A stretch of 64,000 nt of DNA, taken from NCBI GenBank assembly GCA_963846545.1, contig CAWJWG010000003.1:622192-686191 (forward strand), read 5' to 3'. This stretch comes from an uncultured Gemmatimonadales bacterium (GTDB taxonomy: Bacteria > Gemmatimonadota > Gemmatimonadetes > Gemmatimonadales > GWC2-71-9). The notes beneath the pieces are model-generated. The model searched no databases. It was not told the DNA's origin and was given only the letters and a program-made list of their open reading frames with translations. The translations under genes were made by a program, and so were the position numbers. Of the stretch, positions 1 to 64,000 are shown piece by piece (the first letter of the stretch is position 1; every line of letters begins with the position of its first letter).

Positions 1-2701
1 TCTCGTACTGTGCCGCGAGGACGAGGAACACCAGCACCAGCCCGAGCGCGAACACCACGCCCGCCTGGCCGCTGGACGCCCGTTCCTGGAACGACTGGCC
101 GCTGTAGGCGAATCCTACGCCTTCATCGGCGTAGCGGCCGTTGAGCAACTGCTCGACCGCGTCGAGCTGCTGGCCCGAGGACACGCCAGGCGGCGAGGTC
201 GACGTCACCAGTGCCGAAGGGAAGCCGTTGAACCGGCTCAGCACGCTCGGCGCGCCGCGAAACTCCGCGCGGGTGAGCGCGGAGAGCGGGATCATCTCGT
301 CGTTCTCCGCACGCACGTACAGCCGCCCGATGTCCTCGGGGGTCTGCCGGAAGCGTGACTGCGCCTCCGCCTGCACCCGGTAGGTTCGGCCGAAGATGTT
401 GAAGTCGTTGATGTACAGCGACGACAGCATGGCCTGGAGGGTGGCGAACAGGTCGTCCAGCTCCACGCCGCGCGCCTTCGCCGTCTCCCGGTCCACGTGC
501 ACGAACACCTGCGGCACGTTGGCGCGGAATGTGGTAGCCGCCCCCGGCGTCTCGGGCAGCTTGTTCATGTCGGCGAGCACCGCCTGGACTTGCCGGGCGA
601 AGGCCGGGACGTCCTGTCCCCGTCTCGCCTGCAGGTTGAGCTCGAGGCCCGCCGTGGTGCCGAGGCCCGGGATCTCGGGGAAGTTGAAGCCGAAGGCCAG
701 CGCGTCCTTCATCCCGAACAGCTGGCCGTTCATCCGGCCGAGAATCGCGTCGACCGTGTTGTCCTTGTCGCGCTCGTCCCAGTCTTTCAGCAGGACGAAC
801 ATCGTGGCGCCGTTGGACTGATTCGCCTGGGCCAGGAGGTTGAACCCCACCAGCGCCGCGAAGGTCCGCACGCCGGGCTCTTTCCGGAGCATCCCTTCGA
901 CCCGCTCGACCACGGCGTCGGTGCGTTGCCGCGACGCGCCGTCGGGGAGCTGGATGGCGATGACGAAGAAGCCCTTGTCCTCCGTCGGGATGAACGCGCT
1001 CGGCACCCTGCGGTAGAGCACGAAGGCGAGGACGAGGATGACCCCGAACGCCGCGACCCAGGTGCGCGGCCGGCCCAGCATCGAGCCCACTCGGCCGACG
1101 TATCCGCCAGTGGTACGGTCGAACCACCGGTTGAAGGTCCGGAAGAAGCGGTTCGAGGTGTCGTGCGGCGTTCCCTTCAGCAGGAGCGCGCAGAGCGCCG
1201 GCGTGAGCGTCAAGGCTACGATGCCGGAGAGCACCACGGCGATCACCAGGGTCACCGCGAACTGGCGGAGCATGGTACCCGTGATGCCGCCCAGGAACGC
1301 CACCGGGATGAACACCGAGCAGAGCACCAGCACGATGGCGACCAGCGCGCCGCCCACCTGACCCATCGCTTTGTCGGCGGCGACCTTGGCCGAGACCTTC
1401 TCCTCGTCCATGATCCGCTCGACGTTCTCGATCACCACGATCGCGTCGTCCACCACGATGCCGATCGCGAGCACCAGTGCGAACAGGGTGAGCAGGTTGA
1501 CCGAATAGCCCATCGCCGCCAGGCCGAGGAACGTGCCGATGACGCTCACCGGCACCGCCAGGAGCGGAATCAGCGTGGCGCGCCAGCTCTGAAGGAAGAG
1601 GAAGACCACCAGCGTCACCAGCGCCATCGCCTCGAGCAGGGTGATGATGACCTCCTCGATCGAGGCGGTGACGAACGGGGTGGTGTCGAACGGAATGGTC
1701 CACGACACGCCGGCCGGGAAGGACTTGGCCAGCTCGTCCATCCGGGCCGTCACCGCGTCCTTCACCTGGAGCTGGTTGGCGCCGGGACGGAGGTAGATCA
1801 GGATGTTCGCGGTGGGCTGGCCATTCATCCGGCCGATCAGGTCGAGGTTCTGCGACGTGAGCTCGACATTGCCGATGTCCCGCACCCGCACGAACGAGCC
1901 GTCCTCCCGCGCGCGCACGATGACATCCCCGAACTGCTCGGCGGTGGTGAGCCGGCCGAGCGTGGTGACGGGAAGCGTCAGCTGCGTGCCCACCGGAGCG
2001 GGCTCGCGGCCAAGCGTGCCCGCCGGGTTCGTGGCATTCTGCTCCTGGACCGCGTCGCGCACGTCGCCCACCGTGATGCCGAGCTGCGCCATCTTGTCCG
2101 GATCGAGCCGGATGGTCATGGCGAAGTCGAGGCCGCCGAAGAGGGTGGCGTCGCCCACGCCGTTCAGCCGCTTGAGCTCGTCCACCACGTACAGCTTCGA
2201 GTAGTTCGCGAGGTACGTCGCATCGTAGCGCGGGTCGGGGCTGGTGATGGAGGCCACGAGCAGGATGTCGGTCTGCGCCTTCCGGATCACCACGCCCTGG
2301 CGCCGCACCTCTTCAGGCAGCTGCGGCTCGGCGACCTTGATCGCGTTCTGGACGTCCACCGCCGCGATGTCCTGATCGCGGCCGATGTCGAAGAACACCT
2401 GCAGGTTCATGACCCCGTTACTGGAGTTCGACGAGCGGTAGTACATCAACCCGTCGAGTCCCGAGAGCTGCTGCTCGATGGGGGCGGCGACGGCCTGGGC
2501 CACGTCCTCGGCGGTCGCGCCGGGGTAGGTCGCGGTCACCTGCACCGACGGCGGCGTAATCTGGGGATAGCGCGCCACCGGTAGCCCGATCAGCGCGAAG
2601 GTTCCGAGCAGGACGATGACGATGGAAATCACGGCAGCCAGGACCGGCCGCCTGACGAAGAAGTAGAGCTGCTTGTCGCTCGCTGTGTTGGACTCGCTCA
2701 C
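1..2701 (-). CDS. RND (HAE1/AcrB-type) efflux permease, C-terminal part cut by window edge
   Basis: Hand translation from GTG at 2699-2701 gives VSESNTASDKQLYFFVRRPVLAAVISIVIVLLGTFALIGLP, a typical AcrB N-terminus. The same frame is still open at nt 2-10 (..LVFLVLAAQYE). The start overlaps the MFP stop (GTGA). It is absent from the ORF track because there is no stop inside the window. Confidence 0.9.
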   Translation of the reverse strand, partial: MSESNTASDKQLYFFVRRPVLAAVISIVIVLLGTFALIGLPVARYPQITPPSVQVTATYPGATAEDVAQAVAAPIEQQLSGLDGLMYYRSSNSSNGVMNLQVFFDIGRDQDIAAVDVQNAIKVAEPQLPEEVRRQGVVIRKAQTDILLVASITSPDPRYDATYLANYSKLYVVDELKRLNGVGDATLFGGLDFAMTIRLDPDKMAQLGITVGDVRDAVQEQNATNPAGTLGREPAPVGTQLTLPVTTLGRLTTAEQFGDVIVRAREDGSFVRVRDIGNVELTSQNLDLIGRMNGQPTANILIYLRPGANQLQVKDAVTARMDELAKSFPAGVSWTIPFDTTPFVTASIEEVIITLLEAMALVTLVVFLFLQSWRATLIPLLAVPVSVIGTFLGLAAMGYSVNLLTLFALVLAIGIVVDDAIVVIENVERIMDEEKVSAKVAADKAMGQVGGALVAIVLVLCSVFIPVAFLGGITGTMLRQFAVTLVIAVVLSGIVALTLTPALCALLLKGTPHDTSNRFFRTFNRWFDRTTGGYVGRVGSMLGRPRTWVAAFGVILVLAFVLYRRVPSAFIPTEDKGFFVIAIQLPDGASRQRTDAVVERVEGMLRKEPGVRTFAALVGFNLLAQANQSNGATMFVLLKDWDERDKDNTVDAILGRMNGQLFGMKDALAFGFNFPEIPGLGTTAGLELNLQARRGQDVPAFARQVQAVLADMNKLPETPGAATTFRANVPQVFVHVDRETAKARGVELDDLFATLQAMLSSLYINDFNIFGRTYRVQAEAQSRFRQTPEDIGRLYVRAENDEMIPLSALTRAEFRGAPSVLSRFNGFPSALVTSTSPPGVSSGQQLDAVEQLLNGRYADEGVGFAYSGQSFQERASSGQAGVVFALGLVLVFLVLAAQYE

Positions 2702-3810
2702 TTCGCGTCTCCTTCGGGGCTATCGGCCACCGCGCTGTCCGCCAGGACCACCGGCTTCACCCGCTGGCCGGGCTGCGCCTTCTGCACGCCCTCGACCACG
2801 ACGCGGTCGCCCGCTTCGAGTCCGCGCTCGATGATCCACCAGTCGCCGCTCCAGGTCCCGGTGTCGATGTCCCGCGCGACGACGGTATCGCCCTTGCCGA
2901 CGACCAGGAGGAACTGCCGGTCCAGCGACTGCTGCACCGCGCGCCGAGGCACCGCGAGCGCGCTGTCCCGCTCGAAGCCATTCAGCCTGACGCGAACGTA
3001 TTGGCCGGCGACCAGCGCGCGATCCTTGTTGGCGAACTTGGCGCGGTACTCCTGGGTCCCCGTTGCGGGGTCCACCGACGGACTGATGTAGTCGAGCGTG
3101 CCGGCCTGCTCCAGTTCCCGGCCGTCGGGCATCACGACCCGTATCCCCAGCTTGCTGCCAGGCTGGATCAGCGCCCTGGTGGCTGGGCTCTTTCGCCAGA
3201 AGAGCTGGTCCTGGCTCGAGGGCTGGAAGCTCACGTAGACCGGATCCACCTGTTCGATCGTGGTGAGCAGGTCGGACGGCCCGGTCACGCGCGCCCCCAC
3301 CTCCAGCTGGGTGCGTCCGACACGACCGGAGATCTCGGCTCGCACGACCGCATCCTCGCGATCCTTGCGGGCCTCGTCGTACGCTCCCTCGGCCGACTGG
3401 ACCTCGGTGCGCGCGTCGTCCACGTCCTGCTGGGCGACCGCGTTGCGCTCGAGGAGCGGCTCGAGGCGGCCGACCGTCCGCTTGGCGTTTGCCAGCCTGG
3501 CCGACGCGCTTCGGTACGCGGCGTCGTAGCGCACACGCTCGAGGCGGTAGAGCACCTGGCCGGCCTTCACCAGCGAGCCTTCGGTGAAGGGCCGCGACTC
3601 GATCACGCCGTCGATCCGGGGGCGCACCTCGACCCGCTTGATCGGCTGCACCTCACCCACGAATTCGTACTTGAGCGGCAGCGTCCGGGGTTGGACCTCG
3701 AACACGCCCACTTCCGCGGGGGGCGGAGCCGGTGGGGTAGCGTTGCTCTTGTTGCACGCCGCTACGGCCGCGATGGCCAGCAGCGGAACGGCCAGTCTGC
3801 GCGAGATCAC
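2698..3810 (-). CDS. RND efflux periplasmic adaptor (MFP, AcrA-like) lipoprotein
   Basis: This is the C-terminal 370 aa of ORF 2698..4071. GTG at 3808-3810 is preceded by AAGGAG. It has a signal/lipobox VISRRLAVPLLAIAAVAAC and HlyD-type lipoyl, coiled-coil and barrel sequence. The start overlaps the tetR stop (GTGA). Confidence 0.9.
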   Translation of the reverse strand: MISRRLAVPLLAIAAVAACNKSNATPPAPPPAEVGVFEVQPRTLPLKYEFVGEVQPIKRVEVRPRIDGVIESRPFTEGSLVKAGQVLYRLERVRYDAAYRSASARLANAKRTVGRLEPLLERNAVAQQDVDDARTEVQSAEGAYDEARKDREDAVVRAEISGRVGRTQLEVGARVTGPSDLLTTIEQVDPVYVSFQPSSQDQLFWRKSPATRALIQPGSKLGIRVVMPDGRELEQAGTLDYISPSVDPATGTQEYRAKFANKDRALVAGQYVRVRLNGFERDSALAVPRRAVQQSLDRQFLLVVGKGDTVVARDIDTGTWSGDWWIIERGLEAGDRVVVEGVQKAQPGQRVKPVVLADSAVADSPEGDAK

Positions 3811-4499
3811 GTCGAGTCTCCTTGGGCGGCGAGCACACCATGGTCGAGCAGGGCGACGAGCGCGGACCACAACTCCTCCGGAGTGGGAGGGTGCGGCTCG
3901 ACGGTGCCGAGACAGCGGTTCGCCTCGGCGACGCCCCAGACCATGGCGCCAATGACCCGGGCCACGTGCGGCCCGGAAATCCGGAACTCTCCCTGCTGTT
4001 GTCCGGCTTCCAGCACGCCTTCGATCAGCCGGCGCCAGCGTCCGCCGAGCTGGGAAAGCGTCCGGGCGCATTCGGGGAACTCACTCCGCTCGGCCTTGAC
4101 CACCAGCGCCAGCTCGATCACGCCGGGCTTCCACAGATGCTCCCAGAAGCGACGCACCAGCTGGTGCAGCAGGTCCCGGTAGCTGCCCCGATGGGAGGCG
4201 AGCAGCGCCTCTTCACCGGCCACGAAGCTCGCGAAGCGATCCTCGATGACGGCCCCGAACAGGTCCGCCTTGCTGCCGAAGTAATGGGCGACGAGGGCGG
4301 GGCTCACCCGCGCCCGCTCGCCCACGTCGGCGATGGTGGTGCGGTCGTAGCCCGCCTCGGCGAACACCTCGAAGGCGGCGTGGAGAATCTCGGCCGGACG
4401 AGACTCCGGTCGCCGACTCCAACGCCGCCGGTCGTCCGAGGTGTCGCCCACGCGGGCAGGGGACTTGGCCACGAGATCCTTCCAGTTGAGTAATTGCAT
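3807..4499 (-). CDS. TetR/AcrR family transcriptional repressor
   Basis: ORF of 230 aa with an N-terminal HTH (ILHAAFEVFAEAGYDRTTIADVGERARVSPALVAHYFGSKADLF). It is the first gene of the tetR-MFP-RND operon. Confidence 0.9.
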   Translation of the reverse strand: MQLLNWKDLVAKSPARVGDTSDDRRRWSRRPESRPAEILHAAFEVFAEAGYDRTTIADVGERARVSPALVAHYFGSKADLFGAVIEDRFASFVAGEEALLASHRGSYRDLLHQLVRRFWEHLWKPGVIELALVVKAERSEFPECARTLSQLGGRWRRLIEGVLEAGQQQGEFRISGPHVARVIGAMVWGVAEANRCLGTVEPHPPTPEELWSALVALLDHGVLAAQGDST

Positions 4500-4677
4500 A
4501 GCTCTTCAATAAGCGGCGGAATGTAGCGGATACCCACTGGGCCGCAAGCCTGCTGCCGTATTGAACGAAAAGTTACTTATTTGTTGCTTTTGCTCTTGGG
4601 TGGGGAAGTCGCGGGGAGAACACCGCCAGGAACGGCTGATGACAGCCGGAAGCAACCGGTTGGAGGTATCCGCTCGG

Positions 4678-5043
4678 CTACCGCCGGGAGGCGAGGAGCA
4701 GGCAGGCCCAGCCCGCCAGGAAAGCGATGCCCCCGAGCGGCGTGATGGCTCCGAGCCAGCGGACACCCGTGAGCGCCAGGGCGTACAGGCTACCGGAGAA
4801 CACCAGCGTGCCCACCGCGAACAGCCACCCGGCGCGGACCGGCCAGGGACCGGGCCAGCGCACGACCGCCCAGCCCACCGCGAGCAGCGCCAGCGCGTGG
4901 TACATCTGGTAGCGAGCCGCGGTCTCGAACACCGCGAGCAGGTCGGGCGAGAGGCGCGCCCGCAGCGCGTGCGCGCCGAACGCGCCGGCCCCGACAGCGA
5001 TCAGCGCCGACGCGGTGCCCAGCGTGAAGAAGAGGCGATCCAC
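4678..5043 (-). CDS. DUF423 (YgdD-like) small membrane protein
   Basis: 121-aa tail of ORF 4678..5619, starting at GTG 5041-5043. It has four hydrophobic helices and the GAFGAHAL and YQMYHALALL motifs typical of DUF423. The long upstream extension overlaps the next gene and is spurious. Confidence 0.75.
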   Translation of the reverse strand: MDRLFFTLGTASALIAVGAGAFGAHALRARLSPDLLAVFETAARYQMYHALALLAVGWAVVRWPGPWPVRAGWLFAVGTLVFSGSLYALALTGVRWLGAITPLGGIAFLAGWACLLLASRR

Positions 5044-5045
5044 AG

Positions 5046-5744
5046 CTACCTGGATGGAAGCCCGGCGGCCGCGAGCTCCGCGGAGGTCGCGCGCTGGTCG
5101 GCCCAGGCACCAAAGGCCGCGATCAGGAGAATGCCGACGACATCCGCCACAGCGATGGCATGAACGCTTGGCGGGATCGGCCCGAACACGCTCAGCAGAT
5201 AGATCGCGACCAGCACGGCCACCAGGCTGCCGAGCCGCCCCGGCCGAACCGGGTGACGGTGCGACCGGAACGCGACGTACACCGCGACGCCCGCCGCGAG
5301 CGTCAGCAGCTCCACCACCAGCGACGCGGTCGGGTGGTTCCACAGGCCGAGGCCGAGCTTGCGCGAGTCCTGTCCCCAGAGCGGCAGGTCGGGGACATGG
5401 ACCACCACATCGAGCGGGAAATGGGAGAGGATCGCGAGTCCAACCAGAGCGGCCGCCTGCCAGTGGCGGCTGGTGTCGCGGGTGGGCCAGGAGTAGTAGA
5501 GACCGGCTCCGACCACGCTCCAGGCCAGCATGCCGATCAGGCTGTGGGAGATGGGATAGTCGGGGAATTGCAGTGGCGTGACCGCGGTGTATCCCGGGTC
5601 GATGCGGACCTGCTCCCATCCCGCCAGCAGGAAGGCGCCCCAGAGCAGGTCGGCCAGGGTGACCGCCAGGAAGAGCGTGCCCAGCGACAGCTTCGGTTCC
5701 GCGCGCTTCAGCGCGAAGGCGACGCCGTAGTGTCCGAGAAACAT
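5046..5744 (-). CDS. Polytopic membrane protein, YdjM/DUF457-like putative metal-dependent hydrolase
   Basis: ORF of 232 aa. It has N-terminal MFLGHYGVAF, conserved His/Asp positions (SHSL, SHFPLD) and multiple TM segments. The family call is tentative. Confidence 0.55.
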   Translation of the reverse strand: MFLGHYGVAFALKRAEPKLSLGTLFLAVTLADLLWGAFLLAGWEQVRIDPGYTAVTPLQFPDYPISHSLIGMLAWSVVGAGLYYSWPTRDTSRHWQAAALVGLAILSHFPLDVVVHVPDLPLWGQDSRKLGLGLWNHPTASLVVELLTLAAGVAVYVAFRSHRHPVRPGRLGSLVAVLVAIYLLSVFGPIPPSVHAIAVADVVGILLIAAFGAWADQRATSAELAAAGLPSR

Positions 5745-5754
5745 GGAAGTCTCC

Positions 5755-6564
5755 TCACCGGCGGTCGCCGGCCAGCCAGGAACCGCCGTCCACCACGAAG
5801 ATGGCGCCGGTGATCCAGTCGCCGGCCGGGCTCGCGAGGAAGGTCACGAGATGGCCGACGTCCTCGGGGGTGCCCCAGCGGCCCAGCGGAATCGCCCGGG
5901 CCGCGTACTCGTCCATCGCCGGCACGTTCGGCGCGCCGCCGGGCGGCGTGAACGCCTTCTTCACTCCCTCGGTCGGGATCGGGCCCGGGGCGATGGCGTT
6001 CACCCGGATGCCGTCACCCGCCCACTCGAGGGCGAGCGTCCTGGTGAGCGCGTCCACACCGGCCTTGGCTGCCGTGGCGTGCGCCATGAGCGGCCAGCCC
6101 CGATAGTGCAGCGTCATGGAGATGGATACGATCCGCCCGCCGCCTTGCGCCTGCATCACCGGATGGACCGCCTGCGCGCTGTAGAAGGTGCCGTAGAGAT
6201 CGGTCTCCACCACGGCGCGCCAGGCGTTGGGCGACAGCGTCGCGGACGGCGCGTAGAAGTTGCCCGCCGCGTTGTTGACCAGCAGATCGATCCGGCCGTG
6301 CGCCGACTGCACGCTCGCCACCATCGCGGCGACCGACTCCGGCTCCCGCACGTTGGCTTCGACCGTCGTGACGGTGGCCCCGCCCGAGCGCAGCTCTTCC
6401 GCCGCGGCGGAGAGATGCTCGGGCTTCCGGCTCGCGATGGCCACCGTCGCGCCGGCTTGGGCGAGGCAGGTGGCGATGCCGAGCCCGATGCCCGTGCCGC
6501 CGCCGGTCACCAGTGCCACTTTGCCGGCGAGAAGATCCGGCGGGAAGATACGCGCCGTGCTCAC
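5755..6564 (-). CDS. SDR family oxidoreductase (2,4-dienoyl-CoA / trans-2-enoyl-CoA reductase-like)
   Basis: ORF of 269 aa with the Rossmann motif GKVALVTGGGTGIGLGIA. It shows classical SDR spacing and overlaps the upstream hydratase stop by 4 nt. Confidence 0.88.
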   Translation of the reverse strand: MSTARIFPPDLLAGKVALVTGGGTGIGLGIATCLAQAGATVAIASRKPEHLSAAAEELRSGGATVTTVEANVREPESVAAMVASVQSAHGRIDLLVNNAAGNFYAPSATLSPNAWRAVVETDLYGTFYSAQAVHPVMQAQGGGRIVSISMTLHYRGWPLMAHATAAKAGVDALTRTLALEWAGDGIRVNAIAPGPIPTEGVKKAFTPPGGAPNVPAMDEYAARAIPLGRWGTPEDVGHLVTFLASPAGDWITGAIFVVDGGSWLAGDRR

Positions 6565-7325
6565 CGGGCGGCGAACGCCTCGAGCCGTCGGTGGAACTCG
6601 GGACTCTGAAGCGCCTGAATCTGCGCCGCCCCCTCGCTCGCGAGGGCCTGCTCCAGCGCACCCAGCTCATCGCCGCGAACCAGCCGCTTGATCGTGCGGG
6701 CACTGGACGGCGCCGCCGCGGCGATCCCCTTGGCCAGCGCGGCCGCGGCGGTCTCGAACTCCGGGCCGTCCCGCACTTCGTCCACCAGGCCCAGGTCGAG
6801 GGCCCGCAGCGCGGTCACGGTCTCTCCGGCGATCAGAAAACGGAGCGCGCGGCCGAGTCCGATGAGTCGGGGCAGGGTGAAAGTCGAGCCGCCATCGGGC
6901 ACCAGGCCCATGCGCGCAAACGCCGAAGTGAAGGTCGCGCCGGCTTCGGCGATACGGATGTCGCAGGCGAGCGCGAGGTCGAGCCCGAACCCCGCCGACG
7001 TTCCCTGGAGCTCGGCCACCACGGGAAGTGGGCAGCGGACGATCGCGAGCACGGCCGACTGGAAATGCCCGAGACCGCGCTGGAGATCGCCGACCGCCGG
7101 GGCGGTGCCGAGGGAGCGGAGCCAGTGCAGATCGAGGCCGGCGCAGAAATGGCCCCCCGCTCCGCCGAGGACGACCACCTGCGCGGCTCCACGCTCCTCG
7201 ATCAGCTCGAGCTCCGAGGCGATCGCGCCGGCCAGATCGGGGGTCAGGGCATTGCGACGGGCGGGTCGGTTCAACGTCAGACGATGAACCAGCCCCTCCT
7301 CTCGCGATAACAGCTCTTCGGGCAT
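6561..7325 (-). CDS. Enoyl-CoA hydratase/isomerase (crotonase) family protein
   Basis: ORF of 254 aa with a crotonase oxyanion region (GAGGHFCAGLDL) and the motif TFTLPRLIG. Confidence 0.9.
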   Translation of the reverse strand: MPEELLSREEGLVHRLTLNRPARRNALTPDLAGAIASELELIEERGAAQVVVLGGAGGHFCAGLDLHWLRSLGTAPAVGDLQRGLGHFQSAVLAIVRCPLPVVAELQGTSAGFGLDLALACDIRIAEAGATFTSAFARMGLVPDGGSTFTLPRLIGLGRALRFLIAGETVTALRALDLGLVDEVRDGPEFETAAAALAKGIAAAAPSSARTIKRLVRGDELGALEQALASEGAAQIQALQSPEFHRRLEAFAAR

Positions 7326-7421
7326 GGGGCTCTCTGGTGGCCGATCCGTCGGCTATCGGGACTGACGGGGAAGGAAGTATTATACGGTCCCCCAGCCCAA
7401 GCTCCGAGCCCACAGACGACC

Positions 7422-9806
7422 TTGCCCTCCGCCTCTTCGCGGCAGTCCGATCATGCGTTGCCCACCGCAACCGCGGTCGCCGGGCGACTCGCGCTGTATC
7501 TGTGGCTCACCTCGATGCTGTGCTGGTGGGTCGTCGGGATTCAGTTCTCCCGCCTCTGGTGGCTGGTCAACGACAAACAGCTGAGCTGGATCCTCTTCTG
7601 CTACGCCTGGGAGGTGCCGGCGGTGGGCTGGACCGGTGCGGTGCTCGTGCCCTGGCTCCGCCTGCGCCGGCTCATTCAGCGACTGCCGACCGGCGACATC
7701 CGCACCAGCCGGCAGATCGCCCTCTATCCGCTGTTCGTGTTCTGGATGGTGCTCGGCACGTCCACCTTCGGCTACGTGATCGGCGCGCTGCAGGTGGACT
7801 ACTTCGCCGCGCTCCCCAGCCTCGAAGTCGCCAAGATCATGATCCAGGGCCCGGCGCTCGGGGGGCTCTTCGCCGTCGCGGCCTACCTGATGGCAGAGCA
7901 CGCCATCCAGGATCTCTCGGTGCCTCGCCCACCCTCCGGCGGGCCGGGCGACGACCGCGTCGTCGAATCGCTGTACGGCAAGGTCTTCTCGATCGCCGTG
8001 GCGCTGACGGTGGGCGTGGCGGTGCCGATCGTGCTTCACGGGCTCACCCAGACGCAGCGGCACCGCGAGGAGCTACGGGCGCAGGCCCTGTCGGCCGCGC
8101 TGCACGACACCTCGAGCGAGCCGGCGCTCCAGGCGGCACTCGCGCCCCTAGGGGCTCACACCTACGGGTTCGTCGTCCGCCGCTCCAACGACTTCATCAT
8201 CGCGGGTGAGGGCCGGGGCACCGTCCTCTACGGGCAGGGCCGGAACGACTTCGGGATGATCCAGCAGAACGAGGACGGCTGGTTCGCCAGTCGCGACGAC
8301 GAGCACAAGGTCGTCGCCTTCCTCCACCGGCCGGGGATCCTGCCCGACGGCGACGGCGCCGTGTTCGTGGCGGTCTCGCCGCTGCCGGACTACGCCGCGG
8401 AGCTCACCGCCGAGGGTCGAACGTCCGCGTCGGTGGCGCTTGCGGCTCTGGTCATCGGGCTGGTGCTCGCGGCGGGGCTGGCCTACAGCATCGTGCGTCC
8501 AATCGATCGGCTGCGCGCGGCCGCTTCCCAGATGGCCACCGGAGACTTGGACGTCGCGCGGGTCGGCTTCTCGCGCGGAGATGAAGTCGCGGCGCTGGCG
8601 CAGGCCTTCGACCGCATGGCCGTGCGTGTGCGCGCGGACGAAGCGAACCTCCGCACCGCCTACGAGCAGCTCCAGCGCGCGCAGGCCCAGGCCCTGCAAC
8701 ACGAGCGTCTCTCCGCCATCGGCCGCGTGGCGTCGGGTGTGGCCCACGAGCTCAACAACCCCTTGTCCGCCGTGCTCCACCTGGCCGAGGACCTCAGGGC
8801 GGAGGGTACCAGGCCGGCGCAGGAGCACGAGGCACTGGAAACCATCGCCGACCAGGCCAGGCGATGCCGCACCATCGTCCGCGATCTCCTGTCGTTCGCG
8901 CGCGGGCAGGAGCGCCGGCCGGAGCGGGCCGAGGCGCCGGCGATCATCGCTCGGGCGCGCGCGGCGGCCGAGGCGGTGCGGCGTGAGCGGCGCACCCGGC
9001 TCGACATCACGCTCGCGCCCGACATGCCGGACATCCTGACCGACGCGGCGGGGATGGAGCAGGTGCTGGCGAACCTGATCGTCAACGCGATCTACGCCGC
9101 GGGCAACGATGGCCAGGTGAACATCGTTGGTGCGCGGGCGGGCGAGGGTTGGCGGGTGACGGTGGAGGACAGCGGACCGGGGATTCCGCCCGAGGTGCTC
9201 CCGCGGATCTTCGAGCCTTTCTTCACCACCAAGCCGGAGGGGCAGGGGACCGGGCTCGGCCTCGCGGTCTCGCTCGGCATCGTGCAGCGCCAGGGAGGGA
9301 CGCTCAAGGTGGAAGCGGGCGGCAATGGCCGCGGCGCGAGATTCGTGGTGGAGATCCCTCCCGCTTCACGGGCCGAGGTCGAGCGCAGCGCCCCGCCCGC
9401 GAGCGCCCCCGCTGAGCCCGGGGTCGAGGTGCGCCCCCGCGTCCTGGTGGTGGATGACGAGCGCTCGATCCGGTTGGCGCTCGGACGGTACATGCGGCGG
9501 AATGGCTGGGAGGTGGACGAGGCCGAAGACGGCGAAGCGGCCCTTGGCCTGTTGAACGCGGCGCCGCCCGACGGCTACGACCTGGTGATCACCGACCTGC
9601 GCATGCCGGTGCTCTCGGGATTCGAGGTGCACGACTGGCTGGCGGCGAACCGGCCCGACCTCTTCGCCCGTCTGGTGATCGCGACGGGTGACGTGGCCTC
9701 CCAACCGGTGAGGGAGTTCCTCAACCGGACGTCGAGACCGGTGCTGGAGAAGCCATTCGAGCTGAGCGCGCTGGCGGAGCTGGTCGCGCGGGTGCGCGGA
9801 GGCTGA
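7422..9806 (+). CDS. Hybrid sensor histidine kinase (multi-TM sensor, HAMP, HisKA, HATPase_c, C-terminal receiver)
   Basis: ORF of 794 aa. It has the H-box ASGVAHELNNPLSAV, a G-box DSGPGIP..GTGLGL, and a receiver with VLVVDDE..DLVITDLRMP. The start is uncertain: TTG at 7422, or ATG at 7515. Confidence 0.85.
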   Translation: MPSASSRQSDHALPTATAVAGRLALYLWLTSMLCWWVVGIQFSRLWWLVNDKQLSWILFCYAWEVPAVGWTGAVLVPWLRLRRLIQRLPTGDIRTSRQIALYPLFVFWMVLGTSTFGYVIGALQVDYFAALPSLEVAKIMIQGPALGGLFAVAAYLMAEHAIQDLSVPRPPSGGPGDDRVVESLYGKVFSIAVALTVGVAVPIVLHGLTQTQRHREELRAQALSAALHDTSSEPALQAALAPLGAHTYGFVVRRSNDFIIAGEGRGTVLYGQGRNDFGMIQQNEDGWFASRDDEHKVVAFLHRPGILPDGDGAVFVAVSPLPDYAAELTAEGRTSASVALAALVIGLVLAAGLAYSIVRPIDRLRAAASQMATGDLDVARVGFSRGDEVAALAQAFDRMAVRVRADEANLRTAYEQLQRAQAQALQHERLSAIGRVASGVAHELNNPLSAVLHLAEDLRAEGTRPAQEHEALETIADQARRCRTIVRDLLSFARGQERRPERAEAPAIIARARAAAEAVRRERRTRLDITLAPDMPDILTDAAGMEQVLANLIVNAIYAAGNDGQVNIVGARAGEGWRVTVEDSGPGIPPEVLPRIFEPFFTTKPEGQGTGLGLAVSLGIVQRQGGTLKVEAGGNGRGARFVVEIPPASRAEVERSAPPASAPAEPGVEVRPRVLVVDDERSIRLALGRYMRRNGWEVDEAEDGEAALGLLNAAPPDGYDLVITDLRMPVLSGFEVHDWLAANRPDLFARLVIATGDVASQPVREFLNRTSRPVLEKPFELSALAELVARVRGG

Positions 9807-9813
9807 CGAGGAG

Positions 9814-10713
9814 CTACGACGAAGTCTGCGGGACCGTCATGCCCATGACGTGGTATCCGTTGTCCACGTAGACGACGCTCCCGGTGATGGCGGATGCCAG
9901 CGGGCTGCAGAGAAACGCCGCCGTGTGTCCCACGTCGGTGGCCTGGATCGGGCGCGGAAGCGGAGCGTTCGCGCTGGTGTAGTCGATCATGGTGTGGATG
10001 AATCCGATCGCGGTCGCCGCGCGCGAGGCCCAGGGTCCCGCGGAGATCGCGTTGATCCGCACGCCCCACCGCCGGCCCGCCTCGAACGCGAGCGTCCGTG
10101 TATCGGCCTCGAGCGCCGCCTTGGCCGACGACATCCCGCCGCCGTAACCGGGAATCACCCGCTCGCCCGCGAGATAGGTGAGCGACACGAACGAGCCGTT
10201 CGGAGCCATGAGCGGCGCGAGGTTTCGCACCAGCGAGATGTTGCTGTAGGCGCTGACGCTGACCGCCGCCAGGTATCCCGCGCGCGACGTGTCCACCAGC
10301 GGCGACTTGACCTCCGGCCCGTTGGCCAGGCTGTGCACCACGATGTCGAGCCCGCCCTCGCCGAAGTCCTCCCGCAGGCGAGTGGCCAGTCCCTCGATGG
10401 TGAAGTCGCCCTGCTCCTTGTAGCGCTTGTTCTCGCGCACGTCCTGCGGCACATCCGCCATCGTGTCCCATGCCGCGTCGAGGGGATAGATCCGCTCGAA
10501 CTCCAGCTTGCGGCCGTCGGGGAGCGCAAGCGACTCCTCGATCTTCCCGCGCTCCAGCAGCTTGGTGAAGATGCCGAGCGCGGGAGGCCAGCTGCCGAGA
10601 CAAATGGATGCGCCGGCCTCGGCAAGCGATTTGGCGATCGCGAAGCCGAAACCGGCGTCGTCGGACACGCCGGCGACGAGGGCGCGCTTGCCGGTCAGGT
10701 CGATGGGAAGCAT
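9814..10713 (-). CDS. fabI: Enoyl-ACP reductase, plant/Chlamydia-type FabI
   Basis: 299-aa tail of ORF 9814..12090, starting at ATG 10711-10713. GKRALVAGVSDDAGFGFAIAKSLAEAGA...YPLDA...NKRY..SLANGPEV..YGGGMSSAKAALE closely follows plant ENR-type FabI. The 459-aa upstream extension is a shadow ORF over the permease gene. Confidence 0.85.
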   Translation of the reverse strand: MLPIDLTGKRALVAGVSDDAGFGFAIAKSLAEAGASICLGSWPPALGIFTKLLERGKIEESLALPDGRKLEFERIYPLDAAWDTMADVPQDVRENKRYKEQGDFTIEGLATRLREDFGEGGLDIVVHSLANGPEVKSPLVDTSRAGYLAAVSVSAYSNISLVRNLAPLMAPNGSFVSLTYLAGERVIPGYGGGMSSAKAALEADTRTLAFEAGRRWGVRINAISAGPWASRAATAIGFIHTMIDYTSANAPLPRPIQATDVGHTAAFLCSPLASAITGSVVYVDNGYHVMGMTVPQTSS

Positions 10714-10754
10714 GGGGAGGAAGTATAGCTGGAGACGGTCGGCGCTCGGCAGCG

Positions 10755-13289
10755 CTAGTCGCCCCGCAGCACCTCGAGCGGCGTTCGGCGGATCACCTCG
10801 CGGCTGTTGAGCAGTCCCACCAGCACGGTCAGCCCCACCACGCCGAGCACCAGCGCGGCGAGCGGAAGCGGCTGCGGCGAGAAGCCGCCCTCGAAGACCC
10901 ACCGGGCGAGCGCCCACGCCGCCGCTGCCGAGAGCAGCGCCGCGACCGTCGCGGCCATCGTGCCGAGTGCCACGTACTCGGCCACCACGATGCGGAAGAG
11001 CTGCGCGCGGGTGGCGCCCAGGGTCCGCAGCAGGGCGCCCTCGCGGATCCGCTGGAACCGGCTCGTGGCCAGCGCGCCGATCAGCACCAGTGTGCCGGTG
11101 GCCAGGGTAAACGCGGCCATGAAGCGGATCGCCAGCACCACGCGATCCACCAGCCGCTCGAGCGCCTCCTGCACCACCGACAGGTCGAGCGTGGTGACGT
11201 TGGGGAGCTCCTCGGCCAGGCGGCGCTGGAGCGTCCCCCGCGCGGCCGGGCTCTCCACCCGAGTCAACGTCACCAGCGTCTGGGGCGCGTCCTCCAGTGA
11301 CCCGGGCTGAAAGACGACGAAGAAATTCGGCTCGAAGCGGGCCCAATCCACCTCGCGGAGGCTGGTGACCAGCGTCGGCACCTGGATCCCCTGCACATCC
11401 CACACGATCTCGTCGCCTACCCCGACGTTGAGCTCCTGGGCGAGCTCGGTTTCCATCGAGATGCCGGGGCGGTCGCCTGCTCGCGCGCCCGGCTCCCACC
11501 AGCGTCCGCTGACGAGCCGCTCGGAGGCCACCACCGTGTCGCGATAGGTGGAGCGGAACTCCCGGCGCAACGCCCATGCGCCGGTCGTGGCGGTGTCGCC
11601 GAGCATTGCGCGCACCGGGCGGCCTTTGACGGACGCGATCCGCATCGGCACGATCGGTGCCGCCACGGCGGCCGGGAGACCGGCGTCGCGCAGCTCGCGG
11701 CGGACCGCGGAGAGCTGATCGGGCTGGATGTCGAAGAGCACGAGGTTGGGACGCAAAGGACCGCCACGCACCCGGAGCTGCTGGAGGAGATTGAGCTGGA
11801 CCAGGATGAGAGTCCCCAGCAGGAACGCGCCGAAGCCGATGGCCAGTACGACCGTGACCGTCTGGTTCGCGGGGCGGTGGAGGTTGGATAGCCCCTGGCG
11901 CCAGGTATAGGGCCAGCCGCGGGGGAGCCAGCGGCGGGTGCCGCGCACGAGTGCCCACGCGGCGGCCCAGAGCACCAGGACCGCCACCGCGGCGCCGGCG
12001 GAGAAGACGGCGCCTTGCCGGAGGCTCCCGACCTGGATGGCCGCCAGTCCGACGGTGGTGGCTGCGAGCGCGATCAGCACCACCCACCACCAGGGATCGC
12101 GCGCACGGGCGTCGGGCTCGACGTCACGCCTGAGCGCGGCGAGCGGAGGCACTCGCCGCACCTCGAGCAACGGGAACAGCGCGAAGATGAGCGCGACCCA
12201 GAGCCCCATCCCGACACCCACCGCAATCGCCGACCACGACACGGCGGTGTCTACGTCCACGGGGAGCAGATCGGCCAGCAGGCCGGGTAGCGCCTGCTGG
12301 AAGCCGACGCCGGCCGCCGCACCCACAAGGCCGCCGGCGAGCGCCATCCCGGCGGCTTCGACGGCGTAGACCGCGAGCACGCGTCGTCCGCTCGCGCCGA
12401 GACATCGGAGCACGGCGATCGTGTCCATGCGCTGGCGGATGAAGACCACGACGGCGCTGGCGACCCCGATGCCGCCCAGCAGCAGCGCGACCAGCGCCAC
12501 GAGCCCCAGGTAGCCGGTCAGGCGGGACAGCGTCTCGTTGAGCCGCTCGCGATCGTCGGCCACGGTGCGGACGCGCACCCGCTCGCTGCGAAGCTGCGAT
12601 CCGTGCCGATCGGCGAAGACCTGCGCCGAGATGCTCGACGGAAGCCGGAGATAGGCCTCGTACTCGGCGCGCGCGCCGAAGCCGAGCAGGCGGGTCTCCT
12701 CGAGGTACGCGGCGGGTATGAAGACCCGTGGTCCGAAGGCGGCGCGGAGTCCGACGTTGCCAGGCGCGCTGGTAACGGTGCCGCTCACGACGAAGCGCCC
12801 CTCGCCCAGCGCGAGCGTGTCGCCGACCCGCGCGCGGAGCGCGGTGAGGAGCGACGGGTCCACCACTGCGTGGCGCGCAGACTGCAGCTCGCCCCAGGCC
12901 GGCACCGGGTCGGTGCGGATCTCGCCATAGAACGGATAGGGTCCGCGGATCGCGGCGACCTGTACCAGGCGCGTGCCCTCGGTGCGCGGCACGTATGCCA
13001 TCGCGGAGAAGTTGGTCACCCGCGCTTCGGCCGCGCCCTGCCGCTCCAGCGAATCCAGCAGCCGCTCGGCCCGGGTGGGCAACGGCTGCCGGCTTTCGAG
13101 CGAGAGGTCGGCGCCGAGCAGGGCCTGCGCCTGGCGACGCACCGAGTCTCGCAGGTTCGCGGTGAAGGAGTTGATCGCCACCAGGGCGGCGACACCGACC
13201 GCCACCGAGGCGGTCAGCAGCAGCAGGCGCCGAGGCGAGGCGCGGACTTCGCGCCCCGCCATCCGGAGCACGAACCCGAGCGAGGTCAC
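10755..13289 (-). CDS. ABC transporter permease, duplicated FtsX/MacB-type (YbbP-like)
   Basis: ORF of 844 aa with two FtsX-type 4-TM modules and large periplasmic loops. GTG at 13287-13289 overlaps the ATPase stop (GTGA). Confidence 0.9.
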   Translation of the reverse strand: MTSLGFVLRMAGREVRASPRRLLLLTASVAVGVAALVAINSFTANLRDSVRRQAQALLGADLSLESRQPLPTRAERLLDSLERQGAAEARVTNFSAMAYVPRTEGTRLVQVAAIRGPYPFYGEIRTDPVPAWGELQSARHAVVDPSLLTALRARVGDTLALGEGRFVVSGTVTSAPGNVGLRAAFGPRVFIPAAYLEETRLLGFGARAEYEAYLRLPSSISAQVFADRHGSQLRSERVRVRTVADDRERLNETLSRLTGYLGLVALVALLLGGIGVASAVVVFIRQRMDTIAVLRCLGASGRRVLAVYAVEAAGMALAGGLVGAAAGVGFQQALPGLLADLLPVDVDTAVSWSAIAVGVGMGLWVALIFALFPLLEVRRVPPLAALRRDVEPDARARDPWWWVVLIALAATTVGLAAIQVGSLRQGAVFSAGAAVAVLVLWAAAWALVRGTRRWLPRGWPYTWRQGLSNLHRPANQTVTVVLAIGFGAFLLGTLILVQLNLLQQLRVRGGPLRPNLVLFDIQPDQLSAVRRELRDAGLPAAVAAPIVPMRIASVKGRPVRAMLGDTATTGAWALRREFRSTYRDTVVASERLVSGRWWEPGARAGDRPGISMETELAQELNVGVGDEIVWDVQGIQVPTLVTSLREVDWARFEPNFFVVFQPGSLEDAPQTLVTLTRVESPAARGTLQRRLAEELPNVTTLDLSVVQEALERLVDRVVLAIRFMAAFTLATGTLVLIGALATSRFQRIREGALLRTLGATRAQLFRIVVAEYVALGTMAATVAALLSAAAAWALARWVFEGGFSPQPLPLAALVLGVVGLTVLVGLLNSREVIRRTPLEVLRGD

Positions 13290-13954
13290 GCGGCGGTGTC
13301 GGTGACGATGCGGCCGTCGGCCAGGCGAATGGTGCGCCGGGCGCGCGCCGCCAGATCGAGGTCGTGGGTGACGAGCACCAGCGTCGTGCCGAAGTCGCGG
13401 TTGAGTTCGACCATGAGATCGATGATGCCCGCGCCGGTGCGGGCGTCGAGATTCCCCGTAGGCTCGTCGGCGAAGAGGATTCGCGGCCGGGTGCTGAAGG
13501 CGCGCGCAAGCGCCACGCGCTGCTGCTCACCGCCGGAGAGCTGCGCGGGATAGTGGTCGCCGCGGTCGCCCAGTCCCACACGCGTCAGCAGCTCGGCCGC
13601 CCGGTCAGCCGCGGGCTCGCCGCGAAGCTCGAGCGGCACCTGGACATTCTCCCGCGCGGTCAGCGTGGGGATCAGATGGAACGACTGGAACACGAACCCG
13701 AGCTTCTGCCCCCGCATGCGGGCTCGCGCGTCCTCGTCGAGCGCACCGAGCTCCTCGCCGTCGAGATGGACCGTCCCCGATGTCGGCCGGTCCAGCCCGG
13801 CGAGCAGTCCCAGCAGCGTGGTCTTGCCGCTGCCCGACGGCCCCACCACGGCCGCGAAGCCGCCCGGCTCGATGGTGAACGTGATATCGTTCAACACGGT
13901 GAGCTCACGGCCACCGGAGCGATAGGTCTTGGTCAGCGATGCGCATTGGAGCAT
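13286..13954 (-). CDS. ABC transporter ATP-binding protein (YbbA/LolD-like)
   Basis: 222 aa from ATG 13952-13954. It has Walker A GPSGSGKTT, the signature LSGGEQQRVALARA and Walker B ILFADEPT. Confidence 0.92.
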   Translation of the reverse strand: MLQCASLTKTYRSGGRELTVLNDITFTIEPGGFAAVVGPSGSGKTTLLGLLAGLDRPTSGTVHLDGEELGALDEDARARMRGQKLGFVFQSFHLIPTLTARENVQVPLELRGEPAADRAAELLTRVGLGDRGDHYPAQLSGGEQQRVALARAFSTRPRILFADEPTGNLDARTGAGIIDLMVELNRDFGTTLVLVTHDLDLAARARRTIRLADGRIVTDTAA

Positions 13955-13961
13955 GGTCTGA

Positions 13962-14636
13962 ATGATATCCAGGTACGGATGGCGAGGGCTGTTGGTTGCG
14001 CTGGCGCTGGTCGCCTGCGAGGCCGAGGATCGGCCCGCGCGCGAGACAGCCCCACCGCCCCCGCCCGCTGGAGAGCGGGCGCGGATCGTGTTTCTCGGCA
14101 CCAGCTTGACCGCCGGCCTCGGTCTGGATCCGGACCAGGCCTATCCCGCGCTGATTCAGCAGAAACTGGATGCGGGCGGACTGCGGTACGAAGCGGTGAA
14201 CGCAGGGGTGAGCGGCGAGACGTCGGCCGGGGCAAGGCGACGGACCGAGTGGCTGTTGCGGCAGCCGATCTCCGTTCTGGTGATCGAGACCGGGGCCAAC
14301 GACGGCCTTCGGGGACTCGACCCCGATTCGCTCCGGTCCAACGTCCAGGCCATCGTGGACGAGGCGGGCAAGCAGACGCCGAAGCCCGCTGTCGTCCTCC
14401 TGGGCATGCGCGCTCCGCCGAACCTCGGCCCGATGTACGCAGGGCGGTTCGCCCGGGTCTACCCCGAGCTTGCGAAGGCGAACGACCTGCCGTTCGTGCC
14501 GTTCTTGCTCGAGGGTGTCGCCGGAGATGCGGCGCTCAACCAGGCGGACATGATCCACCCGACCGCGGAGGGACAGCGCCGTATGGCCGAGACGGTGTGG
14601 AAGGTGCTGGAGCCACTGGTCACGAGGGGCGATTAG
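13962..14636 (+). CDS. tesA: SGNH/GDSL arylesterase-lysophospholipase, TesA-like lipoprotein
   Basis: ORF of 224 aa with lipobox LALVAC, block I FLGTSLTAG, block III ETGANDG and block V DMIHP. It lies divergent, 7 bp from the ybbA-like start, which is the classic tesA/ybbA/ybbP arrangement. Confidence 0.85.
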   Translation: MISRYGWRGLLVALALVACEAEDRPARETAPPPPPAGERARIVFLGTSLTAGLGLDPDQAYPALIQQKLDAGGLRYEAVNAGVSGETSAGARRRTEWLLRQPISVLVIETGANDGLRGLDPDSLRSNVQAIVDEAGKQTPKPAVVLLGMRAPPNLGPMYAGRFARVYPELAKANDLPFVPFLLEGVAGDAALNQADMIHPTAEGQRRMAETVWKVLEPLVTRGD

Positions 14637-15840
14637 GCGGCGACCGCATCAACTCCTCCAGCGCCGCCACCGCGGTGTCGATCTCGTCGGCGGAGTTGTA
14701 GTAGTGCGGGGAGACCCGGAGCGCTGAGGCGGTGCCCTTGTCGTCCATGTCGATCACGGCGTCCTCGCGAAGCGGCGCGCTGGTGTTGATCCGGCGGGCC
14801 CGCAGCGCGAGCTTGAGCTCGTCGCCGGAGCGCCCTTCCACCTCCGCCGTCGCGATGGCGCACAGCGCGGGGCCTCGATCGAGCACCCGCACGCCGTCCA
14901 CCGCCGCCAGCCGCTCCCGCGCGTACTTCGCAAGGTCCCAGGCCCGCTGCTGCGCCGTCTCGATGCCCACCTCGAGCGCGTAGTCGGCGGCGGCCCCGGT
15001 CCCCAGCACCAGCGCGAATCCCAACTCCCAGCTCTCGAATCTCCGCGCGTCCGGGCGAAGCTCGAACTCGTCGGGATCGCTCCAGGTCGCGCCGTGCATG
15101 TCCACCGTCAGCGGGTAGGCCCCGGCCGCGATGGCACGATCCGACACGTAAAGAAAGCCGACGCCGCGCGGCCCTCGGAGGAACTTGCGCGACGTTCCGG
15201 CCAGGTAGTCGCAGTGCAGGCGGCCCACGTCCACCGGCATCTGCCCGACCGCCTGACAGGCGTCCACGATGTACGGCACATCAGCCTCGCGGCAGACCTC
15301 CCCCACCTGCTCGGCGGGCTGCACCAGGCCCGAATTGGTGGGGATCCAGCTCAAGGCGACCAGCGTCGGGCGACGGCCAGCGATCAACTCGCGTACGGCC
15401 TGGGGATCGATGCCGCCCTCCGGTGCGTCGGGCGCCCGGACGAACGCCACGCCCTGCCGCCGCGCGAGGGCCAGGTACATGATCTGGTTGGAGGCGTAGT
15501 CGGCCCGGCTGGTCAGGATCAGGTCGCCTGGGGCGAAGTCGAACGCGGCGAACGCCTGGGCGAACGCCACGGTCGAATTCTGCTGCATGGCGATGTTGCG
15601 GGCCTTGGCGCCGAGTAGGCGGGCGATTGAGTCGTACGCGTCGTGCAGCTCCTTCGCGCGGGCGTCGGCTGCTTCGTACCCGCCCATCTCGCTCTCCAGC
15701 GCGAGGTGCGCGGCCACAGCGTCGCGCACCGCCGTAGTGACCAGTGCCGCGCCGGCGTTGTTGAGGTGCACGAGACGCTCGCAGCCGGGCGTATCGGCCC
15801 GCCACCGTGAGAGGCCACTGGGATTCGGCGGACGGGTCAT
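14620..15840 (-). CDS. Class V aminotransferase / cysteine-desulfurase-like PLP enzyme
   Basis: 406 aa from ATG 15838-15840, internal to ORF 14620..16104. It has a PLP-Lys region (LAGTSRKFLRGPRGVGFLYV). The start overlaps the gntR stop (ATGA). Confidence 0.85.
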   Translation of the reverse strand: MTRPPNPSGLSRWRADTPGCERLVHLNNAGAALVTTAVRDAVAAHLALESEMGGYEAADARAKELHDAYDSIARLLGAKARNIAMQQNSTVAFAQAFAAFDFAPGDLILTSRADYASNQIMYLALARRQGVAFVRAPDAPEGGIDPQAVRELIAGRRPTLVALSWIPTNSGLVQPAEQVGEVCREADVPYIVDACQAVGQMPVDVGRLHCDYLAGTSRKFLRGPRGVGFLYVSDRAIAAGAYPLTVDMHGATWSDPDEFELRPDARRFESWELGFALVLGTGAAADYALEVGIETAQQRAWDLAKYARERLAAVDGVRVLDRGPALCAIATAEVEGRSGDELKLALRARRINTSAPLREDAVIDMDDKGTASALRVSPHYYNSADEIDTAVAALEELMRSPPNRPS

Positions 15841-16478
15841 GGAAGGGCGCTCGCGATCTCGTCGATGCCGCGCCGCCACTTGCGCTCGAGGAGCTGCCGG
15901 GCTCTGGACCGGTCGCCCTCCCCAAGGGCGTCGACGATGCGGGCGTGGGGAAGACTGGAGAGACTCACGCGACCCCCGCGCTCGAGGTAGTGGTGGAGGT
16001 AGCGGCGGATGGTGCGGCGAAGTCCACCGACCAGGGAGAGCAGCCGCCGGTTCGGGCCGTCCTGGAGCAGCACGCGGTGGAACTCGTCGTCCAGCTCGAT
16101 GCACCCCGCGATGTCTCCGCGGGTCTGCTCCAGCCGGCGGACGATGTCGCCGAGACGCGTGAGGGTGGTGGGTCCGGGCTCAGGAACCTGGTCGAGCGCG
16201 AGCGGCTCCAGCGCGATGAGAATGGCTCCGACGTCCCGGAGCTCGCCCGAGTCGAGCGGGGGGAGGTGAAATCCGCGGCCCACGTCGGCGATGAGGAGCC
16301 CCTCGCGGGCGAGGCGCTGCAGGGCTTCCCGCACCGGAGTGCGGCTGACACCCAGCTCGGCTGCGATCGAGCTATCTCGGACCTTGGTTCCCGCAGTGAT
16401 GCTTCCGCGTTGAATGCGTTGCAGGATATCGAGATAGACTTGGTCTCCAAGCGGTGCTCTTGCTATGGTGCTAGGCAT
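15837..16478 (-). CDS. GntR family (FadR/FCD subfamily) transcriptional regulator
   Basis: ORF of 213 aa with an N-terminal wHTH (SSIAAELGVSRTPVREALQRLAREGLL) and a C-terminal FCD-type helical domain. Confidence 0.9.
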   Translation of the reverse strand: MPSTIARAPLGDQVYLDILQRIQRGSITAGTKVRDSSIAAELGVSRTPVREALQRLAREGLLIADVGRGFHLPPLDSGELRDVGAILIALEPLALDQVPEPGPTTLTRLGDIVRRLEQTRGDIAGCIELDDEFHRVLLQDGPNRRLLSLVGGLRRTIRRYLHHYLERGGRVSLSSLPHARIVDALGEGDRSRARQLLERKWRRGIDEIASALP

Positions 16479-16502
16479 ACTATACTCGCTATAAGATATT
16501 CT

Positions 16503-16515
16503 GAATACAGTATTC
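16503..16515. promoter_or_regulatory. Candidate GntR operator (perfect palindrome GAATAC-A-GTATTC)
   Basis: A perfect 6-1-6 palindrome sits 25 nt upstream of the gntR ATG, inside an unusually AT-rich intergenic stretch. Its GT..AC core is typical of GntR-family sites. Confidence 0.35.
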
Positions 16516-16718
16516 TAATGGTCATTTCCGCAAGTCCCCTTCCTGATACGAAAGTCCCCTTCCTGAGAAGAGATGATCAATCGCCTCGTCCATCGTATCG
16601 ACGCCCGAGGGGGGACCGCGTCGCAGTCCAATCGAAGGGGTCGATTTTCTCCTTCGGCGGCGGCACCTTTGCCACACTCCACACATACCCAAGCCGCCGG
16701 CCACCGGCGGAGGAATAC

Positions 16719-17636
16719 ATGGATAGCTCGCGTCTGGCGTTCCTCTGTCTTCTCGCGGCCGCGCCGCTGCACGCGCAATCCGAGGCCGAGCTCAAGCAGT
16801 ATTTCGAGGGAAAGCGCGTCACGCTCAGGATCGGCATGCCGGGGTCGGAGGAAGGCGTGGACGTCTATCCCGGCACTGACCGCCCCCTCGACTATCCGCG
16901 GTACGCCGAGCGCCTCAAGAACAACGGGACCGCGATCGAGTCGGGGGACGACGCGATGATCACGAAGATCAGGGTCAAGTCCAGGCACATCGAATTCCAC
17001 CTGGACGGCGGCGGCTACGGTACGATGAGTGACGAGACGTCGACCTCGGTGCCGGTCGGAAATGCCGAGAAGACGAAGCGGGAAAAGAACCTGGAGGCCG
17101 AGCTCAAGCGGGAGAAGGATCCGGTCAAGCGCCGGGAGATCAAGGAGGAGCTCGACGACCTCGAGAACGCCCGCGAGCGCGAGGACTCGCGCAATCGCGC
17201 CGAGGTGGCCGATGCGGAGGAGCAGAAGAAGCAGAATCTCCGCCAGCGGCGGCTCGATGGCGGCTCGCGGTTCAACGTGCGCTATCGCGACCAGATGCCC
17301 GCGGCGGTACTGACGCCTCCCGGCCTGGAGGCCGCGCTCGCCGAGTACGTCACCTTCACCCCCATGCCGGTCAACCTGTCGGCGCCGAGCGGCGTCACTC
17401 CGCCGGCCACTACCGACCCCCTGAGCTCGGCTTCCGCCCCGCAGCGAGGCGGAATTCCTCGCAAGGGCATGAGTGCCACCGAGGCCGAGGCGCAGCTCGG
17501 CGCGCCGCTTCAGACCGCCGAGCGCGCGGAGGGAACGCTGCGCGTCGTCACCCGCACCTATCGGTCGGATGCCGGGGAGATCAGCGCCGACTTCGTCGAG
17601 GACGTGCTGATTCGATTCTCGATCACGTCCAACTGA
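16719..17636 (+). CDS. Secreted hypothetical protein with highly charged E/K/R-rich central helix
   Basis: 305 aa from ATG 16719, preceded by GGCGGAGGA. It has the signal peptide MDSSRLAFLCLLAAAPLHAQS and a central EKTKREKNLEAELKREKDPVKRREIKEELDDLENAREREDSRNRAEVADAEEQKKQNLRQRR segment. I recognise no family. Confidence 0.7.
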   Translation: MDSSRLAFLCLLAAAPLHAQSEAELKQYFEGKRVTLRIGMPGSEEGVDVYPGTDRPLDYPRYAERLKNNGTAIESGDDAMITKIRVKSRHIEFHLDGGGYGTMSDETSTSVPVGNAEKTKREKNLEAELKREKDPVKRREIKEELDDLENAREREDSRNRAEVADAEEQKKQNLRQRRLDGGSRFNVRYRDQMPAAVLTPPGLEAALAEYVTFTPMPVNLSAPSGVTPPATTDPLSSASAPQRGGIPRKGMSATEAEAQLGAPLQTAERAEGTLRVVTRTYRSDAGEISADFVEDVLIRFSITSN

Positions 17637-17676
17637 TCAGGGGAAGCAGGCGAAACGAAGGAGGGGAGTTGCGCGA

Positions 17677-18633
17677 CTAGAGCCGCCCGATGGTCACTGG
17701 GATGGAGACCGCGCCGAAACGAACGCCGGGCCGGTCGGCGTACCGCAGGTCTACGATGTGCACCACGAACCGACCCGCTCCCAGGTCCTCGATTTCATAG
17801 GCCGGGAACCGCGCCCAGCCGAGAAAGCGTCGTCCGATTGTCGTGGCGGCCGCGGCTCGGGCGGCCGGATGGCTCGCCTCACCCTTCGGATACACTTCGA
17901 CCGACGCCGCGTCCGTGTGCGGAGCGATGAGCCACCGGAAGCTCGCGCTCCGGTACACCTCGCCCTGATCCACCACCACTCGGCGCACGAAGGGATTCAC
18001 CGGCAGGGGTGAGACCATCAGCCGGCGCACGGGCGCGCCGGTCGTCTCGACCAGCTCGCGCGCCGCGATCCGCCGGGCGGCGAGAGACGACACCGCCATG
18101 ACGACGGCGTACGCCGTGGAGACGCCGAGGGCGAGCCGTGCGGGCCGGGTGGTCCGGCGCGCGGATCGGCTGAGGAACACGCCGATGGCGAGGGTGAGCC
18201 AGAGCCAGGGATCCACGATGAAGAGCGTATCGCCGTAGAACCACTGGCCGTTGAACGGCATCAGCCAGCGTACGCCGTAGGTGTTGAGGGTATCGAGTAC
18301 CGGGTGGGACCAGACGGCCACCGCGGCCAGCAGGAGAACCTGGCCGGCGACCAGTGGAGAGGGCCGCTCGCCGGGTCGCAGGCGCCGGATGGCGCGATCC
18401 AGGAGCACGATCGCGCCGGTAAGAACGAAGGGCCACAGCGCCAGCGCCAGAATGCCGTGGGTCCAGCCGCGGCGGAACGCGACGTCCGCCGCAGGTCCCC
18501 AGAGGTAGGCCACGACATCGACATCGGGAATGTTGGCCCCGATGATCAGTGTGGTGGTGCCGAGTGCAGTCCGCCTCCCCAGGCCGCTCCGGGCGAGCCC
18601 GGCGCCGACCAGGGTGTGGCAGATGGGATCTAT
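17677..18633 (-). CDS. Membrane-bound metal-dependent hydrolase, YdjM/DUF457-like
   Basis: Family-type N-terminus (I)DPICHTLVGAGL..IPDVDVV..RRGWTHGI. There is no ATG/GTG/TTG in frame near it, and I place the start at ATA 18631-18633, so the start is uncertain. The 451-aa track ORF extends across osmC and is not credible. Confidence 0.65.
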   Translation of the reverse strand: MDPICHTLVGAGLARSGLGRRTALGTTTLIIGANIPDVDVVAYLWGPAADVAFRRGWTHGILALALWPFVLTGAIVLLDRAIRRLRPGERPSPLVAGQVLLLAAVAVWSHPVLDTLNTYGVRWLMPFNGQWFYGDTLFIVDPWLWLTLAIGVFLSRSARRTTRPARLALGVSTAYAVVMAVSSLAARRIAARELVETTGAPVRRLMVSPLPVNPFVRRVVVDQGEVYRSASFRWLIAPHTDAASVEVYPKGEASHPAARAAAATTIGRRFLGWARFPAYEIEDLGAGRFVVHIVDLRYADRPGVRFGAVSIPVTIGRL

Positions 18634-19058
18634 GCCAGCCTCGCGTCGAGCTCGAACGCCACGTTGCCCTTGAGCGCCTGAGACACCGGACAGCCTTCCT
18701 TCGCGGCGTCGGCCGCCTTCTGGAATGCGGCCTGGTCTACGCCTGGCACGACCCCGCGCACCTCCAGCTGCATCCGGGTGATCTTGAACCCGTCGCCCAC
18801 CTTGTCGACCGTGGCGGAGGCGGTGGTGGTGATCCTGGTGGGCGGCGTGCCGGCCTTCTCCAGGATTCCGCTCAGGGCCATGCTCAGGCAGGACGCGTGC
18901 GCGGCCGCGATCAACTCCTCGGGATTGGTACCCTTGGCCCCCTCGAATCGGGTGGTAAAGGAATACGGTCCCGAGAACGCGCCGGACTTGGCGTTGAACT
19001 GGCCCTTGCCGCCGCGAAGACCGCCTTCCCAAACTGCCGTGGCGCTGCTCGTCGTCAT
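18630..19058 (-). CDS. osmC: OsmC/Ohr family peroxiredoxin
   Basis: 142 aa from ATG 19056-19058, preceded by AAGGAG. It has the two conserved Cys (AAHASCLSMAL and KEGCPVSQAL). Confidence 0.9.
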   Translation of the reverse strand: MTTSSATAVWEGGLRGGKGQFNAKSGAFSGPYSFTTRFEGAKGTNPEELIAAAHASCLSMALSGILEKAGTPPTRITTTASATVDKVGDGFKITRMQLEVRGVVPGVDQAAFQKAADAAKEGCPVSQALKGNVAFELDARLA

Positions 19059-19071
19059 CTCGCGCTCCTTG

Positions 19072-19557
19072 TCACAGCCGGTAGAGAAATCCAAGCGCCA
19101 GGCGGAACGGGCTGGTGTCGTCCACGAAGGTCCAGCGGAACTCGAGGAATCCCTTGATCCGCTGGTCCGGCGGCGCGGTGCTGAGACCGAAGAACGCATT
19201 GTAGCCGGTTCGGGTGTCGGCGTCATGCGGGTGCACCAGCGCGATCCCTCCGCCCGCATACAGCCCGCCGCCTTCGCCCAGCCGGACGGCGGCATCGCCG
19301 TTGAGCTGCCACCCCATGCCTTCGCCGCGCGGAAAGACGAGGTCGCCACTCGGCCGCAACTCGAAATGGCGTCCCAGTGGCGCGGCGACCTGTCCGCCCA
19401 CGGTCCACGCCTTGTTGCCGAAGTCCCGGCCGATGCGGGGGCCGACCTCGATCGGCCCCGAGAGGATGCCGCCGCCGCCTCTCCCTCGCTGCGCGGCCGC
19501 GGTGCCGGGGAACAGGACCATCGCGGCGACGAGGGCCAGCCAGGGTGCGCCCCTCAC
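19072..19557 (-). CDS. Small secreted, probably outer-membrane beta-barrel-like protein
   Basis: 161 aa from GTG 19555-19557, which overlaps the M16 stop (GTGA). It has the signal peptide VRGAPWLALVAAMVLFPGTAAAQ, alternating Gly/aromatic strands and a C-terminal ..ALGFLYRL. Confidence 0.6.
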   Translation of the reverse strand: MRGAPWLALVAAMVLFPGTAAAQRGRGGGGILSGPIEVGPRIGRDFGNKAWTVGGQVAAPLGRHFELRPSGDLVFPRGEGMGWQLNGDAAVRLGEGGGLYAGGGIALVHPHDADTRTGYNAFFGLSTAPPDQRIKGFLEFRWTFVDDTSPFRLALGFLYRL

Positions 19558-22331
19558 GAGGCGCCGAGCGGCTTCCCGTCCGCGTCGATGAACTTGATCT
19601 CCCCGAGATTGAGCCCGCGCACTCCCGCTTCGATCTTCGAGCGGTCCCCGACGACCACCCAGACGAGCTGGTCGGGATGGATGACGGCCTTGCCCGCCGC
19701 ACTCACCGACGCGACCGTCTGCGCGGCGACCTTCTCGCCGTAGCTGTCGTAGTACCGGTCGTCGAGGCCGAAGGTCACGATTTCGGCCAGCGTGCCCGAA
19801 ATGGCGGCCATCGTCTCCCAATTCCCCGGCAGCGTCAGGGTCAGCTCCGACTTGGCGCGCCCGAGCTCTTCGGCAGTGGCCGGCCGATCGGTCAGGATGC
19901 CGCGCAGCTCCTTCTGCAGCTCCACGAGTGCCTCTCGAGTCTTGTCGGTCTGCACCGGTGCGTAGGTCACGAACGGCCGCTGGCCCTTCGCGTTCCGAAG
20001 GAAGGTGAACGCGCCGTACGACCAGTGCTTGTCCTCTCGCAGATTCATGTTGATCCGGGCGAGGAAGGAGCCGCCGAGCACGAGATTCATCGTCTCGATC
20101 GCGGGCTCGTCGGGATTCGCCGTGGGCGGCGCGACATTGCCGACCAGGATGAGGGACTGCGTGGCATCGGGCCGGTCCAGGAGATAGACGGTCGAGTGCG
20201 GCTGCTGCTCGACGGTGCCGATATTCTTGGTCGGCACCTCGCCTCTGCTCCACCCGGCGAAAGCGCGCTCGATCCTCGGCCGGATCTCCGCCATGGTCGT
20301 GGCACCCACGACGATGAGGGTGGCATTGTTGGGCCTGAACCAGGTGCGGTGGAACTTGATCAGGTCCTCACGCGTGATCCGCGCGGTGGATGCCTCGGTG
20401 CCCGAGCCGGTCCAGGGATTGGCGTAGGCGTGGCCCGCCCCGTAGAGCAGGCCGGGGAAGACGCGCAGCGCCATGCCGACGGGGTCGGCCTTCTCCTGCT
20501 GGATCTGGGCCAGCCGCAGTCGCTTGAGCCGCTCGAAATCGGTGCGAGGGAAGACCGGGTTCAGCACGACGTCGGCGTAGACCGCCAGCGACGCATCGAG
20601 CTTGTCACTCAGCGTCTCGAGCGTGACGCTCGACATGTCGAGGCCCGATCCGGTGAACAGGTTCGCGCCGAGTGACGCGAGCTCGTCACTGATGGCGATC
20701 GAGCTCCGGGTCTTCGTCCCTTCGTCGAGCATGGCCATGGCGAGGCTGGCGGTGCCGGGCGTGCCGAACTGGTCCGCCGCGTACCCGGCATCCAGCAGCA
20801 GGCTGAAGCGGATCTGCGGAATGGCCGTGGCGCGGGCGAACACGATCCGGAGGCCGTTCGACAGCGTCGCCCGCTCGAACGCCGGGAACTTGGTGTCGGG
20901 CGCCGCGCCGGTGGCGGGCAGCTTCGAGCGGTCCGCGCCCGCTGCGGCCACCTGGTACTCTCCGAAGGGAAGCACCTCGAGGGTGTAGTCGCCGTCGGAG
21001 AGCCAGCGGGCCGACACCGTCCGGAGCTGCGCGGCGGTGGCGCTCGCGACACGCTGCAGCCGCGTCTTGTAGAAATCAGGGCGCCCCGCCCAGACCTCAC
21101 CCTGCGCGAGCACATCGGACTTCCCGCCGAACCCGCCGATGCGCTCGACGCCCCGGACGAAGCCCGCGCGATAGCCGGTCTTCACCCGCTGGAGCTCGGC
21201 CGGCGTCGGGCCCCCGGCGAGGAACCGCGCGAGCTCCTCATCCACGGCGCGCTCGATCCTGGCCAGGTCGCTGCCGGGCTTGGCCGTCGCCTCGATCACG
21301 AAGAGGCCGCCGATCTCGCGCAGGTCGGCGTACGCCTCCACGCTGGTGGCGATCTGCTCGTCGTACACCAATCGCTTGTAGAGACGCGAGGACTTCCCGG
21401 TCGCCAGCAGCTCGGAGGCCAGGTTGAGCTGCTCGCCGTCCACCGTCCCCCAGCCCGGCACGTTCCACACCTTGTAGAGCCGGGATTGAGGGACCCGGTC
21501 GTACATGACGCCGCGCTGGCTGCCGGTCCGTTTGGCTACCCACGCCTCCTGCCGGGCGGTGGGCGGGCCCGCGGGAATGTCGCCGAAATATTTCCCGACC
21601 CGCGCCTTCACGTCCGCCGGCGTGATGTCCCCAGCCACGACGAGCACGGCGTTCGCCGCGCCGTAGTAGGTGCGAAACCAGTCCTTGACGTCGTCCAGCG
21701 TTGCGGCGCGCAGGTCCTCCATCGACCCGATCGGGCGCCAGCTGTACGGGTGATTGGCGGGAAAGACCCGAGGCGTCAGGAAATCCCAGACCCGGCCGTA
21801 CGGCCCGTCTTCGCCCTGACGCTTCTCGTTCTGCACTACCCCGCGCTGCTCGTCGAGCCTGGCCTGAGTCACCGCGCCGAGGAGGTGGCCCATCCGATCC
21901 GACTCGAGCCAGAGCACCAGGTCGAGCGCGCTCACCGGGACGTTCTGGAAGTAGTTGGTCCGGTCCGAATTCGTGGTCCCGTTGATGTCGGTCGCGCCGA
22001 CTTCCTGCAGGGCGCCGAAGAAATCCTTGTCGTAGTTCTCGCTGCCGTTGAACATCAGGTGCTCGAACAGGTGCGCGAAGCCGGTGCGTCCCGGCCGCTC
22101 GTTCTTGGACCCCACGTGATACCACATGTTCACCGCCACGATCGGCGCCTTGTGATCCTCGTGGATGATGAGCGTGAGGCCGTTGGGGAGGACGTGGCGC
22201 TCGAACGGGATGTCGATCGGCGTGGCCTGGGCCTCGAGCGACGAAACCGGGGCGCCCGGCATGGGTGCGGCGGTGGCGAGCAGAAGCATGGGAGTGACGA
22301 TGCGAGGCAGACGAGTCGGCACGGCTGGCAT
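19554..22331 (-). CDS. Secreted M16 (pitrilysin) family zinc peptidase, tandem double-unit
   Basis: 925 aa from ATG 22329-22331. It has a signal peptide, the inverted zinc motif HLFEHLMFNGSENY in the first unit, and a second M16-like unit lacking it. Confidence 0.9.
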   Translation of the reverse strand: MPAVPTRLPRIVTPMLLLATAAPMPGAPVSSLEAQATPIDIPFERHVLPNGLTLIIHEDHKAPIVAVNMWYHVGSKNERPGRTGFAHLFEHLMFNGSENYDKDFFGALQEVGATDINGTTNSDRTNYFQNVPVSALDLVLWLESDRMGHLLGAVTQARLDEQRGVVQNEKRQGEDGPYGRVWDFLTPRVFPANHPYSWRPIGSMEDLRAATLDDVKDWFRTYYGAANAVLVVAGDITPADVKARVGKYFGDIPAGPPTARQEAWVAKRTGSQRGVMYDRVPQSRLYKVWNVPGWGTVDGEQLNLASELLATGKSSRLYKRLVYDEQIATSVEAYADLREIGGLFVIEATAKPGSDLARIERAVDEELARFLAGGPTPAELQRVKTGYRAGFVRGVERIGGFGGKSDVLAQGEVWAGRPDFYKTRLQRVASATAAQLRTVSARWLSDGDYTLEVLPFGEYQVAAAGADRSKLPATGAAPDTKFPAFERATLSNGLRIVFARATAIPQIRFSLLLDAGYAADQFGTPGTASLAMAMLDEGTKTRSSIAISDELASLGANLFTGSGLDMSSVTLETLSDKLDASLAVYADVVLNPVFPRTDFERLKRLRLAQIQQEKADPVGMALRVFPGLLYGAGHAYANPWTGSGTEASTARITREDLIKFHRTWFRPNNATLIVVGATTMAEIRPRIERAFAGWSRGEVPTKNIGTVEQQPHSTVYLLDRPDATQSLILVGNVAPPTANPDEPAIETMNLVLGGSFLARINMNLREDKHWSYGAFTFLRNAKGQRPFVTYAPVQTDKTREALVELQKELRGILTDRPATAEELGRAKSELTLTLPGNWETMAAISGTLAEIVTFGLDDRYYDSYGEKVAAQTVASVSAAGKAVIHPDQLVWVVVGDRSKIEAGVRGLNLGEIKFIDADGKPLGAS

Positions 22332-22399
22332 CCTGTGATGGACGGACCTGACGAACGGAGCGATGTGGAAAGGTAGACGGTCGGCCGCCCGCGAAAGTG

Positions 22400-22885
22400 T
22401 CACGCCCCCCGCGCGGCGCGTGGGCCTGCCCGGTGGCTTGCCGCGCGGGGTGGCGCCAGGTTCTGGCCCAGCCAGTAGCGTCCGACCATCTGAATGGTCT
22501 CGTAGAAATCGGCGAAATGCACCGGCTTTCTGACGCAGCTGTTCGCGCCGACCTGATAGCACTGCGCCAGCTCGCGCGGCTCGTTCGCCGGCACCAGCAT
22601 CACGACCGGCGCGGCGCTGGCGCGCGGGCTGGCGCGCAGCGCCCGGAGCACCTCGATCCCGTCCACGCGGGGCAACCGAAGGTCGAGCAGGGTGAGGCGG
22701 GGCAGCGTCGCCCCGAGCCGGTGGCGGAAGGCGCCCCGGCCCAGCAGATAGTCCAGCGCCTCTTCGCCGTCGCGCGCGACGGTGATGCGGCAGCGTGGGT
22801 CGAGATCGCGGAGCGGTCGGGAGGTGAGCTCGACCTCGAGCGGGTTGTCCTGGACCAGCAGCACGTCGGCGTCGTCAGGACGCAT
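22400..22885 (-). CDS. Single-domain response regulator (CheY-like receiver)
   Basis: ORF of 161 aa with VLLVQDNP, phospho-Asp context LTLLDLRLP, and ..VVMLV..CVRKP. It overlaps the upstream kinase gene by 11 nt. Confidence 0.85.
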   Translation of the reverse strand: MRPDDADVLLVQDNPLEVELTSRPLRDLDPRCRITVARDGEEALDYLLGRGAFRHRLGATLPRLTLLDLRLPRVDGIEVLRALRASPRASAAPVVMLVPANEPRELAQCYQVGANSCVRKPVHFADFYETIQMVGRYWLGQNLAPPRAASHRAGPRAARGA

Positions 22886-25547
22886 GTCGCACGTCGGGAC
22901 CGCCGAAAGTGATGGAGAATGTCGCGCCCTCGTCCACTTCCGACTCGGCCCAGACGCGGCCGCCGTGTCGCTGCGCGATGCGCTGCACGAAGGACAGTCC
23001 GGCGCCTTCGCCCTCGAACTCGTCGGCCCGGTGCAGGCGTTGGAAGAGTCCGAACAACTTTCCGGCGTATGCCATCTTGAACCCCACGCCGTTGTCCTGG
23101 ATCGCGATGCCGTCGTGCTCGTCGGCGTGGATCGGACGGATGCGGATGCTCCCGCGGGCGCGCGTGCGGGTGAACTTCACCGCGTTGGCGAGCAGCTCGG
23201 CGACCGCGACCTTGGCGAGGGCGGGGTCGCACTCGAGCATCGGCAGCGGCTCGACCACCCAGTCGATGGTCCGATCGCCGGTTTCGGACTGGAGCTGGCT
23301 CACCGCGTCCTCCACCAGGGTGGTGAAGTCCACCGGGCGCCGCAGCATGTCCTGGCGGCCGAGCCGGTTGAGCTGCACCAGGTCGTCCAGCATGCCGGCC
23401 ATGCGTGTGGCGCTCTCGCCGATCCGCGTGGCGTAGTGCCGGAGCGCCGGGTCGAGTCCGGGGCCGCCGTCCTGCTGCATCAGCTCGGCGAAGCCGCCGA
23501 TGTGGCGCACCGGCGCGCTCAGGTCGTGCGACACGGAGTAGAGCAGCGTCTCCAGCTCGGCGGTGGTCGAACGGAGGGCGGCACCCCGCTCGGCGATCCG
23601 GCGCTCGAGATCGGCCGTCTTCTGGGCCAGCTCGTCGCGCAGACTGGCGTGTTGGATCGCGATGGCGATGGGCGCGGCCACCTCCAGCGCGATGTCGCGG
23701 TGCTCCGAGTCGAAGGCGTCCACGTCCGTGGAGGCGAGATTGACCTCGCCGATGGCCTCGCCGTCCGCCAGCAGCGGCACGGTGAGAATGCTGTGGAGTC
23801 CCTCCTCGAGCAGCTGCCGGTAGATCGGCGGCGGCGCCTCCGCGGCGGCGATGTCCTCGGCGTAGCGCACGGTGCCGCGGCGCAGCACCTCAATGGGCGA
23901 GAGCGTGTCCAGTGGAATCGGCGCGGCCGAGATGGGATGGCCGCCGGCGTATCCGGCAATGAGCTGAGCCTGACCCTTGGGGAAGTCGAACAGGCTGATG
24001 GTGCAGCGCTGGCAGGGCACGAGGCGCCGCAATCGCCCGAGCGCTGCCCGGCCGATCTCCGCCGGAGAGCGAGCCGAGAGAATGGCCTGCCCCATGTCAT
24101 GCAGGATCGCCAGACGCTCCGCCGAGCGGCGCAACCGTTCCTCCGCCTGCTTGCGCTCGGTGATGTCGGTGACCATGCCCACGGTGCCGATGAGCCCGCC
24201 GTCGCGACTCACGATCGGGCTGGAGGACACCAGGCCCCACAGCTCGCCCCCGTCGCGCCGCTGGAAGCGGAGATCTCGGCTCTCGCCGCCGGACGCGGAG
24301 GGGCGGGCGAGGGTGCGCTGGGCTCCGGCGCGCGACCCGGCGTCGATGAAATCGTAGACCCGGCGGCCGAGCATCGCGCCATTCTGGTAGCCCAGCAGCT
24401 CGGTCATCCGCTGGTTCACGTAGGTGATCACCCCGCGATCGTCGGCGAGCCAGATCCCTTCCTGCGCGACGTCCACCAACTGCTTGAACCGCTGCTCGCT
24501 CTCCTGCAGCGTGCGGGTCCGCTCTTCCAGGCGGAGCTGGCGGGACTCATAGGCGGCCGCGTGGCCCAGGGCCGCGCCCATGAGTCCGCTCAGGAGCCGC
24601 ATCGCCTTGGCGTCGCGGTCGCTGAACGCGTTGGGCCGGGTGGCGACCACCTTGAGCACCCCGAGGATCCGCTGCTCGTCGGTGAGCGGTGCCGCGAGCA
24701 GCGACCGCACACCCAGCTGACGATACGCGTCGTGTCCCACTCGTGAGTCGGCCACCAAGTCGTCGGAGCGCTGCAGCTCACCGGTGCGCACGGCGAGCCC
24801 CGAGAGGCTGTCGGCCAACAGGAGTCGCGGCGCGTCGGTACCGATATGGACCTGAGGAACGAGCTCGTCGCCTTCGATCGCTTCGATCACCGCGCCGTCC
24901 GCGCCGGTGAGGCGCATGCCGCGGTCGGCGATCACCCGCATGACCGTCTGCGAGTCGAGCCCGGCCGCGGCCACGGCCTGCTGAATCTCGATCATCGCCT
25001 GGAAGAGCTCGGCGTCGAGGCGCATCGCCTCTTCCGCCAGCTTCCGCTCGGTGATGTCGAACTCGGTGCCGAGGTAGCCGATCTGGCGACCCCTGTCGTC
25101 GCGGAGCGGCTCCCACGAGCTGGAGGACCAGCGCTCATGTCCCCCGCGCGCGACCACCCGATACTCCTGGTCGCGCAGGGAGCCGCCTTGCGCCAGTTGC
25201 TCCCACTCGGCGGTCAGCGCGGGCCGGTCGTCGGGATGGATATACTGGAGGAACTCCTGATCGCGCAGGTCTTCCTCGGGGTAGCCGGTCAGCCGCTCGA
25301 AGGCCGGGTTCGCCATCGTGAGCTGGAGCTTCATGTCGTAGGCGACCACGCCTTCGCGCATGGACTCCGTGACGGTGCGCAGCTGGCCCCGCGCGTCGGC
25401 GGCCGCTTCCTCGGCGTCGCGGCGGTGCCAGTGCATCACCAGGAGCGCCACCAGCAGTGCCAGGGCCAGCAGCCCGGCGACCGCCGCGGCGATGGCCAGC
25501 TGGCCGGGCGGGATGCCTTCGATCAGACCAGCGAGCGCGTCGCCCAC
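22875..25547 (-). CDS. Multi-PAS/GAF sensor histidine kinase
   Basis: ORF of 890 aa with an N-terminal TM, alternating PAS and GAF modules, the H-box LLYSVSHDLSAPVRHI and an HATPase_c domain (DNGVGF..GEGAGLS). Confidence 0.9.
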   Translation of the reverse strand: MGDALAGLIEGIPPGQLAIAAAVAGLLALALLVALLVMHWHRRDAEEAAADARGQLRTVTESMREGVVAYDMKLQLTMANPAFERLTGYPEEDLRDQEFLQYIHPDDRPALTAEWEQLAQGGSLRDQEYRVVARGGHERWSSSSWEPLRDDRGRQIGYLGTEFDITERKLAEEAMRLDAELFQAMIEIQQAVAAAGLDSQTVMRVIADRGMRLTGADGAVIEAIEGDELVPQVHIGTDAPRLLLADSLSGLAVRTGELQRSDDLVADSRVGHDAYRQLGVRSLLAAPLTDEQRILGVLKVVATRPNAFSDRDAKAMRLLSGLMGAALGHAAAYESRQLRLEERTRTLQESEQRFKQLVDVAQEGIWLADDRGVITYVNQRMTELLGYQNGAMLGRRVYDFIDAGSRAGAQRTLARPSASGGESRDLRFQRRDGGELWGLVSSSPIVSRDGGLIGTVGMVTDITERKQAEERLRRSAERLAILHDMGQAILSARSPAEIGRAALGRLRRLVPCQRCTISLFDFPKGQAQLIAGYAGGHPISAAPIPLDTLSPIEVLRRGTVRYAEDIAAAEAPPPIYRQLLEEGLHSILTVPLLADGEAIGEVNLASTDVDAFDSEHRDIALEVAAPIAIAIQHASLRDELAQKTADLERRIAERGAALRSTTAELETLLYSVSHDLSAPVRHIGGFAELMQQDGGPGLDPALRHYATRIGESATRMAGMLDDLVQLNRLGRQDMLRRPVDFTTLVEDAVSQLQSETGDRTIDWVVEPLPMLECDPALAKVAVAELLANAVKFTRTRARGSIRIRPIHADEHDGIAIQDNGVGFKMAYAGKLFGLFQRLHRADEFEGEGAGLSFVQRIAQRHGGRVWAESEVDEGATFSITFGGPDVRHAS

Positions 25548-27058
25548 GAAGCGGATTCCTCAGCGGAGAGGTCGGCGCCCAGGATCTGGCGCACCTTCCC
25601 CAGTAAGCGGTCGAGCGAGAAGGGTTTCTCCAGGAACTCGATGCCCGGCTCGAGCATCCGGTGTCGGGCGATAGCGCCGTCGCTGGTGCCCGACACATAC
25701 AGGACCTTGATCGCGGGGCGGTGGATCCCGAGCCGCGCGGCCAGCTCGCGTCCGCTCGCCCGGGGCAGGAGCACATCGGTCACCAGGAGGTGGATGTGCC
25801 CCGGGTGCCGGTCCGCGGCCGCGATGGCCGTCTCGGCGTCGCTTTGAGCGAGCACGGTGTACCCCGCTCGCTCCAGCGCGCGGCGGCTTACGTCGCGCAC
25901 CTGGGCGTCGTCTTCCACCAGCAGGATGGTCTCGCTGCCCTCGAGCGCGGCGCCCTCGGCCGACCCGAGGCTGTCGGGGCTCGCCACCAGGCTCGGGATG
26001 AAGAGGGTGAAGGTGGTGCCCACGCCGGGCGTGCTCACCACGGTCACATGGCCGCCGCTCTGGCGCGCGATCGTGGCGACCGACGAGAGGTCCACCACTT
26101 CTTCCGCGCCACCTGCCGGGGGATTGAACACGCGCGCCAGGGCATCGGGGTTGAGCCCCGCACCCGTGTGACTGACTTCGAGCGTCACGTAGGAGCCCGC
26201 GCGAAGGCCTGGCCCTGACGCAGCCGCCTCGTCCAGCTGAGCCCGGCCGGTCCGAAGCGTGAGTCGCCCACCACCGGGCATGGAGGCCCGTGCATGGGTG
26301 CCGAGCTGAAGGAGGATCTGCTCCAGCTGGCCGGCGTCGGCGAGCACCGGCTCGAGATCGCTCTCCAGCTCGGATTGGACCTCCACCGCCGGACCGACGA
26401 CCTGGCGGATGGCGCTCGTGGTTCCGGAGACGAGCTGGTTGAGGTCGAGGAAGCGGGGGGAGAGGTGGGGACGGCGGCTGAACGAGAGGAGCTGGCGCGT
26501 GAGCGTTGCCGCGCGATCCGCCGCCTGACGGATCCGGGCCAGGTCTTCCTGAGCCTCGGGTGACAGGGTGGCCTCGTCCAGCAGGAGCGCCACATGGCCC
26601 ATGATGCCGGTGATCAGGTTGTTGAAGTCGTGCGCGATGCCGCCGGCCAGCTGAGCCATCTCTCCGGTCCGCCCGAGCTGCGCCAGTCGCTGCGTGAGCG
26701 CGCGCCGGTCGGTCACGTCGGTAGTACACCCCGAGTAGCCGAGGAAGCTGCCGTCCGCGGCAGAGATCGGCTCGCCGACCCCGAGTAACCAGCGGTATTC
26801 ACCGTCCACGTCCAGCATCCGGAATTCCATACAAACCGGGGCACGGGCGGACACGGCCGTGGAATACTCCGCCACGAACTGGTCGCGATCGTCCGGATGC
26901 AGGTCCTCCACCCACCCCCAGCCGAGCATCTCGCTCAGTGGACGCCCAGTCAGGTCGCTCCACCGCTCGTTCAGGTAGTCACACGCGCCGTCCGGGCCCG
27001 CGGTCCAGAGGAGGACCGGCAGGCGGTCGTACGCGAGACGAGGATCCAGCAAGGTCAT
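25523..27058 (-). CDS. PAS sensor hybrid histidine kinase / response regulator
   Basis: 511 aa from ATG 27056-27058, internal to ORF 25523..27169. It has a PAS domain, the H-box LAGGIAHDFNNLITGI, an HATPase domain and a receiver (ILLVEDD..LLVTDVLLP). It overlaps the next kinase gene. Confidence 0.85.
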   Translation of the reverse strand: MTLLDPRLAYDRLPVLLWTAGPDGACDYLNERWSDLTGRPLSEMLGWGWVEDLHPDDRDQFVAEYSTAVSARAPVCMEFRMLDVDGEYRWLLGVGEPISAADGSFLGYSGCTTDVTDRRALTQRLAQLGRTGEMAQLAGGIAHDFNNLITGIMGHVALLLDEATLSPEAQEDLARIRQAADRAATLTRQLLSFSRRPHLSPRFLDLNQLVSGTTSAIRQVVGPAVEVQSELESDLEPVLADAGQLEQILLQLGTHARASMPGGGRLTLRTGRAQLDEAAASGPGLRAGSYVTLEVSHTGAGLNPDALARVFNPPAGGAEEVVDLSSVATIARQSGGHVTVVSTPGVGTTFTLFIPSLVASPDSLGSAEGAALEGSETILLVEDDAQVRDVSRRALERAGYTVLAQSDAETAIAAADRHPGHIHLLVTDVLLPRASGRELAARLGIHRPAIKVLYVSGTSDGAIARHRMLEPGIEFLEKPFSLDRLLGKVRQILGADLSAEESASWATRSLV

Positions 27059-27180
27059 GCCAATCGTCCCTTGTGCAGGGCGAGGAGGGGGAGTGCCAAT
27101 TTCGCGGCCGATTGCGGCGGGGGCAAGAGCGCGTGGGGCCTGCGGTGGCGGCGGAAGCCTTTGCGGCATACACTTTTCGG

Positions 27181-28257
27181 ATGCCTTTCCTCGATACCGA
27201 ACGACAGCGGGCCGCGGTGATGGTGCTGGTCCTGGGCATCGCGCTGGTCGTCGCCCTCTGGCCGTTCAGCACCGGGCTGATCGGCGCCCCGGTGCTCTAT
27301 GTCGTGATGGCGCCGCTGCATCGGTGGCTGTCCCGGTGGATGCCGCAGTGGTTGGCCGCCGGGGTGGTGATCGTCCTGGCCATCATCCTGACCCTCGGCC
27401 CCGGGCTCTCGATCCTCGGCCTGGTCGCCACCGAGGCGCAGGACATGGCCACCGGGGTCATCCGGAGCCCCCTCCTGGCCCGGATCAGCCGGATCCGGGT
27501 TGGCCCCTACCAGGTCGGGGCCCAGCTGGAGCAGATCGGGTCCCAGGTGGTCTCGTTCATCGGTGCCAGCGCGCTGGGCCTGATCGGGACCGCGACCCGG
27601 GCGGGCATCCAGCTCACCATCGCCATGTTCGGCCTCTACTACCTCCTCCTCGCGCCCGAGATGACCTGGCGCGCCGTCCGGCCCTTCATCCCATTCTCCG
27701 CCGCCAGCGCTGAGGTCCTGCGCCGCCGGTTTGGTGACGTCACGATCTCCACGCTGGTAGGGACCGGCGTGACGGCCGGATTCCAGGGAATCGCGGTCGG
27801 CATGGCGTTCTGGGTGGTGGGCCTGTCCAACCCACTCTTCTGGGGTGTGGTGACCGTCGTCTTCGCCATCCTGCCGGTGGTGGGCAGCGGGCTCGTGTGG
27901 GGGCCGGGAGCCGCCGCGCTCGCCATGGACGGGCGCTACGGCGCCGCTATCGGCCTGGCGATCTGGGGGATCGTCGTCGTGGGCAACGTGGACAACGTCA
28001 TCCGGCCGATCGTCTTCCGGCGCTGGGCCCAGATCCATCCCTTCGTCACCGTGATCGGCGCGTTTATGGGTCTGCGCTACTTCGGGTTGCTCGGGCTGCT
28101 GATCGGCCCGCTCGCGATCTCCTACTTCTTCGAGCTGATCCGGATGTACCGGGTGGAGTACCTGGAGGACGTGGAGACCGAGTTGAGCGCGGAGCAGCTG
28201 GCGGAGGTCCAGCGTCGGCTGACCCCCCCGGTGGGAATGCCGGGGCCGATGCTCTAG
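27181..28257 (+). CDS. AI-2E family transporter (PerM/UPF0118)
   Basis: 358 aa from ATG 27181. It is polytopic, with the family-typical NVIRPIVF..HPFVTVIGAFMGLRYFGLLGLLIGP segment. Confidence 0.88.
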   Translation: MPFLDTERQRAAVMVLVLGIALVVALWPFSTGLIGAPVLYVVMAPLHRWLSRWMPQWLAAGVVIVLAIILTLGPGLSILGLVATEAQDMATGVIRSPLLARISRIRVGPYQVGAQLEQIGSQVVSFIGASALGLIGTATRAGIQLTIAMFGLYYLLLAPEMTWRAVRPFIPFSAASAEVLRRRFGDVTISTLVGTGVTAGFQGIAVGMAFWVVGLSNPLFWGVVTVVFAILPVVGSGLVWGPGAAALAMDGRYGAAIGLAIWGIVVVGNVDNVIRPIVFRRWAQIHPFVTVIGAFMGLRYFGLLGLLIGPLAISYFFELIRMYRVEYLEDVETELSAEQLAEVQRRLTPPVGMPGPML

Positions 28258-28260
28258 GGC

Positions 28261-28336
28261 GTGGATGTTACTCTGAGCGCAGCGAAGGGGACCATGCGAG
28301 CATGGTCCCCTTCACTGCGTTCAGGGTGACATCCAC
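28261..28336. repeat. Long near-perfect palindromic element (37-nt arms), copy 1; probable bidirectional terminator
   Basis: GTGGATGTTACTCTGAGCGCAGCGAAGGGGACCATGC / GCATGGTCCCCTTCACTGCGTTCAGGGTGACATCCAC. 33 of 37 arm positions are complementary and all 4 mismatches are transitions. It starts 4 nt after the perM stop, between convergent genes. A related copy lies at 43764-43830. Confidence 0.6.
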
Positions 28337-28356
28337 TTGCCACCCACCGGTCCGGC

Positions 28357-29733
28357 TTAGTTCAGCTTGGTCAGCTCCACGCGTCGGTTCTGCGCGCGGC
28401 CGTCCACCGTCTTGTTCGAGGCGACCGGCTGGTCCGGGCCGAACCCACGGGCGGTGAGCCGGTCCTCGGCCACGCCCTTGGAGATCAGGTAAGTGCGCAC
28501 CGCGTCAGCCCGGGACCGCGAGAGCCGCCGGTTGAGGGCGAGGCCGCCGGTGTTGTCGGTGTGGCCGGTGACCTGGACCTTGATCGAGTCGTTGGCCACG
28601 AGGGACTCGGCGACGCCGTTGAGGATCGTCTCCGATTCCGGCGTGAGCGTTGCCTTGCCGGTCTCGAAGTTCACGCCCTCGAGGATGAGCGTCTTCTTGG
28701 TGGGCTGGAAGAGGACCTGGCACCCGTCGCCATCCACTTCGACACCCGCGGGCGTGCTGGGGCACCGGTCGGCGGCATCGTTGACGCCGTCGCCATCGCC
28801 GTCCCGCTGCGAGGGTCCGCAGCCCTTCGCATCGACCTGGTCGCCCTTCGGCGTATCGGCGCAGGTATCTACGTCGTCAGTCACGCCATCGCCGTCGGCA
28901 TCCTTGGGCAGCGAGCAGCCCTTCTCGTCCACCTTGTCGCCCTTCGGCGTGTCGGCGCAGCCGTCCACGTCATCGTTCACGCCGTCGCCGTCGGCATCCT
29001 TCGGCAGCGAGCAGCCCTTGGCGTCCACCTTGTCGCCGGCCGGCGTGTCGGCGCAGGCGTCGGCGTCATCGAAGACCCCGTCGCCGTCGGCGTCCTTGAC
29101 CGTACAGCCCTTGGCGTCCACCCGGTCGCCCGCCGGCGTCTTCTTGCACTCGTCCACATCGTCGGGCACGCCGTCGGCGTCACGGTCCCGCGGCCCGGCG
29201 GAGCGGCCGCCGAGCAGGAAGCTCAGCCCCGGCTGCAGGCCCCAATGCCAGTTGTCGGTGGATCCGTTGTCGGGCGATGGGATGTAGTCGACGTAGGTGT
29301 CGATCCGGATCGAGGTCACGTCGCCCAGGCCGAGCCGGACGCCGGCGTTTCCGGTCACGCCGTGATCGGAGAGCCGGTAGCCGCCATCCCGGAACCGCGT
29401 GTGGGTATAGCCGCCACCCAGAAGGACCCCCACATGCTCGCTCGCCGGGAAGTTGAGCACGACGCGCGCGTGCAGCGGCATGTACTTCACGTCGACGTCG
29501 TTCGGCCCGTTCGTCGGGACCCACGACCCCTCGGCCTCGAGAGCCAGGCGATCAGACAGGAAGTACCCGATTCGCGCACCCGGACCGCCCTTGGCCTGAT
29601 TCAGTCGGAGGGCACGGTCGAAATAGGCAACCGTCGGAAAGACTCCAACCTCGAACGTGCCTGCTCGCTGGGCTTGAGCTTCAGACGCTGCGACCAACGC
29701 CACGGCGAGGGCCAGGGCGGACTTGCGCATCAT
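28357..29733 (-). CDS. OmpA-family outer membrane protein with five thrombospondin type-3-like Ca-binding repeats
   Basis: 458 aa from ATG 29731-29733, preceded by GAGGAGG. It has a signal peptide, an N-terminal beta-barrel, 5x DxDGDGVxDDxDxCxDTPxGxxVDxxGC, and a C-terminal OmpA_C domain (TGHTDNTG..NRRLSRSRA..NRRVEL). Confidence 0.9.
   Translation of the reverse strand: MMRKSALALAVALVAASEAQAQRAGTFEVGVFPTVAYFDRALRLNQAKGGPGARIGYFLSDRLALEAEGSWVPTNGPNDVDVKYMPLHARVVLNFPASEHVGVLLGGGYTHTRFRDGGYRLSDHGVTGNAGVRLGLGDVTSIRIDTYVDYIPSPDNGSTDNWHWGLQPGLSFLLGGRSAGPRDRDADGVPDDVDECKKTPAGDRVDAKGCTVKDADGDGVFDDADACADTPAGDKVDAKGCSLPKDADGDGVNDDVDGCADTPKGDKVDEKGCSLPKDADGDGVTDDVDTCADTPKGDQVDAKGCGPSQRDGDGDGVNDAADRCPSTPAGVEVDGDGCQVLFQPTKKTLILEGVNFETGKATLTPESETILNGVAESLVANDSIKVQVTGHTDNTGGLALNRRLSRSRADAVRTYLISKGVAEDRLTARGFGPDQPVASNKTVDGRAQNRRVELTKLN
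28717..29187 (-). repeat. In-frame tandem coding repeats (TSP3-like units) inside ompA-like gene
   Basis: Five units of about 30-33 codons are visible in both DNA (recurrent gtcgccgtcggcatcc/ggcgtgtcggcgca strings) and protein. This is not a CRISPR array: there are no unique spacers and it is in frame. Confidence 0.7.
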
Positions 29734-29929
29734 GTTCCTCCTCACAGATAGGACACCAGCGCTACAGTTTTGCATATTGGAACGAACCGGGTCTTCGAGA
29801 CCACAATATATGAAGGACCCGCTGCAAATAGCTACACTATGTTCTGTCATGCTGCCCTTACCATCGCTCTCGCTCAAGTTGTTCGCCCTCGCGGGTCTGG
29901 CCCTGGTCGCGGACCCGGCGCCGGAGCTC

Positions 29930-30181
29930 CGTGTGCCGGCGGGGTCGCCGCTGGGAGCGTCCGAGCACGGTCGGTACCTCACGGGCGCCATCGTCTACAG
30001 CCCGATGCGATCGGGGCTGCTCACCGACCGCTCCAGCGAGGAGCGGGTGCGGTCGTTGCGCGACGGACTTCGCCCGATCGCGGAGCGCCATCACAGGATG
30101 GTCGCGCAGGTGGCGATCGGGTGGACGCTGGCCTGGAACGGCGTAACCGCCGCGATCGTCGGCGCGCGCGCCCCGGAGTGA
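29930..30181 (+). pseudogene. Aldo/keto reductase C-terminal remnant
   Basis: The tail of ORF 29723..30181 reads GAIVYSPMRSGLLTD...RPIAERHHRMVAQVAIGWTLAWNGVTAAIVGARAPE. This matches the AKR C-terminal pattern (..YSPL.xGlLtg...iA...g.s.aQvAlaW.l..p.vt..IvGar). The roughly 250 N-terminal residues of a normal AKR are absent. Confidence 0.5.
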
Positions 30182-30183
30182 CC

Positions 30184-31134
30184 ATGGGCATCCACCACGT
30201 CACCGCGATCGTTCGGGAGCCGCAGCGCAATCTCGATTTCTACGCCGGCATTCTCGGCATGCGGCTGGTGAAGGTCACCGTCAACTACGATGACCCCGGC
30301 AGGTACCACTTCTACTACGGGGACGAGCTCGGCCGCCCCGGGTCACTGCTCACGTTCTTCCCCTGGACCACGGGCCGCCCTGGCCGACAGGGCACGGGCC
30401 AGATCAACGGCGTCGGGCTCGCTGTGCCCAGGGCATCGCTGGGATTCTGGATCGAGCGACTGCTGTCGCGCGGGGTGAAGTTCGAGGGACCGACTCGGCG
30501 ATTCGACGAACAGGTGCTCGCGTTCGCGGACCCCGACGGATTGATGCTGGAGATCATCGCCACGCCGCGTGTCGGCGATATTTCGGGATGGAGCGGGCCG
30601 GTGCCGGTGGAACATGCGGTGCGGGGAGTGCACGCCGTGACCATCTGGGAGGATGGCGAGGCGGGCTCCGCCGCCTTCCTGACGGACAGGATGGGCTTTC
30701 GCGCGACGGCGTCAGACGACAACCGCTATCGCTTCGAATCCGGCGACACCGGCCTGGGTACGGTGGTGGACCTTCGCCGCGCGCCGGGGTTCTGGGGCGG
30801 AACGGATGGAGTGGGCACCGTTCATCACGTGGCCTTCCGCGCGGCCGATGATGCCGAGCAGCTGGCGCGGCGCGAGTCGCTCGTGGGAGCGGGCGTCGCC
30901 GTGACGGAGGTGAGGGATCGGCAGTACTTCCGCTCGATCTACTTTCGCGAGCCCGGCGGAGTGCTCTATGAGATCGCCACCGACGGTCCGGGGTTCACCC
31001 TGGACGAGCCGGCCGCGGAGCTGGGCAGCTCGCTCAAGCTCCCGGCGCACCTGGAGCGGATGCGACCTCGCCTCGAGGTCGCCTTGCCGCCGATTCACTT
31101 GCCGCACGTCCCACGTCGATCGAGGGCTGAGTGA
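30184..31134 (+). CDS. Ring-cleaving dioxygenase, glyoxalase/VOC superfamily (MhqO/MhqE-like)
   Basis: 316 aa from ATG 30184. It starts MGIHHVTAIV..NLDFY, has duplicated VOC modules, and carries ..TVHHVAFRA..YFRSIYFREPGGVLYEIATD. Confidence 0.85.
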   Translation: MGIHHVTAIVREPQRNLDFYAGILGMRLVKVTVNYDDPGRYHFYYGDELGRPGSLLTFFPWTTGRPGRQGTGQINGVGLAVPRASLGFWIERLLSRGVKFEGPTRRFDEQVLAFADPDGLMLEIIATPRVGDISGWSGPVPVEHAVRGVHAVTIWEDGEAGSAAFLTDRMGFRATASDDNRYRFESGDTGLGTVVDLRRAPGFWGGTDGVGTVHHVAFRAADDAEQLARRESLVGAGVAVTEVRDRQYFRSIYFREPGGVLYEIATDGPGFTLDEPAAELGSSLKLPAHLERMRPRLEVALPPIHLPHVPRRSRAE

Positions 31135-31781
31135 CGGCCGAGCTTGGATTCGTTCACCGATTCGCCCCGGGGGCACCCGAGGCTCCCGTGCTTCTGCTCC
31201 TGCACGGGACTGGGGGCAACGAGGATGACCTGCTACCGCTGGGCGAGTCGCTCCGGCCGGGGGCCGCGCTCCTGAGCCCGCGAGGCAAGGTGCTGGAGAA
31301 CGGGATGCCGCGCTTCTTCCGACGACTCGCCGAGGGTGTGTTCGACCTGGAGGATCTCCGGGCGAGAACTCACGAGCTGGCCGATTTCGTGGAGGCGGCG
31401 GACAAGGCCTACGAGCTTGGCGGTCGCAAGCCGATCGCGGTTGGGTTCTCCAACGGGGCGAACATCGCGGCCGCGATGCTGCTGCTGCGTCCGGGCACGC
31501 TGGGCGGGGCGCTGCTGATTCGCGCGATGGTGCCGCTGGTTCCGGAATCACCGCCCGATCTGGCAGGGATTCCGGTGCAGATCAACGCCGGGCAGGCCGA
31601 CTCGCTCATACCGCCGGCACAGAGCGAGGCGCTCGCCGCAATGCTCGATCAGGCGGGCGCGGTGGTCAAACTTCAGTGGATACCCGGAGGTCACGCACTC
31701 ACGCGGGAGGATCTGGAGACGGGGCGGCAGTGGTTCGGTTTTTCTTCTCTTTCGCCGGATGGCGGCCGACAGCGATGGTAG
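31131..31781 (+). CDS. Phospholipase/carboxylesterase family alpha/beta hydrolase (MhqD-like)
   Basis: ORF of 216 aa with LLLLHGTGGNEDDLLPLG and the nucleophile elbow GFSNGAN. Its start overlaps the dioxygenase stop by 4 nt. The pairing resembles Bacillus mhqE-mhqD. Confidence 0.85.
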   Translation: MTAELGFVHRFAPGAPEAPVLLLLHGTGGNEDDLLPLGESLRPGAALLSPRGKVLENGMPRFFRRLAEGVFDLEDLRARTHELADFVEAADKAYELGGRKPIAVGFSNGANIAAAMLLLRPGTLGGALLIRAMVPLVPESPPDLAGIPVQINAGQADSLIPPAQSEALAAMLDQAGAVVKLQWIPGGHALTREDLETGRQWFGFSSLSPDGGRQRW

Positions 31782-31849
31782 GAATGCCGCCGTCTTTTCG
31801 CGCGGTCCGCGGGCGCCGACGCCGCCCATGACAACCACAGAGGGGATAT

Positions 31850-32179
31850 GTGATGCTTCCTGCCGCCCTGGAGCAGGAGCGCCTGCTGATTGCGGAGCGC
31901 CTCCTCACCGAAATCGAACGCCGCCACGGCCTGCCACACCCCATCAATCGCGACATTCATCCCGTCATCATCGACCGCTTTCTCGCCGCATACCTCCCCG
32001 AGGCTCGGGAGGGCGAACTGGCTCCGCTCAGTCTCGAGTACGCATTCGCCCCCAGCCTCACGGACTCCCTCAAGCTGTTACAGGAGGTAGTCAGCGAGAC
32101 AGCCGACGGCCGAGGCGCCGCGCTGTACATCCACGACCTGGACACCGGGGTCACCGCCGACATCCACGAGCTGCACTAG
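31850..32179 (+). CDS. Hypothetical cytoplasmic protein (109 aa), no recognisable family
   Basis: ORF with an upstream AGAGGGGA RBS-like string, coding-type codon bias and predicted helical content. Confidence 0.55.
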   Translation: MMLPAALEQERLLIAERLLTEIERRHGLPHPINRDIHPVIIDRFLAAYLPEAREGELAPLSLEYAFAPSLTDSLKLLQEVVSETADGRGAALYIHDLDTGVTADIHELH

Positions 32180-32203
32180 CGTGATGTCAAACCGGGACGA
32201 GGA

Positions 32204-33253
32204 GTGAGGCCACCGATGCGTGGCTCTCGCTTCTCGCCGCCGGAATCTTTCCTCCACTCCATCTCCATCCCCCCCCGCGGTCTCTCCGTCGGCACCCGCG
32301 TCGCATCCGTGCTGGTCCCTGTGGCGCTCGCCCTTGCCGCGCTCGCTCTTCCGGTCGCCGCGCGTGCTCAGAGCGCGGCGACGGCGGAGAGTCTCGTGCA
32401 GCGGCTGGCCACGATTCCGGCGGTTACCGGCCTCGAGCAACGGATGGTGGACACGCTTCTTGCGCTCCTTCCCGGAGCCAGGCGCGACCGCGCGGGCAAC
32501 GCGGTCCTGACTCTCGGGTCCGGAACATCACGCCGGCTACTGGCCTGCCCTGTCGACGAGCCGGGGTATGTGGTGGGGCAGATTCGGCCGGACGGATATC
32601 TGACGCTTCGGCGGGCGCCCGGCGGCATCTCGACGGTGCGTGAGGCTCAGCTCGAGGGTCAACGGGTGGATGTGGAGACCGCGCGGGGCCCGGTGCCCGG
32701 GGTGGTCGCGGTCCGGTCGATTCATCTGACCCGCGGCCGCGATCCGCGGCCGGGTCGCTTCACTGTCGACAGCGCCGTGGTGGACCTGGGGGCCGGGGCC
32801 GAGTCGGAAGTCGAGGCGCTCGGTGTGCGGGTGCTGTCGCCGGTGACGCTGCACAAGACCGTCCATCGGTATGGGCAGGGGGCGCTCGCGGCGCCGATGG
32901 CCGGACGGCGCGCCGGCTGCGCCGCGCTGATCGCCGCCGCGCGCCGCGCCTCGGCGGAGCAGGGCATGATCCCCCGGCGCGAGTCGGTGGTCATCGCGTT
33001 CGTGGTGGAGCAGGGGCTCGCCGGGCGCGGGCTCGCGACCATCGCCAACGCGATGGGCCCCTTCGTCGAGTCGGTGATCGTGGATGCCGAAGGGGCGAGC
33101 GGTGGATCCGCCGGAGAGCTTCCCCGGCTCGGCCGGGTCCGGACGCGAAGCGTACCGGTGCGCTACGGGGGGACCGCGGTGGAGACCGTGTTGCTTTCCG
33201 ATGTGGAGCGGCTGGCCGCCGACCTGGCCACGGTCATCAGGGGCGCGCGGTGA
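32204..33253 (+). CDS. M42-like protein with degenerate active site (putative pseudo-peptidase), secreted
   Basis: ORF of 349 aa with signal peptide ..VLVPVALALAALALPVAARAQS. It is collinear with the downstream M42 peptidase, but the ligand positions are replaced: AHLDEIGF becomes ACPVDEPGY, FDDRVG becomes MAGRRAG, and REEIGLEGA becomes VEQGLAGRG. The exact start is uncertain. Confidence 0.7.
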   Translation: MRPPMRGSRFSPPESFLHSISIPPRGLSVGTRVASVLVPVALALAALALPVAARAQSAATAESLVQRLATIPAVTGLEQRMVDTLLALLPGARRDRAGNAVLTLGSGTSRRLLACPVDEPGYVVGQIRPDGYLTLRRAPGGISTVREAQLEGQRVDVETARGPVPGVVAVRSIHLTRGRDPRPGRFTVDSAVVDLGAGAESEVEALGVRVLSPVTLHKTVHRYGQGALAAPMAGRRAGCAALIAAARRASAEQGMIPRRESVVIAFVVEQGLAGRGLATIANAMGPFVESVIVDAEGASGGSAGELPRLGRVRTRSVPVRYGGTAVETVLLSDVERLAADLATVIRGAR

Positions 33254-34326
33254 GAGTCGCCCTGGCGCTCCTGGTGCTGTGGCCCGCGGGGGCGGTCGCC
33301 GCGCAGGACGTCGAGCGGATCGGCCAAGCGGAGTCGGTCCTGGAGACACTGGTCGAGAGCTACGGCGTCTCCGGCATGGAGTCGCCGGTGCGGGACGCGG
33401 TGCGCCGCCTGCTCCCCGGCTGGGCCAGGTCCGAGGTGGACTCCGCCGGCAACATCTGGGTCCGCGCCGGGAAGGGCGAGCCGACCGTGGTCATGGTGGC
33501 GCACCTCGACGAGATCGGCTTCTCGGTGACGGCGATCGGGGAAGACGGGATACTGACGGTCGAGCCGGTCGGCGGAATCTTCCCGCGCCTCTGGGCCGGC
33601 CGGCCCGCGCTGGTTCATGGCGGGCGCGCTCCAGTTCCGGCTGTGTTTCAGCCGCTCGACACCGCGCTGGCCGCCGGCGAGCCCACCACGCTGCGCGTGG
33701 ATCTGGGTGCCACGACCCGCGCGGCGGTCGAGGCGCTCGGGGTACGCGTGGGACATACCGTCACCAGTCCGAAGCAGTACGTCCGCCTCGCCGGAAGCCG
33801 GGCGACCGCGCGCTCGTTCGACGACCGGGTCGGCTCGACCGCGCTGGTGCTCGCCGTGCAGCGGCTCGACCCCGCGAAGCTGCGTCACATGGTGATTTTT
33901 CTGTGGAGTGTCCGGGAGGAGATCGGACTCGAGGGTGCATACGCGGCCGCGAGGGCTCTCGGGCTCGGGACTGCGCGAGTCCACGCGATCGACACCTTCG
34001 TCTCCGCGGACTCGCCGCTCGAGCCGCGGCAGTTCGGTGTGGCGCCGCTGGGCCGGGGTCCGGTGGCCCGTGCGCTCGACAACAGCTCGGTCACTCCGCC
34101 GGCGCTGCTCGATTCGCTCGTGGTGCTCGCTGCGGAGCGGAGCATTCCGCTGCAGGTGGGAAGCACCAACGGCGGGAACGACGGCTCCGCCTTCGCCGAA
34201 TTCGGCGTGCCCGATGTGCCGGTTGGCTGGCCGCTCCGCTACTCCCATTCCCCGGTGGAGGTCGCCGACCTCCGCGACGTGGCCCACCTCGCCGACCTGG
34301 TGCAGGCGATCGCCGAGCGCTGGTAG
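33250..34326 (+). CDS. M42 family (TET/FrvX-like) metallo-aminopeptidase, secreted
   Basis: ORF of 358 aa. GTG 33250 overlaps the upstream stop (GTGA). It has signal peptide MRVALALLVLWPAGAVAAQ and all metal-ligand motifs intact: VAHLDEIGF, SFDDRVG, VREEIGLEGA, HAIDTF and RYSHSPVE. Confidence 0.85.
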   Translation: MRVALALLVLWPAGAVAAQDVERIGQAESVLETLVESYGVSGMESPVRDAVRRLLPGWARSEVDSAGNIWVRAGKGEPTVVMVAHLDEIGFSVTAIGEDGILTVEPVGGIFPRLWAGRPALVHGGRAPVPAVFQPLDTALAAGEPTTLRVDLGATTRAAVEALGVRVGHTVTSPKQYVRLAGSRATARSFDDRVGSTALVLAVQRLDPAKLRHMVIFLWSVREEIGLEGAYAAARALGLGTARVHAIDTFVSADSPLEPRQFGVAPLGRGPVARALDNSSVTPPALLDSLVVLAAERSIPLQVGSTNGGNDGSAFAEFGVPDVPVGWPLRYSHSPVEVADLRDVAHLADLVQAIAERW

Positions 34327-34395
34327 CGCTTCCGGCCAGGATGTCTCGCGTACCGCCCCTTGTGCCACAGCCCGTCGTGCGCATATTCATGCATT

Positions 34396-35595
34396 ATGCA
34401 CTCTGGCCCTCTCGCCCTCGCTTTTTCCGGGGGCCTCGACACCTCGTACTGCGTCCCCCGGCTGGCCGAGGACGGTTGGACCGTCCACACGGTCTACGTG
34501 GACACCGGCGGCACCACCGCGGGCGACCGCGCGGGCATCCGCCGCCAGGCCGAGGCCGTCGGCGCCGTGGCGCACCACGAGGTGGATGCGCGTGAGCGAG
34601 TCTACGACCGCTTCGTTCGCTACCTGATCCAGGCCAACGTCCTGCGGGGCGAGGTATACCCGCTCAGCGTTGCGGCCGAGCGGACCCAGCAGGCGCTGGC
34701 GGTCGTCGAGGTGGCGCGAGGGATCAACGCCGAGGCCGTCGCGCACGGATCCACGGGAGCGGGGAACGACCAGGTGCGGTTCGACGTCGCCCTGAGGGTG
34801 CTGGCCCCGGAACTCGCCATCGTGACACCCATCCGGGACGCCGGCATCACCCGCGAGCGGGCCATCGCCTATCTCCAGGAGCGCGGACTCCCGGTGCCTT
34901 CGCGTGCGGGGAGCTACAGCGTGAACCGCGGGCTCTGGGGCACCACCTGGGGCGGAGGATGGACCCACGACACCTGGGCCGGTCCTCCGCCCGAGCTGAT
35001 CGATCCGCCGGCGGACGCGCCCGCGTCCGGCGAGCTGGTGCTCGGCTGGGACCATGGTCTCCCCGTCACGCTCGACGGCGTGCCTCTCGCCGGGCCGGCG
35101 CTCGTCGCCCGCCTGGGCGAGATCGCCGCGACCTACGGCATCGGACGCGGCATCCACGTCGGCGAGACGGCGCTCGGCATCAAGGGGCGCATCGGCTTCG
35201 AGGCCGGCGCGGCCCTCATGCTGATCGGTGCCCACCGGGAGCTCGAGAAGCTGGTGCTCACCAAGTGGCAGGTCTTCTGGAAGGACCAGCTCGGCCGGTT
35301 CTACGGCGACCGGCTGCACGAGGGTCACTACTTCGACCCGGCGCTGCGCGACATCGAGGCACTGATCACCAGCTCCCAGGCACGCGTCACCGGTGAGACC
35401 CGCGTCCGGCTCGCGCCCGGCCGCTTTCAGGTCGTCGGCACCCGCAGTCCCCATTCCATGATGGATACCTCCGTCGCCACATACGGCGAGGAGAATCGGC
35501 TCTGGACCGGCGAGGAGGCGCGCGCCTTCGCGCGCGTGTCAGCCGTACCCTCGCTGCTGGCGGCGCGGGCCAAAGGAGAAGCCCCATGGTCGTGA
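34396..35595 (+). CDS. argG: Argininosuccinate synthase
   Basis: 399 aa from ATG 34396. It has the N-type ATP-PPase motif LAFSGGLDTS, followed by ..HGSTGAGNDQVRF.. Confidence 0.95.
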   Translation: MHSGPLALAFSGGLDTSYCVPRLAEDGWTVHTVYVDTGGTTAGDRAGIRRQAEAVGAVAHHEVDARERVYDRFVRYLIQANVLRGEVYPLSVAAERTQQALAVVEVARGINAEAVAHGSTGAGNDQVRFDVALRVLAPELAIVTPIRDAGITRERAIAYLQERGLPVPSRAGSYSVNRGLWGTTWGGGWTHDTWAGPPPELIDPPADAPASGELVLGWDHGLPVTLDGVPLAGPALVARLGEIAATYGIGRGIHVGETALGIKGRIGFEAGAALMLIGAHRELEKLVLTKWQVFWKDQLGRFYGDRLHEGHYFDPALRDIEALITSSQARVTGETRVRLAPGRFQVVGTRSPHSMMDTSVATYGEENRLWTGEEARAFARVSAVPSLLAARAKGEAPWS

Positions 35596-36677
35596 CCACC
35601 CGCGTCCGCCTCGACCGCATCGCGTCCGCCACCCGCAACGCCGCACTCTCGCCCGAGGTGATCGTGGGCGATCAGATCGTGTCGGCGGAGGGCTACGTGC
35701 TCGCCGTGCGGATCCTGGAGGACAAGTCGACCTACAATACGGTCGAGGACGTGACCGGTCGGATGCTCTCGCTCCGCGGGGGCGATGTCCTCGCCGGCGT
35801 GCTCGGCACCCGGCGCGCCCTCAGGGGATACGCGGGCGTGGTGCCGCAGCACCTGGCCGTGGGCGACACCATCGAGGTGCTCAACCTCGGCGGCATCCTG
35901 GGCCGATGCACCTCGGTGAACCCGGACATCGGGCCGCCGTTCCGGGCCGAGGTGGTGGGCGCGGTTCTCGCCTTCCCCGAGCTGGGCGACCGCGTGGGCC
36001 GTCCGGCCCACATCCGCGACCGCGCGGTGCCTCCCTCGGACGTGCTGGAGAGCCGCGTGCCCGTGGTGTACGTCGCGGGCACCTGCATGAACGCCGGCAA
36101 GACCGTCGCCGCGTCGGAGCTGGTGCGCGGCCTCGCGCGGAGCGGGCTCCGGGTCGCGGCGGCCAAGCTCACCGGCGTGTCGCTCATGCGTGACGCGCTC
36201 TCCATGCTCGACGCCGGCGCCATCGCCGCGCTCACCTTCAACGACGTGGGCATCGCCAGCACGCACGCAGGCGTCACCGTCACCACCGCCAAAGGCATCT
36301 TCAACCGCCTCGCCGCGTCCAAGCCCGACGTCGTGGTGGCCGAGCTGGGCGACGGCATCCTCGGCGAGTACGGCGTGCAGGATATCCTGCACGACCCCGA
36401 GCTGATGTCGGTCGGCGCCGCGTACGTGATGGCGGCGCCCGACCCCGTGGCCTGCTGGGGCGCGGCCGAGCTGATGCAGCGGGAGTTCAACCTGCCGATC
36501 ACCGCGATCACCGGACCCGCCACCGACAACGAGGTGGGCCAGGTGTACATCTCCGGCAGTCTGGGGCTCCAGGCGCACAACGCCCGGCGCGACGCGGCCG
36601 GTCTGGTGGCCACCGTGCGCACGGCGATGGCCGAATGGGCGGAGCGTTCCGAGAGCCTCGCCGTCGCGGTCTCGTGA
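35586..36677 (+). CDS. Uncharacterised protein with BioD/CobQ/DUF1611-type P-loop, embedded in arginine operon
   Basis: ORF of 363 aa that overlaps the argG stop by 10 nt. The N-terminal half looks like a beta-rich domain. The C-terminal half has VVYVAGTCMNAGKTVAASELV (compare BioD GTDTEVGKT) and a later acidic VVVAELGDGILGEYG segment. Confidence 0.75.
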   Translation: MVVTTRVRLDRIASATRNAALSPEVIVGDQIVSAEGYVLAVRILEDKSTYNTVEDVTGRMLSLRGGDVLAGVLGTRRALRGYAGVVPQHLAVGDTIEVLNLGGILGRCTSVNPDIGPPFRAEVVGAVLAFPELGDRVGRPAHIRDRAVPPSDVLESRVPVVYVAGTCMNAGKTVAASELVRGLARSGLRVAAAKLTGVSLMRDALSMLDAGAIAALTFNDVGIASTHAGVTVTTAKGIFNRLAASKPDVVVAELGDGILGEYGVQDILHDPELMSVGAAYVMAAPDPVACWGAAELMQREFNLPITAITGPATDNEVGQVYISGSLGLQAHNARRDAAGLVATVRTAMAEWAERSESLAVAVS

Positions 36678-36702
36678 ACGTCGCCCTCTCGTGAACGTCG
36701 CC
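36670..36702 (+). repeat. 17-bp tandem duplication at the unknown-gene/argC junction
   Basis: TCTCGTGAACGTCGCC occurs at 36670-36685 and again at 36687-36702 (period 17). Copy 1 supplies the stop of the upstream gene (TGA 36675-36677). Copy 2 supplies the argC GTG (36691-36693). Confidence 0.85.
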
Positions 36703-37740
36703 GTGGTGGGGGCCGCCGGCTATGCCGGCGGCGAGCTGCTCCGTCTCCTCTACCAGCATCCCGAGGTGCGCGAGTGCGTCGCGACCAGCCGGAGCAAGGG
36801 CGGCGCCCCGGTCGCCGACGCGCACCCTGCGCTCGCGACCGTCACCGATGCCCGCTTTTCCGGCGAGGCACCCGGTGAGATCGCGCGCGGCCGCGACGTC
36901 GTCTTTCTCTGCCTCGAGCACGGCGAGTCGTCGCGCGTGGCCGCCGAGGTGTTCGCGGCGAAGCCCAGGCTGGTGGTGGACCTCGCGGCGGACTTCCGGG
37001 TCCGAGACTCCGCCCTCTACGAGCGCTACTACGGTCCCCATCCGGCGCCCGAGCTCCTGTCCCGGTTCTGCTACGCTCTCGCCGATGTGATCGGGCCGGG
37101 TCTCCGGGGCGCGGGCGCGCTCGCCGCGCCCGGCTGCTTCGCCACCGCGGCCCAGCTCGCGCTCTATCCTCTCGCGCGGGCGGGGCTCGACGTTTCCCCC
37201 TCCCTGTTCGCCATCACGGGATCCAGCGGCGCGGGTATCCAGCCGAAGGCGACCACTCACCACCCGATGCGGGCCCACAACGTCTTCGCCTACTCCGTCC
37301 TCGGCCACCGGCACGAGGCGGAGGTGTTGCAGTCGTGGCGGGAATGGATCGGCCGGCCCGACGCGCACGCGCGTCTGATGACGCACTCCGGGCCGTTCGT
37401 GCGCGGGATCTACCTGACCCTGCACGCGTATCTCCCGCGGGGCGCCGCCGTCAGCGCCGGCGACCCCGGGACCGCCGCGAGCACCTGGTTCCGCGACGCC
37501 TACGCCGGCCGGCCGTTCGTCCGGGTGCTGGACGCGCCGCCCCAGCTCACCCATGCCGTGGGGACCAACTACGCCCTGGTCCACGCGGCGGAGAGCGATG
37601 ACGGATCGGAGGTCCAGGTGACGGTCGCGATGGACAATCTGGTGAAGGGTGCCGGCGGCCAGGCGATCCAGGCGATGAACCTGGCGCTGGGAATTGAGGA
37701 GACGGCGGGACTCACCGCCGGGAGCATCTACCCATGCTGA
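36691..37740 (+). CDS. argC: N-acyl-gamma-glutamyl-phosphate reductase
   Basis: ORF of 349 aa with VAVVGAAGYAGGELLRLL and an active-site Cys region APGCFATAAQLAL. Confidence 0.95.
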   Translation: MNVAVVGAAGYAGGELLRLLYQHPEVRECVATSRSKGGAPVADAHPALATVTDARFSGEAPGEIARGRDVVFLCLEHGESSRVAAEVFAAKPRLVVDLAADFRVRDSALYERYYGPHPAPELLSRFCYALADVIGPGLRGAGALAAPGCFATAAQLALYPLARAGLDVSPSLFAITGSSGAGIQPKATTHHPMRAHNVFAYSVLGHRHEAEVLQSWREWIGRPDAHARLMTHSGPFVRGIYLTLHAYLPRGAAVSAGDPGTAASTWFRDAYAGRPFVRVLDAPPQLTHAVGTNYALVHAAESDDGSEVQVTVAMDNLVKGAGGQAIQAMNLALGIEETAGLTAGSIYPC

Positions 37741-38899
37741 CTGGCCGCTCAGGCGCCGCGGTCGAGGCGCCTCCCGCCCTCCTCCCCGTCTACGCGCAAT
37801 TCCCCATTCGTCCCGTCCGCGGGCACGGCTCGTGGCTGGTGGACGAGGCGGGCGACGAGTGGCTCGACGCGTACGGCGGGCACGCCGTGGCCGCCACCGG
37901 ACACTCCCACCCCGACGTCGTGCGCGCGATCGCCACGCAGGCCGAGGCGCTGCTGTTCTATTCGACGGCGGTGCCCCACCCGCTCCGTGAGCGGCTGGCC
38001 CAGCGGCTGGCCGACCTCTGTCCGGCGCCGCTGGAGCGGGTGTTCTTCTGCAACTCCGGCGCGGAGGCGAACGAGAACGCCCTGCACCTGGCGCGCAAGT
38101 GGACGGGCAGACGGCAGATCGTTTCGGTGCGGGGCGGCTGGCACGGCCGCACGGTCGGGACACTCGCGTGCACCGACGGCGCACGCTACGAGGAGGCCGC
38201 GTCGCGCAGCGGCATCCCGCTCTCGCGTAAGGTGCCGGTGGACGACGTGGCGGCGCTCGAGGCCGCGGTGGACGGCGAGGTGGCCGCCGTCATCATGGAA
38301 CCGGTCCAGGGTCTCTCCGGCGCGCGCGACCTGTCGCCCGACTTCCTCCGCGCGGCTCGCCGCGCCTGCGACGCGCACGGCGCGGCCCTCGTGTTCGACG
38401 AGGTCCAGTGCGGCGTGGGCCGCTGCGGCGCGTTCAGCGCGGCGGAGGCGGTCGGGGTGATCCCGGACGTGCTGACGTTCGCCAAGGGCCTCGCCTCAGG
38501 GCTCCCCATCGGAGCGGTCGTCGCCACCTCGTCGGTGACCGCGGCCATCGGCATCGGCGATCTCGGAAGCACGTTCGGCGGCGGGCCGGTGCCCTGCGCG
38601 GCGGCGCTCGCCACGATCGATGTGATCGAGCGGGATGGCCTGGTGGGAAATGCCTTGCGGGTCGGCGCCCGGCTCGCGCGGGGGGCGCTGGCGCTCGGAG
38701 TCCGGCACGTGAGCGGCCGCGGGCTCCTGCTGGGACTGCATCTCGACCGCCCGGCCGCCGAGGTCCAGCGCGCCCTCTTCGCCCGGCGGATCATCACCGG
38801 CACCGCGTCCGATCCCGCGGTCCTCAGGCTGCTGCCGCCACTGTCATTTTCCGCGGAGGAGGCCGATCTCCTCCTCGCGGGTCTGAAGGAGGTACTCGC

Positions 38900-38903
<4 letters not shown>
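37734..38903 (+). CDS. argD: Acyl-ornithine aminotransferase (class III PLP)
   Basis: ORF of 389 aa with ..FFCNSGAEANE..HGRT..DEVQCGVGRCG..TFAKGLASGLPIGA. It overlaps the argC stop. Confidence 0.9.
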
Positions 38904-40843
<1,940 letters not shown>

Positions 40844-40854
<11 letters not shown>

Positions 40855-41932
40855 GCTCGAGCTGCTCGCCCAGCTGGTAGCCATTCCGTCGGTCAGCGGC
40901 GAGGAGGCCGCGGTGGCGGCGTTCGTGGAGGACACGGCACGCGGGTGGGGACTCGACGCGGTCCGGGACGACACCTCGGTTCGCATCGAGGTTCGGGGCC
41001 GGACACCCGGCCCGACGCTGGCTCTCGTCTCCCACCTCGACGTCGTCCCGCCGGGGGTGGGATGGACCCGCGATCCATTCACGCCTTCGGTCGAGGACGA
41101 CCGGCTCTACGGCCGCGGATCGGGCGATGCCAAGGCCTCTGTCGCGGCGATGATCTCCGCCGCCCGCGACCTCGCGGAGGGCGCGACTCTCGCGAGCGGC
41201 AGGTTGCTCGTCATCCTCGGCTACGGCGAGGAGACGAAGAACACCACCATGGAGCGCGCGGTGGAGCGGGCGGGGCCGATCGACGCGGCCGTGGTGGGCG
41301 AGCCCACCAATCTCGACATCGCCACCGCGCAGCGCGGACTCATGATGGTGGACCTCGTCGCCCGCGGCGACCAGCGCCACGCCGGCTATGCCGCCGAGGG
41401 GGAGTTTCAGAATGCCGTGCTCGTGCTCGCCCGCGATCTGCTTCGGCTGGAGAGCCTGTTCGACGACCGGACTCATCCGGTGCTGGGTCGAACAGTCGCG
41501 ACGCCCACCATGCTCGACGCGGGCGTGAGTCGCAACGTGACGCCGCCGGTCGCAACGGCGATTCTCGATGTTCGCAGCACGCCCGACTGGTCGCACGAGG
41601 AGATCGCCGATCTCCTGCGCTCGAGCCTCGAGTCCGAGGTCGTCGTTACCTCGAAACGGCTGGTCCCGTGCGAGACCCCCGCCGATTCCCGCCTGCTCGC
41701 CGCGGCCAGCCGCGCGCGGCCCGAGTCCGCCCGCTTCGGCAGTCCGACCTGCTCCGACTGGGTCTTCCTCCGCCACGTGGACGCGATCAAGGCCGGACCG
41801 GGCACGAGCCGGCGGTCGCACACGCCGGACGAATACGTGGATCTGCCGGAGGTCACCGCGGCGCGCGGCTTCTACGCGGGGATCGCGCGGGAGTACCTGA
41901 CGGCGCAGCCAGGGAGCGCCTCGAACCGATGA
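40844..41932 (+). CDS. M20 family deacylase (ArgE/DapE-like; predicted N-acyl-citrulline/ornithine deacylase)
   Basis: ORF of 362 aa (TTG start) with LVSHLDVVPPG and YGRGSGDAKAS. Its position between argB and argH matches the deacylase slot of FCB-type arg operons. Confidence 0.85.
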
Positions 41933-43305
41933 CCACCCGCCTCCTCTGGTCCTCCGGCGAAGGCGTCGACCGACGTCTTCTCGCCCTGACCGCCGCGGAC
42001 GACCGCGAATGGGACGCGCGCCTGCTGCGCTGGGACGTGCTGGGGAGCCTGGGGCACATCGAAGGACTCCGAGCCTCGGGTCTCCTCGGCGTCCGGGATC
42101 ACGCCCGGCTCCGTCAAGGACTTCGCGCCGCGCTGGCGGCGGCAGATCGCGGCCGCCTCCGCCTGGGCCCAAACCAGGAGGACGTGCATTCGGCAGTCGA
42201 GGAGTGGCTCACCCGCCGGCTTCCCGGCTTGGGTGAACGGCTGCATACCGGCCGCTCGCGCAACGACCAGGTCGCCTGCGACCTGCGACTCATCCTGAAG
42301 GATCGTCTCCTCGAGCTCCACGCCGGCGCTCTGGACCTGGCCGATGTCCTCGTCGCCTTTGCGCGGAAGCACCAGGGCGTCCTCTGGCCGGGCTACACGC
42401 ATCAGCGCCGCGCGATGCCGTCGTCGGTCGGCCTCTGGGCCGGCGCGTATGCCGAAGGACTGCTCGACACGATCGAGTCGCTGCCCGCCCTCTGGGTCCG
42501 GGTGGACCGCTCGCCCCTCGGCAGCGCCGCGGGGTACGGCGTGCCGCTCCCCCTTCGCCGCGAGGTAGCCGCACGGGCGCTCGGTTTTGCCGGACTCGAT
42601 CGCAACGTGGCGACGGTGCAGGGCGGCAGGGGCAAGCTCGAGGCGGCGGCGATCTTCTGGTGCACCCAGCTGGGACACGAGTCCGCGCGCCTGGCCCAGG
42701 ACGTCATTCTCTACAGCGCCGAGGAGTTCGGTTACCTGGTGCTCCCTGCCGCCCTGGCCACCGGGTCGAGCATCATGCCGCACAAGCGAAATCCGGATCT
42801 CTTCGAGCTGACCAGGGGCCGAGCCGCGGCGCTCGAGGGCGATCTCGCAGCCGTACTGCAGATCAAGTCCCGCCTCAGCGGCGGCTATCACCGCGACTTT
42901 CAGCTCTTGAAGGAGCCGCTGCTCCGAGGCCTCGACCGTGGCGAGGCGATGCTCGCCGCGCTGCACCTCGCCGTTCCGCGGCTAGGGGTGGACCGCGCAC
43001 GGTGCGCCGCCGCGCTCGCGGGCGGCGCGCTCGCGACCGACGAGGTCATGCGGCGGGTCGAGGAGGGCACGGCGTTCAGGGTCGCCTACCGGGATGTGGC
43101 CGCGGCGATTCAACGCGGTGAGTCGTTCGCGGCGCCCTCGACCTCGCGCATCGTCGCGCGGCGGCGCTCCACGGGTGGACTCGGCGACCTGGGACTCGAC
43201 CGCGCGGGCTCGAGAGTGCGTCAGGCGCGCCGCTGGGGCGAGCGCGAGCGCAGGCGATTCGATCGAGCGATGGCGCGGCTCGCGGGCCGGAGATCGTCCC
43301 GATGA
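41929..43305 (+). CDS. argH: Argininosuccinate lyase
   Basis: 458 aa from ATG 41929 (ATGA overlap with the upstream stop), internal to track ORF 40945..43305. It has ..HTGRSRNDQV.., GYTHQRRAMP and the signature GSSIMPHKRNPD. Confidence 0.95.
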   Translation: MTTRLLWSSGEGVDRRLLALTAADDREWDARLLRWDVLGSLGHIEGLRASGLLGVRDHARLRQGLRAALAAADRGRLRLGPNQEDVHSAVEEWLTRRLPGLGERLHTGRSRNDQVACDLRLILKDRLLELHAGALDLADVLVAFARKHQGVLWPGYTHQRRAMPSSVGLWAGAYAEGLLDTIESLPALWVRVDRSPLGSAAGYGVPLPLRREVAARALGFAGLDRNVATVQGGRGKLEAAAIFWCTQLGHESARLAQDVILYSAEEFGYLVLPAALATGSSIMPHKRNPDLFELTRGRAAALEGDLAAVLQIKSRLSGGYHRDFQLLKEPLLRGLDRGEAMLAALHLAVPRLGVDRARCAAALAGGALATDEVMRRVEEGTAFRVAYRDVAAAIQRGESFAAPSTSRIVARRRSTGGLGDLGLDRAGSRVRQARRWGERERRRFDRAMARLAGRRSSR

Positions 43306-43748
43306 CGGCCGACCGTCGCAAGCGGCATCTCAAGATTCTCGAGCTGATCAGCACCAGAGCGGTCCACACCCAGGAAGAGCTCGCCGAGGCACTCTCGGCG
43401 GAGGGCTGGGAGGTGACCCAGTCGTCGGTCAGCCGCGACATCGCTGCGCTCAGGCTGGTGAAGGCGGACGGCGCGTACCGGCGGCCACCGAGAGGCAGCC
43501 ATGCTCAAGATCCCGACGAGCGGCGGATCGCGGACGGCGTGCTGACCTCGGAGCCGGCCGGCGACGCGCTGGTCGTGCTCCACACGCCGCCGGGAGAGGC
43601 GAACCGCGTCGCGGTGGCGGTGGACCGGCTCGCATGGCCTGACGTGGTCGGGACCCTCGCGGGAGACGACACGATCTTTCTGGCGGTGAAGGACAGGGTG
43701 GCGCAGCGGCGGGTGCTGCGGGAAGTTCGGAGGCTGACCGACAGGTGA
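43302..43748 (+). CDS. argR: Arginine repressor
   Basis: ORF of 148 aa with an N-terminal wHTH (RHLKILELISTRAVHTQEELAEALSAEGWEVTQSSVSRDIAAL) and a C-terminal oligomerisation domain (GTLAGDDTIFL). Confidence 0.9.
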   Translation: MTADRRKRHLKILELISTRAVHTQEELAEALSAEGWEVTQSSVSRDIAALRLVKADGAYRRPPRGSHAQDPDERRIADGVLTSEPAGDALVVLHTPPGEANRVAVAVDRLAWPDVVGTLAGDDTIFLAVKDRVAQRRVLREVRRLTDR

Positions 43749-43763
43749 TTGACGTCGCCATAG

Positions 43764-43830
43764 TGTCGCCCTCAGCAAAGCGAAGGGGACCATCGTCGTG
43801 ATGGCCCCCTTCGTTTCACTCAGGGTGACA
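43764..43830. repeat. Palindromic element, copy 2 (31-nt arms); probable terminator
   Basis: TGTCGCCCTCAGCAAAGCGAAGGGGACCATC-gtcgt-GATGGCCCCCTTCGTTTCACTCAGGGTGACA. 25 of 31 arm positions are complementary. It shares the AGCGAAGGGGACCAT core and TCAGGGTGACA end with copy 1. It lies 16 nt after the argR stop and is followed by CTGTTTTCTTTC. Confidence 0.55.
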
Positions 43831-43865
43831 GCGGTACCCCTGTTTTCTTTCGCTCCTTGGGGTTC

Positions 43866-45683
43866 TCAGGGCGAGAACGTGTCCACGTCGGCATCCACGT
43901 AGGTCGAGGCTCCCCGGTCGCGGGCCTGGATGGCCAGCCAGTTGACGCCGCTGGTGACCGACGCGGTGAAGGTGAGGCTGTTCCGCTCCGAGCATCCCTC
44001 GTGGGTCGCGAAGCCACCACTCATCAGGGCGTCCGCCGTGCTCGTGACCTCGACTCCGTTCACGAAGACCCGGATGTCGTTGTCGATCGCCACCCGGATC
44101 GTGGCGTTGGTGGCGCCGACCGGTACCGCGAACGGCTTCCGGAGCAGGATGTCGGTGTTCGACGGCCAGGTGGTCGCCTGGGCGGTCTGGTTCAGCGGGC
44201 ACTCGTCGCCGGCGTCCACGCCGAAGCCGGCATCGCCCGTGGACCAGCCGGTGTCCTTGTAGCCGGGCTCGTCGAAGTCGGCGGTACCCGACACCGGGAA
44301 TACGCGGTCGGTATTCGAGATGAGGTAGCGCCAGCCGGTGCTCTCATAGTCAATGCCGCCTGCCGCCGTCGCAGTGAAAGTCAGCGAGGCCGGGGCAAAC
44401 TCCGCGTTCGGCTTATAGGGCGTGGTGTTGCTGATCGTTTGCCCGGCGATGGTCTGCGGCGTGGCAGTCACGGAGTTGGGGCCCGGGGTGTTGCCCAACT
44501 GCCAGCTAGCGAGGCTCGCGACGCCGTTGACGTTGGTCAGCACGGTGACCGGCCCGCTGCCGCCGTTGATGAGACCGCCTCCGCCGGTGACAGTGAAGAC
44601 CACCGGTGCACCGATGACAGGATCGCCGTCGACGCTGCCGCTGAGCCGGACGGAGGGCGGAGTCACCGTCCCGCCCGGTGCCGCCGCGAGGCTCCCGAAC
44701 GCCGCCTCGTTCGGGCTGTACGCGTTGTCCGCCGGGTTGCTGGCGGGATCCACCACGCCGAACGGGCTGAACTTCCGGGTGGTGCCGCCCACGCCGGCGC
44801 TGATGAGCGCGGCCGATGCGGCGTGCAGCGGAGTGGGCAGCAGCAGGCGCGTGGCCCACCCGAAGCTCCCGCGGCCGCCGTCCAGCAGGCCTAGGTTGGT
44901 ATCGCAGCCGAGGAAGCCCACGCTCGCCGGAGGCAGCACCTCGAATTGCCCGAACACGATCCCGAGGTTGTGCCCGATCCGGAGGTTCGCCGGCAGCGTC
45001 TCGAAGTCCTGCACGCAGATGCCGGTGATGACCTCCTCGTCGAAGGTCACCTCGGGCGTCGAGGTGTACTGATAGAACGGAGGGAACTGACTCAGGCTCG
45101 TCAGCAGCGGCTCCGGCGTGTTCGGGAGCCGGATGATCGTGATGGTGGTCGCCTGGGGAGCCGCGCCCGCCGGGATGTTGACCGCCGCCTGGAGATTCCC
45201 GGTGATCACGAGCGTCGCCGGCGAGTTCGGCGTCACCACGGCGATGGCTGCATCATCGCCCAGCGTTCCCGCCGGGAAATTCGGGGGTGGCAGATTCACC
45301 AGACAGTAGATCGATTCGATCAGCTTCAGCACCTTGGCCTGGGTCGCTGCGGACTTGCCGCCCACCAGGTCGCCCCGGTAGTACGCCTTCAGGATGAAGT
45401 CCACGAGCAACAAGGCCTTCTCCTGCGCGGTCAGCCGGTTGCGCGAGGTGATCGAGGTCGGCACCTGCGACAGCCGGGTCTTGATGGCGTCGAGCAGGAC
45501 CTTCTTCGGCACCAGCAGGACGATCTGCGCCAGCACGCCGAGCGGCGAGCAGGCCGAGATCTCGGAGGTCGCGTCCGACGGTCCCAGGGAAGGCTCGGAC
45601 GGGGATTCGGACGACTGGTCCGAGCAGCCGGCCGTGAAGAGCGCCGCAATCAGGAGCAGGGGGAGCAGGGCTGACCGACGCAT
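43866..45683 (-). CDS. Lipoprotein with Ig-like repeats and C-terminal jelly-roll (carbohydrate-binding-like) domain
   Basis: 605 aa from ATG 45681-45683 (RBS GGAGG). It has lipobox LIAALFTAGCS and a C-terminal WPSNTDILLRKPFAVP..VAIDNDIRVFVNGVEV pattern typical of galactose-binding-like domains. Function unknown. Confidence 0.7.
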   Translation of the reverse strand: MRRSALLPLLLIAALFTAGCSDQSSESPSEPSLGPSDATSEISACSPLGVLAQIVLLVPKKVLLDAIKTRLSQVPTSITSRNRLTAQEKALLLVDFILKAYYRGDLVGGKSAATQAKVLKLIESIYCLVNLPPPNFPAGTLGDDAAIAVVTPNSPATLVITGNLQAAVNIPAGAAPQATTITIIRLPNTPEPLLTSLSQFPPFYQYTSTPEVTFDEEVITGICVQDFETLPANLRIGHNLGIVFGQFEVLPPASVGFLGCDTNLGLLDGGRGSFGWATRLLLPTPLHAASAALISAGVGGTTRKFSPFGVVDPASNPADNAYSPNEAAFGSLAAAPGGTVTPPSVRLSGSVDGDPVIGAPVVFTVTGGGGLINGGSGPVTVLTNVNGVASLASWQLGNTPGPNSVTATPQTIAGQTISNTTPYKPNAEFAPASLTFTATAAGGIDYESTGWRYLISNTDRVFPVSGTADFDEPGYKDTGWSTGDAGFGVDAGDECPLNQTAQATTWPSNTDILLRKPFAVPVGATNATIRVAIDNDIRVFVNGVEVTSTADALMSGGFATHEGCSERNSLTFTASVTSGVNWLAIQARDRGASTYVDADVDTFSP

Positions 45684-45831
45684 CACGTCCTCCAGGGGGG
45701 GACCTGCAGGTGCAGAATATTGCACTCGCCTTCGCCGCGACGAAGGCCATGGCTGTTTCTAAGAGGTTATCAATATGCCCTGTGCCCGGCGGCGCGCCAG
45801 TCGGGCGACTACGGACGGGGCCGCGAGACGC

Positions 45832-48399
45832 TTATGAACCGCTCCCGACCAGGTCCCGGAACTGGGCGTTCCCCTCCAGGGGTCGGAACCACCAGGTGGG
45901 GTCCGCGGCCAGGGAGGCGCGTTTCTCCGTGTTCGCGACGAGGTACTCCTTGAGCGACGCGACCGCCTCGGCGGTGTCGCCCAGCAGCGTATGCACGAAC
46001 GCGCCGGCGTACACCAGGTCCCGCGTGGGGTCGATCTCGTTATTGCCCTTGGAGCGAAGCACGAGCCGTCGCGCGCTGTCCGGAAGGTTGGCCCGCGCCA
46101 GCGTCGCGGCGACCATCATCCGGCCGTTGAGCGTCTGGAACACCCGATCCTGATCCGGCGCGATCCTGGCTATGGAGTCCGCAAGCCGCCAGGCCAGCGC
46201 GACGTCAGGCGTACGCGCTCGCGTGGTCAGAAGGTACAACTGGCACTCGATGAACTTCACGTCGGCCGGGAACCGACGCTGCCCGACTTCGCACCAGTGG
46301 TCGGCATCGGTGAACTGTCCCAAGTCGTAGGATGCGAAGAAGAGTCGGGCGAGCACAACATCGGCATTGCTGAGGTAGGCGTCTTCCTCGTATGCTCGCT
46401 GCGCCGCCAGCTTCACGTCCACCAGATTGCCCGTCTGGTACTTGAGGTGGGAGAGCGTCGCCCAGGCGCCGGCCTGGGACGGCGAGATCCGCACGGCCGT
46501 TTCCAGGTCCGCCTGCGCCGACGCCAGAAGTGCCTTGGCATCCGACGGGTCGGGCGTGAGGCTCAGCAGCCACCGCCAGTACTTGAGGTTGCCCCGCAGC
46601 TCGAGGGCGTCCGGGTCCGAGGGCGTCAGGGCGAGCGCGCGGTTGACGTGACCCATACCGATGCCGATCCACTTGCCGGCCGCCACCTGGTCGTTCGGAT
46701 CCAGGCGGGAGTGCCGGTACGCCGCTGCCGCCCTCGCGATCAACGGCTCCGGCCAGGCGGGATCCATCGTCTCCGCCGCCGCGAGCAGCGAATCGGCCGC
46801 GGCGAACTCGCGCTCCACGCCCGCCGTGTCCCCTCGCGCCGCGGCCCCCTCCGCCGCTTCACTCCGCCGCTGAGCCTGCTGTACAGCGGTCCAGGCCCGC
46901 ACGTCGCTGGTCCGACGGCGCTGCTGCCGCAGCTGGATCTCCTGCCCCAGCTGGCTTCGGATCTGGCGCGCCACTTCCTGGATCAGGGTGTCCTGGACGG
47001 CGAGGAGGTCGCCCGCCGGCAGCTCCCTGGTAGTGCGCGTCAGGTCCACGCCGCTCTGCCCGTCCACCAGCCGCACCGTGATGCGAAGCTGGCCGCCGAC
47101 CCGCTCCACGCTGCCCGTCACCAGCGCCCCCGCCTGGAGCGCGCGCGCGATGCTGTCGCGGCTGACGCTCGTGCCTCGGTAGGGCGCCACGCCGCCGGTG
47201 GAGACGACGTCCAGCGTCTGCACCTGGGAAAGCTCGCTGATCAATCCCTCGGTCAGGCCGTTCGCCAGGTAACCCAGTGAGTCACTGCCCCCTGCGTCCT
47301 CGAAGTACAGCACGGCGATCCGGTGGTCATTGAGCCCACCACCCGGGCGTCCGGCCGCCGTGCCGCCGCGGCCCCACAGGAGCCAGCCGGCCGCCGCCGC
47401 GCTCAGGAGAACGACGGCGCCCGCCGCGGACCAGAGCTTGGCGCCGGAGAGCCCGAGCACCGTCCGCTCCCCCGCGCCCGACACGCGCAAATTCCGCGTG
47501 CCGCGCGGTGTGGTCCGCCGGGCCGCCGGCACCCCGCGCGACGTGGTCCGCCGCACCGCGACCACCGACTCGAGGTCCGCCAGGACGTCGGCGAAGTCCG
47601 ACATCTTCTGAAAGCGGTCGGCTGGCGTCTTCTCCAGCGACTGCAGAACCGCATCCTCGACCTCGTCGGGGATCGACGGCCGCACCACCATCACGCTCGG
47701 CACCTGCTCCATCGTGTGCCGAGCCAGGATCGCCCGGGCGTTGGGCCCGTCGAAGGGCGGCTGGCCCACGAGCAGCTCGTAGAGCACGCACCCGAGGCTG
47801 TAGATGTCGCTCCGGCCGTCAGCCCCGTCGGCCCCCATGGCCTGTTCCGGACTCATGTAGTGCGGCGTCCCCACCGCCATGCCGGTCTGCGTCAGCTTCT
47901 CGCCCGCCGCATCCACCGCCCGGGCGATGCCGAAGTCGGCCACCAGCGCGTGGCCGTTCTGCAGCAGGATGTTCTCGGGCTTGATGTCGCGGTGGACCAC
48001 GCCCTGCCCGTGGGCGTAGGCGAGCCCCTCGGCGGCCTCGCGAATGATCCGGATGGCGTCGGGAATGGGAAGCTGCTGCTCGCGGTCGAGCCGGTGCCTG
48101 AGGGATTCGCCTTCGATGAACGGCATCACGTAATAGAGGATGCCGTTGATCTCCCCCGAGTCGTACAGGCCGAGGATGTTGGGGTGCTGGAGCGTGGCGG
48201 CCAGCCTGATCTCCCGGAGGAACCGATCGGCGCCGATGGACACGGCGAGCTCGGCCCTCAGGGTCTTGATGGCCACCTTGCGGCCATGGCGCAGGTCTTT
48301 CGCGAGATAGACCGTGGCCATGCCGCCTTCGCCGGCCAGACGCTCGACTTCGTACTTATCGCCGAGCGCGGCGCGAAGCTGCTCCAGTACGTCTGCCAA
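45832..48399 (-). CDS. Ser/Thr protein kinase with TM segment and large periplasmic helical-repeat (TPR-like) domain
   Basis: ORF of 855 aa with Hanks motifs GEGGMATVY, VAIK, HRDIKPENILL, DFGIA and SPEQ, followed by a TM (LWSAAGAVVLLSAAAAGWLLW) and a long repeat domain. Confidence 0.9.
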   Translation of the reverse strand: MADVLEQLRAALGDKYEVERLAGEGGMATVYLAKDLRHGRKVAIKTLRAELAVSIGADRFLREIRLAATLQHPNILGLYDSGEINGILYYVMPFIEGESLRHRLDREQQLPIPDAIRIIREAAEGLAYAHGQGVVHRDIKPENILLQNGHALVADFGIARAVDAAGEKLTQTGMAVGTPHYMSPEQAMGADGADGRSDIYSLGCVLYELLVGQPPFDGPNARAILARHTMEQVPSVMVVRPSIPDEVEDAVLQSLEKTPADRFQKMSDFADVLADLESVVAVRRTTSRGVPAARRTTPRGTRNLRVSGAGERTVLGLSGAKLWSAAGAVVLLSAAAAGWLLWGRGGTAAGRPGGGLNDHRIAVLYFEDAGGSDSLGYLANGLTEGLISELSQVQTLDVVSTGGVAPYRGTSVSRDSIARALQAGALVTGSVERVGGQLRITVRLVDGQSGVDLTRTTRELPAGDLLAVQDTLIQEVARQIRSQLGQEIQLRQQRRRTSDVRAWTAVQQAQRRSEAAEGAAARGDTAGVEREFAAADSLLAAAETMDPAWPEPLIARAAAAYRHSRLDPNDQVAAGKWIGIGMGHVNRALALTPSDPDALELRGNLKYWRWLLSLTPDPSDAKALLASAQADLETAVRISPSQAGAWATLSHLKYQTGNLVDVKLAAQRAYEEDAYLSNADVVLARLFFASYDLGQFTDADHWCEVGQRRFPADVKFIECQLYLLTTRARTPDVALAWRLADSIARIAPDQDRVFQTLNGRMMVAATLARANLPDSARRLVLRSKGNNEIDPTRDLVYAGAFVHTLLGDTAEAVASLKEYLVANTEKRASLAADPTWWFRPLEGNAQFRDLVGSGS

Positions 48400-48460
48400 T
48401 CACTGCCTCGGCGGGGGAGGAGGGTCCAGAACCTTGAAGATAAGCGGAAGGAAGCCTGCG

Positions 48461-49324
48461 CTAGACCCGTGCCCCGGTGAGGGATTCACGCATCGCCGCG
48501 GCGGTTTGCCAGCGCTCCTCGGGCGGCTTGGCCAGGGCCCGGGCGATGCCCTCGGCCAGCTCCCGTGGGGTGTCGGGCCGCAGGGTGCGGAGATCGGGCG
48601 CGGGCTGGGTGAGGTGGAGCTGGAGGACGACCGCCTCGTTCCGGTGGGTGAACGGCGGCTGCCCCGCCAGGCACTCGAAGAGGACGCAGCCGAGCGAGTA
48701 GATGTCGCTTCTGTGGTCGATCTCCTTGAGTGCGGTGATCTGCTCGGGGCTCATGTAGGTGGACGTGCCGACGGCGATGCCTGACCGGGTGAGCCGATCG
48801 CTGCCCGAGGCCGCGACCGCGCGGGCGATCCCGAAGTCCAGCAGGACCGCACCCTCGGGGGCGACTACCACGTTCTCCGGCTTCACGTCGCGGTGGACGA
48901 TGCCGTGCCCGTGGGCGTGGTCCAGCGCGTCGAGCAGGTTGTCGGCCAGGCGGAGCGCCTCGCCGATCGGCATCCGGCTCACCCGGCCCAGGTGCTCGCG
49001 AAGGGTGGGACCCTCCACGTACGTCATGACGTAGTAGACGATCCAGTCGCGCTCGCCGGAGTCGAGCAGATGGGCGATGAGGGGATGTTCGAGCTGGGAG
49101 CAGAGCCGGATTTCCCGGAGGAAGCGGTCGGCGGCGACGCTGACCAGCAGCTCCGGATGCAGGACCTTCAGGGCGACTTGGCGGCCGTCGGCATCGCGGG
49201 CGAGATAGATGCGGGCGTTCCCGCCCTTCCCGATCTCGCGCTCGACTCGGTACTGGCCCTCGAATGCGCGCTGCACCAGCGCCAGCATGTCCCGCGGAAT
49301 GGCCCGGTCCCCGTGATGGATCAT
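48461..49324 (-). CDS. Ser/Thr protein kinase, kinase domain only
   Basis: ORF of 287 aa with GKGGNARIY, VALK, HRDVKPENVVV, DFGIA and SPEQ. It has no sensor or TM region. It lies 52 nt downstream of the M50-HlyD gene. Confidence 0.9.
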   Translation of the reverse strand: MIHHGDRAIPRDMLALVQRAFEGQYRVEREIGKGGNARIYLARDADGRQVALKVLHPELLVSVAADRFLREIRLCSQLEHPLIAHLLDSGERDWIVYYVMTYVEGPTLREHLGRVSRMPIGEALRLADNLLDALDHAHGHGIVHRDVKPENVVVAPEGAVLLDFGIARAVAASGSDRLTRSGIAVGTSTYMSPEQITALKEIDHRSDIYSLGCVLFECLAGQPPFTHRNEAVVLQLHLTQPAPDLRTLRPDTPRELAEGIARALAKPPEERWQTAAAMRESLTGARV

Positions 49325-49376
49325 TCAATGGTCGCGCCTGAGCCCCCGGGGCGCAAGGCGCGGCGTCACGCGGAGT

Positions 49377-51431
49377 TCAGAACAGCACGTCGGTTCGGAT
49401 TCGGCTCCGGAGGGCCCACCAGAGGGAGCCCCAGATGTTGCTCTGCCGCAGCGTGATACGGGCCTCGCCGGTCATTCCGGGACGCAGGGTTTCGGCCGGA
49501 AGCCGGATGCGAGACTCCACGACGCCATCGGGTGAGGCCGATGCGGCCACACTGCCCACGGCCGCCTCGGCACGGACCCGCGGGTCTGCGCGCGCGATCA
49601 GACGAGCGGGTTGGCCCTGGCGGACCAGGGAGGCACCGGCCCGGTCCAAGGCGACGCGAGCCTCGATCCCGTTCCCCCTCACCCGGAGCAGCGTATCCCC
49701 GATCGAGACCGTCTTTCCGACCAGGGTGTCGGGGCGGGGAGATGTGACGATCCCCGATTCCGGGGCTCGGATCACCAGCGACCGTATCCGGTTCTCCATC
49801 CCGGCTAGACGGGCGGCCTCGGCGCCCCCCTGAGCCGTGATGCGAGCGACGTCTCCTTCCTGGCCCATCGCACGGGCCTGTGCGGCGCGCAGGTCGAGCG
49901 AGTCCACGGCGAGCGACGTCGCCGCCGCGGCGCGCTCGAGCTCGAGGTTTCGGATCAATGCCAACGGGGCGCCCGCACCGACCCGGCTCCCCTCCCTGAC
50001 CAGCACCTCGACCACCACGCCGCTGTCGGGGGCCACCAGGATCCCGCTGACGGTCGGGGAGACCACGAAAGGTCCCACCACCGTGATGGGCCAGGGGAGC
50101 AACCCCGCCACGGCGAGGCCCAGTGCGCCGGCGCCGAGCCCGGATTGGACCCGCCGCATCCGCCCGCTGGCCGACCATCTTGCCCGGGTCTCCCGCCACG
50201 CATCCGCCAGGGTCTGACGGAGACTTCGACGGATCGAGCGGGTCGTGAGCCAGACGAGCACCACGAGTGCGGCGACGCCGACCGCCCCGAAGACACGCGA
50301 CAGCCAGCCGTACGCGATCGCCCCGGCGACGAAGAACACCATCCCGGTGTATGCGGTGGCGAGGATGCCGTACAGCAGGAAGATCCGCTGCTCCCGCTCG
50401 TCGGCCGGCGGCATCGGCAGGTCCTGGCCGAGCCAGCGACTTCGAATGGTCCAGGCGAGATGGGCGAACGCTCGCTGGCGCAGGTTCGGCACCTCCAGCC
50501 AGTCGCTCAACGCGTAGTACCCGTCCAATGGGATCAGTGGGTTCAGGTTCACCAGGACGGCGGCGAGCCCCCCGACCAGGAAGAACGCCAGACCGACATC
50601 GGAGAGAAACGTGCCGGGCGCGGCGATCCACCAGACGATCGCCGCGATACTCGCCACGACCATCTCGATCCACGACCCCGCCGCGGTGACCCACAGGCGC
50701 GCCTTTCGCTCGGGGAAGGTCCAGGCGTCGTTCACGTTGCAGAAGAAGGCAAGCTCGAAGTAGAAGATCATCGCTCCGATCTCGTGCACCTTCCCGCCGA
50801 AGTACTTGCAGGTGTACCCGTGCGCCATCTCGTGCACCGCGACGATCACCATCGTCACCGCCCAGAGGAGCACGTAGTCCCGCAGCGAGGCGCGCAGCAG
50901 GTAGACGTCGCCCATCTCCTTCACGAACTCCGACCACTTGAGCGCCAGGATCGCGAAATACACCGCGAACAGGGCGACGGAGGTCATCAGGAAGCCGCGG
51001 CTGAAGAAGACCTTCAGGTAGGGAAGGGTCCGGTCCATGAATCGGTCGGGGTCGCCGACCGACCAGCGCAAGCGGAGGAGATCGCCCTGAAACGGGCCGG
51101 TGCGCAGCCGCTTTCGTCGCTGTGCCCGCAGCCGCTCCATCAGCACCACGGTGCTCTCCCGCAGCGTCCGCTCGCAAAGGCCCATCGTCTTGAGCTTCTC
51201 GGCGAACCGCGCGACCGTCGCGGCGGTGACCTTGATCCCCTGCTCGGCGAGCGATGCGGCCGCCTCGCCGGGGCTACGCAGGCCATCCAGCGATTGCATT
51301 ACCGCGACCTCGAGCGGACGGAAGCGAAAATACTTTCGGGTGGACGGATCCTTGACGATGAAGCTCTGCTCGCCCCGGTACGTCTGCTCCACCAGGACCA
51401 GGTCGGTGCGCAGACGGGGCTGTTCCGTCAT
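49377..51431 (-). CDS. Fusion protein: PqqD/RRE-like N-terminal domain + M50 (site-2-protease) membrane metalloprotease + C-terminal HlyD-type adaptor domain
   Basis: ORF of 684 aa. Its ATG overlaps the upstream stop (ATGA). It has HEMAH at codons 200-204 (nt 50820-50834) and NLNPLIPLDGY (the NxxPxxxLDG motif), with multiple TM segments. The C-terminal 230 aa form a lipoyl-like, short coiled-coil and barrel arrangement ending NIWGSLWWALRSRIRTDVLF. Confidence 0.85.
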   Translation of the reverse strand: MTEQPRLRTDLVLVEQTYRGEQSFIVKDPSTRKYFRFRPLEVAVMQSLDGLRSPGEAAASLAEQGIKVTAATVARFAEKLKTMGLCERTLRESTVVLMERLRAQRRKRLRTGPFQGDLLRLRWSVGDPDRFMDRTLPYLKVFFSRGFLMTSVALFAVYFAILALKWSEFVKEMGDVYLLRASLRDYVLLWAVTMVIVAVHEMAHGYTCKYFGGKVHEIGAMIFYFELAFFCNVNDAWTFPERKARLWVTAAGSWIEMVVASIAAIVWWIAAPGTFLSDVGLAFFLVGGLAAVLVNLNPLIPLDGYYALSDWLEVPNLRQRAFAHLAWTIRSRWLGQDLPMPPADEREQRIFLLYGILATAYTGMVFFVAGAIAYGWLSRVFGAVGVAALVVLVWLTTRSIRRSLRQTLADAWRETRARWSASGRMRRVQSGLGAGALGLAVAGLLPWPITVVGPFVVSPTVSGILVAPDSGVVVEVLVREGSRVGAGAPLALIRNLELERAAAATSLAVDSLDLRAAQARAMGQEGDVARITAQGGAEAARLAGMENRIRSLVIRAPESGIVTSPRPDTLVGKTVSIGDTLLRVRGNGIEARVALDRAGASLVRQGQPARLIARADPRVRAEAAVGSVAASASPDGVVESRIRLPAETLRPGMTGEARITLRQSNIWGSLWWALRSRIRTDVLF

Positions 51432-52411
51432 GGACCGTTCCGGACCACCTTCTCGCCACGGGCCAGGCCACTCACCACCTCGATTCGTTCGCCCGGCAGC
51501 TCCCCGCCGACCGTCACCTGCCGAAGCGACGTGCGGTCGGCGTCCCAGACCAGTGCGTACCCCTCCTCGATGGCCTCCCGTGGCACCGCGACCACTCGAC
51601 GCATCTCCGAGCCCATCTTCAGGGTGACGCTGCTTCCCGGCGGCAGTCGGTCCCCGTCGACCAGCTGAAGGACGACTTCCCGAGTACCGCTGGCAGGATC
51701 GATCACCGGACTGGCGCGAACCACCCGGGCCCGGGCGCGCTCGCCCCGCGGTCCCAGCACCACCGCTTCGGCACCCAGCTTTACCCCGAACGCGGAAGTC
51801 TCCGGCAGCCGGACCGAGGCGAGCACCGGACTCAAGGCCGTGAGGTGGAAGAGCGAGTCGCCATCCGAAACGAGTCGGCCGATCCGGGCGCTGCGTCCGG
51901 TCACGATGCCGCCGAAGGGGGCCACGATACGGGTGAGGTCGTAGTCGCGCTGCGCCTTCTGCAGTGCCAGCGTCGCCGAGCGCAGATCGAGCTCCACCCG
52001 CTCCGAGTCGGCCTGGGTCACCACCCCCGCGGACTTGAGTGCCCGCTGCCGCTCGGCCTGGACTTCGGCGTCCGCATGCCGGTCACGCGCCTGGGCCAGG
52101 GCGATGGACTGATCCGCGCTCTCCAGCCGGGCGAGCAGCTGCCCGGCCGAGACCCTGCTCCCGAGATCCGCCCCGATGGACTCCACGATCCCCGGCGACC
52201 GAGCGTAGATCGCCGCATCGTGCTCGACGTAGAGCTGGGCTGGCAGCGACAGCGGAACGTCGACGGTAACGGTGTCCGCCGTGACCAGGGCGGTGGCCGG
52301 CGTGCCCGTTGTGACCGCCGCAGTCTCCACCGATCCCTCGCTCTCGCGAACCGACGGCTTGTCGCACGCCGCTACGGCCATCCCGAGGAAGGTGACGGCG
52401 CACAATCTCAT
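51428..52411 (-). CDS. Efflux-type periplasmic adaptor (HlyD/MFP) lipoprotein
   Basis: 327 aa from ATG 52409-52411 (ATGA overlap with the GAF-HlyD stop). It has lipobox MRLCAVTFLGMAVAAC and canonical MFP lipoyl, hairpin and barrel order. Confidence 0.85.
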   Translation of the reverse strand: MRLCAVTFLGMAVAACDKPSVRESEGSVETAAVTTGTPATALVTADTVTVDVPLSLPAQLYVEHDAAIYARSPGIVESIGADLGSRVSAGQLLARLESADQSIALAQARDRHADAEVQAERQRALKSAGVVTQADSERVELDLRSATLALQKAQRDYDLTRIVAPFGGIVTGRSARIGRLVSDGDSLFHLTALSPVLASVRLPETSAFGVKLGAEAVVLGPRGERARARVVRASPVIDPASGTREVVLQLVDGDRLPPGSSVTLKMGSEMRRVVAVPREAIEEGYALVWDADRTSLRQVTVGGELPGERIEVVSGLARGEKVVRNGP

Positions 52412-54348
52412 GACCAGATCCTCCACCACATCAGCCGGGCCCAGCGGGTCGGTCCCCGCAGCGCCCGGGTTACGGTAGACGCGGCATCGGTGAGGACCCG
52501 CGCGTGGGCGGCCATGTCCGGCTTGAGGAGGCCGTCGGGGTTGGCGATGGCGGCCCGGACCGGATAGCGAACCTGGCCGTCCTGTACCGACGGGAGCTCC
52601 CCGATCGAGATCACCCGCCCGTCGAACGTCCGGGAAGGAAGGGCATCCACCCGCAGGCGCACTTCCTGGCCCGATCGGACCCGCAGGATGTCCTCCTGCG
52701 CCACGCCGAACTCGAGCTCGAGGGTATCGGTCCGGCCCAGCACCAGCAGCTGGTCGCCCTCGGCGAGGGAGGTGCCGGTTCGCTCCTCCATTCGGGGAGT
52801 CAGCACCATGCCGGCCGCCGGCGCACGAACGGTGGTCAGCCCCAGCTCCTCGTCCAGCAGGGCCAGCGCGCGTCGCAACGCCTCGCCCCGGATCCGGTGC
52901 AGCCTCTCCTCGGCGGCGTCGCCCCGGCTGGCCGCGAGGGAGGCGAGCCGGTCGGCTGTCGCCGCGTCTCCCGCGGTGGCCTCCCGCTCGGCGGCGAGCG
53001 ACGTGGCTCGCAGCACGGCGAGCAGATCGCCTCGCTGGACCCGGCCTCCCTCCCGGACCGCGACGCGTTCGATGGTGCCGTCCACCAGCACCCGTACCGG
53101 TGTGAGAGCGTTGGGACGCAGCACAGGCTGATCTCCCGAGACCCGAAGCGGCCAGCGGATCAGTGTGATCGCCGCCAGGAGGAGCAGCGCCACCCCGGCG
53201 ATGGTCTGGATCCGGCGGCGGGGCAGGGCGAACAACGCCTGCCGGCGCGCGGCCAGGGCGCCAAGCGCGTCGACCAACGGCACCTGGTGATAGAGCTGCG
53301 CGTTGCGCAGCGCCACGCCGGTCTGGTTGGCCAGGATCGCCGCCACCTCGCGCTGAGTCTCGTTCGCGAATTCCGGGGTCGCGGACTCGAAGAGCAGCAC
53401 ACCGAGGATGCCCTCCTCATCCTTCAGCGGCAGGTAGAGCGCGCTCCGTACCTGATCGTTGGCCAGGTCCTGGCCGAAGATGGTGACGAACAGGCGCTCG
53501 GCGTCCGATGAGGGATCCTCGCGCTCGGACAGGTAGAGCGGCTCGCCTCGTCCCGCGGCCCACTCCGCCCGAGCGATCAGGTCGCGCAAACGCGGGTCAT
53601 CCGGGTTCACCTTCTCCTGCCCGGCGACGGCGCGGATCTCGCACTTGCCCTTGTCGTAGAGACCGACGGCACCGCGATCGAAGTTCAGCGCTCTCGACGC
53701 CAGGTTGACCACCGACTGGAGGACCCGGTCGATGTCGAGGGTGGCGCCGATCTCGCGGCTGATCTCCAGTAGAACCGCCAGGTCGCGGGCCCGGCTTTCG
53801 GCCCCGTGCAGCTGGGCATTTCGCAGCGAGCTGGCCGCGGCCGCCGCCAGACCCTCCAGCAGCTCGCGGTCGCGTGCGTCGAAGGCGCCGCTGCCGGTGC
53901 GCTTGTCCACCACCTGGATGGCGCCGACCGTCACCCCGCCGGCCACCATCGCCGTCGCCATGACGGTGGTGGCGATCGTATCCTCGTTGGCGTCGGTGGC
54001 CTCGCGGTACCGAGGGTCGCTCGCGGCCTCCATGACCATGGTGGTCCGCTGCTTCTGCGCCACGTCGCCGACGAATCCGGTGCCGATCGGCATCTCGGCG
54101 CCCACCAGCCGGGCGCCGGCTCCGCCGACCGCGAGCCGGCAGTGCAGCATGTCGCCCTCGGCGATCCACAGCGAGCCTCCGGCCGCGCCCACGGCCGTCA
54201 GCACCCGGTCGAACACCCGGGGCAGCAGCTGGTCGAAATCGAGGGTGGCGTTGAACTCGAGGGTGATCGAGTGCAGGAGTCGGAGCCGCTCGACCTCGAG
54301 GCGCAGTTCCTCCAGCGAGGCTGGCGGCACGCTAAGGACGTCGGGCAT
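52408..54348 (-). CDS. Tandem GAF - TM - HlyD-type adaptor fusion protein
   Basis: ORF of 646 aa with two cytoplasmic GAF modules (..GSLWIAEGDMLHC..GFVGDVA..; ..RGAVGLYDKGKCEIRAV..ALYLPLKDEEGILGVLLFES..). These are followed by a single TM (IQTIAGVALLLLAAITLI) and a periplasmic HlyD domain ending RWARLMWWRIWS. Confidence 0.85.
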   Translation of the reverse strand: MPDVLSVPPASLEELRLEVERLRLLHSITLEFNATLDFDQLLPRVFDRVLTAVGAAGGSLWIAEGDMLHCRLAVGGAGARLVGAEMPIGTGFVGDVAQKQRTTMVMEAASDPRYREATDANEDTIATTVMATAMVAGGVTVGAIQVVDKRTGSGAFDARDRELLEGLAAAAASSLRNAQLHGAESRARDLAVLLEISREIGATLDIDRVLQSVVNLASRALNFDRGAVGLYDKGKCEIRAVAGQEKVNPDDPRLRDLIARAEWAAGRGEPLYLSEREDPSSDAERLFVTIFGQDLANDQVRSALYLPLKDEEGILGVLLFESATPEFANETQREVAAILANQTGVALRNAQLYHQVPLVDALGALAARRQALFALPRRRIQTIAGVALLLLAAITLIRWPLRVSGDQPVLRPNALTPVRVLVDGTIERVAVREGGRVQRGDLLAVLRATSLAAEREATAGDAATADRLASLAASRGDAAEERLHRIRGEALRRALALLDEELGLTTVRAPAAGMVLTPRMEERTGTSLAEGDQLLVLGRTDTLELEFGVAQEDILRVRSGQEVRLRVDALPSRTFDGRVISIGELPSVQDGQVRYPVRAAIANPDGLLKPDMAAHARVLTDAASTVTRALRGPTRWARLMWWRIWS

Positions 54349-54434
54349 GCGCAGAGTATGCGCCCCGGGCGGCTGTTACGAAAGAGGCATGCCCGATGTG
54401 GTCGAGGTGGGGCCGGCTGTGCTGAAAAGCCGAA

Positions 54435-54465
54435 GCGCCGGCCCCGTTGTCATCGGGGCCGGCGC
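54435..54465 (-). terminator. Strong GC hairpin between the peptide gene and the GAF-HlyD gene (terminator/attenuator candidate)
   Basis: GCGCCGGCCCCG-ttgtcat-CGGGGCCGGCGC is a perfect 12-bp stem. On the minus-strand transcript it is followed by UUCGGCUUUUCAG. It lies 21 nt after the peptide stop and 87 nt before the next ATG. Confidence 0.5.
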
Positions 54466-54485
54466 CTCGGGTCGCTCGGGAGGGA

Positions 54486-54641
54486 CTACTTCTTGAAGCC
54501 CTTGGCCCGCGGGGCGATCCTCTCCTCCAGCTCTTCGACGGTAAGCTCGACCGCCTCGGCATCCTTCCCGGTCTCGTTCCGAACTTGCGCCTTCTGCTCG
54601 GGAGTCAACTCGATGCGGAACTGGCCCTTGGAGCTGTCCAT
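54486..54641 (-). CDS. Small 51-aa peptide (candidate precursor/substrate of the adjacent M50-HlyD machinery)
   Basis: ATG 54639-54641 is preceded by GGAGGG at 4-nt spacing. The product is MDSSKGQFRIELTPEQKAQVRNETGKDAEAVELTVEELEERIAPRAKGFKK. The track ORF (71 aa) begins further upstream without an RBS. Confidence 0.6.
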   Translation of the reverse strand: MDSSKGQFRIELTPEQKAQVRNETGKDAEAVELTVEELEERIAPRAKGFKK

Positions 54642-54713
54642 GGTACCCTCCGAAAGTGTTTTTGCGAGCCCACCAGTATTGGCGAAAGAACTAGGAAGCA
54701 ATGTCGGGAGGTG

Positions 54714-54754
54714 CCGTGAATCTTCCGTGAATCCCTATTGCCCTTCCGTGAATC
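54714..54754. promoter_or_regulatory. Three phased direct repeats CCGTGAATC in the divergent peptide/SARP promoter region
   Basis: CCGTGAATC occurs at 54714, 54725 and 54746 (spacing 11 and 21 nt). Copies 2 and 3 are extended to TTCCGTGAATC. The repeats lie 73-113 nt upstream of the peptide ATG and 39-79 nt upstream of the SARP-like GTG. Confidence 0.4.
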
Positions 54755-54792
54755 GACGGTAGTTTGGGCGTGTTACCCCCCAGGACAATTGC

Positions 54793-57054
54793 GTGCCCGG
54801 TACCGTGCTGACCTTGATCGGATCTCCCGCCGTCGCACGCGCCGACGGAGAGCCTGTCTCGCCGCCGCCCGGCGCCAAGGCGCTCGCCCTCCTCGCCTAC
54901 CTCACGCTAGAGCCCCGCCCCCACACCCGCGAAGCGCTGGCCGATCTGCTCTGGGGAGAGTCGCCCGAGGTCGAGGCGCGGGCCTCTCTCCGCCAGGCCC
55001 TCAAGCAGCTCCGCGACTCGCTCGCCACCATGGTCCACTGCGACCGGAAGCTGGTGCGGCTCGACGAGCCGGTGAGGTGCGACGTGACGGAATTCCTCCG
55101 CCAGGCGGAGACCGATCCCGAAGCTGCCGCGAGCGTGGACATCCCCCGGTTTCTCGCCGGCTTTTCCATTCGTCACGCGCCCCAGTTCGACGACTGGGTG
55201 GCCGAGACCAGGACGTCGCTGCTGCAGCGTTACGCGGCCGTGCTCGGCACCCTGGCGCGAGACGCGATGGACCGGCGGCGCTGGCGGGACGCGGCAGAGC
55301 GGGCCGACCGCTGGCTGGCCAGCGACCGCCTCTCGGATGAAGCGGCACGGGTCGCCATCGAGGCCAGGTACCTCGCCGGCGACCGGGGTGCAGCGCTCGC
55401 CCGGCTGGCGGAGTATCGGAGCGCCCTGCTTCAAGCGACCGGCTGCGAGCCATCCCACGATCTGATCGCGCTCGGACGCCGGATCGAAGCCGAGGCGGGC
55501 CAGGCGCGCGCCGCGCCCGACAGCGACGAATGGTACGCCCGGGCTCCCTCGTTCGACGCCAGCCTGATCGGACGGAGCGACGAGTGGAACACGCTGACGG
55601 CGGTGTGGAAGTCGGCGGCCAAGGGCGCGCGCCGGATCCTGCTGATCGAAGGGGAGGCCGGGGTCGGGAAGTCGCGGCTGGTGGAGGAGTTCCTGCGCAC
55701 GGTCGTGGCCGGCGGGGCCACGGTGTTACGGGGGCGCGGCTACGATGCTACCGCGGCGGTGCCGTTCGCTCCGGTGGTGGAGGCGCTCCGCGCTGCATTA
55801 GACGCGCCGGGCCTCGCCGGCACCGATCCGGAGTGGCTGACCGAAGTGGCGAGGCTGCTGCCCGAGCTGCGGCAGCGCTTCCCTGGTCTGGCCGAGCCCG
55901 AGCCCACGGCCGATCCGACCGACGCCTGGCGGCTCTTCGAGGCTGTAGCCCAGGTGATCGGCTCGCTCGCCGCCGAGCGGCCGCTGGTGATCTCGGTGGA
56001 CGATCTCCAGTGGTGCGACGAGGACAGCTGCAAGCTGATCCAGTTCCTCGCGCGGCGGCTCGACCGCGCGCCGATTCTCTGGCTGGGCACGACCACCCTG
56101 GGCGAGCTGGAGCGCGACGCACCGGCCGCCCGCCTCTGCCGGACTCTCCGTGCCCGGGCCGGAGCGGAGACGATCGCGCTGTCCGGGCTCTGCGAAGAAG
56201 ACGTCTGGCGGCTGGTGCGGGAGCTGGGCCACGTGAGCACGCCGACCGGTGCCCGTCGCTTCGCCAGCCGGATCTCCCGCATCACCAGTGGGAACCCGTT
56301 CTACATCTTCGAGCTCATCAAGACGATGTTCGCCCAGGGGCTGCTGGCGGCGGACGAGCGGACCGGCGAATGGACGGCGTCGCCGTCGGCGCTCGAGGCG
56401 GGCAAGGAGTTCCCGGTCTCCCGTACGGTGCACGACGTCATCGCCGAACGGGTCGACCGGCTCCCTGAGGAGCTGGGGGAGGTCCTCATCACCGTCGCGG
56501 TGGCCGGCGGTCCCGGTTGCCGACCGGAGGCGCTCTCACACGTGCATGGCATCTCCCGGCTCCATGCGGCGGCTGTGTGCGACGCGCTGGCGGAGCGCCG
56601 CCTGCTGGTGGAGGGCGCCGGCGTCTATCGCTGCCTCCATCCGGTCGTCGCCCATGTGGTGCGCGACGGGCTCACGCGGACTCGGCGGCGCGAGGTCCAC
56701 CGTGCGCTGGCCGCGTCCCTGGAAGCGGTCACGCCGGAGGCCCACACGCGGAGCGTCGCGGGCGAAATGGCGCGCCATGCGGAGCAGGGAGGCGACCGGC
56801 GCTTGGCCTACCGTTCGGCACTGCTTGCCAGCGAGGGGGCGCTGGAGCGCTTCGCCTTCTCCGAAGCGCTCTCCTGGCTCGATCTCGCCTCGGCGGTGGC
56901 GGACGACCGCAGCGAGGCCGGCGAAGTGGATCGCCGGACCGCGTCGCTGCTGGAGACAGCGGGCTGGAGCGAAGTGCCGGCAGGAGGTGCCGGACGGGCT
57001 CCCGTCACCCGCGAGATTGTGGGAGAGGACCTGGACCTGCCCGTGCGGGGGTGA
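54793..57054 (+). CDS. SARP-type regulator: OmpR-like wHTH + BTAD + AAA/STAND ATPase + helical C-terminal domain (AfsR-like)
   Basis: ORF of 753 aa. The N-terminus (KALALLAYLTLEPRPHTREALADLLWGE..ARASLRQALKQLR) and ..RYLAGDRGAALARLAEYRSALLQATGCEPSHDL.. form the DNA-binding/BTAD pattern. It has Walker A LIEGEAGVGKSRL and Walker B LVISVDDLQWCD. Confidence 0.85.
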   Translation: MPGTVLTLIGSPAVARADGEPVSPPPGAKALALLAYLTLEPRPHTREALADLLWGESPEVEARASLRQALKQLRDSLATMVHCDRKLVRLDEPVRCDVTEFLRQAETDPEAAASVDIPRFLAGFSIRHAPQFDDWVAETRTSLLQRYAAVLGTLARDAMDRRRWRDAAERADRWLASDRLSDEAARVAIEARYLAGDRGAALARLAEYRSALLQATGCEPSHDLIALGRRIEAEAGQARAAPDSDEWYARAPSFDASLIGRSDEWNTLTAVWKSAAKGARRILLIEGEAGVGKSRLVEEFLRTVVAGGATVLRGRGYDATAAVPFAPVVEALRAALDAPGLAGTDPEWLTEVARLLPELRQRFPGLAEPEPTADPTDAWRLFEAVAQVIGSLAAERPLVISVDDLQWCDEDSCKLIQFLARRLDRAPILWLGTTTLGELERDAPAARLCRTLRARAGAETIALSGLCEEDVWRLVRELGHVSTPTGARRFASRISRITSGNPFYIFELIKTMFAQGLLAADERTGEWTASPSALEAGKEFPVSRTVHDVIAERVDRLPEELGEVLITVAVAGGPGCRPEALSHVHGISRLHAAAVCDALAERRLLVEGAGVYRCLHPVVAHVVRDGLTRTRRREVHRALAASLEAVTPEAHTRSVAGEMARHAEQGGDRRLAYRSALLASEGALERFAFSEALSWLDLASAVADDRSEAGEVDRRTASLLETAGWSEVPAGGAGRAPVTREIVGEDLDLPVRG

Positions 57055-57058
57055 AGCG

Positions 57059-57508
57059 TCAGCCCTCGCTCACCCGGCGGGCGAAATCACTCCAGAAATC
57101 CTCGGTCAGGCGGCGCGCGATGCCCTCGAGCAACCGGGCACCGAGACTGGCGGCGGTCCCGCTGATGGCGCTGGTCGCCGACCAGTTGAGGCGGGTCTGA
57201 TCAGCCCCGGCGTCCTCGAGCCTGAGGTTGGACACCACGTCGACCGCGGAGCCGGGGCCAGTGCCGCGGGCGGTCATCCTGAGGCGCTCCGGCTCGACTA
57301 CGTCGGACAGCTCTATATCCAAGTCGAACTTGATCTTGATCCCGCCGAAGCCAAGCCCGCTGATGACCTTGAAGTGCACCGGGTCGATCGCCTCGACCGA
57401 CTCGACCCCTGGCGCCGATGCGGCGACGAAGTTCGGGTCCATCAGCCGCGACCAGACCGTGGCCCGGGGCGCGCTGATCTCGGGCGCACCGGAGAACTCG
57501 AGTCTCAT
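57059..57508 (-). CDS. SRPBCC superfamily protein, CoxG-like
   Basis: ORF of 149 aa with a CoxG-type pattern (..VWSRLMDPNFVAASAPGVESVE..FKVISGLGFGGIKIKFDLDIEL..). Confidence 0.8.
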   Translation of the reverse strand: MRLEFSGAPEISAPRATVWSRLMDPNFVAASAPGVESVEAIDPVHFKVISGLGFGGIKIKFDLDIELSDVVEPERLRMTARGTGPGSAVDVVSNLRLEDAGADQTRLNWSATSAISGTAASLGARLLEGIARRLTEDFWSDFARRVSEG

Positions 57509-57594
57509 GTACCGGCTCCAGCGATGCCCGGACGCGACGCTCGAGGCGGCTGCCCACCGGGACGAAGGGGCGAAACATGGTTGGGGACACGGGC

Positions 57595-57624
57595 TTGACC
57601 GCTCCCGTGACGAGCGTGTAAAGT
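57595..57624 (+). promoter_or_regulatory. Candidate sigma70-type promoter for tRNA-Asn
   Basis: TTGACC (57595-57600), an 18-nt spacer, then TAAAGT (57619-57624), located 23 nt upstream of the tRNA 5' end. This is motif-only evidence. Confidence 0.3.
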
Positions 57625-57647
57625 GCCTGTCCCGCGTCTACATACTG

Positions 57648-57720
57648 TGGGGTGTAGCTCAATCGGCAGAGCGCCCGGCTGTTAACCGGGAGGTTGCTGG
57701 TTCGACCCCAGCCGCCCCAG
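57648..57720 (+). tRNA. tRNA-Asn (anticodon GTT)
   Basis: Hand-folded cloverleaf. The acceptor TGGGGTG/CGCCCCA has one G-U pair. D arm GCTC/GAGC, anticodon stem CCCGG/CCGGG with loop CTGTTAA, T arm GCTGG-TTCGACC-CCAGC, discriminator G. Length is 73 nt and CCA is not encoded. Confidence 0.95.
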
Positions 57721-57783
57721 TCCACAACGAGGCCCGACCGGCGCCGCCATGGCTCCCGACGGGCCTCGTAGCGTTCCCGCCTA

Positions 57784-59388
<1,605 letters not shown>

Positions 59389-59544
59389 GTGGCGGGTGGA
59401 GGTTGCGGAGTGGGAGGTGAGATCTGCGTGCGAACCCGCACGGGTCCTCCAGCGGGAGCGTTGGTGATGCCGCGGTCGTTCAACAACCTAGCGGGACCGC
59501 GCTGCGCCGGACAACACAGGTGCTCGGCGCTCCCAGCCGTGCGT

Positions 59545-60174
59545 CTACCCGACGTGCAGCGCGATGAAGGCGAAGTGGCACGCACTCCCCGCCAGCACCA
59601 GCAGGTGCCAGAGGCCGTGGTACCCGAACCGCTCAGGCAATGGATCCGGCCGCCGCCGCGCGAAGATCACGGCGCCCACGGTGTATGCCATGCCTCCCGC
59701 AACCAGCCACGCCAGCCCCGCAGCTCCCACCGCGCGCTCGATCGGCACCACCGCCACCAGAGCCAGATAGCCCATCGCCAGATAGGTGGCGTTCGACACC
59801 CAGACCGGTGCGTCGAGCCAGAGGAGCTTGAAGGGGATTCCCACGGCCGCGAATGTCCACGCCGCCGCGAGAAGAGCCAGGCCCCCCGCATCCCGCATCG
59901 TCACCATCGCCACCGGGGTATAGGTCCCCGCGATCAGAAAGTAGATGGCGATGTGGTCGAGCGTCCGGAGCCGCCGGAGTCCCAGTTCGCCGAGCGGTAG
60001 CCCGTGGTACACGGCGCTGGCCGCGTAGAGGAGGACGAGGGTCGCGCCGTAGATGCCGAAGGCCACCCTCTGGGTGGTGCTCTGGGCGACTTGGAGCAGG
60101 AACCAGGTACCGGTGACCGCCAGGACCAGGCCGACGAGGTGGGACCAGGTGTTGAACGGCTCGCGCGGGCGCAT
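59545..60174 (-). CDS. Hemolysin III / PAQR family membrane protein
   Basis: ORF of 209 aa with 7 TM segments, conserved N..SH at the N-terminus (FNTWSHLVG) and ..HGLWHLLVLAGSACHF at the C-terminus. Confidence 0.9.
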   Translation of the reverse strand: MRPREPFNTWSHLVGLVLAVTGTWFLLQVAQSTTQRVAFGIYGATLVLLYAASAVYHGLPLGELGLRRLRTLDHIAIYFLIAGTYTPVAMVTMRDAGGLALLAAAWTFAAVGIPFKLLWLDAPVWVSNATYLAMGYLALVAVVPIERAVGAAGLAWLVAGGMAYTVGAVIFARRRPDPLPERFGYHGLWHLLVLAGSACHFAFIALHVG

Positions 60175-60342
60175 CCCTCGAATCTATCGCGGGGATGTCA
60201 CCCGCGGGCTGCCGGCGAAGTCTTCCCCGGCAGGACTGCAGGCAGGCCTGGTCGGGATACCGCTCCACCTTGTCGCCCGTGGGGGCCGACAATAGGGTAC
60301 AGGGCGGCCGGGGATCCCCTGGCACGCCCCGATCGTGACCCG

Positions 60343-61509
60343 ATGAGGCGCCCTAAGACTGTGCGTATAGCGATCTTCTCCGAAGTCTACTGGCCGATGG
60401 TGAGCGGTGTCGGCGTCACCCTGCTGCGTCTCACCGAGGCGCTGGAGGCGCGCGGGCACGAGCTGCGGGTCTATTCCGCCGCGTACGCCCTCCCCGCCGG
60501 CCAGCCGGACCGGCCCGAAGTGCACCGGTCGCCCAGCGTGCCCCTCTTCCTGTACCCCGATGTGCAGTGGGCCTTCCCCCGCATGCGGGACGTGGTGGAC
60601 GACCTCGCCCGCTTCCGCCCCGACGTGGTCCATGTGGCGACCGAGTTCTCGCTCGGCATCGCCGGGGTGAAGGCCGCCCGCCAGCTCGGCTTCCCCTTGA
60701 TCGCCTCGGCCCACACCGACTACGACCAGTACGCGGCCCGGTATGGCGTTACCTGGGCGCTCCGGGCCGGTTGGCACTACCTCCGCTGGTTCTACGGCCA
60801 GGCGCACAAGGTGCTCTGCCCCTCGCACATCTACGAGGAGCATCTGCACAGCCGCGGCGTGATGCATACCGGCGTGTGGAGCCGTGGGGTCGATCCGGCG
60901 TGCTTCCATCCGCGGTTCCGGAGCGACGCGTACCGCGCGCGGTTCGGGGTCGGGCCGAGTGACCTGCTGGTCACCTACATCGGCCGCATCGCGCGCGAGA
61001 AGAACCTCGAGCTGCTGGTCCATGCCTGGGAGACGCTGGCGCCAGTCCGGGGCACCGCCCGGCTGGTGCTGGTCGGCGGCGGCCCGCTGGAGGACGAGAT
61101 CCGCCGCCGGGAGGTCGCGGGGGTGCACGTCACCGGTCTGCTGCAAGGCCGCGAGCTGTCCGAGGCCTACGCGTCGGCGGACGTGTTCACCTTCCCTTCG
61201 CCCACCGAGACGTTCGGAAATTCGCTGCTCGAGGCGATGGGCTCGGGCCTGCCGTCGCTGGTCGCGGCGTCGGGCGGCGTGCTCGAGTTCGCGGAACACG
61301 GAGGGAACGCGTGGCTGGTGGCACCCGACAGCGCCGAGGCGATCGTGGATGGGCTCGGGCGCCTGCTCACCGACCCCGCGCTACGGCGCCGGCTGGGGCA
61401 GGGTGGACTCGAGACGGCGGCGGCGCGCGACTGGGATCGGGTCTACGATCGACTTCTCGCCGACTATGCCGGGGCGATTGAGGGGAAGCGGATGACGCAG
61501 GCGGCATAG
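60343..61509 (+). CDS. GT4 family glycosyltransferase (SqdX/lipid-glycosyltransferase-like)
   Basis: 388 aa from ATG 60343, internal to ORF 60004..61509. It has IAIFSEVYWPMVSGVGV, and ..FPSPTETFGNSLLEAMGSGLP contains the EX7E motif. Confidence 0.85.
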   Translation: MRRPKTVRIAIFSEVYWPMVSGVGVTLLRLTEALEARGHELRVYSAAYALPAGQPDRPEVHRSPSVPLFLYPDVQWAFPRMRDVVDDLARFRPDVVHVATEFSLGIAGVKAARQLGFPLIASAHTDYDQYAARYGVTWALRAGWHYLRWFYGQAHKVLCPSHIYEEHLHSRGVMHTGVWSRGVDPACFHPRFRSDAYRARFGVGPSDLLVTYIGRIAREKNLELLVHAWETLAPVRGTARLVLVGGGPLEDEIRRREVAGVHVTGLLQGRELSEAYASADVFTFPSPTETFGNSLLEAMGSGLPSLVAASGGVLEFAEHGGNAWLVAPDSAEAIVDGLGRLLTDPALRRRLGQGGLETAAARDWDRVYDRLLADYAGAIEGKRMTQAA

Positions 61510-61521
61510 CCGCCCGGATGG

Positions 61522-62562
61522 TCAGATCTTCGCGTGCCGAAGGAGCAGGTAGGTGATCGCCGCGATGGCGGCGCTCATCGGAATGGTCAGGACCCACGCC
61601 CACACGATCCGCCCCGCCACTCCCCACCGCACCGCCGAAACCCGCTGCGCCGATCCGACGCCGACGATGGCCCCGGTGATGGTGTGGGTCGTGCTCACCG
61701 GCACGCCCAGGCTGGTCGCGAGCAACACCGTGATCCCACCCGCCGTCTCCGCGCAGAACCCACCGAACGGCCGAAGCTTGGTGATGCGCGAGCCCATCGT
61801 CTTCACGATCCGCCAGCCGCCCATCGCGGTGCCCAGGGCGATCGCGATGTGCGCGGCCAGGACGATCCAGAGCGGCACGTGATCAGCCGTCGGCAGGTAG
61901 AGGTAGCCCAGCCACCCGGTGGCGTTCGCGAAATCCGCCTGGCTGGCCACCAGCAGGCTCACGATGATCCCCATCGTCTTCTGCGCGTCGTTTGCCCCGT
62001 GCGACAGGGAGTAGAGTCCGGCGGAGAGGAGCTGGAGTCGTCGGAACACCCGGTCGAGCGGGCCGGGCCGCGCGTTCCGGAGCGGCCAGGAGAGGCCGAC
62101 CGTGAGCAGGAGTGCGATGGCCATGCCGAGCAGCGGCGAGAGGATGATGAAGAGCAGCGGCAGGGTCCAGCCACCGGGGATCAGTGCCCCGAAGCCGGCC
62201 TTGGCGATAGCGGCGCCGGCATAGCCCCCGAGCAGCGCATGCGACGAGGAGCTGGGCAGCCCGGCGTACCAGGTGATCAGGTCCCACACGATCGCCCCGA
62301 TCAGGCCGCCGAGGATCACGCTGGGATCCACCACGGCGATGTCGATCAGCCCCTTGCCGATCGTCTTGGCCACCGCCGTCCCCACGACGAACGCGGCGAT
62401 GAAGTTGAAGAACGCGGCCCAGAACACGGCGACGCCGGGAGTCAGCACCCGGGTGGAGACCACCGTGGCAATCGAGTTCGCGCTGTCGTGAAATCCGTTG
62501 ATGAAGTCGAAGATGAGCGCGATCAGCACGATCACCACGACATAGGCGACTGCGCCGTCCAT
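61522..62562 (-). CDS. Inorganic phosphate transporter, PiT family
   Basis: 346 aa from ATG 62560-62562. It has duplicated PiT signatures (FDFINGFHDSANSIAT and LSHGANDAQKTMG). The upstream part of the track ORF is spurious. Confidence 0.9.
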   Translation of the reverse strand: MDGAVAYVVVIVLIALIFDFINGFHDSANSIATVVSTRVLTPGVAVFWAAFFNFIAAFVVGTAVAKTIGKGLIDIAVVDPSVILGGLIGAIVWDLITWYAGLPSSSSHALLGGYAGAAIAKAGFGALIPGGWTLPLLFIILSPLLGMAIALLLTVGLSWPLRNARPGPLDRVFRRLQLLSAGLYSLSHGANDAQKTMGIIVSLLVASQADFANATGWLGYLYLPTADHVPLWIVLAAHIAIALGTAMGGWRIVKTMGSRITKLRPFGGFCAETAGGITVLLATSLGVPVSTTHTITGAIVGVGSAQRVSAVRWGVAGRIVWAWVLTIPMSAAIAAITYLLLRHAKI

Positions 62563-62564
62563 GC

Positions 62565-63185
62565 TCACCCGTGCTTGATGGAGATGGACTCCAACACGTT
62601 CGAGGCGTCCTCGATCTCGTCGAGCGTCGTCTCGAGGTTGTCGTAGATCTCTTTCCACTTGATCACGGTGAGCGGGTCCGGCTCGCCCTCGAACAGCCGG
62701 CCGAGCCACTCGTGATAGAGGGAGTCGCCCTCTTCCTCCAGCCGCTTCACCTGGACGCACGCCTCCAGCACCGTTCCGCCCTTGTTCTTCTCCAGGGCGC
62801 GCACGGCGACCTGGAGCTGGACCACTGCCCGGCCGATGACGTCGGCGATCAGGACGGCGCCTTCCGGCGCCTTGCCCGCGCGGAACATCTGCAGCCGACG
62901 GGCGGTCCCGTCGATCAGATCGATGACGTCGTCGAGGCGCGAGGCCAGGAGGTGGATGTCTTCCCGGTCCAGCGGGGTGATGAAAACCCGGTCGAGTCGG
63001 GTCACCACCTCGTGAGTGACCTGGTCGGCCTGGTGCTCCAACCGCTTGATCTGATCCACGATAGCCGTCCGGCGTGCGGCGTCCGCGCGCAGCAGCTCCT
63101 GCAGCAGCGTGGCCGACTCGACCGTGAAGGCGGCCACGGCGCTGAACAGGTCGAAGAACTTCTCGTCGCGAGGGAGAAGCCGCAT
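62565..63185 (-). CDS. DUF47 / PhoU-like phosphate transport regulator (YkaA-type)
   Basis: ORF of 206 aa, MRLLPRDEKFFDLF.., helical. It sits immediately upstream of the PiT gene (2-nt gap), the conserved DUF47-PiT pair. Confidence 0.85.
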   Translation of the reverse strand: MRLLPRDEKFFDLFSAVAAFTVESATLLQELLRADAARRTAIVDQIKRLEHQADQVTHEVVTRLDRVFITPLDREDIHLLASRLDDVIDLIDGTARRLQMFRAGKAPEGAVLIADVIGRAVVQLQVAVRALEKNKGGTVLEACVQVKRLEEEGDSLYHEWLGRLFEGEPDPLTVIKWKEIYDNLETTLDEIEDASNVLESISIKHG

Positions 63186-63354
63186 GTGTCACGTCCAGGT
63201 AACGGGTTGAGCGGTCGGGAAGATAGCACCGGCGCGGGTCGGTCAGCCATCAGGCGGCCGGCCGACGGAGCCGGCCGGCCGGCGCGCGGGGATGCTGCAC
63301 CCGTTGGCACTGATAGCCGAGTGCGAATACGCGAGGTAGCTTTCCCTCCCGCGT

Positions 63355-64000
63355 ATGCTCGCCACCCAGGATCCCCGCGAACGGCTCGCCGCCGTCACCC
63401 GGACCGCCCTGCTGGACACCCCACCCGAAGAAGCCTTCGACCGGCTCACGCGGATGGCGGCTCGTCTGCTCGGCGCGCCCGTCTCGCTCATCACCCTGGT
63501 CACCGAGGACCGCCAGTTCTTCAAGAGTGCCACCGGGTTGCCCGAGCCATGGGCGAGCCGGCGCGGCTCACCGCTCACCCACTCCTTCTGCCGCCATGTC
63601 GCGGTGTCGGGGGAGCCGCTGGTGGTGGAGGACACGCGGCGCCATCCGCTCCTCCGGAGTAACCCTGCCGTCCGGGAGCTGGGGTGGATCGCCTACGCCG
63701 GCGTGCCGCTCGTCACCAGTCAGGGCTACGTCGTCGGCGCGTTCAGCGTGGTGGACGGGATGGCGCGGCTCTGGTCCGAGCGCGACGTGGCGCTGCTCCA
63801 CGACCTCGCCGCCTGCGCCGCGTCGGAGATCGAGCTGCGGGTGCTCCGGGCCCAGGACGCGTCGCAGAAGCTGCCGCACGAGAACGGCGGCCCGCGTCCG
63901 CCGGACGTGTTCGAGGACACCGGTATTCCCATGGGCATGGCCTCGTCCGAGGGGCGCTGGACTCGGGTCAACCAACCCCTCTGCGAGCTCCTCGGCGTCC
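63355..64000 (+). CDS. GAF(-PAS) domain sensor protein, 3' end beyond window
   Basis: Hand translation from ATG 63355 gives MLATQDPRERLAAVTRTALLDTPPEEAFDRLTRMAARLLGAPVSLITLVTEDRQFFKS..SFCRHV..AYAGVPLVTSQGYVVGAFSVVD. This is the GAF pattern common in diguanylate-cyclase/kinase sensors. The frame is open to nt 64000. Confidence 0.8.
   Translation, partial: MLATQDPRERLAAVTRTALLDTPPEEAFDRLTRMAARLLGAPVSLITLVTEDRQFFKSATGLPEPWASRRGSPLTHSFCRHVAVSGEPLVVEDTRRHPLLRSNPAVRELGWIAYAGVPLVTSQGYVVGAFSVVDGMARLWSERDVALLHDLAACAASEIELRVLRAQDASQKLPHENGGPRPPDVFEDTGIPMGMASSEGRWTRVNQPLCELLGV

Follow-up and report, generated by a model that had tools for sequence, protein, structure and literature searches.

A conserved Gemmatimonadales locus encoding a leader-bearing small peptide and an RRE-M50-HlyD fusion: a candidate peptide processing and export module

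Gene content and conservation of the locus

The locus occupies positions 45832 to 57054 of the window, the whole 64-kb stretch of DNA analysed here, in a soil bacterium of the Gemmatimonadales. A sequence-only reading had listed a small peptide gene with a hairpin behind it, three membrane genes, two kinase genes, and a divergent regulator gene with phased repeats in the shared promoter. All of these elements were found, each where it had been placed.

45832 to 48399, minus strand: Hanks Ser/Thr kinase of 855 aa (Pkinase, 5.3e-52; weak TPR matches; TM prediction), with the kinase at residues 1-290, a TM helix at ~325-343 and an extracytoplasmic TPR-like domain of ~510 aa
48461 to 49324, minus strand: Hanks Ser/Thr kinase of 287 aa, kinase domain alone (Pkinase, 2.1e-45)
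49377 to 51431, minus strand: RRE-M50-HlyD fusion of 684 aa (NF041824, Pfam, AF2, Foldseek and profile matches), with a seventh TM helix at residues ~434-452
49380 to 50099, minus strand: MacA-like adaptor of the fusion, residues 445-684
50820 to 50834, minus strand: HEMAH, residues 200-204, in the M50 core of the fusion (residues ~120-400), which also holds NLNPLIPLDG at residues 295-304
51168 to 51431, minus strand: PqqD-like RRE of the fusion, residues 1-88
51428 to 52411, minus strand: lipoprotein MFP of 327 aa (TIGR01730 RND_mfp, 7.8e-47, above the cut-off), with an ATGA overlap at either end
52408 to 54348, minus strand: GAF-GAF-TM-HlyD adaptor of 646 aa (Pfam GAF, 2.4e-24; HlyD_D23, 2.2e-21; TM prediction; synteny), with cytoplasmic GAF domains at ~36-174 and 205-349, a TM helix at 383-401 and a periplasmic adaptor at 415-614
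54430 to 54470, minus strand: GC-rich hairpin, 17-bp stem and 7-nt loop
54486 to 54641, minus strand: precursor peptide gene, 51 aa, MDSSKGQFRIELTPEQKAQVRNETGKDAEAVELTVEELEERIAPRAKGFKK
54486 to 54488, minus strand: stop codon of the precursor gene
54489 to 54509, minus strand: predicted core RAKGFKK, residues 45-51
54510 to 54641, minus strand: precursor leader, residues 1-44, ending ...VELTVEELEERIAP
54714 to 54752: three heptads in direct repeat, reading TTCACGG on the strand of the peptide gene and CCGTGAA on the plus strand (54714-20, 54725-31 and 54746-52)
54793 to 57054, plus strand: AfsR-like SARP/STAND regulator of 753 aa (wHTH, BTAD, AAA_16 and a C-terminal helical region)

Pfam and NCBIfam confirmed the domains of the three membrane genes, which together encode three periplasmic adaptor domains (Pfam, TIGR01730); the ATGA overlaps were confirmed at both the GAF-HlyD/MFP and the MFP/RRE-M50-HlyD junctions. 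Translation of the MFP starts at the ATG at 52411 (a GTG at 52429 was rejected), and the resulting N-terminus, MRLCAVTFLGMAVAAC, is a lipoprotein-type signal. Next come the two Hanks kinase genes, the gaps ahead of them measuring 52 and 61 nt. The locus is flanked on one side by arginine-biosynthesis genes and on the opposite side by genes for CoxG, malate synthase, an HlyIII protein and a GT4 glycosyltransferase.

The whole order, a divergent SARP gene followed by precursor(s), GAF-HlyD, lipoprotein MFP, RRE-M50-HlyD, kinase and kinase-TPR, recurs in ~80 Gemmatimonadota loci, with synteny reaching down to 37-39% identity in loci of the Longimicrobiales. Recurrence of the entire gene order is far beyond chance. 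The GAF-HlyD gene is syntenic in these related loci and also in distant triad loci (those with GAF-HlyD, M50-bearing and HlyD proteins together).

The 51-aa gene is preceded by its own ribosome binding site (GGAGG, 7 nt ahead of the ATG) and has more than 500 homologues, among which a coding signature is evident, codon position 3 holding 60% of the nucleotide differences. Behind it, and separating it from the machinery genes, stands the hairpin (−44.2 kcal/mol; z = −4.2 versus shuffles), which was present in the same position, with another sequence, in 18 of 18 related loci checked. A simple terminator scan did not call the hairpin at 54430-54470 because its U-tract is short (4 U after the stem). 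It is probably an attenuating terminator or an mRNA stabilizer.

The precursor leader and its proposed recognition by the fusion protein

The precursor falls into two parts: a leader of 44 aa that is nearly invariant and ends in ELEERIAP and a hypervariable, cationic tail of 2 to 14 aa. In a survey of 109 precursor genes from 59 loci, 106 distinct tails were counted, with a median length of 7 and enrichment in K, P, R, and G. Their C-termini are K, P, L, N, and others, with neither an invariant residue nor a conserved Thr. In the leader, by comparison, E-8, L-7, E-6, R-4, A-2, and P-1 are invariant, as are Thr residues. Where two or three paralogous precursors occupy one locus, they differ mainly in their tails. 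JGI labels some of the homologues DUF1192, but the window peptide had no Pfam match to that family.

The fusion protein carries the features of peptidase M50, an HExxH motif in a TM helix and NxxPxxxLDG, and both motifs, reported as intact from sequence alone, are indeed so; in an alignment of 57 homologues, H200, E201, H204, N295, N297, P298, D303, and G304 are invariant. The Pfam M50 score is 23.9, below the gathering score of 27.2. NF041824 (daptide_HExxH) was matched along the full length of the model, at 1e-62 and 212.4 bits over residues 9-396, which span the RRE and M50 parts; the curated cut-off of 300 was not reached. The C-terminal part matched MacA (3fpp, E = 1.5e-13) and also MexA. 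Seven TM helices are predicted, a topology that would leave the RRE on the cytoplasmic side of the membrane and the adaptor on the periplasmic side.

The N-terminal domain had been described as PqqD-like. By itself, the domain of the window protein gave no match to Pfam PqqD, a model matched by 11 of 19 relatives; its profile matched PaaA, TbiB1, and PqqD. An AF2 model of the fusion (pLDDT, 83.9) gave the N-terminal domain a beta-beta-beta-alpha-alpha-alpha order (strands 12-18, 21-28, and 33-37; helices 39-47, 54-63, and 70-83), in keeping with the RRE fold, in which a three-stranded sheet leads into a winged helix of three helices, as in PqqD and lasso B1 proteins. When the RRE-only model was searched with Foldseek, the top nine matches were all RREs, including lasso B1 and CteB, several of them solved with leader bound; the best was 6jx3 (TM-score of 0.74, normalized to target length; rmsd of 2.6 Å). 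By predicted fold and by profile, the N-terminal domain is thus a true RiPP recognition element.

The closest parallel to the leader and protease is provided by the daptides. Their precursor, MpaA, has an ELExMEAP leader (E-8, L-7 ... A-2, P-1) that is removed at that point, and an RRE is N-terminally fused to the site-2 protease MpaP (Ren et al. 2023, PMC10036551). In both systems, the RRE and the M50 core form one protein with the RRE at its N-terminus, small precursor genes adjoin the protease gene, and the ELEERIAP of the locus shares E-8, L-7, A-2, and P-1 in the same register. By homology to daptides, cleavage would therefore fall after Pro44. The differences are also substantial: (i) the locus lacks the tailoring genes MpaB, MpaC, MpaD, and MpaM, as well as the C-terminal Thr; (ii) in place of a hydrophobic helix, its core consists of 2 to 14 residues that are hydrophilic and cationic; (iii) its protease ends in an HlyD adaptor and has two further adaptors as partners; and (iv) its host is diderm. 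Searches of the locus and of ~10 kb on either side for a DUF-RRE MpaB, an oxidative decarboxylase, an aminotransferase, or a methyltransferase of the daptide type found none. The aminotransferase gene at 37698-38903 belongs to the arg operon.

The daptide leader peptidase has its nearest relative in the RRE-M50 protease, and daptides share the leader motif; both would also fit a cryptic RiPP pathway, daptide-like or other, in which tailoring enzymes encoded elsewhere modify the tail before leader removal and yield an antimicrobial product. Candidate tailoring genes do stand beside the precursor at some solo loci, where M50-HlyD occurs without the triad (a B12-radical SAM gene in L168 and a 2OG-Fe(II) oxygenase gene in L167). 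Even so, we regard this explanation as improbable: the window has no tailoring enzyme within ~10 kb, ~80 related loci conserve their gene order without one, the tails offer no invariant residue to modify whereas daptides need a C-terminal Thr, an immunity gene is absent, and tails of 3 to 5 aa are implausible as antibiotics.

The M50 enzyme YydH had been offered as a precedent for peptide maturation. EpeP/YydH is indeed an M50 enzyme that matures a small peptide and is thought both to cleave and to export it, so the comparison is apt, but it is more distant than that with the daptide protease, as its model (NF058609) matches the fusion at 3.7e-10 versus 1e-62. Another M50 protease, Eep, frees short pheromones from precursor ends. 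Both EpeP and Eep belong to Gram-positive hosts and lack the RRE-HlyD architecture, and the locus has no radical SAM epimerase.

Adaptors without a pump and leader-protease pairs at distant loci

The absence of a pump, a TolC-like factor, and a modification enzyme, noted from the sequence at the outset, held for 45832-57054 and for ~10 kb on either side, where no ABC, RND, or MFS pump, OEP, or tailoring enzyme was found; a TolC-type outer-membrane factor was also absent from the 64-kb window. A canonical pump is not a regular neighbor in relatives either, since, in two sets of 80 and 86 related loci, ABC-like ORFs lie nearby in 1 and 4 loci, respectively, and polytopic ORFs in 3 and 2. At distant M50-HlyD loci, TolC-like genes are often adjacent (OEP genes adjoin L081, L083, L131, L150, and L156), while ABC or RND pumps almost never are.

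A conventional tripartite efflux or type I secretion operon was also weighed against these data; its ABC, RND, or MFS pump would be unlinked, and neither the small ORF nor the M50 domain would have more than an incidental part in transport. In its favor, the periplasmic adaptor domains of all three membrane proteins are genuine, unlinked outer-membrane factors are common, and in one relative (L074) the triad is adjoined by an ABC-like gene in divergent orientation and by a polytopic gene. A pump is, however, normally encoded with its adaptors, as in the TetR-MFP-AcrB operon at 2-4505 of the same window, and the rarity of ABC-like ORFs, the statistically strong linkage of precursor, RRE, and M50, and the invariance of the M50 catalytic residues make this reading very doubtful.

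The claim that no known system has such an architecture was overstated. Kamneva, Poudel, and Ward (2015, PMC4452313) described, bioinformatically, a type I secretion-like set of GAF-HlyD, Peptidase_M50(-HlyD), HlyD, and a secondary SecA_DEAD protein; an ABC transporter was absent, the M50 membrane domain was proposed as the transporter substitute, and OEP genes were sometimes adjacent. The locus likewise encodes GAF-HlyD, M50-bearing, and HlyD proteins together, and such triads were recovered here. The Gemmatimonadota loci differ in having a SARP and Hanks kinases in place of SecA_DEAD, and neither a substrate, nor a leader motif, nor an RRE was identified in PMC4452313. Thus, the three-adaptor core without an ABC protein (2015) and the pairing of an RRE-protease with a leader (2023, PMC10036551) were already known; the link of the leader motif, as substrate, to M50-HlyD appears to be unreported in the literature searched. 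The original interpretation is sustained in part: the small ORF is real, conserved, and tied to the M50 fusion, whereas an M50 core acting as the inner-membrane conduit and a gating of the process by GAF domains and phosphorylation are suggestions only. Of the outcomes named at the outset as refuting that interpretation, none was encountered: both the neighborhood and the ORF are conserved, and an adjacent ABC or RND pump is not a feature of relatives.

SecA_DEAD was sought by tblastn with the motor segment of E. coli SecA. Neither the window nor the Gemmatimonadota loci yielded a match, and among distant loci only L138, L152, and L154 had a SecA_DEAD-like ORF; SecA_DEAD was also absent from the Pfam tables of the loci looked up. 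No energy source for transport (ABC, SecA_DEAD, or RND) is encoded at the locus, which counts against export, as do tails of 3 to 7 residues, which are very short for a secreted product. To our knowledge, substrate translocation has been demonstrated for no M50 protein.

With moderate confidence, we favor the reading of the locus as a leader-peptide-dependent processing and export module. The following steps are proposed: (i) in the cytoplasm, the PqqD-like RRE that opens the M50-HlyD protein would bind the 51-aa precursor via its ...LxVEELEERIAP leader; (ii) the intramembrane M50 metalloprotease would cleave after Pro44; (iii) the tail, in this genome RAKGFKK, would be set free as a short cationic peptide without modification; (iv) the fused periplasmic adaptor, GAF-HlyD, and the lipoprotein MFP would form a MacA/HlyD-like assembly; and (v) this assembly would dock on a TolC-type channel encoded elsewhere, through which the product would leave the cell. 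What the data show is the anatomy of the locus, its conservation, the RRE fold, and the leader motif with its genetic linkage to M50-HlyD genes; the cleavage site, export itself, which channel serves, what powers transport, and a signaling role for the locus are what we infer. Peptidase-containing ABC transporters use a C39 domain to cut a double-glycine leader, act with an HlyD-type adaptor and TolC, and handle cargoes from small peptides to large proteins. The RRE-M50 unit may stand in place of the C39-ABC unit, an N-terminal leader being recognized and cut by a protease within the export machine in each case. This likeness is analogy, not homology: the locus has an M50 metalloprotease, not a C39 cysteine protease, along with another leader and no ABC ATPase.

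Pairing of the leader motif with M50-HlyD was also found far beyond the Gemmatimonadota. LE[EDQ]R[IV]AP occurred 21 times in 86 distant M50-HlyD loci versus 0 in each of 20 shuffles, the strong matches were all codirectional with M50-HlyD, and all five solo loci examined by gene context had a precursor immediately upstream. The pairing, in which the leader carries the motif that RRE-fused site-2 proteases recognize, spans many phyla, with cargoes of 4 to more than 1,400 residues that range from Gly/Pro/Asn-rich peptides up to acidic repeat proteins of 1,350 to 1,460 aa. These giant proteins, with an N-terminal ...KKLEERIAP and no Sec signal, adjoin triads. At many distant triad loci, a recognizable leader ORF was not found. 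The recurring pair of tag and protease suggests a widespread, uncharacterized export route without a conventional pump.

The Planctomycete "extracellular" motif (PF07595) reads RRLxxExLExRxLLA in Rhodopirellula and LxLExLExRxxP in Tuwongella (PMC8567305). The L-T-V-E-E-L-E-E-R-I-A-P of the locus fits the latter at six of seven fixed positions, with V for L, but precedes a cargo of 7 residues rather than a giant adhesin, and the window peptide did not match the 20-residue PF07595 model at E ≤ 10. Downstream of M50-HlyD, L107 and L126 encode proteins with LRVESLEPRKMLS and KLESRTLLA, and the L107 protein adjoining M50-HlyD matches PF07595 at 5e-4, below the cut-off. A link between the motif and M50-HlyD may thus be drawn from a few loci; no paper making it was found in the literature searched.

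A broader reading is put forward as possible only, and we hold it tentatively. RRE-M50-HlyD, by itself or in company with GAF-HlyD and a lipoprotein adaptor, would be a distinct, widespread, ABC-less export pathway of diderms whose substrates are marked by an N-terminal LxLExLExRxxP / ExLExR leader; the RRE would bind this leader and the M50 domain would remove it, and the signal would be the same as the PF07595 motif on giant surface proteins; Gemmatimonadota would have co-opted this pathway with Hanks kinases and an AfsR-like SARP, releasing hypervariable, strain-specific signals of 3 to 14 residues. If this were true, the long-unexplained Planctomycete motif would be an export leader.

Candidate control by the SARP regulator and Hanks kinases

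The divergent gene has features of an AfsR-type SARP. Regulators of the SARP class combine an OmpR-type wHTH with BTAD and bind heptads in direct repeat, and the AfsR-like ones also have a STAND ATPase. BTAD was matched above the cut-off (5.8e-5; 23.9 versus 22.1 bits), AAA_16 at 2.4e-30, and Trans_reg_C weakly (18.5 versus 26.2 bits); the gene is syntenic in related loci and likewise in L103, L111, and L115. The three TTCACGG heptads, whose starts are 21 and 11 nt apart, lie inside the 151-nt divergent intergenic region and are kept in at least 15 related loci. Where there are two promoters (L011 and L013), the repeat pair is duplicated ahead of each precursor gene. From these sequence features, the heptads, conserved in the promoter of a putative target, are presumed to be the SARP operator.

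In the AfsK-AfsR-AfsS system of Streptomyces, a small downstream ORF is activated via direct heptad repeats with ~11-nt phasing. The locus has the same ingredients, namely a SARP with BTAD and a STAND ATPase, Hanks kinases, a small ORF, and heptad repeats. The similarity is at the level of domains only (NF053615 matches the kinase domain alone), the phylum is another, and the small ORF is unrelated to AfsS.

Activation of a small protein by AfsR is an established paradigm, and it raises the prospect of intracellular regulatory proteolysis, in which the 44-aa N-terminal polypeptide would itself be the AfsS-like product, M50 would only activate or destroy it, the tail would be unconstrained, and the HlyD assembly would separately serve an envelope-sensing or structural role. 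Leader identity (~75%) exceeds that of any enzyme of the locus (50 to 66%), so the N-terminal part, not the tail, could be the functional product. The leader has invariant Thr residues, and its long LTPEQ...ATGKDA module occurs only with GAF-HlyD triads and Ser/Thr signaling genes (Hanks kinases in Gemmatimonadota and L165; FHA-GAF-PP2C in L165 and L169). Against this, the same motif heads cargoes of 30 to 80 aa and others longer than 1,350 aa, in which the C-terminal part is clearly the product; the tails are always kept, K/R/P/G-biased, and distinct in 106 of 109 cases, which resembles diversification rather than decay; and the two or three paralogous precursors of one locus vary chiefly in the tail. 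We judge regulatory proteolysis to be unlikely.

For the processing and export module, we propose that the AfsR-like SARP drives precursor transcription via the three heptads and that the hairpin 3' of the precursor gene would limit how far transcription runs on into the genes of the machinery. Input from the two Hanks kinases, of which one has a TPR sensor outside the cytoplasm, may feed this control as that of AfsK does for AfsR, and it would possibly close an autoinduction loop. The 287-aa kinase is syntenic in related loci at 72 to 93% identity, while the sensor part of the 855-aa kinase is the most divergent component of the locus, with a median identity of 47%.

Gene order and regulatory sequences of the locus

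All domains named in the sequence-only reading were recovered with Pfam and NCBIfam, and the two ATGA overlaps and the gaps of 52 and 61 nt were exactly as claimed; its observation of the locus was fully confirmed. The features are as follows.

45832-48399, minus: Hanks kinase, 855 aa, with one TM helix and a TPR-like extracytoplasmic domain (Pfam, NCBIfam)
48461-49324, minus: Hanks kinase, 287 aa (Pfam, NCBIfam)
49377-51431, minus: fusion of an RRE, an M50 protease and an HlyD domain, 684 aa (Pfam, NCBIfam)
51428-52411, minus: membrane-fusion protein (MFP), lipoprotein (Pfam, NCBIfam)
52408-54348, minus: GAF-GAF-TM-HlyD protein (Pfam, NCBIfam)
54430-54470, minus: GC-rich hairpin of 17 bp, -44.2 kcal/mol, z = -4.2 (folding)
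54486-54641, minus: precursor ORF, 51 aa, with a GGAGG ribosome-binding site
54793-57054, divergent: BTAD/AAA_16 regulator, AfsR-like SARP (Pfam, NCBIfam)

The G+C content of the region is ~70%, and close homologues were found exclusively in Gemmatimonadales MAGs. The flanks are housekeeping, with an arginine-biosynthesis cluster on one side and genes for CoxG, malate synthase A, an HlyIII protein and a GT4 glycosyltransferase on the other. Directly downstream of the long kinase gene, a 619-aa predicted lipoprotein is encoded (43866-45725, minus strand) that has no Pfam or NCBIfam match; about nine related loci encode a homologue with 28 to 44% identity in the equivalent place, and the protein may or may not be part of the system.

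A conservation scan using one genome per species returned 80 related loci (L001 to L080), almost all of which belong to Gemmatimonadales, while Longimicrobiales or other Gemmatimonadota contribute three. On contigs of sufficient length, the divergent SARP gene was followed by one or more precursor genes and then by the GAF-HlyD, MFP, M50-HlyD, kinase and kinase-TPR genes. In the Longimicrobiales loci (37 to 39% identity), all three adaptor genes still lie together, and the precursor gene has been relocated downstream. One genome, MAG SMAG_U14297, carries two paralogous copies of the whole locus (L010 and L039), with fusions 66% and 54% identical to that of the window, which would be in keeping with several peptide systems operating side by side in a cell.

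The intergenic promoter contains three TTCACGG repeats, with start spacings of 21 to 23 and 11 nt, that are conserved family-wide; in loci with two promoters, the repeat pair is duplicated, one before each precursor gene. Classically, a SARP operator consists of direct heptad repeats spaced at one or two turns of the helix. The promoter repeats appear to form a conserved SARP-type operator, and binding by the SARP is predicted. A simple terminator and promoter scan of 54300-54850 called nothing, and the hairpin was therefore judged by folding. In all 18 loci examined, a hairpin follows the last precursor gene and precedes GAF-HlyD; the stem sequences differ. Downstream of it, a CATA(C/A)T(C/A) element lies 8 to 12 nt before the GAF-HlyD start codon (window 54349-54365, gcgCATACTCtgcgcATG); the element has the same position in L001, L004, L013, L027, L073 and other related loci and may act as an internal promoter or in translation initiation.

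Precursor peptides and the RRE-M50-HlyD fusion

More than 500 homologues of the small ORF were found, near-invariant over residues 1 to 44 and hypervariable from the end of ...EELEERIAP onward. In 59 of the genome loci, 109 precursor genes were identified, most often as tandem pairs or triplets (a lone gene in the window), and these 109 have 106 different tails. The tails have a median length of 7, are rich in K, P, R and G, and span 2 to 14 residues, apart from four longer read-through cases. Across 93 leaders, third codon positions took 60% of the nucleotide differences, and L-33, T-32, T-21, G-20, A-17, E-13, E-8, L-7, E-6, R-4, A-2 and P-1 never varied. Judged by these substitution patterns, the small ORF appears to be a translated gene, with the leader under strong purifying selection and the tail under none or diversifying selection. 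Such extreme conservation would also suit a rival reading in which the 44-residue fragment is itself the real, intracellular product; the retention and diversification of the tails, and the series of cargoes described below, argue against that reading. The small ORF has the layout of a leader-core precursor.

Neither NCBIfam nor Pfam has a model for the precursor or related precursors. A JGI label of "DUF1192" on some homologues was not reproduced, because the precursor has no Pfam match. The tandem genes of the related loci, mostly two or three per locus, encode distinct leader subtypes (for example, L017 2792-2941, L024 1688-1837, L033 2049-2204 and L063 4782-4937). One short subtype has tails of 3 to 5 residues that start with Met (MKAH, MKI, MRLN), and several relatives have an extra precursor gene beyond the SARP gene.

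The fusion matched the NCBIfam daptide intramembrane metalloprotease model over residues 9 to 396 (1e-62, full model, below the equivalog cut-off) and the YydH/LiaK model at only 3.7e-10. Pfam PqqD was matched by 11 of 19 relatives (best E = 1.8e-6), the window sequence on its own being unmatched, and the best sequence matches in the PDB to a profile of the N-terminal 112 residues were PaaA, TbiB1 and PqqD. AlphaFold models gave a beta-beta-beta-alpha-alpha-alpha order for the N-terminal domain. The adaptor domain dominated Foldseek results with the whole fusion; with the N-terminal domain modeled separately, each of the nine best matches was an RRE (leader-bound structures of lasso B1 proteins, and CteB), with probabilities of 0.97-1.00 and 6jx3 as the best (TM-score of 0.74, normalized to target length). 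By profile and model, the N terminus of the fusion has an RRE fold. The catalytic residues of HExxH and NxNPLxxLDG were invariant in 57 homologues, and the M50 active site is intact. Seven predicted TM helices would place the RRE in the cytoplasm and the C-terminal adaptor, which is MacA/MexA-like with an alpha-hairpin by model and Foldseek, in the periplasm.

According to Ren et al. (2023, PMC10036551), the daptide class came to light via RRE domains carried at the N terminus of a site-2 protease, leader removal is the role proposed for MpaP, and the leader ends in ELExMEAP with E-8, L-7, D-6, P-5, M-4, E-3, A-2 and P-1. The window leader ends in the same register with E-8, L-7, E-6, E-5, R-4, I-3, A-2 and P-1; cleavage is thus predicted after Pro44, with a 7-residue product, RAKGFKK. 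A daptide cluster was rejected as an identity for the locus, because daptide tailoring genes (searched for in the locus and about 10 kb to either side) and a conserved C-terminal Thr were not found.

Pumps, channels and cargo classes

Adjacent pumps of the ABC, RND and MFS types were searched for and rejected. The earlier claim that no pump is encoded at the locus held in the wider sample, since ABC-ATPase-like ORFs lay near only 1 of the 80 related loci and 4 of 86 distant M50-HlyD loci (distant loci carry handles from L081 upward); large polytopic ORFs lay near 3 and 2, respectively. Among the 80, the only ABC-like and polytopic pair adjoining a triad (GAF-HlyD, HlyD/MFP lipoprotein and M50-HlyD genes) was in L074 (Longimicrobiaceae; 222-4005, minus strand), where 717-aa ABC-ATPase-like and 420-aa 9-TM ORFs are divergent beside it. 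The sole pump of the window belongs to a canonical TetR-MFP-AcrB operon (2-4505, minus strand), 41 kb from the locus.

2-2719, minus: AcrB-family RND pump (runs off the window)
2698-4080, minus: MFP
3807-4505, minus: TetR

Ordinary adaptors in this genome are thus encoded beside their pump, unlike those of the locus. Both this operon and the linkage of leader, RRE and M50 contradict the alternative of an ordinary efflux operon whose pump is encoded elsewhere, and a canonical tripartite pump was rejected because the locus has no transporter. An outer membrane channel gene (OEP) and a SecA-like ATPase gene are both absent from the window, and SecA_DEAD was rejected as a motor, being absent from the window and the Gemmatimonadota loci; a SecA_DEAD-like ORF was present in three distant loci, and TolC-like genes are adjacent in five. 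Nothing among the locus genes is an obvious means of powering translocation. We know of no M50 protein demonstrated to be a transporter; the M50 protein EpeP is suspected to transport.

The fusion family comprises 2,879 clusters at 50% identity (E <= 1e-30), throughout which the N-terminal domain, the motifs and the adaptor are retained; source names include Planctomycetes, Oligoflexia, "Ca. Magnetomorum," Ignavibacteriales and Gemmatimonadetes. A six-frame search of the 86 distant loci for LE[EDQ]R[IV]AP gave 21 occurrences, versus 0 in each of 20 triplet shuffles, and the strong HMM leader matches all lay on the strand of the M50-HlyD gene. A relaxed regular expression was rejected, since its 47 and 44 matches on the two strands left it without discriminating power; only strict motif and HMM matches were counted. 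Leader and protease are genetically linked across phyla, and three classes of cargo follow the motif.

Class (i): long LTPEQ...ATGKDA...LEERIAP leader with tails of 4 to 13 residues, adjoining triads and often SARP or kinase genes too; Gemmatimonadota, L103, L110, L111, L115
Class (ii): short leader with a Gly/Pro/Asn-rich core of 30 to 80 residues (for example, repeated GYEGQPGNQG), directly upstream of M50-HlyD genes that lack the other two triad genes (solo); L101, L109 (three copies), L113, L117, L134, L149, L156, L159, L163, L164, L166, L167, L168
Class (iii): acidic repeat proteins with 1,350 to 1,460 residues past the motif, starting ...KKLE(E/D)RIAP, adjoining triads and OEP genes; L082, L083, L084

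The class (iii) giants (L082 10957-15432, L083 9867-14048 and L084 11677-15888) are Thr/Asp/Pro-rich and have neither a Sec-type signal nor a Pfam domain; they suggest that whatever follows the motif is cargo and that the motif itself serves at the N terminus for targeting and cleavage. Straight after it, they share (A/G)M(M/L/V)GG(G/M)V(V/L)DG, and a similar (I/L)GGG element in some short tails (for example, RKKGFIGGGPVN and QMLGGGIL) hints at a second conserved element after the predicted cleavage site.

GYEGQPGNQG repeats follow LE(E/Q/P)RIAP in L164 (9610-9780), L167 (9677-9838), L168 (9726-9899), L101 and L134. The precursor/M50-HlyD pair is flanked by a B12-binding radical SAM gene in L168 and by a 2OG-Fe(II) oxygenase gene in L167, and these cargoes may therefore be modified peptides. 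Such neighbors at some solo loci favor a RiPP with unlinked tailoring enzymes as a rival reading of the whole system, whereas the tails have no conserved modifiable residue, and tailoring genes are absent from the window and from the conserved order of the ~80 loci.

Many distant triad loci, including the soil loci L086 to L100 and others, have no recognizable leader ORF, so that the leader/protease pairing generalizes incompletely; there are probably leaders of other types or substrates encoded elsewhere. In L081 ("Ca. Magnetomorum" HK-1), the order HlyD-OEP-GAF(-HlyD)-M50-HlyD is followed by a 47-aa ORF (11397-11540) without the IAP motif.

Published precedents and a proposed export route

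The sequence-only reading knew of no characterized system with this architecture, which is overstated: the core module and the protease/leader logic have each been described, separately. Kamneva et al. (2015, PMC4452313) noted the missing ABC transporter of the three-adaptor module, proposed the M50 membrane domain as a pore and called the biological role completely unknown, with no substrate reported. A secondary SecA_DEAD belongs to that module, whereas the window and the Gemmatimonadota loci are without it. M50-HlyD fusions are unmentioned in two RRE survey papers; the literature searched did not connect the motif or leader with M50-HlyD, and full-text searches for the leader motif returned unrelated words only. 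The finding is real and goes beyond a domain curiosity, but it has precedent. The locus is filed here under M50 leader peptidases that depend on an RRE; its enzyme is fused to one periplasmic adaptor and has others alongside, and neither tailoring enzymes nor a pump are encoded with it.

An N-terminal export motif of Planctomycete giant surface proteins was reported in 2004 and 2021. In Tuwongella immobilis, LxLExLExRxxP occurs on 52 proteins, including 8 of the 10 longest of the genome (PMC8567305); the window leader (L-T-V-E-E-L-E-E-R-I-A-P) agrees at six of the seven fixed positions and has V instead of L at the other. Downstream of M50-HlyD genes, an L107 protein with Ig domains (12864-14117) begins LRVESLEPRKMLS, and an L126 protein (10194-15632) begins KLESRTLLA; both are below the cut-off for PF07595, the Pfam model of the motif (E = 5e-4 and E = 2, respectively). 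PF07595-like proteins are common in Planctomycete genomes, and these two cases are thus only a lead.

From the parts and their order, the leader/core layout and the MacA-like adaptors, we infer that the leader would be bound by the RRE in the cytoplasm and cleaved by M50 after Pro-1 and that the cargo would exit via the three-adaptor assembly and an unlinked TolC-type channel. The hairpin would set the precursor-to-machinery ratio, and the AfsR-like SARP, modulated by the kinases, would activate the precursor promoter. Less probable than not is a broader reading, in which this is a separate export pathway that depends on the leader and accounts for the Planctomycete signal as well. It would join by one testable mechanism the pump-less "type I-like" module of 2015, the Planctomycete motif and the RRE-site-2 proteases that remove daptide ELExxxAP leaders. 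If the fusion recognizes, cleaves and exports this leader family, it would represent a new route across diderm envelopes, and how it is energized becomes a question. It would also provide a rule by which secreted peptides and proteins could be predicted across thousands of uncultured lineages (~2,900 fusion clusters), a possible peptide-signaling system in Gemmatimonadota and a portable leader/protease pair for engineered peptide secretion.

More speculatively, the TPR domain of the long kinase might sense the released hypervariable peptide and close an autoinduction loop. This sensor is the most divergent part (47% identity); codiversification with the tails was uninformative either way, because periplasmic parts generally diverge faster. 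Another speculation is that the invariant threonines of the long leader are targets of the kinases or of the FHA-PP2C proteins encoded at L165 and L169. These triad loci of another lineage encode an FHA-GAF-SpoIIE (PP2C) protein (L165 14758-16404, minus strand; L169 4437-6134, plus strand) and a sigma-54 two-component pair. At L165, which is grouped with class (i), three kinase-TPR genes accompany a precursor with a short leader, ...KKLERKIAP followed by KVKRPPQI. The kinase and PP2C genes of the two loci suggest that Ser/Thr phospho-signaling recurs with the long leader and its invariant Thr residues; in L169, a 78-aa ORF (12355-12591, minus strand) reads IKLTQEQREQIKNATGKDLAELKVGTVEDRANP and then LSGG....

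Follow-up and report, generated by a model that had tools for sequence, protein, structure and literature searches.

The 64-kb window, by which we mean the whole stretch of DNA analysed from an uncultured Gemmatimonadales bacterium, contains a 151-bp intergenic region that separates a gene for a 51-aa precursor-like peptide on the – strand from a divergent gene for a SARP-STAND regulator on the + strand, a layout that agrees with the earlier note on this DNA. Three copies of the 9-mer CCGTGAATC, here called R1, R2, and R3, lie between the two genes. The features of the locus, from the regulator gene towards the genes downstream of the peptide gene, are the following.

54793..57054, + strand: regulator of 753 aa, GTG start, the proposed binding protein
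54782-54785, + strand: AGGA, Shine-Dalgarno sequence of the regulator gene, whose GTG start is at 54793
54760..54765, + strand: TAGTTT, –10-like element of the regulator promoter; T1, A2, T5, and T6 invariant in 30/30 loci
54746..54754: repeat R3, CCGTGAATC on the + strand, 21 bp from R2
54738..54743, + strand: TTGCCC, –35-like element of the regulator promoter; TTGCC invariant in 30/30 genome loci
54725..54733: repeat R2, CCGTGAATC on the + strand, 11 bp from R1
54714..54722: repeat R1, an exact copy, CCGTGAATC on the + strand and GATTCACGG on the peptide strand
54700..54705, – strand: GACATT, –10-like hexamer of the peptide promoter, with a predicted start near 54693 on the – strand
54651-54646, – strand: GGAGGG, Shine-Dalgarno sequence of the peptide gene
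54486..54641, – strand: precursor-like peptide gene, 51 aa, MDSSKGQFRIELTPEQKAQVRNETGKDAEAVELTVEELEERIAPRAKGFKK, the proposed regulated target
54430..54470, – strand: 17-bp GC-rich hairpin with CUUUU after it, separating the peptide gene from the genes downstream
54348..52408, – strand: GAF-GAF-HlyD protein (Pfam/NCBIfam)
52429..51428, – strand: HlyD-type adaptor (Pfam/NCBIfam)
51431..49377, – strand: HExxH intramembrane protease fused to HlyD (Pfam/NCBIfam)
49324..48461, – strand: Ser/Thr protein kinase, 287 aa (Pkinase)
48399..45832, – strand: Ser/Thr protein kinase, 855 aa, with a TPR-like tail (Pkinase)

The peptide ORF is conserved and is present as two or three tandem copies in many genomes. 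Its 167 homologues share an invariant ...RIAP followed by hypervariable tails, and searches of Pfam and NCBIfam assigned the peptide to no family. The hairpin that follows it is highly stable (ΔG –42.3 kcal/mol, z = –5.0, 0/200 shuffles folding as well); it was left uncalled by a simple terminator scan, and is a candidate terminator or attenuator. Synteny of the GAF-HlyD, HlyD, and protease-HlyD genes is kept in all genome loci. The best NCBIfam match of the protease is a daptide-type protease, below cut-off, and an exact-sequence look-up of the GAF-HlyD protein gave no match. The two kinases directly downstream (Pkinase E values of 2e-45 and 5e-52) are syntenic in most loci, with 55–93% identity for the 287-aa enzyme (STK287). 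The conserved gene order runs regulator, divergent peptide(s), GAF-HlyD, HlyD, protease-HlyD, kinase, and kinase; the two kinases are a possible input to the regulator, and no response-regulator gene is found in this conserved module.

The 9-mer CCGTGAATC occurs exactly three times in the window, always on the + strand and at offsets of 11 and 21 nt, which reproduces the count and the positions (54714, 54725, and 54746) given in the earlier note. The longer word said to be shared by two copies was also recovered, as TTCCGTGAATC in copies 2 and 3; copy 1 is preceded by TG. A scan of the window for any k-mer with three copies inside 60 nt returned the CCGTGAATC triple as its sole 9-mer cluster, and one-mismatch variants elsewhere in the window are scattered singletons at chance level (15 found vs. 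17.7 expected), so that the claim of nothing comparable elsewhere in the window holds. Markov-2 random sequences of the same composition gave 0.07 such clusters per window, with at least one in 6% of the replicates; this estimate is conservative because CCGTGAATC is AT-rich and the genome is 70% GC.

Scanning a genome collection with the GAF-HlyD protein yielded 34 loci, all but one of them (33/34) from Gemmatimonadales/Gemmatimonadota MAGs; the nearest homologues of the regulator are likewise from Gemmatimonadales. The window together with 29 orthologous intergenic regions made up an alignment set of 30 genome loci, and 80 metagenome contigs picked by peptide sequence alone formed a second, independent sample. 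In the 29 genome loci and the 80 contigs, CGTGAA, which reads TTCACG on the peptide strand, is kept as the core of the repeats and the spacers are left free. The regulators of the 29 orthologous loci are only 44–81% identical to that of the window, and the conservation of the repeat upstream of homologous loci is thereby confirmed. In the 30 genome loci, the information content is ~2 bits at core positions and 0–0.7 bits in the spacers.

A single-anchor alignment with a fixed spacing of 11 + 21 misaligned many loci, a difficulty solved by a two-module alignment in which the R2–R3 distance was allowed to vary. Module A, on the peptide strand, is TTCACG(R2)-N5-TTCACG(R1)-N9-NANNTT, and module B, on the regulator strand, is TTGCC-N4-CGTGAA(R3)-N7-TA(G/C)(G/C)TT. 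At 29/30 genome loci R1 and R2 stand 11 bp apart, and 115 unique promoters carry the pair at that distance; the R2–R3 spacing across the 30 genome loci is 21 bp in 9 (the window included), 22 bp in 17 (including locus L026, wrongly anchored at 24 by the script), and 23 bp in 4. The helical phasing that had been proposed for the whole array thus stands for R1 and R2, whereas the R2–R3 distance drifts over 21–23 bp, about two turns, and is not rigid. The R1 core is kept at its G, T, A, and A positions in 30/30 genome loci and is conserved in 110–115 of the 115 unique promoters, the R2 core is conserved in 99–115 of the 115, and R3 reads CGTGAA in 29/30 genome loci, always as TTGCC-N4-CGTGAA-N7-TAnnTT. 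A fourth repeat 11 bp upstream of R3 was considered and rejected, that position being occupied by the invariant TTGCC and no repeat. As judged from the alignments, the three copies are two modules, with R1 and R2 assigned to the putative peptide promoter and R3 to the putative regulator promoter, and no uniform array.

Setting GACATT (54705..54700, – strand) as –12..–7 places the predicted peptide start near 54693. The hexamer follows the R1 core at a fixed N9; among the 115 unique promoters it has A2 in 109, T5 in 99, and T6 in 115, and among the 30 genome loci T6 in 30/30 and A2 in 28/30. This base bias is, at the level of sequence, the signature of a –10 element, TANNNT-like. In the predicted numbering, the R1 core TTCACG falls at –27..–22 and the R2 core TTCACG at –38..–33, the position of a –35, making R1 the promoter-proximal half and R2 the upstream half of a SARP-type box composed of the 11-bp units GATTCACGGCA at –29..–19 and GATTCACGGAA at –40..–30. 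In the predicted geometry the –10 is 8 bp from the 9-mer repeat and 20 bp from the upstream core. Apart from the repeat, the peptide promoters contain nothing that resembles a –35. The placement at the –35 that the earlier note gives for SARP sites in general is matched by R1/R2, which take the –35 place, with the 3′ repeat 8 bp from the conserved –10-like hexamer. A generic E. coli-type promoter/terminator scan of 54300-54900 returned no site. Because E. coli thresholds reject both TAGTTT and GACATT, conservation was used for the –10 and –35 calls, and we infer these assignments from it alone.

On the regulator strand, the pattern TTGCC-N15-17-TANNTT occurs once in the window vs. 0.04 expected. 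The element TTGCCC-16 nt-TAGTTT ends 27 nt upstream of the regulator GTG, with AGGA between, and can be read as the sigma-70-like promoter of the regulator gene, with a predicted start near 54772; the predicted regulator and peptide starts are 79 bp apart. The R3 core lies inside the 16-nt spacer of this promoter-like element, at predicted –25..–20 and in inverted orientation, and its register to the –35 and –10 is fixed (N4, N7) while its distance to R2 drifts over 21–23 bp. Such a placement in the spacer of the putative promoter fits the autoregulation suggested earlier, and R3 probably functions as an operator for autoregulation, as a site for a third protomer, or as both. An ECF-sigma-type reading of R3, with GAATC as –35, was also tried and dropped, nothing being conserved at the matching –10 distance.

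Variant promoters bear on the role of R3. In the duplicated peptide promoters L002, L005, and L033, which have no regulator gene, TTGCC and TAGGTT are lost and R3 is kept at 21 bp, so that R3 may also serve the peptide promoter. Most other second-copy peptide promoters carry R1 and R2 only, because coding sequence lies upstream of them. One metagenomic clade combines a degenerate R3 (TTCCCG and similar) with R2 as ATCACG and a strong peptide –10, TAGGTT; its regulator promoter and recognition helix are unchanged. The drift between R2 and R3, together with the decay of R3 in this clade, indicates that R3 is not obligatory in the activating array. It is an accessory site, and no part of the model is less certain than the sign of its action.

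The specificity of the R2/R1 pair was assessed in a 611-kb set (window segment plus 114 loci) and a 437-kb set (whole window plus 34 genome loci). Searching the former for TTCACG-N5-TTCACG with at most one mismatch gave 152 pairs, 146 of them in peptide-gene orientation and ~145 at peptide promoters; the pairs found elsewhere lie in a conserved stretch of protease-gene coding sequence and at two singletons. Searching the latter for CGTGAA-N5-CGTGAA under the same tolerance (at most one mismatch) found the pair almost solely upstream of peptide genes and in constant orientation to them, compared with 0–3 pairs in composition-matched shuffles of the set. In the metagenome contigs, the pair is present at 92 of 128 peptide genes with enough upstream DNA; the peptide genes that have no pair are nearly all downstream members of tandem arrays sharing the promoter of the first gene. 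Second peptide genes of tandem arrays with their own R2/R1 pair also occur. Wherever the upstream sequence is long enough, a divergent SARP homologue is encoded: in 54/54 metagenome loci (those in which more than 700 nt precede the first peptide gene) and in all such genome loci (~29/29). A test for covariation between repeat and recognition helix gave no signal; because both are essentially invariant, the pairing of site and protein rests on linkage rather than on correlated change. The window also contains a PhoU-like/Pit phosphate-transport pair at 61.5–63.2 kb, which is without such a site.

The regulator consists of a SARP domain (wHTH + BTAD, residues 1–236), a STAND P-loop NTPase (~254–625), and a short helical C-terminus. 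BTAD (Pfam PF03704) scored 26.1 bits vs. a cut-off of 22.1, Trans_reg_C fell below its cut-off (20.3 vs. 26.2 bits), and AAA_16 matched with E = 2.4e-30, with a Walker A (GEAGVGKSR) and a Walker B (hhhhDD) motif present. A single-sequence PDB search with the regulator gave no match, and a profile of 36 homologues matched AfsR (8hvr_I, E = 5.5e-7, in the wHTH and BTAD segments) and EmbR (2fez, E = 2.8e-5), aligning residues 12–79 with the AfsR wHTH and 149–231 with the AfsR BTA domain. In an AlphaFold2 model of residues 1–256 (pLDDT 89.8), strands and helices succeed one another as in an OmpR-type winged helix, and a helical BTAD comes next. Foldseek places AfsR (8k60, 8hvr) and EmbR in the first six ranks of the PDB matches to this model, over ~250–260 columns, with E values of 6e-11 to 5e-8 and TM ~0.65; generic TPR proteins come after them, weaker by four to five orders of magnitude. 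By profile and predicted fold, then, the N-terminus is a genuine SARP domain, and the earlier designation of the protein as a SARP-type regulator with a STAND ATPase behind is sustained.

Modelled at full length, the protein also shows a P-loop NTPase together with a helical domain and a winged helix, and the Foldseek matches are a STAND-TPR protein (6mfv), Apaf-1, and the plant NLR ZAR1; about five helices (629–722) follow the winged-helix part. The last 323 residues gave no Pfam match at all, to a TPR or otherwise, at E values up to 10, and with a short helical tail and no TPR the regulator is not filed as an AfsR orthologue. A Response_reg search of the protein found no receiver (REC) domain, the wHTH being at the extreme N-terminus. 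The recognition helix EARASLRQALKQLR is nearly invariant, and R63-A64-S65-L66-R67-Q68 and R74 are invariant in the family. W74, R87, and R94 of AfsR contact DNA, and T88 and R92 read bases (PMC10936776). In the profile alignment the first three correspond to W54, R67, and R74 of the regulator, and the base-reading pair is replaced by Q68 and Q72, so that recognition details from AfsR are not simply transferable.

The arrangement at the peptide promoter has a close counterpart in Streptomyces coelicolor. Neighbouring direct repeats in SARP targets are set at 11 or 22 bp from each other, the 3′ one being 8 bp away from the –10; the afs box bound by AfsR spans 22 bp as two 11-bp repeats at –40..–19, centred at –29.5, in a promoter with a poor –35 (TTCAGC at –38..–33) and a suboptimal –10 (CACTGT) (PMC10936776). 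The afsS –35/–10 spacer, at 20 bp, is unusually long (PMC11301090). The box described here, numbered by its predicted –10, likewise has two 11-bp repeats at –40..–19 over the –35, a TTCA core that is in register with that of afsS and read in the same direction (TTCAGC in afsS, TTCACG here), 20 bp from core to a weak –10, and 8 bp from the 3′ repeat to the –10. This geometry is identical to that of afsS, and the peptide promoters would therefore have the anatomy of SARP-dependent promoters. The first T of the R1 and R2 cores (A54720 and A54731 on the + strand) corresponds to T–27 and T–38, both critical for AfsR. Both targets are small ORFs, the afsS product having 63 aa and the peptide 51 aa. 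AfsR (8hvr, 8k60) has the same order of SARP domain and STAND/NOD ATPase, and Ser/Thr kinase genes lie nearby in each case (AfsK there, two kinases here). The two systems differ in phylum (Actinomycetota vs. Gemmatimonadales, with SARP-domain identity of ~24%), in protein length and tail (993 aa with TPR vs. 753 aa without detectable TPR), in the base-reading residues (T88 and R92 vs. Q68 and Q72), and in scope, AfsR being global whereas the present regulator is locus-specific and has a third repeat in its own divergent promoter.

Other relatives share parts of this design. EmbR of Mycobacterium tuberculosis (2fez), whose regulation is linked to Ser/Thr kinases, has the SARP-domain fold over ~250 residues and differs in carrying a C-terminal FHA domain where the present protein has a STAND ATPase. 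The small SARPs (ActII-ORF4, DnrI, RedD, FdmR1, and VlmI) are, like this regulator, pathway-specific activators encoded beside the target operon; they differ in having a SARP domain only, other repeat words (e.g. TCGAG-type), and antibiotic clusters in actinomycetes as their setting. Their sites are heptameric direct repeats 4 nt (11-bp period) or ~15 nt (22-bp period) apart, often three in number; as here, they overlap the –35 and leave 8 bp between the 3′ repeat and the –10 (PMC10972967; PMC10936776). Triple heptamers occur at some SARP sites, where the spacers range from 4 to 15 nt (PMC10972967). The wider OmpR/PhoB family, for example Streptomyces PhoP, shares the winged helix, head-to-tail 11-bp units, a TTCAC-like core, and –35 overlap, whereas the regulator described here has no receiver, has BTAD and a STAND ATPase, and has its sites at one locus.

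We consider it probable that R1–R3 are sites for the divergent SARP-STAND regulator, with R2/R1 activating the peptide promoter and R3 feeding back on the regulator itself. The OmpR-type winged-helix domain would recognize all three repeats. R2 and R1 would form a 22-bp SARP box of two 11-bp units, GATTCACGGnn on the peptide strand, at about –40 to –19, standing in for the missing –35 and stopping 8 bp short of the weak –10 GACATT. As in the case of AfsR at afsS, a side-by-side dimer of SARP domains on R2/R1 would recruit RNA polymerase (‘sigma adaptation’), activating the peptide gene and, via read-through of the hairpin, the GAF-HlyD, HlyD, and protease-HlyD genes. Protein on R3 would hinder RNA polymerase at the regulator promoter and most likely lower transcription of the regulator gene (negative feedback); R3 may also take a third protomer when the STAND module oligomerizes. 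In this model, regulator binding, both transcription starts, activation by a dimer, hairpin read-through, and negative autoregulation are inferred. The earlier interpretation of the repeats as binding sites that activate the operon is supported on computational grounds.

The feedback through R3 is where a different reading has most room. R3 could be a site of positive autoregulation, or have no effect on the regulator promoter, its sole role being that of a third activator site upstream in the peptide promoter, and this is a possibility of some weight, if clearly a minority one. It would account for the retention of R3 in the L002, L005, and L033 duplicates, which have neither TTGCC, TAGGTT, nor a regulator gene, and there is precedent in DnrI, ActII-ORF4, and other SARPs, whose known sites include triple repeats spaced by 11 and 22 bp (PMC10972967). 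Most second-copy peptide promoters nevertheless make do with R1 and R2, the register of R3 is fixed to the regulator –35/–10 and not to R2, and R3 is inverted relative to a regulator promoter that already has a good –35 and –10.

It seems improbable that the adjacent regulator is instead a repressor of both divergent promoters, with induction by release from DNA. Sites in the –35/spacer region are typical of repressors (PMC11301090), R3 does lie in the spacer of the regulator promoter, and the clade with the strong peptide –10 TAGGTT has weakened R2 and R3. The peptide promoters, however, have no –35 besides the repeat and a mostly weak –10, which is the signature of activator dependence; their geometry is base-pair-identical to that of an experimentally proven SARP activation complex; and characterized SARPs are activators (PMC10972967).

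Similarly improbable is binding of the repeats by another OmpR/PhoB-family winged-helix protein encoded elsewhere, such as a PhoP-like response regulator. The TTCAC core is like that of PHO-box units in Streptomyces and also like the afs box, the sites of AfsR and PhoP overlap in that genus with PhoP competing with AfsR (PMC10936776; PMC10972967), and no covariation ties the site to this regulator. Against this, the pair is confined to peptide promoters in 611 kb, is found only here in the 64-kb window and is absent at the PhoU-like/Pit phosphate-transport pair, the SARP gene is linked to it in all 54 metagenome and all ~29 genome loci, and the conserved module is without a response-regulator gene. 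That the repeats reflect chance, recent local duplication, or a structural/RNA element with no protein-binding role, for which only the general frequency of short repeats in genomes speaks, has a negligible probability given the 0.07 clusters expected per window, the lack of an Rfam match and of any RNA folding signal between the two genes (z 0.09 and 0.81), and the kept cores and free spacers across more than 100 loci, comparative data by which it is effectively refuted.

The proposed activation by the SARP-STAND regulator through R2/R1 follows a known mechanism, the SARP box. New are its occurrence in the phylum Gemmatimonadota, its target (an uncharacterized and very common peptide + HlyD + protease operon), the combination of SARP and NOD with no TPR, and the placing of a third repeat within the promoter of the regulator itself. 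A search of the literature yielded nothing specific on SARPs in Gemmatimonadota or on this type of peptide + HlyD + protease cluster, and the published SARP descriptions compared (e.g. PMC11301090 and PMC10936776) concern actinomycete or Streptomyces regulators only.

A broader and more speculative reading, to which we give a low probability, is that the locus is a self-contained, quorum-sensing-like peptide-signalling circuit, widespread in soil Gemmatimonadales. The membrane HExxH protease/HlyD machinery would free the hypervariable short tails from a conserved 44-aa leader, sensing would be the task of the conserved pair of Ser/Thr kinases, of the STAND module in the SARP protein, or of both, each peptide gene would be under positive feedback via its R1/R2 box, and R3, in the regulator’s own promoter, would provide damping. 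If true, the locus would add a new class to the peptide pheromone or bacteriocin systems and would be the first circuit under SARP control from outside Actinomycetota.

The regulatory model offers concrete terms, with exact sites and predicted start sites, for a very common peptide operon of soil bacteria, and an auto-active regulator or promoter swaps are a possible handle to switch that operon on. The SARP promoter rule, in which 11-bp repeats 8 bp from the –10 replace the –35, was established experimentally in actinomycetes. Finding the architecture of the AfsR-afsS complex, whose structure is solved, base-pair-identical in more than 100 loci of an almost uncultured phylum suggests that activation by sigma adaptation is older or wider than its name implies.

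The peptide encoded divergently from the SARP-STAND regulator gene belongs to a large family without annotation, to which no Pfam or NCBIfam model matches. Its gene and the elements that follow it are arranged as below.

54486-54641, minus strand: peptide gene, with homologues in the orthologous loci L002-L114
54430-54470, minus strand: 17-bp GC hairpin followed by CUUUU (dG -42 kcal/mol, z = -5.0)
49377-54348, minus strand: operon with three HlyD-type membrane-fusion modules
45832-49324, minus strand: two genes for Ser/Thr protein kinases, one of 287 aa and one of 855 aa that carries a TPR-like tail

Across these homologues, an almost invariant N-terminal part of 44 aa, ending in EELEERIAP, precedes a hypervariable tail of 2-18 aa, with 143 distinct tails among 167 genes. 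Lys, Gly, Thr, Pro, and Arg are abundant in the tails, and Asp, Glu, and Cys are virtually absent. The peptide looks like a leader/core precursor with a very short “core”. The gene is often present in 2-4 tandem copies per locus. L033, a 1.5-kb contig (DATABX010000351.1), has the repeats and three peptide genes in tandem and is assigned to an Actinomycetota bin, probably through a binning error; every other locus is from Gemmatimonadota. In three loci from MFD-series MAGs (L025, L026, and L031), the regulator reading frame is split into several tblastn pieces, which could reflect frameshifts or assembly indels.

The very stable hairpin lies directly 3′ of the peptide stop codon, ahead of the GAF-HlyD gene, and is likely a terminator or attenuator setting the ratio of peptide to machinery; a simple scan for terminators gave no call here. 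In the operon that follows, the first HlyD-type module is fused to two cytoplasmic GAF domains, the second is plain, and the third is fused to an HExxH intramembrane protease, whose best match is a daptide-type protease, below the cut-off (212 bits vs. 300). The conserved block contains neither an ABC transporter nor a modification enzyme. Both kinase genes are kept immediately downstream in most orthologous loci, and no gene of the module is better conserved than that of the 287-aa kinase (55-93% identity). The arrangement is reminiscent of the AfsK/AfsR and PknH/EmbR pairs.

A rival view takes the repeats for a PHO box, bound by a PhoP-like response regulator. The window contains phosphate genes, identified from ORF translations only:

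61522-63185, minus strand: PhoU-like (DUF47-type) gene and inorganic phosphate transporter (PiT-like) gene

No CGTGAA repeat pair is found upstream of them, which is a small argument against the PHO box.

The regulator-peptide intergenic regions vary among loci. In L019, L020, L022, L023, and L028, two successive R2/R1 pairs (the proposed SARP box), ~80-130 bp apart, lie between the regulator and the first peptide gene; in the gene-proximal pair, the -10-like hexamer is CATCTT or GAGATT. Such loci have either two promoters in tandem or what is left of a peptide gene since lost. In a metagenomic clade (L039, L040, L043, L044, L047, L049, L054, L056, L060, L062, L064, L067, L069, L071, L080, L095, and L107), R2 is ATCACG, R3, the repeat within the regulator promoter-like element, has decayed to sequences such as TTCCCG, TTCGCG, and TTCTAG, and the peptide gene has a strong -10, TAGGTT; the recognition helix of the regulator is unaltered. 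With this altered promoter, the clade may have shifted towards activator-independent expression.
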